From contig JBPQGU010000016.1 in assembly GCA_051362555.1 (NCBI GenBank), forward strand, positions 1,798,001 through 1,862,000: DNA of 64,000 nt, read 5' to 3'. Position numbers and translations under genes: made by a program. The notes under the pieces are model-generated. The model had not been told where the DNA came from. It saw only the letters and a list, made by a program, of their open reading frames with translations, and did no database searches. The stretch comes from Lingula anatina (Eukaryota > Animalia > Brachiopoda). Below are positions 1 through 64,000 of this stretch, in pieces. Each line of letters begins with the position of its first letter. Position 1 is the first letter of the stretch.

Positions 1-505
1 GAGACGCTTTCATAATACGGATTTGGAGATGTATGGCTAAAACAGAATCCTCACATAAACTTCCTAAGCATGTTCAGAGAACACACCATCAGTGGGTACA
101 TACAAAACTCGCACAGTGAGCTTGAGGACAAATCTAAATCCAGAGCCTATTGGCAATTCAAAAATACATTTAAAAAAGAAAAAAATATCCAGACGTTCTT
201 CATAATACCGATAAAAAAGAAAAAACAATCTAAGTCGTATTCGCATCAGTGGACATAAACTCCACATTGAAATAGGCAGATACACAACACTCCTCGGACC
301 GACAGAATATGCCATTACTGTTCTAAAGACAAAATAGAAGATGAAAAACACTTTCTCACAACATGCCCCCTATACAACGACCTGCGAACAATATTATATA
401 AGGTATTTACAAAACACTATACATATTTTGGCCTCAAAACAACTGATGAAAAATTTACTATAATTATGAAATGTCAAGAAGAAGAAACCCTTATTGCATT
501 TTTTC
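1..505 (+). mobile_element. Degenerate 3' end of non-LTR retrotransposon ORF2 (L2/Crack/CR1-like), frameshifted
   Basis: Broken frames read LSRIRISGHKLHIEIGRY...RICHYCSKDKIEDEKHFLTTCPLYNDLR, the C-terminal CxxC...H...C motif of LINE ORF2; same motif set as the ORF at 23203-23881. Confidence 0.75.
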
Positions 506-1531
506 TCATAGATGCTGGTATATGTCAATGTTATCAAACGGTACGGTACGGTTCAATGATTCAGCCAGCTAAAATTCCAAAGAGGGACCACTGGTGTGAT
601 TTTTTTCAGAAATTAAAAGGGGGGGTTAGAACCCCCCTGACACCCCCTGAATCTGTCACAGCATAATATTACTTATTATATTTTGTAGTTATAAGTCTTT
701 TACTAGATTATTTTTTATTTTTACTTTACATGTGATTTAATTCCATTCGTGTGCAAGTTCTGTGAGCAACCACTCAAGCATATTTATATTTCAGATTTTG
801 AGTATTGTATGCAGAATTACTGATAGACCACTTACTTTAAAAGGTTTTTCTTTTAAGGCTCAATCTCATGTGTCACTTCCGGCTTAAATTGACCGGACTT
901 GGTACATGTAGCATTTTAGGAGGTCCCATAACTTGTGTGTGTGTGTGTGTGTGTGTGTGTGGGGGGGGGGGGGGGTAACAGTTCACTGAAAATAAAATCA
1001 TTAAATCCTAGTAAATAAAACTTTATTGGTATCTTATTCAAAATGCGAGTCTGGCGAGTTGAAAGTAACGGATCACCGAGTACAACAACAATGACTTCGT
1101 TTCAGGAAGAAAGGGGAATAAAAGGCTGCATTTACGAGTCAGGACAGGGGAATGGGGGGGGGCTTCACGGATAACGTGAACGTTTCAAGTATTTCGGGAA
1201 AATAAAAAGTGGCTTTCCCGGGTATAGAAAATACCCAGTGGGACCCTTGATTTAGTTCGTTTGTACTGGCTAATATGTGTTAAAACAAAGCTAAATAGGC
1301 ATTTCAACTGAAAGGTACACAAATGAGGATTTTCGTGCCAAAATCATATTTAAGGAGGTAAACGAAAGACAACGACACTGTTGCTATGCTATCTGAATTT
1401 CATATAAACAGCAATATCGTTTTACATAATTTCAAAGAATTTCGAAAGTTAATTTCTTGGGAAATATCGATTCAGTAAAGGGTGGAAAAAGTGCTGCGCT
1501 CTGCATCCTCGTATATCAAAGCTACTGCAGA

Positions 1532-2059
1532 TCAGGATCGAACTCCAAACACGGCGTCCTTGGCGGCCCTTTTCCCGTTCGTGCAAGTACAGGTGACGTC
1601 ATATTTTTCCGTCAAGAACCACCCACTCGTTTTTACACTGAACAAATAATGTAAACATCTTCTTGAATTCTTGTGAACATATTACTTTTTAGATATCTAC
1701 CATATACCTGCTCAGCGATGACCTTATTATAAATATATATTTTTTGACTGGGTTCCCATGCATAGATCGATCCAGATGTACTGTAACTCCCTGGATAGTC
1801 TCACTAAATGGCTATCAAATAACCGGCTTAAATGTCTGCCACGCCTACCGAATCAGCTAGGTTGTAAAGACAATTACCCCCTGACATCTTTATTAGATGT
1901 GACAGACATTTAAGCCAACCAAATTGACAGCAATTAAGTGAGACTCCCCAGGGAGATAGATCGATCCAAATATCTGTGGGAATGGTCCCTTTGTCATTAT
2001 TTTAAAATTAGTAATTCGTTATTTTTCTCAATCATTTATTTCATCACCATTGTTATTAC

Positions 2060-2092
<33 letters not shown>

Positions 2093-3110
2093 TATTATTA
2101 TTGCAAAAGAGGAATGTGTACAGGAAAGCCAGAAATACTCGTGAATATCTGGTGAAAATTATCACAGGACCCTGGTGGATGTTTTGATTGATAGGGAGAC
2201 CTGTAAGAAATAATACGTCCACCACGAACGTTTTTGGATATAGAAGGTTTATGCGTACACCACTGATTTTCAAATTGGCCAGATGATATGCAAAACATAT
2301 CACCCTTTTAAACTTCAAAAACTACATAAGCACATTCTCTATATATTGTTGCGGCGTATTTTTGAAATATAATTTCAAGTCATAAACTGTTATATGCGTT
2401 AAGAAATGTTGACCAAAGTCGAAAACAAAAAATTAAATCTCGGCTCCAAGTTTTTTAAATGGGATATTTTGTTTTTTAATGGGGTTGACCTTATTTAGTC
2501 CGCGGATCAGTAAGCCGGCAGATAATCTGTTCTAAATGCGTTCTAACGGCTTCGCCGACAAAATATGGCCGACCCCACTTGAATGCAAGCCCCGATTGTC
2601 TCCCGTCTTTACGTGCACACGCGCCATTAAACGGAATAAATCTCGGCCCCGAGAAAGAGAAAGCCTATCTACCATCTGTTCTGAATGCGAACTATCTATC
2701 TACGATAGAGAGAGGGGGGCCATTCAAAATAGGAGACTAATTAGTCCAAAGGTCAAATATGGATACAAACTGATGCACCGACTAAATATGGCCGACCACA
2801 TTGCAAAAGCGATGCCGCTGATTCCCGATGGTCTCTTCGCCTACACACGCGCCATTAAAGGGATTAAATCTCGTCTCCGAGGTTTCATTCCTAGGCCCCT
2901 GCAGCGACAGCACGTGTGGAGGCGCGGAGACCATCATGGAACTTACGGTATCGGTTTTGAAATGGGTCGGCCATATTTAGTCGGTCGGTCAGTTAGTACC
3001 CGGACCATCTATTCTGAACAGTCCCTTTTTAGTGGAGTAGACGGCAAGTTTTGTGGTGGGTCGCCATATTTGACACTTGGACTAGTAAGTCACTAATTCT
3101 GAATGGGGCA

Positions 3111-3143
<33 letters not shown>

Positions 3144-3663
3144 CTTACGTACTATATGTACGAGCCGCAGTCCTCTCTACATGAATTTTTACATGCGCAG
3201 CCAAATATGTTACATTTCCCATATGAACAGTAAGGGGTTCTCTGTAATATAAATAGGGAATTAATAACTATCTCTCACTCTCTCTTTCCCCCTCCAACAC
3301 ACGCGCACCGACACTGCACACGCATACAAACCCGCATATGTACAGAATTATTTCCTTACGACCATTTACTTAACGAATTTCAGTAAACAATATAAAAATG
3401 TACCTCTAGCTTTGTTCTACATTTACAACAAAAATGTACGGTATCATTTTCCCCCTGTAATGCTAAGTTCGCCTGATACCAAACATGTGTTGTAATGTGT
3501 TCTGGATGCATTTCCCGAGGAAATACCCTGGTACTAGTAGACTCACCACCGTGCAGTCTGCGCAGAACCTATAACCTTTCTCACGGCAGCAGATAGATTC
3601 AGCTTCCTGCATTACAGCTGCCAGACCCAACGCAACTAAGGCAAAAATGGCAAAGGTAGTCAT
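1532..3663 (-). CDS. Mytimycin/Diedel-like secreted Cys-rich peptide precursor A, 103 aa, EF-hand tail deleted
   Basis: Exons 3663-3547, 3241-3153, 1637-1532, all GT-AG with matching phases (0, 2). Protein MTTFAIFALVALGLAAVMQEAES-ICCREKGYRFCADCTVRTPYCSYGKCNIFGCACKNSCREDCGSYIYVKTSGWFLTEKYDVTCTCTN-GKR-AAKDAVFGVRS*. 12 Cys; TPYC..CNIFGC motif recalled from mytimycin and Diedel. Confidence 0.85.
1750..1990. mobile_element. MITE, 'gatcgatc' family (other copies ~11622-11860, ~16406-16620, ~43505-43730)
   Basis: Imperfect TIRs cccat..atagatcgatc / gatcgatc..atctgtgggaatgg and a shared internal gtgagactcccc; four related copies in the window. Confidence 0.65.
2717..3110. mobile_element. Tourist-like MITE inside (AG)n in intron 2 of gene A (paralogue ~12811-13449; family member 29617-30024)
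   Basis: Ends ggccattcaaaataggagacta...tagtaagtcactaattctgaatggggc are inverted repeats and match 29617-30024. Confidence 0.6.
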
Positions 3664-5859
3664 CTTCTGAAATGTGAAGTGACAACATGGAGTTCACACA
3701 AAGGCAAAAGGAATTTCAGAGGACAGTGGAGCTCAAATCTCTTCTGACAGCAGCTATGCTAAAGTCTAAACTTTCAGAGGCACGCTGACAGTAAAGACGT
3801 GAGATTTCATACGGTGTTCTCTAAAACCCAATGCGCACAAAGGCAATCGGCGTCGTGAAATCCTACTTAATATGCAGCAAGTTAAGAAAATTTCTTGGAC
3901 AGAATTTTTTACCTGAGTAATCCTTGATTACCTCTCTCAGTCTCGAAATGATTGAAAACGTCGACAGTTTGAACTACTTATACCGTTTTCATCAGCAGCG
4001 CAAGCTTCGTCAAGGCATCGATTTTTGAAGTGGAGTACAGGCCTGTCATCTGAAGAGACCAAAGCATGTGAAACGGATATCAAAGTTATGTACTGGTACA
4101 GGTATTTCACTATGATTTACTTAAGTCTGGATTATCATTTACCGATTGGTTCGGCAATGCGCAGAAAAATAATGTGTGTTCGAGACTGATTTTCATTGGT
4201 TGAAATAATTTTCATCAGAAAGACAATTTATCTTTAGGTTATACGCATGCGCATTTTAAAATCTAGTTTTATCTGGTTGAATGTGGTCATTAGACATCTA
4301 ATATATTATAACATCATCGAATTATCAACGAATTAAAGGATTCAGAGGTCTGATGACAAATTTTTACTGAAAACCCCCTATGTTAGGTTTGAAAAAGTGG
4401 TGACACTGTATTCTGTTTAGTTACGCCGGTGGAGTGGAACATATGTTGCTTCTTAACGTACAACAAATAAAATCACAGGGAACATTTGAGGAGCTGGTGC
4501 ACATTTGATATTTGGTCGCGGGTTCGAATTCTTGAAAGTTCTTTGATTATTTGGATCTATTTTTAGGAACAGAATTTTCAAATGAAAGTTTATAAACTTT
4601 TCAAGACTATCGGCATGAGACCATATGTCTTGGATACTGCTGGAGAGAGAGCGAGAGAGAGAGAGATGTATTGCTCGGGTTTCATTTGATGCAAGTAGTC
4701 CTATGATATACTAGAACGAATTAAACTTTATAAGTAGTTCATCGTAACTTTTAATTTTCACACATCTCACCCTATGAATGTATATCACATATTCATCGCG
4801 ATTCTCCATTCGTTCTGCGTTGCATTCCCGTATACATTAGATCAAAGCACCGGTAGCTTCTGCATCAAAAGTTGTTAGTACCAGTATTGTAATGTGCGTT
4901 TTCAGTTACAGATGCATAGTTAAACCCTCATATGTCTAGACATTTACTCCGTCAGTTTAACTGATTTTTTTATGTTGGCAAATATATGGATGGGAAGGTT
5001 GTCAAAGTTTGTAAAATCTGCTTTAAAGTTATAAAAGTTATGTGAGCTTTCTACTAAGGAAGCAGAATTGTTCACATTTCACATAAAACGTCGACATCAT
5101 CTTCAATTTGATTTTAACACCAGTATTGTAATGTGCGTTTTCAATAACAGATGTTTGAGACGCTTTTATAGAAAAAAACTCATATGTCTAGGCATTTCAA
5201 ACCATCAGCTTTTAGATTCTTTTCATGGGTGGAGGTATGAATGTGAAGGTTGTCAGACTTTGTACATTCTGCTTAAAAGTTATCCAAGTTGTGTGGGTTC
5301 AGTACTAAAGAACGAGAATCATTCACATTTCATACAAAACGTCATTATCATCTTTAATTTGATTTTAAGACCACGCGTTTACTAGATTTTTAGAGCAACC
5401 ACACGACCAGGACAGTAAATATAAACCTATCTTCTGCTTATTTGGTGTTTTTCTTTGGTGTCGCCTTCTGTTTTTAGTCCATTTTCCAGCTGCACGACAA
5501 TTTTCTGAGAGGGGTGGGCGAAAAAAGAAGGGACAATTTCCGTTTGCAAGGTAATTTTTGCAGTAATCTGTCTAAATTGAAGCGTTGATATTTACATTTT
5601 TTTTTTTTTTTTTTTTTTTTTGAACAGTTATAATTGTAAAAGTATGATATTCGGTGAAAATGTAAGAATAAAGCTCAATCTACTGGTACCTATATGTTGG
5701 CAGTTCCCAGCTATGGTAACTAATAACTCTTTGGCTATCTAATAACTCTTTGGTCACAGGACCCATAGTATAGTCTATTACAAAATTATAGCCTCCGATT
5801 TAATTTTCCATAGGTCTACTGTATGTATATTGTAGAGGCACTTCTGATACACAAACACA

Positions 5860-6912
5860 CACTGGACAATAGAAGTGTCACCAATACTTTGTGGGAGATA
5901 AATGACTTTGGGATTATATGCTCCTGGTATCATTTTATTAAAATCAAATTTCACAAAAAAAAAAAAAAAAAAATGATAACAAAATATACATTATCCCAAG
6001 ATATGCAGTTTCAGTCCAAAATTAGTAATTAGTGGCATAGCCACGTGACCTAATAATAGCTGCCAGTCTGCGAGGCAAGGATTCATATAATTGTTTGATG
6101 CGTTCAGAGCTTATGCTGGCCATAGCATGAAACACTGAATCTAACAGAGTTTGTCAGCTGGTTGGACGGGCATTTGTCAAAAGTTTTGACATATCATTCA
6201 ACATATTTTCTGTTATGTTTGCATCCGGATTCTGGGCAGGCCACATCACCCTGCAAATGTCCTGTTGGTCAAACCAATCATCAACTGCTCTGGGTCTGTG
6301 GCAAGGAGCATTGTCATCCTGGTGAACAGATGGATAATTTCTGTAACCAAACATGTAGGTAATAGATTGTAGCAAGCCTGACTAAAAAATATCGATATAT
6401 TGCTGGTGATTCCTGTTTCCATTAACCACTATCAATTCGCCCACGCCAGGGATGCTGATGCAGCCCCACACCATGGTGAATATGCTGCTCCGTACATGTG
6501 GTTCAAATGCTTTTACAACCTGGACATCAAAATCAGTCGTCGGTCTTCACGGTCAGTAGTTTTTCTTGGACCAGCCATCAGAGGCAATTTGTCTCTTGAT
6601 CCAGTGTTTCCATACCGAGACCAGACCCTCTGCACGGTTCTGACTGAACAATTCAACTGTTATGCAATTGCTTATATTCCGCCTCTTCAGGTTAATAACT
6701 TGACGTCTATAATCGTTAGTTAATTGCCCGTATCTTTCCATAATGGAGGAAGACAGGAATAACATTTGCTGTACATGTACAAAACCAACAATACAATTCC
6801 ACGGTACATCGGTTTTATACTCATTAGTCACGTTATAAGTAGACCAGGCATTATAACTACCCAAGATCTGCCTACTTTGATTACTCTGATTTAGGTGGTG
6901 ACACTTTTATTG
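5860..6912 (-). mobile_element. Tc1-family DNA transposon, internally deleted pseudogene copy
   Basis: TIR cactggacaatagaagtgtcacc / ggtgacacttttattg; transposase remnant HQDDNAPCHR...WPAQNPDANITEN; lacks ~290 bp present in the 18151-19532 copy. Confidence 0.85.
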
Positions 6913-6916
6913 ACTG

Positions 6917-7650
6917 TAGATCTGTACAACTTTTAAAAATAAATTTAAAAAACTTACTTTAAATAGCTCCATTATTTATTCATCAATATTATTCATAAAG
7001 GGGGTAAAACAACATTCGTGAGTTGAATATTTACTGAAGATTTACTGTTTGGATTTTTTTTTATTTATGAAGCCTTATGAATACTCTTACAGTGACACAA
7101 TATAATGGTGGCCATCTTGGAAAAAGCTGCCTTTAAAACTTTTTTCCACCACTTAGATTTTTCTAGAGTTTTAATTTGTTTAAATTTGGATATAACTATT
7201 TATTTTTGGCAATAAATCCCTACTGATAAAAAAAACTTAAGTCTTAAAGAACCCTTATGAATACACTTGCTGGCGGCCAACATTTCAGGTAAAAATCTGT
7301 ACAAATGACCCTTGCCTGACTTTGACCTCAAGCCAAAGTCCTTTGTGAATAATTCCTATTAAATAAGTTTTTCTCTTCGACAAAGTGTTCTTTGTCTGTA
7401 AGTCTGGATATATTTCAAGGTCTTATAACTCGTTTACTCCAGCAAAATACTCCTAAAATAATAAGACCATCCTTTACCTATAGTGACATAATATATTGGC
7501 GGTCATCTTAAAAAAAATGACTTAGAAACCACTACTTACATTTTAATATGTTAAAATTTGGATATTTAGCTTTCTAAAAAACGTCATTACATTTTTTTTT
7601 TGCAATGAGTCCTGAGTAAGACCAATTTTTTCGCTCAGTTTACTAGCCTA
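6917..7650. mobile_element. Probable non-autonomous DNA transposon with TAG...CTA ends and GGCCATCTTG-type motifs, at the duplication junction
   Basis: Unique to the junction between units; motif content resembles 25728-26621; no TSD established. Confidence 0.3.
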
Positions 7651-8160
7651 ACACAACTTTTAAAACTTTTAAGCAGAATTTACAAATGTTGACAAACCTC
7701 ACATTCATATATTTAACCAGAATTTTTAAAAATCAATTAAACTGACGGGCTGAATGTCCAGACATATGCGGGTTTTTCTATAAAAGCGTCCCATACATCT
7801 GTTATTGAAAACGCACATTACAATACTGGTTCTAACAACTTTTGATTCAGAGACTACTTTGATCTATTTTATACTGGAATGCAATGCAGAATGAATGGAG
7901 AATCGTGTTGAATTATTGAAATACATTCATAGGGGTAAAAAGTGTGAAAATTAAAAGTTACGATGAACAGCTTATAAAACTTAATTCGTTTTCGTTTTTC
8001 GTAGGACTACTTTTATCAAATGAAACCAGTGCAATTAAGATAATTTCTCTCTCTCTCTCTCTCTTCAGCAGTACTCAAGACTTATGGTCTCATACCGGTA
8101 GTCTTGAAACGTTTATACACTTATAGCCTTTCATTTTAAAACTTATCACTAAAAAAAAGA
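7650..8160 (-). repeat. Diverged inverted copy of ~4560-5050 (dispersed repeat)
   Basis: Reverse complement matches ttcaagactatcggcatgagaccatatgtcttgg and gtaaaatctgctttaaagttataaaagtt of unit 1. Confidence 0.75.
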
Positions 8161-8629
8161 TACATTTCGTCTTTCAGTTTTGATTAAAACTATCCTCAAT
8201 CTCAATTCGCCTTTCACTGTACAATTCTCTCTCGTTTTTATCAAAATTATTTAGAACTTTATTTACAGTGTTCAAGGCGTGTAAAAACAGACCATGTAGA
8301 CCTATGGCCACTTTATGTGTCTCTTGGAGACAAATTCCTTCATAGATGCTAGTATATGCGAAGGTTATCAAACGGTACGGTTTAGAACTATGGTTCAGCT
8401 GGCCTAAATTGTAATTTTAAGAGGGACCACTGGTGTTATTTTTTCAGAAATTGAAGGGGGAAGGTTATATTATGTAGTTTTAAGTATTTTACTAAATCAT
8501 TTTTTTTAATTTTCATGTAATTTAATACCATTCGTGTGCAAGTTTATGTGAGCAACCACTCAGACATTATATTTATATTTCAGATATTGTGAACTGCATG
8601 CAGAATTCCTGATAGACCACTTTGTTTAA

Positions 8630-9655
8630 CCCTCAAGAGACCAAGCTATTTTACTGACTGAAATGACCAAGTGGGGTCATCTATGACCCCATTGTGCTCT
8701 GTACAGGGATCCTTATTATAAAAGACTGTTGAGGCTTTATCACACCCATACTACTCCCAGGATTTAAGACAAGTATTTTATAATGATCTAATGTAATAAG
8801 TATTTGGTAATAATACTTTTATTGCATGAAATATCCAAGCACAGATTTTAAGAACAACATTACACCGGTATTTAGACAGTCCTTGTCAGTTTCCACTTGC
8901 AGAAATATTTCTCTTTTTATTTGCTACACTAAATGAAAAAAGTACATTACAAAATTACTTTGAGTAAAAATATTTTGATTTATGTTGAGATAACATCCTG
9001 CTAACTTCAATAAGAATAATTAGCTGACTTGCTGAGTAGGGAATACCCGAATGCTGGTAAGGAAGTCATACTACTCAGAACACATTCAATCAACCTACAT
9101 GTATGTTACTACCACAGCTGTGTATAAAACTAAATCCACACAAACAATTTGTTAATATATGTATAATATGATATCGACAGAATTATTTAGATTTCAGAAA
9201 TACCCGAAAATTGTAACCGTCAAAATGAGAGACCCAGTTATGAGAACAAGTTCCAACAAAGCTACTGAAATTAGATTCAGTGATGCACTATTAGTAACAC
9301 TTCAAGCACAATCTTCACAAACCACTTATTTGTGCCTATGTTTTGGGCACACTGGCTGGTTGCATGAAGCACATGCATGTCCTGTCAGTGTTGCTTGGGC
9401 AAAACATTTGAATAAAACTTAAAAACTAATATGTAAAAACCAATGCTTCTCTTTGGGGTCATAAATGACCCCACAAGAGTTTTTGATGTATACGCCACAC
9501 TAATTGGTTGATCCCTACAAAAAACTGTGAAAGTGTGTAGGATTAGTAGACTGACAAACTCATGCAAGGAAAGAAAATTCGAATAAAAAATAAAGAGATG
9601 GCACATTAAATCATATGGCTGGGGTCGTAAATGACCCCACTCGGTCACTTGAGGG
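8630..9655. mobile_element. Non-autonomous piggyBac-like element
   Basis: TTAA on both sides (8626-8629, 9656-9659); TIR CCCTCAAG(A/T)GACC(A/G)AG; subterminal palindromes ggggtca..tgacccc; empty single-TTAA site at 837-840 in unit 1. Confidence 0.9.
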
Positions 9656-9741
9656 TTAAAAGGTTATTCTTTTAAGGCTCAAGCTCGTGTGCCACTTCCG
9701 GCTTAAATTGCCCGTACTTGGTAGCAGTTTAGAAGGTCCCT

Positions 9742-9772
<31 letters not shown>

Positions 9773-10751
9773 GGGGGGGGTGTTCACAGTTCACAATTCC
9801 CAGCAATAAAAACTTAATTAGTATCTCATTGAAAATGCAAGTCTGGGTATAACAACAATGCCTTCGTTTGAATAAGGACGAAGAATAAAAGGCCGCATTT
9901 ACAAGTCGGGGCAGGGGAATGGGGGGCTTCAACGATCACGCTGTGAACGTTTCACGTATTTCGGAAAATAAAACAGTGGCTTTCACGGGTAACCATAATA
10001 CCCAATAGGGCCTTAGATTTAGCTCGTTTGTAACGGCTGATATGGGTTAAAACAAAGATTAATAGGCATTTCAACTTTAAGGTACACAAATGAGGATTTT
10101 CATTCCAAAATCACATTTATGGAGTTATCCTGGGGTAAACGGTATTTATCTTCATTTTTCTTTCCTGACTCTCTCTAGAACTCTGTAACAATTTTGAAAA
10201 AAGGAGATCCAAACAATGTTTCGCACTACAATGCCTCCACTAACAGATATCGCGCGACTTTACAGACAGTGCCAAGATGGCTCACTACCAAGGGTGGGCA
10301 AGGGACGGTGAATATGATTAATTTTTGGCGATATTGATTGAGGCCATTCATCTTTCTATTTATGTTTTAAAAATTATAATTATCCTCAAATAAAAGCAAC
10401 GAGAAGTAATTCATGAACTTAGAATGTGTTTAAATCCCACATCGTATACCTTTAACACAATAATTCCCAACTCCAGATGGACCAGGCTGATGTTGAAATT
10501 TATCACAATATTTTAATGGCAGTTTTTTTCCTACACCACCTTAAGCGAGCCTCACACTTGATGACCTTTTGACATATAAAAAAATCATAAAACCTGGCCA
10601 TTAATATGTTTTACCTGTTTGGTTTCTTTGCTTAATCAAGAAGTTCTACTCTACAACTTCTTGGTTTAACTCATGCATTGACTTTGTGGAATATTCCGGT
10701 GCTTGAAAATTGATGCTTATTTTAGAATAATACTTGGGTCTTGGAATCGAG

Positions 10752-10794
<43 letters not shown>

Positions 10795-11068
10795 TCTATT
10801 TATTTATTTATTTATTTAATTTTTTTTAATTTCACCAATCTAAATGTCATAAAATATCTATTAAGTCATAAACGGCTGTTTGGGCATATGCATAAAGCAC
10901 CCTTTCTGTGATAATTGAGAGATATTATAAAAAGCAAGAGAGTAGTTTGCTGCTTTTTGAAGGGGACAAACAGTCAATGAAAAAGGACCACGTTTGGATA
11001 CTGTGTGGTAAGGGAGGTGGAACCTGGCGGAGATGAAGGTCGCCGATGTGCCCATATCGTTTCTCGAT

Positions 11069-11115
<47 letters not shown>

Positions 11116-11353
11116 AGAAAAGATTGCAAGATTGCGTGTCAAAACTCAGTAAACAATAATTATAATAAGTAAATGAAACACAAAGACACTTGTTGCGATG
11201 CTATCTGAATTTCATATAAACAGCAATATTGTTTTACATAATTTCAAAGAATTTCGAAAGTTAACTTCTTGAGAAAGATCGATTCCCAATGATTTTCCAA
11301 ATGTCAAATAAGGATGGAAAAAGTGCTGCGCTTTTCATCCTCGTATATCAGAG

Positions 11354-11913
11354 CTACTGCAGATCAGGATCGAACTCCTGTCGGTCAATGTTGTCGTCAC
11401 CATTGGCGTCTTCGTCGTCAAACACTGCATCCTTCTCGGCCCTTTTCCCGCGTGTGCAAGTACAGGTAACGTGGTATTTTTCCCCAAGAATCACCCACTC
11501 GTTTTTAACACTGAACAAATAATGTAAGCATGTTCTTGAATTCTTGTGAACATATACTTTTTCGGATATCTACCATATACCAGCTCAGCGATGACTTTAT
11601 TACTTATTTCGATTCTTTGACTGGGTTACATGCCTAGATCAATCCATCTGGATCGATCTACTTGATCTCCCTGGATAGTCTCACTAAATTGCTTTCAAAT
11701 AACTGGCTTGAATGTCTGCCACGGCTACCGAATCAGCTAGGGGGTAAAGACAATTACCCCCTTACATCTTTATTAGATGTGACAGACATTTAACCCGATC
11801 AAGTTGACAGCAATTTAGTGAGACTCCCCAGGAGTCCTAATATCTGTGGGAATGGTCCCTTTGTCATTATTTTCAATTTTGCAATTCGTTATTTTTCTCA
11901 ATCATTATTATTA

Positions 11914-11954
<41 letters not shown>

Positions 11955-12762
11955 GCAAAAAAAGGAATGTGTACAGGAAAGCCAGAGTAATACTCGTGAA
12001 TATCTAGTGAAAATTATCACAGGACCCCGGTAGATGGTATGATTGATAGGGAGACCTCTAAAATATAATACGTCCACCACTAGGGTTCTTGGATATAGAT
12101 GGTTTCCGTGTACACCACTGCTTTTCAAATTGGCCAGATGATATGTAAAACATGCACCTAATGCGCAGTTCACACTAGCAGTATGGTTAACAAAGTTCAA
12201 CAATATGTCACCCTTTTAAACTTCAATAACTACATAAGTAAACTCTCTTTATATTGTTGCGGCGCATTTTTAAAATTCCATTTCAAGTCTTAAACTGTTA
12301 TATGCATTATGGAATGTTCACCAAAGTAGAAAACACCAATTCCTACGTTTTATTTCTGAATAATAACTCCATACTTTATGAATGCCCGTGGTGCAGGCTC
12401 CTCGAGTCTTTGAGTACGACGTCACGCGCAATCCATCTTAGCATCTATTTACGGCCAAGCTGAAAAGGGAACCTTTGGAGCAGATGATCCACAGACCAAG
12501 AGCGCTTACATGTGGACCAACCCGCGGATTAAATCTCGACTCCACAATTTTAATTGGGTTGACCTTATTCAGTCCGCGGATCAGTAAACCCGCAGATAAT
12601 ATGTTCTGAACGCGCTCTAACGCCGACAAAATATGGCCGACCCCACTTAAAAGCAAGCCCCGATGCTTCCCCGTCTTTACATGCACACGCGCCATTAAAC
12701 GGATTTGGCTCCGAGATAGAGAGAACCTATCTACCCTCTGTTCTGAATACGCACTATCTATC

Positions 12763-12812
<50 letters not shown>

Positions 12813-14019
12813 CCCGTTCAAAATAGGGGACTATATTTAGTCCAAAGTCAAATATGATCGCCCCAGTTGAATAGTGTACTTTCCCACGGGATATCTATTT
12901 ATTGTCTATGGGGTCCTGCACAATACAGGGGCGGATCCAAAAATATTTTCTGACAGTCTTCCATCTTTGTTGACACATTCTCTTTTTTTTACCGTCTTCC
13001 GACAGAAAAAGAATACATGTAGATACTCGTCAATGTTAACTTGAAAATCTGACCGTCTTCCGGAAGACCCAGAAGACGGCCTCAATCCGCCCCTGCAATA
13101 GATCATCCGAATACTAACATATCCACCGATTATTATGGCCGTCCACATTGCAAAAGCGATGTCGCTGATTCCCGACGGTCTCTTCGCCTACACACATTAA
13201 ATGGATTAAATCTCGTCTCCGAGGTTTCATTGCTAGGCCCCTGCAGCGACAGCACGTGTGGAGGCGCGGAGACCATCATGGAATTGGCGGTATCGGTTTT
13301 GAACTGGGTCGGCCATATTTAGTCGGCCGATCAGTTAGTACCCAGACCATCTATTCTGAACAGTCCCTTTTAGTGGCGTAGACGGCAAGCTTTGTGGTGG
13401 GTCGCCATATTTGACACTCGGACTTGTAAGTCACTGATTCTGAATGGGACGAGAGAGAGAGAGGGGGAGAGAGAGAGAGAGAGAGAGTGTGTGTTTCTTA
13501 CGTACTCTGTGACCGGGCCGCAGTCAGTTCTACACGGACTGGTACATGCGCAGCCAAATATGTTACATTTCCCATATGAACAGTAAAAGAATGTCTGTAA
13601 TGTAAATAGGGAATTAAAAATCTTTTCCTTTCTCTTTTCCCCCTCCAACACATCGCACCGACACTGCACACGCACACAAACCCACATATGTACAGAATGA
13701 TTTCCTTTTACTTACGACCATTTACTTAGCGAATTTCAATAAACAATATAAAAATAGACTTCTAGCTTTGTTCTACAGTTATTACTAAAATATACGGTAT
13801 CATTTTCCTCCTGTAATGCTAAGTTCCCTGATACCAAACATGTGTTGTAAATGTGTTCTCAATGCATTTCCCGAGGAAATACCCCGGTACTAGTAGACCC
13901 ACCCACGTGCAGTCTGCGCAGAAATTATACCCAATCTGATAGCAGCAGATAGATTCAGCTTCTTGCATTACGGCGGCCAGACCCAATGCAACTAACGCAA
14001 AAATGGCAAAGGTAGTCAT
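11354..14019 (-). CDS. Mytimycin/Diedel-like secreted Cys-rich peptide precursor B, 120 aa, with C-terminal EF-hand
   Basis: Exons 14019-13903, 13594-13506, 11510-11354. Protein MTTFAIFALVALGLAAVMQEAES-ICCYQIGYNFCADCTWTFFYCSYGKCNIFGCACTSPCRTDCGPVTDVKNEWVILGEKYHVTCTCTR-GKR-AEKDAVFDDEDANGDDNIDRQEFDPDLQ*. 12 Cys; canonical EF loop DANGDDNIDRQE. Confidence 0.88.
12926..13095. mobile_element. MITE with CAGGGGCGGAT TIR and 5-bp TSD (hAT-like)
   Basis: caata|caggggcggat...atccgcccctg|caata; absent from unit 1. Confidence 0.8.
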
Positions 14020-15480
14020 CTTCTGAAATGTGAAGTGACACTATAGAGTTGACACAAAGACACTTTTTTAAGGAATTTTAGAGGACAGTGGAGCTCAAAT
14101 CTCTTCTGTCAGCAGCTATGCTTTTAAACTTTCAGAGGCACGCTGACAGTAAAGACATGAGATTTCATACGATGTTCTCTAAAACCCAATGCGCACAAAG
14201 GCAATCGGTTTCGTGAAATCCTACTTAGTAAACAGCAATTTAAGAAAATTTCTTGGACAGAATGTTTTACCTGAGTAATCCTTGTTTACCTCTCTCAGTC
14301 TCGAAACGATTGAAAACGTCGACAGATTGATCTACCTATACCGTTTTCATCAGCAGTGCAAGCTTCGTCAAGGCCTCGGTTTCTGAAGTGGAGTACAGGC
14401 CTATGATCTGAAGAGATCAAAGCATGTGGAACAGACATCAAAGTTATGTACTGGTACAGGTATTTCACAATGATTTACTTAAGTCTGGATTATCATTTAC
14501 CGACTGCTTCGGCAATGCACAGAAAAATAATGTGTGTTCGAGACTGATTTTCATTGGCAGATATCATTTTCATCAGAAAGACAATTTATCTTTACGTTTT
14601 ACGCATGCGTATTTTAAAATCTTCTAGCTTTGTTCTACATTTATTACTAAAATGTACGGTATCATTTTCCTCCTGTAATGCTAAGTTTGCTGATACCAAA
14701 CATGTGTTGTAAATGTGTTCTCAATGCATTTCCCGAGGAAATACCCCGGTACTAGTAGACCCACCCACGTGCAGTCTGCGCAGAAATTATACCCAATCTG
14801 ATAGCAGCAGATAGATTCAGCTTCCTGCATTACAGCTGCCAGACCCAACGCAACTAACGCAAAAATGCCAAAGGTAGTCATCATCTGAAATGTGAAGTGA
14901 CAAAATGGAGTTGACACAAAGGCAAAGGGAACTTCAGAGGACAGTGGAGCTCAAATATCTTCTGTCAGCAGTTATACTTTTAAACTTTCAGAGGCACGCT
15001 GACAGTAAAGACGTGAGATTTCATACGGTGTTCTCTTAAACCCAATGCGCAAAAAGGCAATCGGTGTCGTGAAATCCTACTTAGTATACAGCAATTTAAG
15101 AAAATTTCTTGGACAGAAATTTTACCTGAGTAATACTTGATTACCTCTATCAGTTTCGAAATGATTGAAAACGTCGGCAGATTGAACTATTTATGCCGTT
15201 TTCATCAGCAGTGCAAGCTTCGTCAAGGCCTCGGTTTCTGAAGTGGAGTGCAGGCCTACAATCTGAAGAGATCAAACCATTTGAACGGACATCAAAGTTA
15301 TGTACTAGTAGAGGTATTTCACAATGATTTAGTTAAGTCTGGATTATCATTTATCGACTTGTTCGGCAATGCACAGAAAAATAATGTGTGTTCGAGACTG
15401 ATTGTCATTGGTTGAATTCATTTTCATCAGAAAGACAATTTATTTTTAGGTTTTACGCATGCGTACTTTAAAATCTAGTT
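13760..15480. repeat. ~860-bp direct tandem duplication covering coding exon 1 and the upstream region of gene B
   Basis: ttctagctttgttctaca starts both ~13760 and ~14622; sequences colinear to ttttaaaatct. Confidence 0.9.
14765..14884 (-). CDS. Duplicated first coding exon of peptide gene B (signal peptide plus CC...CxxC)
   Basis: MMTTFGIFALVALGLAAVMQEAESICCYQIGYNFCADCTW with intact tttcag acceptor and gtgggt donor; no exon 2 or 3 of its own. Confidence 0.7.
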
Positions 15481-16303
15481 CTATCTGGTTGAACGTGAAC
15501 ATTAGACAAAAAATCATCGAATTATCAACGAATTAAAGGATTCAGAGGTCTGGTGACATTTTTTTTTTACTGCAAACTTCCTAAATTAGGTTTGAAAAAG
15601 TGGTGATACTGTATTCTGTTTAGTTACGCCGGTGGAGTGGAACATGCTTCTTAACGCACAACAAACAAAATCACAGGAGCTGGTGCCGTTTGATATCTGT
15701 TCGCGGGTTCGAATTCTTGAAAGTTCGTTGATTATTTGGATCTATTTTTAGGTACAGAATTTTCAAATGAAAGTTTATAAACTTTTCAAGACTATCGGCA
15801 TGAGACCATATGTCTTGGATACTGCTGGAGAGAGAGAGCGAGAGAGAGAGAGAGATGTATTGCTCGGGTTTCATTTGATGCAAGTAGTCCTATGATATAC
15901 TAGAACGAATTAAATTTTATAAGTAGTTCATCGTAACTTTTAATTTTCACACATCTCACCCTATGAATGTATATCACATATTCATCGCGATTCTCCATTC
16001 GTTCTGCATTGCATTCCCGTATACATTAGATCAAAGCACAGGTAGCTTCTGCATCAAAAGTTGTTAGTACCAGTATTGTAATGTGCGTTTTCAGTTACAG
16101 ATGCATAGTTAAACCCTCATATGTCTAGACATTCAGTCCGTCAGTTTAACTGATTTTTTTTATGTTGGCAAATATATGGATGGGAAGGTTGTCAAACTTT
16201 GTAAAATCTGCTTAAAAGTTATAAAAGTTATGTGAGGTTTCTACTAAGGAATGTGCGTTTTCAATAACAGATGCTTGAGACGCTTTTATAGTAAAAACCT
16301 CAT

Positions 16304-17437
16304 CGGCCGATTTCATAAAGGAGGTTTAACTAAACCTAGTTTAAGGCTAAAACCTAGGCTAGCAAAACCTGGTCTAACTCAAGACCTAAATTGCATTTCA
16401 CAAACACCCCATTTCCATAGATTAGATCGACCTACTTTAGATCGACCTAACTCCCTGGGGGTTCACGCTAAATAGCTGTCAGCCGGGCGGACACGAAAGT
16501 TGATTATCCCCTTACAGCTTGTAGTAGGCAGGACGGACATTTAAGTCGAATTATCTGAAAGTAATCTAGTGAGACTCCCCGCGGGGATAGATCGATCTAA
16601 AATCTATGGGAATAGAGCCTAACAGTGTAGAAAAGCCAGAAAACCAGGTTAAGCTAAACCAGTTTTAACTTGTCCTTGACCTCCTGTTGAATGTAACAGG
16701 ATTACATAGACGAAGAAATCACTGAACTGTGTCAATCAGGTAGGCGTAAATGAATAGATGACACACACTAGTGTTGAAGCAGATAAGCTGTTTAGCTCAT
16801 ATGAGAAAATACTTTGGAAGTAACGAGCACGTGAAAATGAGCCGTAAGAAAGCGGAGAATTTTTCTGCTGAAGAGAAGGGGTACATCTCAGAACTAATAA
16901 AGGAGAAGTCCAACATCACTGAATAAAATAATGATGTCACATCAAGTCAAAGAAAAAATGAGGCGTGGAAAGAAATTCTAACAAGATTGTCAGCACATTT
17001 TCCACAAGCCGGGAAAAGAACTGAAAGGCAGGTGAAAGACTTCTGGAAACGAGCGAAAATGAAAGCTAAGAAAGAATTTGCAAATGTTAAAAAAACTGCA
17101 AAAAAGACTGGAGGGGGGCCAAAAGAGGTTGAATTAAGTCAAGAAAATCAAGCAGTGATAGATCTTTTTTCCAAGCTACAGAGTTAAACCTGGGTCTGAC
17201 CAGGTTTATTTTTAGACTTGGTCTGAGTCCATAATCCGGGTATCAAAAACTTAGACCTCAATTATGAAACACAATCCTGTCTAGACCAGGTTTAGAATGA
17301 TGTTAAGACAGGTTTTACTAGACCACTGGTCCAATACTAAAACCTCCTTTATGAAATACAGGCAATCCCTAAACCTGGTCTACTTGGTCTCACTTTAGAG
17401 CAGGTTTAACTTTAAACTTCCTTTATGAAATCGGTCG
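16304..17437 (+). mobile_element. PIF/Harbinger deletion derivative
   Basis: TIR cggccgatttcataaaggaggtttaa / ttaaacttcctttatgaaatcggtcg; 3-bp TSD CAT; empty site ctcatatg at ~5180 in unit 1; carries a Myb/SANT ORF and a nested MITE. Confidence 0.88.
16837..17187 (+). pseudogene. Harbinger Myb/SANT-like DNA-binding protein, in-frame stop and truncated
   Basis: MSRKKAENFSAEEK...ITE*NND...KNEAWKEI...RTERQVKDFWKRAKMKAKK...KTGGGP: NF, AW, RT..Q...W and TGGG motifs of MSANTD/Harbinger ORF2. Confidence 0.8.
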
Positions 17438-18150
17438 CATATGTCTAGGCATTTCAAACCATCAGTTTTTAGATTCTTTTTATGGGTGGAGATATGAATG
17501 TGAAGGTTGTCAGACTTTGTACATTCTGCTTAAAAGTTATCGAAGTTGTGTGGGTTCAGTACTAAAGAACGAGAATCATTCACATTTCATACAAAACGTC
17601 ATTATCATCTTTAATTTGATTTTAAGACCACGCGTTTACTAGATTCTTAGAGCAACCACACGACTAGGACAGCAAATATAAACCTTTCTTCTACTTATTT
17701 GGTGTTTTTCTTTGGTGTCGCCTTCTGTTTTTAGTCCATTTTCCAGCTGCACGACAATTTTCTGAGAGGGGTGGGCGGAAAAAGAAGGGACAATTCCCGT
17801 TTGCAAGGTAATTTTTGCAGTAATCTGTCTAAATTGTAGCGTTGATATTTACATCTGTTTTTTTTTTTTTTTTTTTTTTTTTTTTTGTTTTTTTTTTCTT
17901 TTTTTTTTTTTTGAACAGTTATAATTGTTAAAGTATGATATTCGGTGAAAATGTAAGAATAAAGCTCAATCTACTGGTACCTATATGTTGGCAGTTCCCA
18001 GCTATGGTAACTAATAACTCTTTGGCTATCTAATAACTCTTTGGTCACAGGGCCCATAGTATAGTCTATTACAAAATTATAGCCTCCGATTTAATTTTCC
18101 ATAGGTCTACTGTATGTATATTGTAGAGGCACTTCTGATACACAAACACA

Positions 18151-18254
18151 CACTGGACAATAGAAGTGTCACCAATACTTTGTGGGAGATAAATGACTTT
18201 GGGATTAAATGCTCCTGGTATCATTTCATTTCATTTTATTAAAATCAAATTTCA

Positions 18255-18300
<46 letters not shown>

Positions 18301-19532
18301 ATGATAACAAAATATACATTCTACCAAGATATGCAGTTTCAAGTCCAAAATTAGTAATTAGTGGCATAGCCACGTGACCTAATAATAGCTGCCAGTCTGT
18401 GAGGCAAGGATTCATATAATTGTTTGATGCGTTCTGAGCTTATGCTGGCCATAGCATGAAACACTGAATCTAACAGAGTTTGTCAGCTGGTTGGACGGGC
18501 ATTTGTGAAAAGTTTTGACATATCATTCCACACATTTTCTGTTATGTTTGCATCCGGATTCTGGGCAGGCCACATCACCCTGCAAATGTCCTGTTGGTCA
18601 AACCAATCATCAACTGCTCTGGGTCTGTGGCAAGGAGCATTGTCATCCTGGTGAACGGATGGATAATTCCTGTTACCAAACATGTTAGTAAAAGATGGTA
18701 GCAAGCCTGACTCCAAAATATCGATATATTGCTGGTGATTCCTGTTTCCATTAACCACTATCAATTCGCCCACGCCAGGGATGCTGATGCAGCCCCACAC
18801 CATGGTGAATATACTGCTCCGGGTTCGAAAATTCAGTGCATGTGGTTCAAATGCTTTACCAGCGGTTAGCCAGCATCGTACCCATCTGTCATCAGATGTC
18901 AGACCAAAGCGACACTCATCAGAAAAAAATATATAGGACCAATTGTCATGAAATGTCCAGTTCCAGAAACTGTTGACCCTAGTTCACTCTACGTTGCCTG
19001 TTTTGTAACGATATAAGAGGTTTCAGTCTTGCTACCCTGCTGTACACTCTCTGAGCATGTAACCTACGCTTTTTATGTATGAAATTGTTCCACTGTGTTG
19101 TCAACTGGCAAGCAATGTCGAACTTTTACAACCTGGACATCAAAATCAGTCGTCGGTCTTCACGGTCAGTAGTTTTTCTTGGACCATCCATCAGAGACAA
19201 TTTGTCTCTTGATCCAGTGTTTCTTTACCGAGACCAGACCCTCTGCACGGTTCTGACTGAACAATTCAACTGTTATTCAATTGCTTATATTCCGCCTCTT
19301 CGGGTTAATAACTTGACGTCTATAATCGTTAGATAGTTACCTGTATCTTTCCATATTGGAGAAAGACAGGAATAACATTTGCTGTACATGTACAAAAGCA
19401 ACAATACAATTCCATGGTACATCGGTTTTATACTCATTAGTCACAATATAAGTAGACCAGGCATTATAACTACCCAAGATCTGCCTACTTTGATTACTCT
19501 GATTTAGGGGGTGACACTTTTATTGGCCAGTG
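18151..19532 (-). mobile_element. Tc1-family DNA transposon, near full length, defective
   Basis: TIRs cactggacaatagaagtgtcacc / ggtgacacttttattggccagtg; MVWGCIS...QDDNAPCH...WPAQNPDANITENVW DDE motifs; frame broken upstream. Confidence 0.9.
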
Positions 19533-19773
19533 TGTGGGAACTACCAAGTGACTTTCACAGACAGTCATCGTTGCTGCCAGCTGAATAATCAATGAACGTG
19601 TAGAATTTTGCCATCTGTATGAATCATACATGAAGAACTAGTACATACACGGTATGTCTAGGTTTTTGTACATAAATTAGCTTTTTTATATATATGAATA
19701 TATAGATAAACATACTTGGTATTTAATATGGATTTTTCAATTTGAAACACATGTATTTATTTTAAACTTGTAT

Positions 19774-20005
19774 CCCAGATAGCAGGACAGCATTAGCCCA
19801 ACATTGGCCCAACGCATGGTTGGTTGTACGACCAATATTGGCTCAACGTTGGAAAGCCAACTACCGACGTTGCATAACGTATTGTTGCTCACCAGCTTGA
19901 AACGTTGGACATGCATTAGCCCAACGTCATCTTTCCAACCAGCCAACGTTGGTCAAAGGCATTGGGCTATCGTCTTGCCAATGTAATACGCAAGTAACTG
20001 CTGGG
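19774..20005. mobile_element. MITE with CCCAG termini, 2-bp AT flanks and AACGTT-like internal repeats
   Basis: at|cccagatagca...tgctggg|at; many ccaacg/cgttgg motifs; a related end lies at ~20512-20605. Confidence 0.55.
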
Positions 20006-20938
20006 ATGTCTCGCACAGTTATTTAATCTCGGTCTAATTCAACCGGTCGAGGGACGATGCGTGGGGATCCGTGTGAGAGGCTGAGAGACCATTAAGGGAT
20101 TATAAGCGGTCTTCCTTTCATGAAGGTCCGCCATATTTAGGTCTCGGCCTTACTTGACCTCGGCTCTTCTCGGTGTGAATGCAAGCTCTCTTAGTAACAT
20201 ATATGTTTTGGCCAATATTGAGGCATAATTTTAAGGTAAAAACGAAGAAATGTGTTTTTAAATACTCAGTGAAATATAAAGATAGCCAGATATACATTTT
20301 CTAAAAGCATAGTTTCCAGCATTGTACTAACAGGGACCTATTATATATACATGTAGTATGTTAGTATATAGGTCCCTGTACGTTACTACAAGGTATTTCT
20401 TTTTTTTAATCCTATACATACCGTATTTTCGTGTTAACTATTAATAAATAAATATTTCAATTTATAAAAGTCTTCTTGCAAATTGTTTCATAACAATATA
20501 TATATATATATTGTCAACTTTCAAATCCAATGTTTATCCAACGTATTATCAACGTTATGGTTCAACGTAGTATCAACGTTAAAACAACATAATTTGCCCG
20601 CTGGGTACTCAATACTAAAACCGCCGAGGTGTGAACAGCTGTGGACGTCATCGCGCTCTTCAGCCTCAAAGGTGAAACCGAACGTTATCGCAGTGCAAAA
20701 CCAAAAGAAAATAAAAGCATCCGGATTCATCTTACAAGGAACGTACAGAGCATCACTTTCAATGAATACGACCCAACTTGTTTTGATTCTGTAGTTTTTC
20801 CGGCATAACAGCACGTCATACCACCTGTTAACCGTGTTCGGTAGAAAAACGATATCTCCTCGGCGGAATTATTTGCCAAATGTGTTTTACTCAAAATTCC
20901 CTTGACTGCAATCGCACCAGTATTTGGACACTTGGATG

Positions 20939-20971
<33 letters not shown>

Positions 20972-21293
20972 TTCTCTCCTCTTATGGTCTCGCTAAAAGT
21001 AAACCCCGCCTGTTGTGAACCGCCTCTGACCCCACTGTAGGCCTACTATTGAATATCATGGGTAAAGCCTAAATCAATCTTAGTATAAAACCAAGTCCGA
21101 GCTCCGAGTCGGGTTGTCAAACACGACTTCGTGTACACCATGAACATAACCGTTCATGTCGGGGACTGGGGTTGCGTGGGCTAAAATGCGGCACCCGGAT
21201 TATGGATTGGGACAGCAGGTCTACACATGTACTTCCAATCTGGCGCTCTCCGTGACGAGGTTAAAAGTTTCCATCTGATCACTCGGTATCAAC

Positions 21294-21388
21294 GGAGCTG
21301 TCGTGGCTGCGTGGTAACTCTGCTGTCTATCAAACAAGCGCACACCTGGACGCTGGTTCGAGTCACAGCAGCTGCTGTGTCACTTTTT
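21294..21388 (+). ncRNA. Candidate Pol III small RNA, vault-RNA-like, copy 1
   Basis: A box TGGCTGCGTGG (21304-21314), B box GGTTCGAGTC (21355-21364), T5 terminator; 5' agctgtcgtggct can pair with 3' agtcacagcagct. Confidence 0.4.
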
Positions 21389-21459
21389 GCCAGAGTTAAT
21401 TTTTAGAAATTGCGATTGATTACTATAAGAGGAAACTCGCACGTACGGAGGGTGGGCGG

Positions 21460-21660
21460 GTCAGTCACGGAGCAGTCGGTATCGTGCATGGATGCAAATG
21501 AGACATCCAAAGCGTCTTCAACCTTGGTAACGCATGGTCACGGGTTCGAGTCCCGGATGAGGCACGTCAGTCCATCACTGCAACGACCTGGCCCCTGAAT
21601 CGGGAAGTCACGAGACGAGAACGAATGAGGGCGCTCGTGGACTTAGCAAATTACCTTTTT
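21460..21660 (+). ncRNA. Candidate tRNA-derived Pol III transcript (~200 nt), copy 1 (others 22851-23051, 25240-25440)
   Basis: tataag ~35 nt upstream; A-box-like ggagcagtcggta; B box GGTTCGAGTCCC in a T-arm-like stem; hairpins ggatg/catcc and cacgag/ctcgtg; T4-5 terminator. Not a canonical cloverleaf. Confidence 0.35.
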
Positions 21661-22682
21661 GCATAATAATACGGTATACTTTAGAAAGTTTGCATCTGCG
21701 TCGGCAATTGTATTTTCTTTCTCTTCAGTTTAAAGCCCTTATATTGGTGCCACAGATCTGGAACTTAAATTGAGCTATAACCAACTCCGTAGGGCTTGCA
21801 TTTCATCAAAATGTGCTACATGTATCTTTTTGGTGGGATTATCAGAGAGAAAACTTTTGATTTTTTACAAAAGTCGCGTCACCTCTACTCCTTTTATCAG
21901 GCACACGTTTTGTATTTTTATGCCCCTCCTTTCCTATATTAGGCCTTTGCTTCTCAAGACTGTTCATATGTTCATAAAGTACCCGGGGCAAGTCCACAGT
22001 CGACATTGGAAAGTGTAAAGACTACTCAAAGCTAAAACCGCCGAGGTGTGAAAAGCTGTGGACGTCATCGCGCTCTACAACCTCAAAGGTGAAACCGAAC
22101 GTTATCTCAGTGCAAAACCAAAAGAAAATAAAAGCATCCGAATTCATCTTACAAGGAACGTACAGAGCACCACTTTCAATGAATACGACCCAACTTGTTT
22201 TGATTCTGTAGCTTTGCCGGCATAACAGCACGTCATACCACCTGTTAACCGTGTTCGGTAGAAAAACGATATCTCTTCGGCGGAATTATTTGCCAAATGT
22301 GTTTTACTCAAAATTCCATTGACTGCAATCGCACCAGTAATTGAACACTTGGATGTGTTTTTTTTTTCATTCTCTCCTCTTATGGTCTCGCTAAAAGTAA
22401 ACCCCGCCTGTTGTGAACCGCCTCTGACCCCACTGTACTATTGAATATCATGGGTAAAGCCTTAATCAATCTTAGTATAAAACCAAGTCCGAGCTCCGAG
22501 TCGGGTTGTCAAACACGCTTTCGTGTACACCATGAACTTAACCGTTCATGTCGGGGACTGGGGGGGTTGCGTGGGCTAAAATTATGGATTATGGATTGGG
22601 ACAGCAGGTCTACAAATGTACTTCCAATCTGGCGATCTCCGAGACTAGGTTGAAAGTTTCCATCTGATCACTCGGTATCAAC

Positions 22683-22779
22683 GGAGCTGTCGTGGCTGCG
22701 TGGTAACTCTGCTGTCTATCAAACAAGCACACACCTGGACGCTGGTTCGAGTCACAGCAGCTGCTGTGTCACACTTTTT
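22683..22779 (+). ncRNA. Candidate Pol III small RNA, vault-RNA-like, copy 2
   Basis: Same boxes, stem and terminator as 21294-21388. Confidence 0.4.
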
Positions 22780-23202
22780 GCCAGAGTTAATTTTTAGAAA
22801 TTGCGATTGATTACTATAAGAGGAAACTCGCACGTACGGAGGGTGGGCGGGTCAGTCACGGAGCAGTCGGTAGCGTGCATGGATGCAAATGAGACATCCA
22901 AAGCGTCTTCAACCTTGGTAACGCAAAGTCACGGGTTCGAGTCCCGGATGAGGCACGTCAGTCCATCACTACAACGACCTGGCCCCTGTATCGGGATGTC
23001 ACGAGACGAGAACGAATGAGGGCGCTCGCGGGACTTAGCAAATTACCTTTTGCATAATAATACGGTATACTGTAGAAAGTTTGCATCTGCGTCGGCAATT
23101 GTATTTTGTTTCTCTTCAGTTTAAAGCTCTTATATTGGTGCCACAGATCTGGAACTAAATTGAGCTATAACCAACTCCGTATGGCTTGCATTTCATCAAA
23201 AT

Positions 23203-24200
23203 TAACATTGCTAAACAGGTACAACGATACTGCCAAAGATTTGGAAATCTACCAAATAACAGAATAGTTAAACTCACCCATGATGCAGAACTGACAATAG
23301 GGGAAAAAGGTTGGCCAGGAGCGATTAATACTATGTTAACAACTTGGAATCTTCACAGTGAAAATGTCCCAGGGGTTCAGCAAATCCAAACACATTGCAA
23401 TATTGAGGAAAAAATCAATGCTAAAATTGAAAAAATGTTCTGGGAAGAGTTAACTGATCCTCAAAGCACCAAGTTAAATACTTATAGTCTGATAAAAAAG
23501 TCCTACAAAATTGAAAAGTACCTGCTAACTAATGCCCCTCAGTCATTAAAAAGGGAAGTGGCTAAAATTAGAGTCAGTGATCATATTCTAGAAATGGAAA
23601 GAGGACGCTACACCAGACCTAAAACACCACGCGAGGAACGATTCTGTCCCCACTGTCCTGCAATCGAGGACGAAGTGCACTTCCTACTAGAATGTAGACA
23701 CCATGTAAAAGAGAGGGAGGGCATGTTAAAACAATTCCCTAAATGTGACATGCATCACCTAGCAAGCAGTGACGAGAAGGTTAAAATCATACTAAGCCCA
23801 GAAAATGAGAAAGAATTGTACGCTGTTGGTAAATACATTCAGAGGGCAATTTCCAAAAGAAATGAGCATCTGCCACACTGAAGTAGCCTCATCCTGCTAT
23901 ATATTATATGAACCATAAGTATGGCACATATACATATGATGTAAGATAATGTATTACATGATACATATAGCTATAAACTTATCAAAGACAATGTGTGTTC
24001 CCTCAGTGTATTGAACTATTTACAATTGTAATAAGTAATTTAAACAACGTATACTCTGTAATTAATAATCTTAAACACTGTATTAGTAGTAATCCATAGT
24101 GATGTATAACTATTTATTTACTTATATATTTGTAGTATAGAGGGCTAACAAATGTAACTGCCACATTTAATGCTCGAATAAATTATTATTATTATTATAT
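23203..24200 (+). mobile_element. 5'-truncated LINE (L2/Crack/CR1-like), open ORF2 C-terminus to 23881
   Basis: KIRVSDHILEMERGRY...RFCPHCPAIEDEVHFLLEC motif; AATAAA followed by (ATT)n tail; TSD AAAAT (23198-23202, 24201-24205); empty sites in units 1 and 3. Confidence 0.92.
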
Positions 24201-25071
24201 AAAATGTGCTACATGTATCTTTTTGGTGGGATTATCAGAGAGAAAACTTTTGATTTTTTACAAAAGTCGCGTCACCTCTACTCCTTTTATCAGGCACACG
24301 TTTTGTCTTTTTATGCCCCTCCTTTCCTATATTGTGCCCTTGCTTCTCAAGACGGTTCATATGTTCATAAAGTACCTGGGGCAAGTCCACAGTCGACATT
24401 GGAAAGTGTAAAGACTACTCAAAACTAAAACCGCCGAGGTGTGAACAGCTGTGGACGTCATCGCGCTCTACAACGTCAAAGGTGAAACCGAACGTTATCT
24501 CAGTGCAAAACCAAAAGAAAATAAAAGCATCCGAATTCATCTTACAAGGAACGTACAGAGCATCACTACCAATGAATACGACCCAACTTGTTTTGATTCT
24601 GTAGCTTTTCCGGCATAACAGCACGTCATACCACCTGTTAACCGTGTTCAGTAGAAAAACGATATCTCCTCGGCGGAATTATTTGTCAAATGTGTTTTAC
24701 TCAAAATTCCATTGACTGCAATCGTACCAGTAATTGAACACTTGGATGTGTTTTTTTTTCTCCTCTTATGGTCTGTCTTAAAGTAAACCCCGCCTGTTGT
24801 GAACCGCCTCTGATCCCACTGTACTCTTGAATGTCATGGGTAAAGCCTAAATCAATCTTAGTATAAAACCAAGTCCGAGCTCCGAGTCTGGTTGTCAAAC
24901 ACGACTTCGTCTACACCATGAACTTTACCGTTCATGTCGGGGACTGGAGTTGCGTGGGCTGAAATGCGGCACCCGGATTATGGATTGGGACAGCAGGTCT
25001 ACACATGTACTTCCAATCTGGCGCTCTCCGTGACGAGGTTGAAAGTTTCCATCTGATCACTCGGTATCAAC

Positions 25072-25167
25072 GGAGCTGTCGTGGCTGCGTGGTAACTCTG
25101 CTGTCGTTCAAACAAACACACACCTAGACGCTGGTTCGAGTCACAGCAGCTGCTGTGTCACTTTTTT
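25072..25167 (+). ncRNA. Candidate Pol III small RNA, vault-RNA-like, copy 3
   Basis: Boxes and terminal stem unchanged; substitutions fall in the central loop; T6 terminator. Confidence 0.4.
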
Positions 25168-25727
25168 GGCCAGAGTTAATTTTTAGAAATTGCGATTGAT
25201 TACTATAAGAGGAAACTCGCACGTACGGAGGGCGGGCGGGTCAGTCACGGAGCAGTCGGTAGCGTGCATGGATGCAAATGAGACATCCAAAGCGTCTTCA
25301 ACCTTGGTAACGCAAAGTCACGGGTTCGAGTCCCGGATGAGGCACGTCAGTCCATCACTACAACGACCTGGCCCCTGAATCGGGATGTCACAAGACGAGA
25401 ACGAATGAGGGCGCTCGTGGGACTTAGCAAATTACCTTTTGCATAATAATACGGTATACTTTAGAAAGTTTGCATCTGCGTCGGCAATTGTATTTTGTTT
25501 CTCTTCAGTTTAAAGCCCTTATATTGGTGCCACAGATCTGGAACTTAAATTGAGCTATAACCAACTCCGCATGCCTTGCATTTCATCAAAATGTGCTACA
25601 TGTATCTTTTTGGTGGGATTATCAGAGAGAAAACTTTTGATTTTTTACAAAAGTCGCGTCACCTCTACTCCTTTTATCAGGCACACGTTTTGTCTTTTTA
25701 TGCCCCTTTTGACATTCTAAATCAAAT

Positions 25728-26619
25728 TAGAGCAGTAGCCCTCTCAAACAATTTACTGTTTGGTAAAAAAAATCCAAAATGGCCGCCAATTTATGGAATT
25801 CTATAGAAATATGTACATACAGGTACCTTTGTTGATTTTTATCAAATAAATTATTTTCTCAGAGTTTTCCGCACCTTTATTACCCATTTTTTTTTCATAT
25901 ATGTCAGATAGCAAACAAGTTCCCTCGGACTTTTTGAAAAAATCCAAGATGGCTGTCATATGCCATAGAAACAGCCATACGAATACTAGTGCACAACTAA
26001 TATCAGCTAGAAAGATACGTTGTCCACTATCAAATTGTTTGTTTCCTAGATTTTTGTCACCCACATTACATGTTTGTGGTGAGTAACTACGAGGTGTTCT
26101 TGGGCATTTTGGAAAATCCAAGATGGCTGCCATGTGCCACAGGAATTCTAGTACAGTAAACGGGGGGATTCAACTAATGGGAACTGCAAAGATTAATTTT
26201 CCACTATCAAATTAAGTTTGTTTCTGAGTGTTTTCCACATCCTTTCCACCTACACAGTATGTATGTGGTGAGTAACTAACATGTATTCTTGGACATTTTG
26301 AGAAAATCCAAGATGGCCGCCATGTGTCATAGAAATACTTCTAGTATTACAAAGGGTTGGAACTAATGCCAGCTAGGAAAAACATAATTCACTATCAAAT
26401 TCAGATTATTTTTTCAGTGTTTTACATATTATTATTACACTGTGATAAATATCTAGCAGGTAATAAATGTGCATATTTGATAATTTTGAGAAAATCCAAG
26501 ATGGCCGTCATTGGCCATAGGAATACTACTGGAATTACAACTGCACATCCATGGCTTTTCGTCTACTACCAGGGTGAAATTGTGTTTGTTTATCAAGTTT
26601 TGCCCACCCTTATTAGTCC

Positions 26620-26621
<2 letters not shown>
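25728..26621. mobile_element. Probable non-autonomous DNA transposon (TAG...CTA ends, Academ-like) with ~180-bp internal repeats
   Basis: Five AAATCCAA(G/A)ATGGC(C/T)G(C/T)CA motifs spaced ~170-190 bp; begins just after the end of the 1.4-kb array; TSD not established. Confidence 0.4.

Positions 26622-26622
<1 letters not shown>

Positions 26623-26683
<61 letters not shown>
26623..26683. repeat. (TA)n microsatellite
   Basis: About 30 perfect TA units. Confidence 0.95.
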
Positions 26684-26685
<2 letters not shown>

Positions 26686-28356
26686 GGTGGGTAAATAGTG
26701 TGCATCCTTTCCGCTACTAGTATTTCCTCCCATGCCCTCCCCCTCCCCATCCCCACAAAAAAAAAAAAAAAAAAAAAAATCAAGATTCTTATACTTAAGT
26801 CTATATACATGTAGCTCACATGCACGCACACACACACATAATCCATTTCACGACAGAATATGTTTTGCAGGGATTAAGGGCATGTTATCCTTTTTTCCCC
26901 TTTTTAAACCCATGCTGTACTTTATGCTTGCAGTTCAATATGCATAAGAACTCATTTTGGACATTTTACGAATCGGGGAATGTGCTTCATGACAATAAAT
27001 CCAGAATATAGGCTTGTCTTTATTTTCAGTCCATCATTTCTAAACTGTTACAATGAATGAAATAATATCTCTCACTGTGTTAGAATAGACCTCAATTGTG
27101 CTATATGCACTAGATAAGAAAATCGTTCATTCTTGATTTACAAATTGTAAATTGTGCTTCTAGAGATATTCAGACAAACCTAAAATCATGTAAAAAAAAT
27201 GAAAGTAAATGTAGTTGAAAGCAAAACTTCTTAACATTAGAGAGTTGTCTTCCACAATCTTTAATATCACATCACTCAAAGTGCTAACTCTTGCACTTTT
27301 TTCAAGAAAAGAAAAATAATCACTTCAATGAAATCATATTCACAATTTACAAGAGCACAACCACTCAAAAAAGTACACATATTTAAAAATAGTTCTACAA
27401 AGCCTAGATTCCAAAGCCAAAATTTTATTTCATTACAGTCTTTACCCATTGCACCATATCAGAAACCAGCAGACTTCACAATACCTGAACATAATAAAAA
27501 AATAACAGCACTACAAAGTGATTCAAAATAATAAAACTACTTGCATTAGAATTCTGCATCTTAATTAAATCTAGATTAAACCGACCTTAATTGAAAAGGA
27601 TAAAAAGTTGCATAAGAGAACAAAAAGTCCAAGTACATTATTTAAAACAACAAAACAGAATGTGCATTCCTATCTTTCAATGTTACATGGCTAAATTAAC
27701 TACTTCAAAGAAAACTGAATTATTTGTGTTAATATGAAATCAAACACTACAGCACCCTCCTTCTCCATCTTACTGAAAAATTGAAAAATTCCAGATATTT
27801 TCATAGCAGGTGTCTAATCTCTCTCAATCTATATTGGACAATAAACATTTCACAGTCATAAAAGGCAAGTCAAGACTAAAATCTTGGGAATCATAATTAG
27901 CTATAGACTATCCCTATTTTAGGCTCTTGTAAATTTTGAAAATGGAGCATACTGCACCGGAAGATCTTACCATAAAATGTATCAATGTACTTTAAAAAAA
28001 AATTCAAATAAAAGATTTATAAGGAAAACCGAAAACAATTCATATTAATAATATTATTTCTTTTTCAGCATTTTCTTTACAACTCCGTTTGCTGGAAGAA
28101 AGAAAGAGAGAAAGACCTCTTCTCAAATGTATTCTACTGAAGGCGTCAGACATGAGTCACAGGAAACCTGTATAAAAAGGTAAAATAATCTCTTTCTTAA
28201 CAAAGGAAAAAAAGTCTTGGCAATAATATCTATATGAACTCTTGGATAGTCAACAGATTGTATTAAAGCTGCATTGCCCAACTTCTCTGTTGTCCAATCA
28301 GCGAATCAGTTACAAGCAAATAAGCTGTATCATCCAATGTAATGTGTGCTTGCATA

Positions 28357-30334
28357 TCATTCTAATGGTCTATTGGAGGATTGTGTGAAACTCTTCACTC
28401 TGGAGTAATAAAAATTGGGGTACTGGTTTTCATTGTTCACATCAAATTCATGGTGAACAGATCTGAAAATAAGGAAAAATAAATTCCTAAGAGGACAATT
28501 CCTTTTAAGTAAAATTGAGTTTTCAATCATGACAGGCTTTGAAAAAATAATAGTAATGAATAAAAAAAGCTAAAATGTTATTCTTAAATATAATAGTAGT
28601 TTTACTTGTTTGTCATTGTTACTATGTACCCTTGAATATACATGTATTTGCCAGATTTGGTTCCAACTTAAAATATCAATATCTTTCTCCTTTTACCTGC
28701 ATCTGTCTTCTCATTAACAAATAAATTAAAAAATAAACAAAAAATATCAAATTATACATACAAAGCACTCTTAGTAATCTGTTAATCACAAGCACATAGT
28801 GTGTGCTGTACCAGAGAGATTATGTGGTTTTCAATGTGAATACTTTTGTCTCCTACCTGTCTTCAGAATGAACAGAATAGTGCTCCCACACCAGTTGTGT
28901 GTTACGATGCCTTCCACCACGATCCCTCAGAATGAAATCCTGAAACAAAACAAAAAAAAAAAAAAAAAAAAAATTAGAGATGCTGTATTCTCTTTTAGTT
29001 CCTATTTAATTCATACACTGAAGAGGATGTGATGATTAAATAATACCCATTTTCCAGCACTTTGTAAGATGCCAGAGAAGGCAAAAAATATCAATTCACA
29101 ACTTTCCCATTTGTACATTGCCAGTTAAATAAATTAATATGTTTTCTGGGACATAATTTAGATCTGTACAGCAGTGGGCCTGGTCTGGCCTCTTCTGAGC
29201 CTCTGGCTGACATTTACTTTCTAAAAAAACCAGTAATTTGAATGAGCCAGTTATTTCATAGCTATACTCATTACTTTGTAAAATAGTAATGGTAAGGGAG
29301 AAAGAAAAAGATAAATTGAAATAGAGAGAGAGAGAGAGAGAACGTACCACATGAAATACACGTTCCTCATGCTCTTGCTGTGCTTCTTGTTTTCTGCGTC
29401 TATTCTTGCTGACAATTGTATCGGCATTGTTGCTTCTCCTCAGTACCCCAGTAACCTAAACAAGATACCACAACCCACAACCATGAGCCAGGAATTTCAA
29501 TCTAGACAGCAACTAGTACAGATAGTACAGACCATTTCATCAGTAATAAGTATAATTTTAATAGTATCTTTAAGGACAACAAAATTGCTTGGTTCTATCT
29601 AAGGGTATAAGATTAAGGTGCCATTCAGAATAGGGGACTAACTAGTCCGAGGGTCAAATATGGCGACCCACTATAAGGCTGCGTTCACATGAAAAATCTA
29701 TTTTCTAAAAATCTATTTGCAGTATCTTGTGATCATGGTCTGTGCCCTGAATACCCCGCGGCGTAATTACTGGCAGCGCAGAGAATTAATTACAGCTTTG
29801 GAAGTAACTGGCTCGCGCTGCCCGTAATTACGCCGCGGGTATTCAGGGCACAGACCGTGATCACAAGATACCGCAAATAAATTTTTAGATTTTTAGAAAC
29901 GCAGCCTAAAGCTTGCCATATAATCCACTAGTAGACACTGAATAGATATCCTGTGGGGAAGTATTCAAGTGGGTCGGCCACATTTGACCCTCGAACTAGT
30001 TAGTCCCGTATTCTGAATGGGGCCTAAAACTGATTGAGAAAACATATTTAAAATCTCACCTTGTTCCCAACTAGTCTGTAGTAGCCGTACATGATGCCAG
30101 AGGTCCTGTAGTGCTTGGAGACCAGTTTGGGGAGCACTGTGTGGGGGTCATCAGCTGTGGTTAGGAGCAGCATGTTGCCTGAAAGGTCATTAGGTCAGGG
30201 GTCATGAAGACCAAGGTGAAGGTCACTTGTTAAATGCATTCATATGCATTTCAATGGTGGAGTATATATTCAGATAGTTTTTACTTGTAGCATGTTTAAG
30301 AAGTGTTTGTATGTATTTATATTATTGTATGCAT

Positions 30335-30394
<60 letters not shown>

Positions 30395-31494
30395 ACAACT
30401 AACACATCAGAAACGGGTCGTGTTCTGACCAAACAAATAAGCCTAACAGTAACACATATCATCATATTTCCATACTATTCAGTCATAACAGTGTGATCTT
30501 TTGATGATGTTTTTTTTTTAATCTATACAGGTCTGAATGAAGAGAGAGAGAGAGAGAGAGATCACCCTGAATCTCACCATCAGCAAAGAATCTTGCATAT
30601 CTGTAGTACTCCACAGAGTGCCAGGGTCTGTAGAAGCTGTCTAAACTGGGTTCCCCAGGGCGATAGTATACAGTCTTACTGATATAACATCCTAAGATAA
30701 AGTATTAGGGTTTACAATATGTATTTCAAATAAATGTGAACAATTTCAAAGTGTCATAATTTTGTACATTAAATCACAATGGCAAAACATAATGCAGGGC
30801 AAGTGCTCTCATTCTGTAATACACCAACATGACTACAGAATTCAGGACCAAAATTGTTTGAACTTTTAACTTGTCTGAACATGACACAATATTACCGTGA
30901 ACATGGACGTGAGGCTTGTTGAGGTACAGCAGTCTCCAGGAACCTTCACTTTCAGTGTGCTCACAGTTCAAACCCCAGGTTCTGTCAAATAAACCAATAA
31001 ATAAAACTGCTAGGTACTGGCAGTGTCACTCTTCATTCAATTATTCAATTATCTCGTAAAATGTCCAGTCTTTTATCATCTATTTTTCTTTCTGTAAGTA
31101 ATACACTAGTCAAGCTTAAAATAACATGAAATGTGGTGGAGATCCCTCACATTCATACCCTTATAAAAAGTAAAAAAGAGTGGTCTCTTATATATTACCT
31201 GAGACTGGCTAGCCTCCAGAGTTCATCATCTCTGGCACACAGGTAAAACCCTCGACACACCTGTAATGTACACAATAATCCCACGTTATACTCCCATCAG
31301 TATAGCATACACAACAATTTCAGTTTATATTACCATCAATATAGTATACACATACACAGTATAGTAATTTGTAATTACGTAGTCATAGCCTTTAAAATAT
31401 GTTTTTCAGCGTCTTTTGTATGAGAGCTGCTGGTAAAAGGCAAGTTGTACACCCCTTAATGATGAGTTGAGCCATCATGCCCCTTAGGTGAAAA

Positions 31495-31537
<43 letters not shown>

Positions 31538-34500
31538 CTGTAAGAATAAATGAATATCAGAACTTCAGAAAAAGTGTCCTTACCATAGAGAGTTGTTCCA
31601 AGGATCTCATATCTAACTGATCTGATACGACCCATTTAAATATGTACATTAATACTTCCACTGGTAAAACAGAGATGTGGGTTCTCTGGAAAAAAATTGA
31701 ACTTATTTGCGGGTTTGATAATGCAGCCATGAGTGTTTTTAGAATTTTGAGAGTCAAAATTTACAAATGGCTTCATTGTCAAACTTGCATATGAGTGGTG
31801 AATTTCTTTACACAACATAAATAGCTTTAGGAATCTAAGATCAAATATTCAACAAAATACACATACAAAATTACCAATCAAAGAATTGGATCGCATTTCA
31901 TCTTGATCTAAATTGTATTGCCAAATATTATTAAATGCTGAATAATGACTTATTGCCACATTTAAAATGAAAAGCTTACAAAATCCAAGTCAAATGACCT
32001 GTGGTATTAATGAAAATTGTCACAAACATACTTGCTGCTCATACTCTGCCTCGCACACGTTCTTCACATCACGACGCACACGCAGTTTCTGAAAATGCTG
32101 CACAAGATCGTCCAAGTCTGCCTCATCTTCATCTTCAGTCTGGCCACTTACAGAATGAAAAATAAATAAATAAATAAAACTGACATTACATTTAATATTC
32201 CAGAAACTTGCAGAGGTTAGGTAATTAATTAAGTTAAACAGAGGCTGGGGTCTATTAGTCTGGGTGAAATATATCACCCTTCAGATACATGTAAATACTC
32301 AACCTACCTTGCACTTCCAATGGAACTACTGCTTTGTAATCTCTCTGAGGGGAAAAAAGCAAAATATTATTAAGTTATAATCTCTATCTTATAAGAATTA
32401 ATGTTGTAAATTAATATGATTTTATTGTTGCAAGCATGCATACATTGTTGGCGTTTCCGGATGCTTTTCACTTTCACCACTGGCAAAGTGTTGTGGGCTC
32501 ATTCCCAATGTAATGTTTTAGGTGCATCGATGCACCTCTGTAGAGACTCTCATTGAATACAGTCAAATAAATAGATTAACATGCCTCCTCTTGTTTGTAA
32601 TGTATTCATACATTTTATCACCAGTTCTACTGTATTGTACTCAACACCAGGAGGAGGGGTGTCTGTTGATCTGGACCCCGTTACAAGAAAGCACCGTGCA
32701 TTGCGACCGAGTGCAAGTGACTAGATTCCATAACTCGCCCATACTCACCCCATATGGGGGTTATAGAATCAAGACTCTTGTACTCAGTCGCAATATGCGA
32801 TGCTTTCTAGTACTGGGGCCCTGATTGTATTTAGCAATCATATTCATTACATTCCCTTGAAGTCAGAATATATCACAGAGTTTAGGAACAACTTTATAAG
32901 CAATATCTGGGCATACCGTCATTTATTCGGACAGCTTATGCTTTTTCATAAAATAAAAGAAGGACACCACACTGATCTAAAAGTCTGCACCAATTTTCAA
33001 TTTTTGGGGTAAAATAAAATACTTATGTGAAACATTCCCCTGCTGGGCGAGTACTTACCTCTTTTCCGGACTTTGTTTTTTCTCAGTTCCTCTATCCTGA
33101 ATTCTATATCTGGTACCAACTGGATGGCCTGGCGATAATACCTGACAGCTAAATAGAAATTATAAACAGTTCATCACACTATAGGATCAGAGGGGTGACA
33201 TGAATATGCATATTTCCAAGTAAAGAAAGTCTTCACTCCTCCTGTTCTATGTAACAAGTTTTGCATCTAATTATATTCTTCTGGTCCAAGCACTGGTTGA
33301 GAAGACCCCCCCCCCCAAAAAAAAAAAAAAAAAAAAAAAAAAAAACACCTCTTATAGAATCTACCTACGGTCCAAACAGCATTGTTAGAGGACATTCAGA
33401 AACAGAAGAGCCAAGTGCTAGCTGGCCCACAACCAGTCAAATTGAGCCGAGATTTAATTAGTGCCCCTGCAGGGATGACGCGTGGGGGCGTGCAAGAGGT
33501 AGAGAGACCATTACACGATTAAGCAGTCTTCCTTTCATGTAGGTCTGCCATATTCAGGCTGTGGACCAGCTAGCACTCGGCTCTTCTCATTCCGAATGGC
33601 CTCTTACTATGGATGTCTGGGACAATTACCTTCAAACAACATTCCTGACTTTTCAGCATTCACTCCCACCAAAAACAGACGTCTAGCCTAAACGAAAAAT
33701 AATATTATTCTGATAACACAAAGTGTATGTATAAATTCAACATAGTAAAGTTTAGACAATTGCTTAACATATTCTTACTGACCAGCTTAAGAAATTGAAA
33801 ATATTTCATTATTTTTTCCGACATTTACCTTGACTAATTTCAAATTTTCCAATATGTCTAAAATAACATAGCCACTATAACTAATTTAAAATGTTTGCCA
33901 GAAAGAAACTTTCCCGTACTGTAACTGACTCGATCACTGGACTTAAAACTTTATTTCATATCTTATATATTCTGATATTTGGAATATTAATATGGATAAA
34001 TATTTTGCTTTTAATATCAAAATCTCAGAGACCAGCTATACGTTAGCCTTACCTTCTCAAAATCATTTACATTCACATCCTCTGTTGACTTTTTTCCTGG
34101 ACCATTATCTTGACCTTGACCTGACCTGACACCCTTCTGACCTTGACCTTTTTTCAACTCTTGCTGCCACTGTGATCTGAATTTGTGCAGCTGATCTTGA
34201 ATATTAGACGATTCCTCCGACTCCTCCTGTTCCTCATCCTCTGAAGAAGAATCAGACCCAGCTGTTCGTATGGCATTTTCATCCTGCAAGAAAAGGGGGA
34301 ATACTGGTACACACTGGTGTTTTAAACATGGGATGTCTCATGGGAAGTGAGTTAAAGTTTATTTTGAAAGCAGCACCTGTGTCCTCTTGATCCCCTTATA
34401 GTTTTAGTACTAACTGATGTCTAAATGGAGTCCATATTCAAATTTAGTTAAAATAGCTAGGTAATTTATTAACACATTTATAATATACACGGAAAATCAC

Positions 34501-34861
34501 CACTAGAACTACAAGTTTTGAATTACTATTATTATCGTCAGAAACGTGTATAAATCAAATTGATACCGGTTGGTAATATAATTCTGGAACTTACATTAAC
34601 TTAAGCAGCAACTGTAATGTAATGTAATGCAGGTTCTGGAATTTGATTTATAAAAATCTCTGATTCTTATTCTATTGCATGGCTAAAAACATCCACCCTT
34701 TTACTACCACTATTACTTAGCAAGGCCTAGCAAATCTTATTACCAGTTTACTTGGCAAGAACAGGGTCAGGGGTACCATATTTCCCTCAATTGAGTCGGA
34801 AAGGTTAAAATGCTACTTGACAGTCCTGCACTTATTTGTAATATTATGCTTCACTTACCAT
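28357..34861 (-). CDS. FBXO9: F-box only protein 9, 14 exons, ~437 aa
   Basis: Exons 34861-34859 (ATG), 34283-34053, 33687-33630, 33148-33059, 32344-32308, 32146-32032, 31685-31584, 31260-31199, 30981-30896, 30691-30578, 30178-30060, 29455-29348, 28939-28857, 28462-28357; all GT-AG and in phase. Motifs [28 protein letters not shown]-box [58 protein letters not shown]. Confidence 0.95.
29617..30024. mobile_element. Tourist-like MITE (TAA TSD) with a nested palindromic MITE at 29677-29906 (TAA TSD)
   Basis: taa|ggtgccattcagaata...tattctgaatggggcc|taa; inner taa|ggctgcgtt...aacgcagcc|taa. Confidence 0.85.
33388..33603. mobile_element. Tourist-like MITE, TTA TSD; related to 55960-56503 and ~20030-20190
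   Basis: tta|gaggacattc...gaatggcctc|tta; shares gagatttaatta..cccctgcagggatgacgcgtggg with the 55960 element. Confidence 0.75.
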
Positions 34862-35360
34862 TGCATAAAATGTTCAGTTGTCCTATTCTTTCAGGCGGTT
34901 AGTTCACGGCAAGTGAAGCAAATAACGGAACTAAAAAACAATCTGGCCTTCCTGAAAGCCGCCATTTTGGAATAGAGGGAAGAATGGAGAACACGAAGGA
35001 AATGACGTGAAATGATATCGATTGCGAGGCTACGGCGAAGAGACAGACATAAAGTGTTGAACTTTACTGTAATTTGGCATTTATATGTTATTCTTTTCAT
35101 GTTTAACATACAAAGTGAAAATTTATAGCATAGAATATTGAGTTATGCAAACTGAATTCGAAAAAAATCATTGGAGTGAAACATTTTCAGGGATGCAAGA
35201 TCGGAATTTATAGTTCCACTGCGGTCTCCTCATACGCTGTCAAAGGAAGAAAAACCCACCGATGGCTGCAGTTAGTTGGACATTTACGAGTACAAATGGT
35301 AGGTTGATTGGTGTTTGTTAACTCTGAACTTGAGAAAGATTTAAGATGCAGAGATATGGG
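34862..35360. promoter_or_regulatory. Putative bidirectional promoter / 5' UTRs of FBXO9 and PI4KB
   Basis: YY1 consensus CAAAATGGCGGC (- strand, 34958-34969), CRE-like TGACGTGA (35003-35010), DRE-like TATCGATT (35016-35023), local CpG enrichment, + strand donor g|gtaagt at 35361. Confidence 0.6.
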
Positions 35361-35594
35361 GTAAGTGTATTATTTCAATTGACGATCGTTGGTTGAGTGA
35401 TAGCTGTATTTCTTGATGTTCAGCTGGACAACTTTGACAAAACTTGGGTCCAAGTTCTCAAGATCATTTCCACAGTCGAGATTACTGCCAAGTCAGAGGT
35501 TGTAACACAAAACAGAAACATGGGTTGCGATCTTATTTCGCTTTTCCTTTTTCGACAATACGCTAGAAAAGCCTAATGAACCTAATGGTTTAAG

Positions 35595-38500
35595 GGGTCC
35601 TACGAAAATACGAAAACTGCGAAAACCGCGAAAACCAGAAGTTGCTAGGCGAAAACCTCACTGTAACTTACCAATTCTCGATGTTCTTGACAAGTTGCTG
35701 TAATATTTGGATAACTTGGACCATATTACATACATCATGACCTTTGATAACGATGTTGTAATGAATTGAGTATGTTACAGCTGAGTTTTCTAGATCGGCA
35801 ACTATAGTGCGTGGGAGCCATGTTTGGTTTACAATTGGCATATATAAACAGCAGTGTCCCCTCAGGCCAGTATTGCCATATCAGGCCAGTATTGCCCTCT
35901 CAGGTTAGTAATGCTTTTCCAGGCAAGTAATACTCTCTCAAGTACTATATGAAGTGGATAACACAGATTACCTGCATTCTTAGTAATGCAAAGTTTATTA
36001 ATAAATAGGATTTAATAAATATGCACAAAGTAGAACTTTTTTTTTTCATTCCAACCAGAAGTGAAACTACACATCAATGCTTGTAAAAAGTGCCCATTTT
36101 AATACACCACACATGTAGAGTCTATATTGTATGAGCTTTGAACCTGCATAGAATGTACACTCCTACTTTTCCAAATATAAAATGAGTAGCATTGTGTAAT
36201 AAAGTGACCAGCATAGAGCAATTTATAAAGCATTATGAAAATGTAGGTTCTAATTAACATAATTGATAATATTCAATATATATAATAATGGTGAATACAA
36301 TTAGATTATTTTTATTAAAACATTTTTTCCTCTGAACTTGATCCATGGCCACTGATTTTGTTATTTAATCACATTTTATCTTACTCTTTTTGAAAAGATA
36401 TTCATGCACAGCCATTTGTTACACTAATTGTTTTCCACTTAATAAACCAAATCCATTTCTAAAGCATCAATTAATTTATACAATGTAGATTGTATATATG
36501 TGTATCCTAAGGTGTCTAATACACATTTTACCTTCAAATCAATGTGTTTAATTGTTTTTACATTTGGGTTCTGTGTATGTGCCAGTATACAGAGATAAGC
36601 TCTTTTAACTCTGAAAAAATGTCAATAGTCAGTTAATCATGCATATATATTATACGCACAATAATAGAGAAAAAAAAGGAAAAAGGAACACACATTAAAC
36701 ACATGTACTGGTACTCTGATTTGCAGGAGGCATTTTCTCTTGAAAGGAGATATAACAGATTACAACTGAATGATGTTATGTGATTGACATAATAAATAGG
36801 TTACTCCTAGAGTTTTAGGCAGTGCACATCTAATTTCGTAATTGATATGATATGATTATCTTTCAATTCCATATCTATTTCATCATTTCTGTGTCTATGC
36901 TGTGTTTTAACACTTCAACTTTTTGTATGGTAAGTTTTTATCAGTTTGAAGCACTCTGCATGTGTTTTGTTGAAGATTGCCAAAAAGCAAATGAAGTTAT
37001 GTATATCAAGATAGTCCATAACATGTTAACACCTTGGTATTTTCCACTATTTGCTGATTATTGGCATGCTGTAATATCAAGGGACTGTTGACAGTTCTTA
37101 TTTGCCAGGAAGTTGATCAATAGTAAATAATAGTGTGTGCTTGTATATTTCATTTGCCATATATTTTAAAGCATGTAATATACCAAACAGAGTCCTTGGG
37201 CTTGCATTCTGCTTGGTATAATAAAAGGAATATGAAATAAAAAGTGTTAGTTTTCTTGTAAAGAATATTATTACCTCTGCCAAGGAGGCTATGTTTTATC
37301 ACCCCTGTTTGTTTGTTTGTTTGTTTGTCATCATCATAACTAAAAAGTTATGGATAAATTTCGATGGCATTTTCAGGGTAGGTCAGAAATGGGTTAACTT
37401 AGAAGTGATTAGTTTTTGGTGGCGAACTGGATCAATAATCAATCAATAATAAAAAACTAAATCATTATAGAATGAAAATTTAGGAGTGAAATGGCATTGG
37501 ATGGACACTCTGCTGCCTTAGTGGAGGTCTGCGGTCTCTTAGTGCTTTTCTAGTTGCCATTATTAATAAACTATTGTGTACACTTTGTACTTTAAAAGTA
37601 TTATAAGTTCTCAACCAATGCATTTCTCAATGGTGTATAATATATTGGGAAAGGAAGGTAACAATTTTGAAACAGATCATTAGTCCACTATTCTGAATGT
37701 GGCCTATATTTGTAAAATTGTCAGCTCTCTACCGTATTAATTCTCCTCTAAAACTTTATTCCTTTAAATATCTGGCCAAATAAGAATTATGCTTTGGCAA
37801 TAGCATATAGCTCCAATATGATTTGAACTACTTTTGAAAGGGGACATTATTCTAGGTCAAAAACAAATGTTGCTTTAGTTCTAAATGCTTTAGCCATCAT
37901 AAATGGGTTTAAACCCGATAAAACTATAATCAGAATACATGTACTTAGACAAATTATTATGAATCTACATATTTAAGGTCATAGATTGTGTTGCGCTTTA
38001 CAGAGCACCCATACTTATTCATATGTAACATGTTCTAAGGCCAAAATAAAAAACTTCAGACAAATGCATTGAACGATTTGGATGTGTTTATTCTCAGAAC
38101 TTGCTAGTCCGAAATGCATACCACATACACAGCACAAATTGTGTTTTCTTAAAAGAATTTTTGTATCTTTCTGATTACCATTGGGATTTACTACGTACTG
38201 AATTCATGTCATTGTTTAGATGTTATGATTGAATCAGTCCAATAAGTATTGTGGTTAGGAGGGTTAAGTTGACAATGGCTAACTGTTATCCGCAGGTGTA
38301 AAAGAAATGACTGAATTGCATATATTAAATTTGGTGTGGTAAAATGGTTCAAATTTTGTGAAGACCTGGGATTTCTTTCACACAAACAAGTTAACAAGCT
38401 AACAAACAGAAAAGTATATTTTGAGACACACATTATAAATACTTATTTCATCGAGTTAAAGATGCATCTAAAAATGCATATTCATCATATATTCTAATAT

Positions 38501-40373
38501 CATGCAACAGCCAGAAGGCCAAGCACACATTAGGGTAGAATTCTTAAAGGAAAAAAAACATACAGTCTGTGTATTCTGGAAATTCAACACCTATGGAATT
38601 TTAAATTAACTGATGGTCATTATGATTGCATACTTTTCACAAACAAATGCACCCTTGGATTCTAATTAAAATCAATTTATTAGATTCTGTTAAGTTTAAG
38701 TGCTCTCTGACCTTATTTTTTAATGAATTAACACAATCTATATACATCCATTTGAAAGAAACAGAAAATTGAAAAATTAAGTGATATACAACATAATCCC
38801 CATCAATTTTTATTTATCTACTTTAAGTAATACTGTTTATTGTAACTACTCTCTGACTTTTTTTAACAAATTAACACAATATTAAGTATATACATCCATT
38901 TGAAAGAAACAAAATCAAAAAATGAAGTGATAAACAACATAATAACCATCGATTTTTATTTATCTCCTCTAGGAGGGTTTCATGCATTTTGATGCAATAA
39001 TACATAATCCTTAACAGCATTACCACCAACAATTTTATGCATAACTAATAAATAGGTTTCATGCCCATATTGAAAATGCAAAAAAAAAAAAAAAAAAGGA
39101 ATGAAATTCCACCCTAAACTGCATAACTTTCAGACAAAAAAATAATAAATAAATAAATAAATAATAATGAGGTACAAGATAGAAAATATCAATGCTGATA
39201 CAATAATACATTTTGATCGACAGCAGAGTCAGCAACAAATATCACATGGCTTCAGGCCCATTAATTCAAATTCTCAGCTCTGTTTGAAAATGACAAAATG
39301 TATAAAAAATTCACCAAGAAATTGCAAAAATTCATGGAAAATAAGTAGCAGTGAACTTAAATTTGCTGACACTGACAGCTAGATGGACTTAATTAGTGAC
39401 AGCTAAGACTGCAGCTGTAACTAGTTAAGTCTTGATCATTTCTTGATCATTATTGATTTAGCACTTACCTGAGGGCACAGAGCCACAGAAGCATACCATT
39501 AATGACAACCAGATCCTAATGAGTGTAATGTCAAATGAACCTACAAGTTCTTTGATAAAACTGTTATTAATATAAAATATACTACAATCCATGCATTAAA
39601 AATAAAAAGCAAGCAAGTCCACGGGTCAGTATTAACAATGCACTGTAGTTGTCTCAGAATAAGACTTTAGTCCCTTTTCTTAAAAAATAAATTGCCAGTG
39701 CACAAATTGACTAAATATGTATAGATAACTGTTTTGGTAAAATGGAATTTGGTATGTAGAGAGCCTTTATTTTAACATGATTTAAACAAACAAAAACAAC
39801 TTTTTTATGATGAAAAACATTTAATGATTCAATATTTCTTTTATAAAGTTTAATGCAAATACAAAGTTCTTACAACTTCATGTACAGTTAGAAGTAATTT
39901 TTCTCATGCACAAATAACACATTTACAAATAAAGCATTAATTAACTTAAAGTTGGCACAATGTTGTAAATGTTACTTGATAAATGTTTGTTAGTTTCTTA
40001 TATGTATGTATTAAGTAAGCAGAAAATATTGTGCTGTTATCCACATTCATATGCCTGAGAAAGCATTACTGGCATGAGAGGGCAATACTGGCCTGATATG
40101 GCAATACTGGCCTGAGGGGACACTGCTGTTTATATATGCCAATTGTAAACCAAACATGGCTCCCACGCACTATAGTTGCCGATCTAGAAAACTCAGCTGT
40201 AACATACTCAATTCATTACAACATCGTTATCAAAGGTCATGATGTATGTAATATGGTCCAAGTTATCCAAATATTACAGCAATTTGTCGAGAACATCGAG
40301 AATTGGTAAGTTATAGTGAGGTTTTCGCCTAGCAACTTCTGGTTTTCGCGGTTTTCGTATTTTCGTAGGACCG
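35595..40373. mobile_element. Non-autonomous Mutator-like element (MULE), 4.8 kb
   Basis: ~330-bp near-perfect TIRs (35595-~35925, ~40051-40373); exact 9-bp TSD TGGTTTAAG (35586-35594, 40374-40382); no transposase ORF visible. Confidence 0.9.
37268..37555 (+). mobile_element. Helentron-associated non-autonomous element (HINE/DINE/pearl-like) nested in the MULE; degenerate relative ~48185-48410
   Basis: ttattacctctgcc 5' subTIR, (GTTT)n microsatellite, gtggaggt 3' subTIR, weak terminal stem-loop, ends ttctagtt. Confidence 0.65.
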
Positions 40374-40697
40374 TGGTTTAAGTCATGATTTTACCAGTTA
40401 TCATCTGTTGCACATGCTGCATTTTTTTTCTAATCTGAAGTCAGTGAAGATAAATTACTAGTAAAGACATTCAGACCCTCATTACAGTGTGCCTCTAGTT
40501 TACTTGTACCTAACCCCCATTTATATATCATAGGGAAGAAATAATATAGGAGGAATAGGGTCATGATTAATGAGATACATGCTGTGCTTTGTGATTCAGT
40601 CAGTCTGCTGGCGATCTACTTACGAGTTCATGTTTGTGACTAGATACCAAATGTTGAGGAAAACATAATTAAATAATTCTAATTAAATCATGTTTTA

Positions 40698-40944
40698 GGC
40701 TTCATTCACATGCAATGTCTATTTTCTAAATTCTATTTTCTATTCGCGGTATGTCTTATGATCACGGTCTGTGCCCTGGCGTAATTACTGGCAGCGCGAG
40801 CCACTTACTATAAGTTACTATAAGTAACTGGCTCGCGCTGCCAGTAATTACGCGGCGGGATATTCAGTGCACAGACCGTGATCATAAGATAGCACGAATA
40901 GAAAATAGATTTTTAGAAAATAGACATTCCATGTGAACGAAGCC
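40698..40944. mobile_element. Palindromic Tourist-like MITE, same family as 29677-29906
   Basis: ggcttcattcacatg...catgtgaacgaagcc with TWA flanks; arms complementary over most of the length. Confidence 0.8.
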
Positions 40945-43031
40945 TAAGACCAAAGCTTTCTGACTACCTCAACACAGAATACATCAGTAATAATCTCTTA
41001 CTTGTGGATGTTGGGCCCATTTCACAGAATGGGTGAAAGGAAGAAATGGCTAAAATTTTAAGTAAAATTATAATAATTCTTCATTTTGATTTTATTTTAA
41101 TAGTGTGCTGTAAATTAGTTATATCCAGCTTACCTATAATATCACTGTGGTTGCTTAGTAATGGATATTTATAACATGAAATGAAGTTTTGAATATAAAT
41201 ACATGTTAGTTACACACAGCTTAATTCAGGAAGCAGTGTGGGCATGTTAGATTTATTTTCAGTTCATTAAGTTGAAATTATGAATGGGCACTGCAGTTGT
41301 TATCTGTGTGGACAGTGACCTGAAAGTGAAGATATTGATACCTAGGATGTATATTTGGAATTCAAAACCAAATGATAGTATTCCGCTTATCACATGGTAT
41401 GTAGCATCACAATTTGGATTAGATAATTTCTAATGGAACTGCAGATATAAGCAAATATTTGAGAGTAGATTTGTGAAGGGCAAATGCACACAAGTTTTTT
41501 TTTTTTTTTTTTTTTTTTTTTTGGGGGGGGGGGGGGGTGTTGGTAGGGTGAGGTGGTGTGGGGTGGGACCAGTGTTTAATGTGATGCATGTCACCATAAT
41601 CTGAAATGATGTAAAGTGAAGTAGTGCTGTATCTACTTTAGAATGCACAGTGTTTCCAATTTTAGTGCAGCCTGGACCCCATTTTAGACCCCCCCCCAAC
41701 AAAAATCACCTCTAGTTTGTTTTGTGAAATGGGGGCCTGATCTGATTCCTTCATTGTCAATTCAAACCTAGAATATTAAATCCAAGATGCAGCTTTGGCC
41801 ATGCACCAAATTGCCCAGTTCTTCGTTGCTTTTAACTTTGATTTAAAACTAAGATTTCAGTAGAATTTCACTTTGTTTAGCCAGAGGAAATTGTATTCTG
41901 TAGTGAACCTTGCAACTGTGTACTAGTAAGCAGTTTTTTATTTCATTTTTAGTGCAGTGTTCAGAGTCACATGTAGAGCTGATGACTCAGTGCAGCCTTG
42001 TGTTGTTACTTCCCAGATATATCGTGTTACATACACACACATAGCCTGTACTTGTGGCAGCTGAGCCTGTCAGAATGAAAGCATATTCATTTGAGCAAGT
42101 GGACTGTGTTTGGTTATTTTTTTTTTTTTTTTTTTTTATTTTTTTTTTTTGGGGGGGGGGGAGGGTAATGTTTAGAAAAGCATGGTAAAAGTCATTCTTG
42201 TTATTATAAATTATTAAAATTAGAACTATGACTGTTACTGTGAATATAATCATTAGTATTATTGTTGATAATAATAATAATGCTAAATAATGATAATGAT
42301 AATATATATTGAATTTGAACACTTAATTGTGCACAAATTTTATTTAATTGTACTTTTGTTTATTAATTTATCAAGTTATTTCATGTATAAAATTATTGAT
42401 TTTTGTTGTTGGATATTAATGTTGATGATTGTTTAGAAAAAAAAAACTATGAACAGAAACCTGATGTGAATTCAGTCATCAAGTACTGCTACTGACCTTA
42501 GGGTGCAGCTCATCTTTCTGCTTCCTCATGATCAGTGAAATGCAGCAGAAACAGATGTGGCCTTGGGAATCCTATCTTTTAAGCTGCCTTACCACGCATA
42601 TTAGTAAACTAATAATCAATAGGATAATCTTGGATTAAAAGTAGATTATAAGCGAAATCAGATAAGATCACTAAATTAAGATCCATTTGACCTGACCTTG
42701 ACCAGAGAGAGAGAGAGAGAGAATTGGGGAGAGAGAGAGAGATTGCAGGTTTTTCCCCTCAAGACGGTCAATCTATAAAGAAAGAAAATAAATGTAGGAG
42801 CCATATTGTTTAAAACATTCTAATTTGAATATCAGATTGTGAAAATCCAGAGAAAATAAACTTGGTCCCTCCCTTAGAGCCTGTGTGAGGAGAAAAATAT
42901 AGCCTATCATACATAATAACCATAATTAATATGCTAATTAATATTAGAGGGCATACTAGTATGTATGTGAAGAGAGCATATGTGAATACTGGAGTAAGCA
43001 GTGTCACTTAATTGCATAGACTTCACTCTTA

Positions 43032-43285
43032 GGGTTTCGTTCAGAATGAATTAGCTCAAAATAGCTACTGTGCACTTACTCTATAGGGACTCTTGCTGAA
43101 TGCTGCCTGATTAACAGACTAACCCACCTCCCCCTGATGTTGAGTGAAATACAAGAAAGCTGGTGATTGTGAAGTTGGTAACAAGAGGAGGTGTGTTAGT
43201 CTGTTAATCTGATTGTATTTAACAAGAGTCCCCTTGGAGTTAGTGTGCAGTAGCTATTGCGTCCTGACTTATTCTGAGTGACCCC
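43032..43285. mobile_element. Foldback MITE with TTA TSD
   Basis: Arms aatagctactgtgcact..gggactcttg..gattaacagactaac and gttagtctgttaatc..caagagtccc..agtgtgcagtagctatt. Confidence 0.75.
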
Positions 43286-45999
43286 TTAAATTACAACTGA
43301 CCTACGAGTGTAACCAGTAATATAATTATTTAACAAGACTCAGTATGTGTCTTCATTTCTATACTAGTAATTATAAGTCGAAGGTGGTGATGACTTGAGA
43401 TTGGGCAGGTTCAGTAGAGATGTGCAATGTATGTTTTAACTGTGTTTTGCACTCATTTTCAGTGTTATAAATTTTTAATTTGATTTTAATTTGAAATATA
43501 TGCTTAGGATGCATTCCGAGATTTAGATCAATCCAGAGATTTAGATTTAGATCGACCTAACTCCCTGGGGGTTCACGCTAAATTGCAGTCAGCCTAAGCT
43601 AGCGCAAACCATAGTTAATTACCCCCTTACAGCTTTTAGTAGGCGGGACAGATGCTTAAGCTGACTAAGCTGACAGTAATCTAGTGAGACTCCCCACAGA
43701 TCGATCTAAAATCTATGGGAATGGGGTCTTAGAGAGCCCTGTCTGTGATAATGAAATGAGTTGTTGACTTACAGTTGACTCTGCCATGAAGTATTGGCTG
43801 AATTCCAACTCAAAGTAAAATTATCAAGTGATTATCCACATAAACAATTTTGTCAAATATATTGATTAAAAAAAGTAAAATATTTCACAATTTCTTCAGT
43901 CAAACTAGCATTATATATTAGGATTATGGATACTTGGGAGTTGCCTGTGGCAGAGCTGGAACCTTCTCAGAAGGCCAGCTTATTTTTTTGCCATACAGTT
44001 AGCATTAAATCAAGACAAACTGTGTCATTAATTGATAAAACAACTAGTACTTGTAAGGATGTACATTGCTTTCCCTATACTTTGTGAAGAGGGAAGCTAC
44101 TTTAAAAAAAAAAAGTTACTAAATTGTTTTTTCTCCTATCTGTTTATGTCGCGTCATAATTTGAGCTGCATTTATATATGTATATAGAGAGAGAGAACAA
44201 TGAAAACCAACTGCTCATCCTCCCCTCCTCACCCACTTCCACCCACTCTGTCAAACAGAATGAAAAGATAATCAATAAAGCTGGCCATAAATAAAGTTTT
44301 TCTATTGATCTGCTGGGTAACATTCTGCCATTCTGAGGCCCATTTTTAGGAATCACCTGTTACAAATGAGCGTGCAACAAAACGTGGTTCACAGAGGTAA
44401 AACATTGATTTAGTTTCATTTTATTTTTGACTGGAAAATGTACCCTTACTTTTAGATCATTTACTTTACTAGTATGTATATATTTCATTTTTGAACTTAA
44501 ACACATGGACTTTATAGATCTATTGAGTTTGATGTGTAGTTTATGAAGTCTGACAGGTAGTAGAGGTAACTGTTTGGATTAGCTATTACAAATTGCATTT
44601 GATATGCAAATGATATTTAAGCAGTATTGCATTCATAAGAATCAGAGTAGAAAGGAGTTTGCAACAAGCTGGAAACTGGAAAGAAACATGGCTTTTGTGA
44701 TTCCTTAGAACATTCTGAAGCCATATTGCACAGGAAACTGTGGTTAGTTAATGGCTTTCTCTATTGTGTAGATATCTATACTGTATGGGAGTTCTCAAAA
44801 GGAATATGAGTTTTAAAGTCAGAGAATTCTCACTTGAGTACGGTTCACCCAAGTTCACTGGAAACACGCCACCCTTAAACATTGCAGCCATATTCCACAG
44901 TAAACTGTGGTCAGTTCAGGATACCAAGTTAATGGTTCTCCCCAATGTATAGCATTCCACAAATACCACAACCTGATGGAACAGGAGCTGTACCCTCTGA
45001 TAGGTAACAAAGACATTGAGTGTTAGGTAATAGTTTACTTTCAAGTATGAAGAGGAGAGGTTTTTATATCAGAGTGACTCATCTTCATCAGGTACTAGTG
45101 CTTCAACTGAGGAAGTATTTTTAAAGATACTAGCATACTAGTAACCTATCAAATTTTGGGCCAGGATATATTTAAAGGATCGTATATTTAAAGTATTGTA
45201 CATGTAGCTACTACAGGAGACTATAGCTAGTATTATCTGCAGGGGAAAGGACCTCACAGACCATGATAAACTACATAACTACTCCAGTATTAATATTTAT
45301 CTGCAGTTAGGGATTTTAAAACAAAGATAATTGCAAAATCAGTGTATACATTGGAGGAAGATAGGGGTACTAGTACTAGTACATGCGGTAGTGTCAAAAA
45401 GTGTGACATGGAAATTCAGTTGGTATGTCAGGGGTTATCTCAAAATACTGACTGTTAAAGTTGCATGCCACATATCTTGGTATTGTTTATATGAATAATT
45501 ATATGATCATTGCTTCATAATTAATATTGAGTTTTGTATACTAGTGTCAGCTCTCTCTCTTTCTCTTTCTCTGAAATGAGATTATGACCCTTCTTTCTTG
45601 CTGTAAATCATACAATATATTTCATTTAACTGAAATTACTGTAACTGCTGTATTTCTAGGATTTCTTAACAACGTCATGTTTGCATGTAGGATGAGTTAA
45701 TATGTTTCCTAGAAAAGAAAATAACTCCAGGATTCTGAGGAATGACGCAAAGGAATGCATGCTATGGTATGCCAGCACTGTGACGCAAGCAACTACAGTA
45801 TGTTCTTCTGAATGCTCAGTGTTTGAATACTTCTTCAGGAAATATCAGGCAGTTGTAGTATCACCTTGGTCATTGTTTATAGCAGTGAGATGTTGATCAC
45901 TTTGAGAGCATTGAACAATGAGAAAGTCTGCTACAAGGTACAGGCCAGATTAGCTTTGGTTGCTTTATTGAGGGAACCAACTTTGGACAAGGCACATTG

Positions 46000-46140
46000 C
46001 AGGCCTACCCAACTACCAGACTCGGCACCGAATGATCCTGAATTCACTGGTAGATCAGACCACACTACCCATTTTCAAGGTCTGATCTACTGGTGAATTC
46101 CGGATCATTCGGTGCCGAGTCTGGTAGTTGGGTAGGCCTG
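46000..46140. mobile_element. Palindromic MITE, CAGGCC termini, 5-bp TSD CATTG
   Basis: ~62-bp near-perfect arms around a 17-bp spacer; cattg|caggcc...ggcctg|cattg. Confidence 0.88.
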
Positions 46141-46369
46141 CATTGGATTGTTACACAAATAGTGGCTATTTGGTTCAATGTTGCACACATCTGATGTTTG
46201 CATATAACTGTTATGTATCACTTTTTAGTTACTGTTGATTGCTCTCCTCATGAAAGGGTCCCAAAGTATAAAACATGGGGAAAAAAATGGAACAAGTGAA
46301 AATCATGCAAATGTTTCACAAGTTGTGTGTGAATTTCATTGACAGGACCAAGTATTATTTTATTTATTT

Positions 46370-46400
<31 letters not shown>

Positions 46401-46626
46401 GCTGGGGGAGGGGAGCAATGACCCATGAGTGAGTTAGACATGTAAAGTTGTAAACTGTGAAAAAAGAGAATTTATTTTCATCACTGTGAAGGTAATCAGA
46501 AATATCATTTCTATTTCAGAAAACGAATGTCAAAGATTAAAGTGATGCCTGATACAGTAACTGCATTACCAGTGTGCCATATCAATATCAGTAACAACAA
46601 CAACAGCGGTAATAGCTGTAATTACA

Positions 46627-54929
<8,303 letters not shown>

Positions 54930-55959
54930 AATTAAAGTAAAAAAAAAATGAACAAAAAAAAAGAAAGTTTGTGTCTGCCAACTTATCCCTTGTGTAAATT
55001 TGAGGAATGGAGAAAGAAGTCTGACTCGAAGGGAGGTTGTATTTCATCAGTGATATAAAATGGTTCATGTTATTGAGAATTCATAGATGAGGTCAAGATT
55101 TTTAGGCTTTTTTAAAAGCTCTAAATGAGGGTATAATTTGATTATAATAGATGCGTCTCAGTAGTTCTAAGGCTCAGTTGTACGAGGCTCTAAATGGGCT
55201 TTTTTTCTGCACAGTTTTTCACCTTCAAACATAATAGGATTCAAAATCTGGATTCAAAATATATTTTTGAGATTTAAAAAAGATACAAAAGAAAAGCGAG
55301 AAAAAAATGTCCTAGTTCAGCCTTTATGTGCCATTGATTGACAGACTTCTAGGAAAAGGATAGATTGCAAGAGTGGCTGCACTTATTGGCAGTTAAGCTT
55401 TTTTTTTGTGATTGGCTCCAGAAAAGAAAATAAGCCCAGAATTTGATTTAAAATTTAAGACAAAAACTTATGCAATACTTTGAGTTCAAGATATCTTCAC
55501 TGCACTTAAGTTATCATAGCCAATAAAACGGACATAATATTTGGTTAATTTGGACTTTTATTGGTTTGGCTAGGGTCACACGGTTATACGAATTATTGGG
55601 CTAAATTATGAAAGTAACCCCTTTTCAAAATTGAGGCATGTTCACAGTAAGACTTACTTGGGCTAAAATTTGGTTTGCCAATTAAAAAGTATTCTAGCCT
55701 AAAGACCAAAAAAAAAAAAAAAAATGAAGCATCCTAGATCCAAAACAGAAGTGTAGCACCCTTCTTAGATAACAGAGTTTGTACTATTTTACAAAAAAGG
55801 TAAAAGTTCCAAAGACTGAGTAATGTTTCGATTTAAAATTGACAGCTATACAATTTGGTAGAAGGTAAAATAAACCTTTAGTATTAGACAGGATGGTTGT
55901 CTGACTATTTCTGGTTTAAGTAAGTCCCTGTGTGAATGCGGCTGTAGGAAAGGTACTTA

Positions 55960-56503
55960 GAGCGCATTCTCAACGAAGTAAGCCAGGCTTTACAAAGCCG
56001 GTGACCTAAAAATGGCGGACGTACATGAAAGAAAAACCGCCTAATCTTTTAATAGTCTCTCCGCCTCCCCACACGTCGTCCCTGCGGGGTACAGTAATTA
56101 AATCGCGTCTCCGTTCGCCATGCGGAAGCTACCTGAGAAATATTAAGTGCGCATGCTCATCAGTTAAACTCGTGGCGAAGAAAGCATGGCGGCTGAAGGC
56201 GATCGAAGGAAAAAAGCTCTTCTGTTCTATTATCTTTGAAAACAGAGACGAAAAAGGAATAATTTGGCCCGTAGAGCAGCAATGAATCGACTATCTACGG
56301 ATAATATCACCAGAGATATTCACGGAAATATTAATGTTCGGAGCCGAGATTTAATTACTGTACCCCGCAGGGACGACGTGTGGGGAGGCGTGTGAGAGGC
56401 GGAGAGACTATTAAAAGATTAGGCGGTTTTTCTTTCATGTACGTCCGCCATTTTTAGGTCACCGGCTTTGTAAAGCCTGGCTTAATTCGTTGAGAATGCG
56501 CTC
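55960..56503. mobile_element. Tourist/Harbinger-like MITE with ~145-bp TIRs, TTA TSD
   Basis: tta|gagcgcattctcaacgaa...ttcgttgagaatgcgctc|tta; arms almost perfectly complementary apart from a short indel. Confidence 0.9.
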
Positions 56504-58667
56504 TTAGAGCACACTGTATGTGTAGCAGTGGTGAGGTTTGATTTAAAATTTGATAAAACAAAAAATGCTATTTTAATGAGGTCATATTTTTGTACATTGA
56601 ATGAAAACATGACATGCAATGTCTACTTATTTTCAGCATTAAAGATACAGTACTGTAGGTAGACTTCTGGGTCAGAAAAAGAAAAAAGAATATAATGCTA
56701 TAATTAGAGATTTTCTAGAGAGTTATGTTTGGTGACCGGTTGTTAATTCTCTTGCATCGATATGAAGAGGACTTAACCATTTAAGCATACCGGTCTAGAG
56801 CTAATACAGTGTAGGCATGCCTAGTTTGACTGTGATCTTTGCACAATTATTTAGATGAGTGCAGAGTTTATGGCTGCTTGAACAGTTTACCCTGTTATGT
56901 CGTGTTGCAGAACGTGGTCCATGCTTAATTTAGATTTAGAAAGAGGATAAGGTATAGAGGTAACTTCAAAGTTCAGCATTCAACCTTTGGTTCAGCCAGT
57001 TCAGTAGACTTTTGGTTAGTTGAAGCAGGCGGAAGTAGTTAACATTTAGTTAATTAATTATTTAGTATATTATAAGGTATTATCTGGTTTAATTATTGGC
57101 ACAACAATGCAAAATTGATGAGAAGAAGACGGTAGACGCATTACGGATGCGGGGAATTTCTCATCAGTAAATGAATTATGTAAAATTATGAACATTGAAT
57201 ATGCATTTAAAATTATAGGGTATGTTCTGATATTTTTCCAGTATTATGGGATCCCGTAAGTAGAAGAAAGCAAGTTACAAAACATGAAAGATATACTAAA
57301 CAAGTATATTGTATTTGAATATTTGTATATCTGCTCCTGAAATTGATAAAGAGCCGGTGACGCCAAATGAAAATAGCGTAACACTTAAGCAGACGTATTT
57401 GTCCAATCAGAATACTTATAAATATTTTATTGGCCATATTTTAATTGGCAGTTAGTAATCATATTTTACTGCCAGGAGCGCTGTCAAGCGTAAGTGCCAG
57501 GATATAAAATTAATGGGATATTAATCGGATAAGATTTGAACTCAGAAAAAAGGGCATTTGGTAATGAACTTGATTTGTCGATAGCTGGCAGTGCGTCTTT
57601 TATTCATGGAGATATGGCAGCACGCGGAAATACGTTTTCCTAGCGAAGTACTACATCGAACATGGTGTGCGTTTTCATTGTACATAAGCAATTATTATTT
57701 GACCGTAAGAGGAATGGAGCAACTATTTAAAACTTCCCGGAGAAGTTATGAGCGGTGTGATTTTATCTGCGTTATAATGGGATTTGCCAGACGTTACTGA
57801 TATGAAGATAACGATGATGTGTACAGATTGCACTGGTAGCGTGCATCTGTGCTGTATATTTAAGGTGATTGTGTTTGTTTTTGGTGCTAAGTGTTGATAG
57901 CATGTAGTGATGAAATAAATGGATCAAACATTTGAATAATCAGGTCGGCCTTCGAGTTATTATTATATTGCACGGATATACAAGAATATGAAATTTTACC
58001 GTAAAGGATGTGCGAAAAAAAAACTTCTTAAACCGCAAGACGGATGGCAATGCATCCGAATCTTAAATATTTCGTGCAAATACGGTGTAAGAAAAAAACA
58101 ATGTAAACTTAGAGAGTCAGTTATGTAAAAAGGATTTATTTTCCTTGAAGTATCAATTTGAACACTATGTAACACGTACATGGCGGCATAAATCAAGATG
58201 TATAGGAGACGTGTTAATGTAGATCTTCCATGCAATGTTTCTTGCTCTGTATAAGTTTTGTCACCCATTACTTACATTACTTTCATTTGAATGATTAATG
58301 CCACATTGAAGATTGAGACATGTTTATTATTGGGCTAGCGTTATCTAAATCAGAGTACTACATCGTCACCGAAATGACATAAAGCTAACTGACAAGAACC
58401 AGTGCTTAAAAACATCGCGTACAGCAATCCACGGCTTCAAAGTAAAGTTTCACGCTATTTTAAAACTACAGCTGCTTACACGTACCACGAGATGCACATG
58501 TGAATATATTATACGTTCTATTAAATCTTACCAGAAGTCAACATTTTGTGATGCAAAGTCCTTTAAATAGAAAACGATTGAGGGCGGTTAGTCATATACA
58601 CTTGACGTTTGACCTAAAGTATTGCCATAACGGCTGCAACTGTGGAAACTGCACGTGTGTATTCACT

Positions 58668-59795
58668 TCACTCCTCGGGCACTTCAAACAACGTCTGCGC
58701 CTCGTAGCCTCTGTGCGTCATTTTAGCGTACGCAGCGTCGTAATCCCGTAGAAAGGCAGCATTATCGGCAATGTACTCGTCTACAATGTCGGCGGTGGAC
58801 ATGTACGTTGTCCTGGGGCAGTCGGTGTTCAGGGTCTTACACGAGGTCTCCTCTCCGTTTTCGTCCGGTTTGATATCGCGATACAGACACATATCGGAGT
58901 TCAGCATAAAACCCCTGCCGCCGCCCCCGCCGCCGCCTTGTCGTTTTTGGCGATGGTTGCTGGCCATTTCCGCTTGTTCGTCGACGTCGGCGAGCTTGCG
59001 TAGGATTTCACGTAGGAGAGACGAGGGGTTAGGACCTGTAGAGTCCCTATCAAAGTCTTGTGCTGTCGCGGTACGTTGTTGAGTCGAGTCTTGTTGTCTC
59101 CTTCTTACTGTTGTCCACTGCCAGTGGTTATCGCCAGCGTCCATCTGACTGAATGACATCTCTTTGAGATTGCGGTAATACTCGTTGTCGAAAAGGTCTC
59201 GTACCGTTGTCCACCGTCCACTAAAACCGGACTGAGTGGGATCGGCGCGGCCAACCGTGTGGGCACCCATCAGGGCAACAACATCGCGAGCCTCCATGTC
59301 GAAATTGTCCTTGAAGTACCCCAAGGTGTTCTCAATTCCTTCCAGAGAGCTGGGGAAGTTGTCCATCGCACTCGTGGTAGGGGACGTGGCGCAATCCTCG
59401 CGGCCCCAGCGAAAGGGGGTCGTGACTGTGGCTCCCCGGCCCATCTCTGTTGCCACCACGCCAGCAAGGGCCCAGAAATCGGCCCTGGATATCACACCGG
59501 TCAGTCTGTTTCGATCGTAAACGTTCTCAATTCGCCGATGGATGTTTCCGAGGCCGAGGTTGGACGGGTCGTCCAGGTTTATGCACCCGTCGCACCTCTC
59601 GCTCACGCAGTCATGAAAGGCCAAGCGGATGGCGGACGCGACCAGAGGACGCTGGAGGCCACCGTCGGGGTTTCTGTTGAAAGTTCCGTTGATGAGGTCA
59701 GTTAGCAAGGACTTGGCACGGTCGTATTCGGCTCTGGTGAGACCGTGCACCGCCACTGCACAGAGGGCGGCCGAGACGATCAGTACTCGCAGCAT
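58668..59795 (-). CDS. Secreted heme peroxidase of the non-animal (peroxidase-catalase, APX-like) superfamily, intronless CDS, 375 aa
   Basis: First ATG 59795; signal peptide MLRVLIVSAALCAVAVHG; distal IRLAFHDC, ISRADFWALAG, WGREDC, proximal ALMGAHTVG, FDNEYY, MLNSD; AATAAA on - strand at 58323-58328. Confidence 0.92.
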   Translation of the reverse strand: MLRVLIVSAALCAVAVHGLTRAEYDRAKSLLTDLINGTFNRNPDGGLQRPLVASAIRLAFHDCVSERCDGCINLDDPSNLGLGNIHRRIENVYDRNRLTGVISRADFWALAGVVATEMGRGATVTTPFRWGREDCATSPTTSAMDNFPSSLEGIENTLGYFKDNFDMEARDVVALMGAHTVGRADPTQSGFSGRWTTVRDLFDNEYYRNLKEMSFSQMDAGDNHWQWTTVRRRQQDSTQQRTATAQDFDRDSTGPNPSSLLREILRKLADVDEQAEMASNHRQKRQGGGGGGGRGFMLNSDMCLYRDIKPDENGEETSCKTLNTDCPRTTYMSTADIVDEYIADNAAFLRDYDAAYAKMTHRGYEAQTLFEVPEE

Positions 59796-61862
59796 CTTCG
59801 GCCAAAGTAGAGTGTAGCGCAACACTTCTCGCTGTCTGTTATGAAGGCTTCATACTCAATGGGAAGTTTTGTACCTGGCAAATATCCTTTGTCCAGTTTT
59901 TATTGGAAGATATCTTATTCAACTAAGGCAGGTTTACACGTTAATTATAATGTAGTCCGATCCTGCTCAACGCCTATCCGAGTCACACCCAAAGACTAAA
60001 GTTTGTCCCTTAGTCGTCCTTATGTTTAAGCTTGACAAATGATATCTACCTCAGGTAATTAATCAATCAGTTTGGCATAGTTACATGCACATCCTTTAAA
60101 AACAAAGGAATCCGACCCTGGAGCGTCCAGTTTTCCCTGTATAAGTCCAGTTTTTACAATGACGCCTATGCTATGTCAAGGACACTCAACCTTGAAATGA
60201 CAACGTTACGGAGCTTGAGTACGTTGTCATCGCGTCACGACGTTATTAGATTTATGCTTACAATATTACTCTAAAAGTTACTTAGCCTTGAAATTAAACG
60301 CACTAGGTGCCACAATAATCCCTCTGTGTGTTTCTATTGTCGTCGTGAATATTATTATATCAACTGAATAAGCATTTGATATATTCACCTATGAATAGTC
60401 ACAAGGCAAATAATGTCACACTTTGTTCTATTCTTGAGGTGAAAGCATCGTATTCAAGACTCACTTTCTTTTAGACAACAATCTTTTGGACTCATTGACG
60501 TAAAACCCATAAGCAATTCGCTCAAAAGCGATGACGTGCCTATTAACAAAACACGGAAAACCAGTGAACTTCAGTATTTTAAAGGAGGAATTAACACGTC
60601 ATATTAACAGGTACACATAGTTTAAGACAAAAAGTATCTGTTTGACAGGCGATACTCGGTACCGATTATATTACCGATACTCGATTATACCGATATTGCT
60701 TATCCATATATTAAAACAGCATCATTTTGATGTGCCCTCCCCCCCCCCAATCAAACCTCTAGACATTACACGTTACTGGAAGAATATGATTAATCTCAAA
60801 ATGATTTTTTTCCTTAGGCGGCAGAAGGGATGGTTTCGTTGGCAATCTAAATCTTTGACGTGTGTTCCTGTGTTTAATGTACCTTTTCAGTACGATGTAC
60901 AACCCAGACCACAAATTAACGAAGGATATCAATCTTATCCGTCTTGTATCAGTTTAAGCCCCAGTGCAAATCCCATAAGTCTATTTCCATGCATTAATTA
61001 GTCAATGCATTCGACTGATACTTTTTAATACGATACATCGTATTATTTACATCAAACTTGTTTAAATCTTTTTACACCTTGAACACAAAAGGTCGCAGTA
61101 CATAGAATAAAACTCATCAAAACAACCTTCACGTTGAAGACGTCAAACAGGGTCGTACATGTGTCAGGGTATCTTAATCGAATCGTGCTCAAAGTCGTGT
61201 AAGGTGGACACCGCGGCTCGATTTACACAAGGCATATTTAGCCCGAAGTTTGTTCCAAATTTTTAGATCGAAAATGTAGCCTAATGTAGCGTAATGGCGT
61301 GGTACATTATTCATGTCTTTTGTTATAAAACTGGCAGTGCTTTTGTTTTATTGTCATGCAACGGATGTACTTCTTTTCTCAAAGTCAAAAATATTATTTA
61401 AATGTTTGGGCCAAATTTCGGACTATGCTTCTTTTGTGAAACAGGTCCTGTCGAGGCCCAGCTGTCTGCTCTATCGGTGACTTGATCGGTCAGGCGTCCA
61501 GGGTGACACCTATGGTGTCTGACCATTCCACGGACGGTGATCAAGGCAGTATCAGGGACGCGTATACCATTGACTTTATTTGAACGGAATTAAGTGCATA
61601 TGTAGTCCTCTCTTTTTCTCTTTCTTTCTTTCTTTCTTTCTTTCTTTCAAAATGGAGAGAGAAGAGTGAGGGAGAGAGTGAGAGAGTGAGAGGGGTAAAA
61701 TGGAAAGAGGGAAAGGGGAAGGGAGAAAGAGAGAGAGAGAGAGGGCAGTATCCGCGGCCAATACACAGATGACTCACGAAGTGTATGAAATTGAATACAC
61801 ATTTTCCTGTTTTGTTCATCAAAGAGAAGTTGAGTCATGACTGAATGGCAAACATCATAATG

Positions 61863-61988
61863 CTGGCCCGTAGGGAAAAGGTCCACTCTAGGTAAAAATT
61901 GATCTAGGTACATGACGTTTTTATGGGAAAAGGTCCACTTTTTCCAAAAAAAAGAACCCCCCTTTTGAAATTACTGGCTACGGGCCTA
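61863..61988. mobile_element. Internally deleted copy of the 50575-50741 MITE, 5-bp TSD TAATG
   Basis: taatg|ctggcccgtag...ctggctacgggccta|taatg; shared aaaaggtccact repeats. Confidence 0.8.
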
Positions 61989-63224
61989 TAATGATGCACT
62001 CACTGAGAGTGGAGAGAGAGAAAGAGAATCGAATCCATTTATAACACAGCTTATTAACAAGTGTCACGCAGAGTGCAAGCGGACAGTTTCATTCTATAAC
62101 AGCAGATAATATCTGCAACTATATTCTAATGTTGGCAAATACACAGAATCGAACGTTTTGTTTGAGAAACCGCTGCCGACCAGAGCACGTATTTATAAGT
62201 TAATTTATCGCGTTTTAAAGGGTTTTGATTCTGGAGACACAAATATCTTCTTTTGCACTCCCCATGTCAAAAGTAAGATCTCAATGTACACAGAAAGTGA
62301 CGAACTGACGCCTTGTTGGGTTACCCACCACATACTAAAGCACTTTCTAGTATACGTGATCACCAGGTATTTTTAATGAGCAGGCTTGATCTTATTTTAT
62401 TAAATCTTATCAACAGATCATATTTATTTTCATTTTATACTTGTAAGAGGGAAAGGAATAGGGTTTAACTTTATAAAAATAACATCAAAATGTTAGTTTC
62501 GGAAATCTGAAGGGGGGGGGCTGTCCTGCCCCATCTCCCTTGTATGATTCGGCATGACAGGTCCATGTACAAAATTGTACGTGACTTAGTGATAACACGT
62601 GTTCCTGAGCGAGCGAGACAGAGAGAGAAAGGAAGAGAAAGAGAGAGAGAAAAAAAAAAGAAAAAGAGCTACAGAGAGAGAAAGAAAGCACGCACACACA
62701 CACACATCATTTTTTTCACCCAAGCCTACCCACTCTACCACGTAACTTCAACGGACATCATCTCACAGACAATGAAAACCTATATCCGATCACGTGCGTG
62801 ACAGACACCACATTAATATCCGTACATTAGCTTATTAATCAATCAAAAATGGCAAAATTGTGTGATTTCCGTTGGACTAAGGAGCACTGCAATTGCGAGG
62901 CAAGTTGAGTAAATTTAAACGTGAACCTGTAAATCTTTGAAACATGACGCTTTATTTTGATGTCGGCAGGTTGTCTTTATCTCGTTTTGAATGACACATT
63001 GAAGCGTGAATAACAAGGCGTCGCACTATCTGTTCGTATTCCCTTCACAGATGAGACAAAAATGCTCAACATTTTAAACAAGTACAAAATATATGTAACA
63101 AAAACAAATGCATTTTACGGTATCCAAATCAATCCATAGCTGTGCATATAAACCAAGAATCGTGGCATATTTAAGGATACTTTAGCCAGCGACACGCAAA
63201 AGTCTCATTTTGCGAAGTTAGCTC

Positions 63225-64000
63225 ATGATGGTCTTTTCAAGAGTTTTGGTATGTCTGCTTCTTGCTGTCTCCCACAGCGCATACGGAGCAACCACAAGTC
63301 GTAATCCCCTGACGATAGTTCTGCCAGAGGTTTGTATTTCTGGGATAATTTTGAAACGCCAGGAGCAACAGGGCAACTGCATTTTTAAAACTATATTTTC
63401 GTATATTACTCTGAAAATGAAATAGGCGGATTTTGAACAAAAACAGCTCCAAAATTAACGCTCGTGTTGATCATTTTTCAGCGTTGTTTGATCCTTCTCA
63501 TTTTAATAGCATTAAATTTTCATTAAAACTTACAAGGGTAAGACTTATTATTATTATTATCATTATAAGTAGTAGTAGTAGTAGTAGTAGTAGTTGTAGT
63601 AGTAGTAGTAGTGGTAGTAGTAGTAGTAGTAATTTCGTGCGCCTATATAGGTTATTTATAAAAAAAATACATGTATATGGAAATCATAAAATAGAAGGAA
63701 TTCGAAAATGCTTTGGTTATCATTATCTTTGTCAGTTGTCATTCATTTATTCAGGGTGTTGACAGTCAAACCGACCTCCCAACATGTACTCCTACACAAG
63801 TATGCAGCGAGGTGCGTCCGTATCTCCCGGCGTGGCTCTCCACCGCCAGATCTTCACAAATGAGAGACGTCACATGGTTGCCACGCAACGCTACCCTGTT
63901 CTGTAAGTGCCCGGATGAAGCCTCGCCCTGTGCGACTTCGTTTGGGTTTGACTCACTCTCAGGGCAAATATATAATGGCGCCAAGTTGCACACGTGTGGA
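63225..64000 (+). CDS. Secreted Cys-rich protein, Argos/giant-lens-like, partial (runs off window)
   Basis: Exon 63225-63329 (signal peptide MMVFSRVLVCLLLAVSHSAYG, donor gag|gtttgt) joins in phase 0 to 63755-64000: GVDSQTDLPTCTPTQVCSEV...FCKCPDEASPC...KLHTCG, open to the window end; catataaa at ~63145. Confidence 0.7.

Follow-up and report, generated by a model that had tools for sequence, protein, structure and literature searches.

Duplicated Lingula anatina genes for putative mytimycin-type 12-cysteine precursors with a Diedel-like core

Two intron-split genes, A and B, on the minus strand of a 64,000-nucleotide stretch of Lingula anatina DNA (hereafter the window, with coordinates counted from its first letter) were confirmed as real Lingula genes encoding 12-Cys precursors. 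To judge from sequence comparison, they are probably duplicated precursors of the mytimycin type, whose products would likely be secreted, disulfide-knotted immune effectors, most likely antifungal or antimicrobial. The original prediction of mytimycin/Diedel homology is supported, whereas the longer loop before the last CxC, the G-KR amidation signal and the 28-aa single-EF-hand tail, by which it had set these genes apart as a divergent branch, do not distinguish them.

Gene structure

Spliced as 3663-3547 + 3241-3153 + 1637-1532, gene A gives an open frame of 103 aa, and gene B, spliced as 14019-13903 + 13594-13506 + 11510-11354, one of 120 aa, with GT-AG introns throughout. The features are as follows.

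1532..1637, minus strand: gene A exon 3, coding part, with the long loop, CxC, G-K-R and an 11-aa tail (frame comparison)
3153..3241, minus strand: exon 2 of gene A, which holds the Diedel/mytimycin core and its C-N-I-F-G-C (Pfam Diedel, PDB 3zzo, read depth)
3547..3666, minus strand: gene A exon 1, ATG at 3663, with the 23-aa leader and CC...C-A-D-C (reads, alignment of relatives)
3913..4105, minus strand: non-coding exon 0 of gene A, its 5' end approximate (a 19-read joint; read depth over 3906-4105)
11354..11510, minus strand: gene B exon 3, coding part, with CxC, G-K-R and an acidic tail of 28 aa that has a single EF-hand loop
13506..13594, minus strand: gene B exon 2 (Pfam Diedel, 21.5 bits)
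13903..14022, minus strand: gene B exon 1, ATG at 14019 (splice model)
14271..14463, minus strand: putative gene B exon 0, proximal copy, 92% identical to exon 0 of A (by homology)
14621..15476, minus strand: tandem copy of ~860 bp, 92% identical to 13759-14622 (self-BLAST)
506..19525, no strand assigned: segmental tandem duplication, in which ~506-6912 (unit A) matches ~8340-19525 (unit B)

Both proteins carry their 12 Cys at the same positions, and in both a mature region of 66 aa is followed by G-K-R, a dibasic site of predicted cleavage, and by a C-terminal tail of 11 aa in A and 28 aa in B; the mature region had been foreseen in this form, as had the 23-aa leader, a predicted signal peptide backed by hydropathy and by alignment with relatives. 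The gene models are not due to chance, since exon 2 alone passes the gathering cut-off of Pfam Diedel (PF13164; 25.1 bits for A and 21.5 for B, cut-off 21.3), as the proposed check of Diedel similarity had asked, and the RefSeq protein XP_013415003 is colinear with all three coding exons of both genes. At the exon 2/3 junction only the upstream GTACGT donor keeps A and B intact; a GTAAG donor 4 nt downstream was rejected, as its use cuts the proteins short, at 68 and 71 aa. The junction leaves A and B one codon shorter than their relatives, and the resulting frame of gene A exon 3 is that of XP_013415003 and of the loose ends of RNA reads. Exon 3 of gene B holds a compensated +1/-1 indel block, and gene A lost its EF-hand tail because of a 41-nt deletion relative to B. 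As for the acidic EF-hand ascribed to gene B, the tail fits the PROSITE pattern of the EF-hand loop but gave no match to Pfam EF-hand at E<=1.

Expression

Nine RNA runs, chosen by species label, were searched. Among the read joints listed for runs X7-X9, intron 1 is spanned by 107 reads, in which four or more distinct variable-loop sequences occur, and 19 reads from these runs join exon 0 to exon 1 of gene A by skipping 246 nt (intron 3667-3912). The coding joins of the proposed three-exon genes stand as open frames, and the exon count rises to four with the non-coding first exon. The reads behind intron 1 and exon 0 come from divergent family copies, so that spliced expression is shown for members of the family rather than for A and B themselves. 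Reads at least 99% like the gene A stretch numbered 0/252 in X7, 0/197 in X8 and 0/271 in X9, as is expected because the runs diverge from the assembly overall (41/2681 X7 reads at >=99%). The junction reads proposed as a check were found for intron 1, from divergent copies, and among the rows listed none joins exactly at 3153/1637 or 13506/11510. Of the reads covering the end of exon 2, 11 of 16 in X8 and 7 of 11 in X9 show B-type bases there. By run, expression is strong in X7-X9 (study P3) and almost absent in X1, X2, X4 and X5.

Sequence evolution and duplication

Between A and B, the leader is identical at 67 of 72 positions, with five synonymous and no non-synonymous changes, and the introns are 92% identical, whereas the mature exons match at only 35/45 and 71/89 positions (mature versus intron, p=4.5e-5). 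In the mature exons dN/dS exceeds 1 (0.255/0.147), but not significantly (p ~0.3), and a claim of significant positive selection was rejected; codons 79-92 show dN 0.10 against dS 0.46. Quick change between the Cys residues, beside a conserved leader and introns, is as expected if the copies diversify against microbial targets, although gene conversion of introns could also produce the contrast.

Units A and B of the segmental duplication share self-BLAST blocks of 74-96% identity and have transposon pieces in common. In the ~860-bp tandem copy, gene B has a further exon 0 (15317-15126) and a further exon 1 (14884-14765), the two copies of exon 1 being identical at 112 of 117 positions with one amino-acid change. 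Within the window, tblastn found three copies of exon 1 and two each of exons 2 and 3, and the third exon 1 stems from the recent ~860-bp duplication. The predicted tandem cluster thus amounts, within the window, to two genes and one extra copy of promoter, exon 0 and exon 1. Between gene A and the left edge of the window there are 1.5 kb. Inverted repeats listed for the window are mostly poly-A/T runs, and a promoter scan with NF-kB and STAT motifs was uninformative, its matches all being of the STAT-like type TTC-N4-GAA. A mytilid origin of the window was rejected, the neighbouring PI4KB stretch being 99% identical to Lingula and at most 82% to any other match.

A Lingula family

The nearest relatives are ten uncharacterised L. 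anatina RefSeq proteins, namely XP_013415003.1 (P0032), XP_013398944.1 and XP_013398945.1 (P0018 and P0138) and seven further paralogues, and A and B were shown by sequence comparison to belong to this Lingula family of at least ten RefSeq proteins. With identities of 65/103 to A (63%) and 71/120 to B (59%), XP_013415003 marks A and B as distinct copies. It has the G-K-R of A and B, and its 28-aa tail ends in the same residues as that of B, so that this tail is no unique feature. All ten relatives have 12 Cys and the final CxC ahead of the basic site, in the pattern CC-C-x2-C-x6-C-x4-C-x4-C-x-C-x3-C-x3-C-loop-CxC; the loop before the last CxC measures 10-21 residues across the Lingula proteins and is thus common to the family rather than a mark of A and B. 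Residues Y43, C44, G47, C49, N50, F52, G53, C54 and C56 are invariant in the 12 Lingula-type sequences, three of which have G ahead of the basic site. Mature B has a net charge of 0, and three of the ten relatives are net negative.

Several members have a shortened EF-hand tail or none. Two EF-hands are retained in P0018 and P0138, whereas A has none and B one loop; the pair is complete in P0018 and P0073. The 28-aa tail of B is identical at 16 of 25 positions to residues 150-174 of P0018 and, on this evidence, appears to be the remnant of the second EF-hand of the two-EF paralogues.

A quick tree (93 rows by 55 columns, after 45 rows with no CC or of excessive length were dropped) placed the 11 Lingula and window rows in one group with one outsider (SH-aLRT 93) and resolved nothing deeper. 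A word-indexed protein search with gene B exon 2 returned no candidate, a false negative, because P0032 contains a 12-residue exact stretch of the query. In the Atlas, exon 2 retrieved nothing usable, and P0032 retrieved EF-hand clusters (best 0.91, Mollusca commonest), to be taken as a lead only.

The Diedel knot

Beyond the Pfam scores given above (22.6 bits for P0032), exon 2 of gene A matches PDB 3zzo at E 0.0099; exons 1 and 3 had no relevant Pfam match at E<=1. With the family profile, Diedel was the sole non-calmodulin structure matched (E 6.4e-14), and all eight Cys of the Diedel subdomain 2 knot align with A and B. For the mature region of P0032, the structural model (pLDDT 83.7) has Diedel as its best, weak match (Foldseek E 0.61, TM 0.45), with 0 Foldseek matches at E<=0.001; in the VIA comparison of this model, no chain but Diedel among 48,161 reached Z>=2 (Z 2.8, rmsd 2.7, 49 residues aligned). 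A and B likely share the disulfide knot of Diedel. The knot is widespread, with 124 matches that include fungal, nematode, amphioxus and viral proteins, and therefore does not by itself imply antifungal action; the 30 matches identified by name include no mytilid record.

Alternative explanations

Were A and B Diedel-like cytokines, their exposed N-I-F loop would attach to a receptor or matrix partner of the host and modulate signalling in immunity or cell survival, with no killing of microbes. The Pfam and structural matches to Diedel agree with such a role, as do the neutral or acidic charge of some family members and the proposal, in the Diedel paper, that the Asn-Ile-Phe loop is a protein-binding patch. 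It is nevertheless unlikely: A and B lack the subdomain 1 insert of Diedel, their identity to mytimycins exceeds that to Diedel, the RGD motif to which PMC9116668 ties the integrin binding of Diedel occurs in 0 of the 12 Lingula-type sequences, and the pro-peptide layout with fast-changing loops in multiple copies better fits effectors.

That the family is real but A and B themselves are decaying or mis-spliced pseudogenes is less probable still. The lack of near-identical reads, the codon missing at junction 2 with its competing GTAAG donor, the deletion in the A tail, the frameshifted block in B exon 3 and the duplicated B exon 1 would all be accounted for, and 18 of the 106 mussel mytimycin variants are pseudogenes (PMC8004829). 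Against this, the 12 Cys and G-K-R are intact in both genes, the leader and codons 79-92 show constraint in their synonymous and non-synonymous changes, the two indels in B cancel exactly, the runs diverge from the assembly as a whole, and most reads covering the end of exon 2 carry B-type bases. Least probable of all is that the products are secreted non-immune proteins, for instance of shell matrix, reproduction or mucus, in which the acidic EF-hand tail binds calcium; the run-specific expression would suit this, and rapid change is also usual in reproductive proteins. The tail lies behind the predicted cleavage site, however, and several members have lost all or part of it, and both characterised relatives, mytimycin and Diedel, are immune proteins.

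Proposed function and significance

If A and B are mytimycin-type effector precursors, the 23-aa leader would route them into the secretory pathway, where C25, 26, 34, 44, 49, 54, 56 and 60 would pair into the four-disulfide knot seen in Diedel subdomain 2, exposing the N-I-F loop, in which N and F do not vary across the family, and C37, C64, C85 and C87 would form two additional bonds. A furin-type convertase would cleave at K-R, after which the Gly might be amidated at the C-terminus. The acidic EF-hand tail may be a dispensable pro-piece for charge masking or Ca-dependent sorting, and may be decaying in the A/B subfamily. The antifungal function of A and B is inferred; the neutral mature B and its net-negative relatives are unlike typical cationic membrane-active peptides.

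A broader history can be put forward tentatively, as a possibility of nearly even weight: mytimycin would have arisen not in mussels but as a branch of an old, widespread Diedel-subdomain-2-knot family (brachiopods, amphioxus, nematodes, fungi, viral contigs), often with a cleavable EF-hand pro-piece, Lingula would have expanded and diversified its antifungal repertoire independently, and the Diedel crystal structure would serve as the template for the mytimycin fold. Through the link to Diedel, four of the disulfide bonds would gain a model open to testing, and the exposed N-I-F loop becomes the candidate functional site; the family also offers candidate antifungal peptides from the brachiopods, a phylum in which immune effectors have received little study. 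Its relatives were already in RefSeq as uncharacterised proteins, and its domain is recognised by Pfam. A literature search found no publication joining mytimycin with Diedel; mentions of mytimycin with Lingula, as far as the available parts of those texts go, were unrelated, and a 2018 paper on Lingula immunity may already mention the family.

Comparison with known systems

The Drosophila immune protein Diedel (CG11501; PDB 3zzo/3zzr) is secreted, as A and B are predicted to be, and their N-terminal CC and C...Y-C...C-N-I-F-G-C-x-C-x3-C loop correspond to its subdomain 2. Diedel differs in having a ferredoxin-like subdomain 1, where A and B have no long insert after CC, and in lacking both the four extra Cys of A and B and the cleavable acidic pro-piece of A/B-type precursors.

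Mytimycin is reported to be antifungal against Neurospora and Fusarium, its activity resting on a single purified mussel peptide. PMC8004829 (2021) concludes that mytimycins occur in Mytilida alone and that neither their fold nor their disulfide bonding is known; a table in a 2023 review gives mytimycin 'no homologs among known AMPs'. A and B, from a brachiopod rather than a mussel, share with mytimycins the core D-C-T...T-P-Y-C...C-N-I-F-G-C, the final CxC and the dibasic site. By eye, the core of A is identical to Perpur_1 at 22 of 28 positions and to Mgal_A at 20 of 32, the first eight Cys of A and B are spaced as in Mgal_A, and the ninth is placed as in the Modiolus, Perna and Perumytilus mytimycins. 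The tenth lies three residues past the ninth, against four in the short 10-Cys forms, and its combination with a 20-residue loop and CxC occurs in 0 of the 39 sequences of File S4; with 12 Cys, A and B have the 10 invariant Cys plus optional pairs that define mytimycins. The mature B is not cationic, unlike mytimycins, and the tails of 11 or 28 aa contrast with ~75 aa and two EF-hands in mytimycins, one published form of which has no tail (PMC8004829). G-K-R occurs in mussel mytimycins too; since several of these (Mgal_D, Mcal_1, Perpur_2, Pervir_1) have G before the basic site, this residue does not set the Lingula branch apart, and the idea that G-K-R or the 28-aa tail is unique to A and B was rejected. 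The precursor layout is that of PMC8004829, with a ~23-aa leader, Cys-rich peptide, dibasic site and, where it is retained, an acidic EF-hand tail, and the core identity supports homology to mytimycin. A Lingula family with this core, cleavage site and EF-hand tail speaks against the Mytilida-only claim and suggests that the mytimycin type extends beyond mussels, the Lingula genes and the mytimycins being alike, too, in a non-coding first exon and in their multicopy, hypervariable nature.

Gene structures and precursor organisation

The two minus-strand genes of the mytimycin type put forward in the original prediction, gene A and gene B, give open precursors from the exon coordinates claimed there, with GT-AG boundaries at all introns, and form a real gene pair.

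3663–3547, 3241–3153 and 1637–1532, minus strand: coding exons of gene A (open frame, 103 aa, GT-AG introns)
14019–13903, 13594–13506 and 11510–11354, minus strand: coding exons of gene B (open frame, 120 aa, GT-AG introns)
~860 bp at gene B: younger tandem copy carrying a second exon 0 (non-coding first exon) and a second exon 1 (14884–14765)

Each precursor runs from a 23-residue leader, hydrophobic by hydropathy, through a 66-aa region to G-K-R and a tail of 11 residues in A versus 28 in B, with cysteines common to both at positions 25, 26, 34, 37, 44, 49, 54, 56, 60, 64, 85 and 87. Two GT donors lie 4 nt apart at the end of exon 2 in both genes, and the frame stays open only if splicing uses the upstream donor. 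The EF-hand tail of gene A has been removed by a 41-nt deletion, and one read variant of RNA run X7 is also devoid of the EF-hand loop (hand translation). The tail of B is probably the remnant of an EF-hand pair, since it is identical at 16 of 25 positions to the last EF-hand of P0018, a Lingula paralogue with two. In the gene B loop (11474–11510 versus 1602–1637), a +1/−1 indel pair places about nine codons in another frame; the frame is regained before CxC, both indels cancelling, and such a compensated pair would offer a quick route to loop diversification.

Genomic setting

A segmental duplication (about 506–6912 versus 8340–19525) contains both genes, and no additional copies were found elsewhere within the 64-kb window. 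Degenerate Tc1/mariner-type pieces (17438–19525, with a DDE_3 match at 18486–18983, and 5181–6912) were copied along with it, and their relatives are transcribed in the RNA runs. A plus-strand fragment at 16927–17187 encodes a Myb/SANT-like domain, a type that occurs in Harbinger-type transposons. Three to four repeats of a ~1.3–1.4 kb unit (93–95% identity) occupy 20606–25707 and surround an ORF remnant at 23171–23881, LINE-like by reading and without a Pfam match.

The complete, multi-exon phosphatidylinositol 4-kinase beta (PI4KB) gene at 46627–54929 (plus strand) shares between 86%, in its variable first exon, and 100% identity with its Lingula anatina RefSeq counterpart P0142, and a query stretch of it matched L. 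anatina at 99% and every other match at 82% or less; these identities indicate that the DNA is of Lingula origin, but that its source population or species differs somewhat from that of RefSeq. An intronless minus-strand ORF at 58668–59810 combines a hydrophobic leader with a plant-type (non-animal) heme peroxidase domain (PF00141, E 6.9e-28). Among 7991 candidates scored, 13 matched at E≤1e-20, the named animal match being Owenia (40%) and others including algal proteins, with no Lingula record among the 13; the ORF is possibly a transferred or a presence/absence gene.

Homologues and expression

The anticipated similarity to the Pfam Diedel model was borne out, exon 2 alone reaching the cut-off in both genes, and in a search of PDB sequences with exon 2 Diedel was the sole match at E≤10. 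A profile built from exons 1 and 2, with two viral-contig proteins as its scaffold, matched 124 of 1.84 billion proteins at E≤0.001. The closest was P0032 (XP_013415003.1, Lingula anatina), which is colinear with all three exons (65/103 identical to A, 71/120 to B) and also carries G-K-R and a 28-aa tail; together, the exon 2 score and this colinearity lend independent support to the gene model. Names were looked up for 30 of the 124: eight are Lingula proteins (two more being cluster members), amphioxus, fungi and nematodes contribute one each, and the remainder are 'hypothetical' or without a name. The layout of knot plus EF-hand appears to extend beyond mussels and Lingula. An EF-hand loop pattern is present in 17 of the 124 knot-bearing matches (within P0014–P0137), including the amphioxus protein P0115. 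The IMG/VR contig L001 holds two tandem plus-strand genes (1372–2049 and 2150–2806), each encoding a leader, a Diedel knot (29.5 bits in one, 30.7 in the other) and a ~150-aa region without a Pfam match; P0015, P0021 and P0055 resemble them.

RNA alignment covered seven of nine runs (X1, X2, X4, X5, X7, X8 and X9). In X7, X8 and X9, depth was seen only over exons 1 and 2 and over a non-coding exon at ~3913–4105; X2 gave a single read, and X1, X4 and X5 had zero depth on the exon 1 bin 14382–14888. Joint rows of X7–X9 that span intron 1 contain 107 reads, of which 12 jump exactly 305 nt; intron 0 (246 nt) was skipped by 19 reads. The reads derive from other copies or alleles, as none was at least 99% like the gene A stretch (0/252 in X7, 0/197 in X8, 0/271 in X9) and at least four distinct sequences occur between CC and C-x-D-C. 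Loose read ends past exon 2 enter exon-3-like sequence in the gene A frame (K-K/T-S-G, hand translation) and, like P0032, have an additional codon relative to A and B. Members of the family are thus expressed, and their splicing at introns 0 and 1 follows the model; of the predicted junctions, 3153/1637 and 13506/11510 were not seen among the joints listed (15 of 43 rows).

Proposed function and alternatives

Most likely, and with somewhat better than even confidence, the precursors would be secreted and cut at K-R, freeing a six-disulfide peptide of ~7.5 kDa, possibly C-terminally amidated, whose conserved knot and variable loops may give it an antifungal or antimicrobial effector role. That A and B are pseudogenes is distinctly unlikely: their sequences favour function, because the leader differs by synonymous changes only (5, with 0 non-synonymous), dN is below dS at codons 79–92 (0.10 and 0.46), all cysteines are kept and the indels of B cancel. 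Divergence between A and B reaches 20–22% in the mature exons and 7–8% in introns and leader (p=4.5e-5), and a dN/dS above 1 was not significant. A secreted protein with a non-immune role is less probable still.

A Diedel-like cytokine is a rather doubtful alternative. The window peptides contain neither the subdomain 1 insert of Diedel nor its RGD.

Comparison with Diedel and mytimycins

Subdomain 2 of Diedel, as described in the available text of PMC3307722, comprises N-terminal residues and loop 60–89 with four disulfides and exposes an Asn-Ile-Phe loop. An 80-row profile aligned its eight cysteines (E 6.4e-14), but this profile includes Diedel-like matches and is therefore not independent. 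With the mature region of P0032 as a stand-in for the spliced window proteins, an AlphaFold2 model (pLDDT 83.7, pTM 0.65) had Diedel as its top, weak structural match (Foldseek E 0.61), and Diedel was the sole chain of 48,161 at Z≥2 (Z 2.8, rmsd 2.7 across 49 aligned residues). Among the 96 classifiable of the 124 profile matches, a cysteine shortly after the ninth occurs in 14/24 with Cys in place of the Gly of Diedel's C-x-D-G and in 4/72 without; a pairing of C37 with C64 is only hinted at, because 8 of the 14 are Lingula kin.

In the accessible text of PMC8004829, mytimycins appear confined to Mytilida, and their structure and disulfide connectivity are stated as unknown; this 2021 paper, which shares a co-author with the Lingula immunity study of Gerdol et al. 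(2018), still limits the family to Mytilida. The literature searched contained no paper joining mytimycin with Diedel, the accessible text of papers checked for mytimycin plus brachiopod or Lingula mentioned them only separately, and Gerdol et al. could pre-empt part of the present findings, which are of interest for the breadth of the family and the structural link rather than for copies A and B. G-K-R does not mark out a branch, as had been proposed, since a Gly precedes the basic site in several of the mussel mytimycins available and in 3 of 12 Lingula-type sequences. In A and B, three residues separate the ninth and tenth cysteines, followed by a 20-residue loop and CxC, a combination found in none of the 39 File S4 sequences available (supplement of PMC8004829); the loop spans 10–21 residues across the Lingula family. 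Precursor layout and a non-coding first exon are common to the two genes and to mytimycins as described there (PMC8004829), and, by eye, gene A is identical to the available sequences of the mytilid mytimycins Perpur_1 at 22/28 positions from C-A-D-C to C-R and Mgal_A at 20/32 from the first to the eighth cysteine, with equal spacing.
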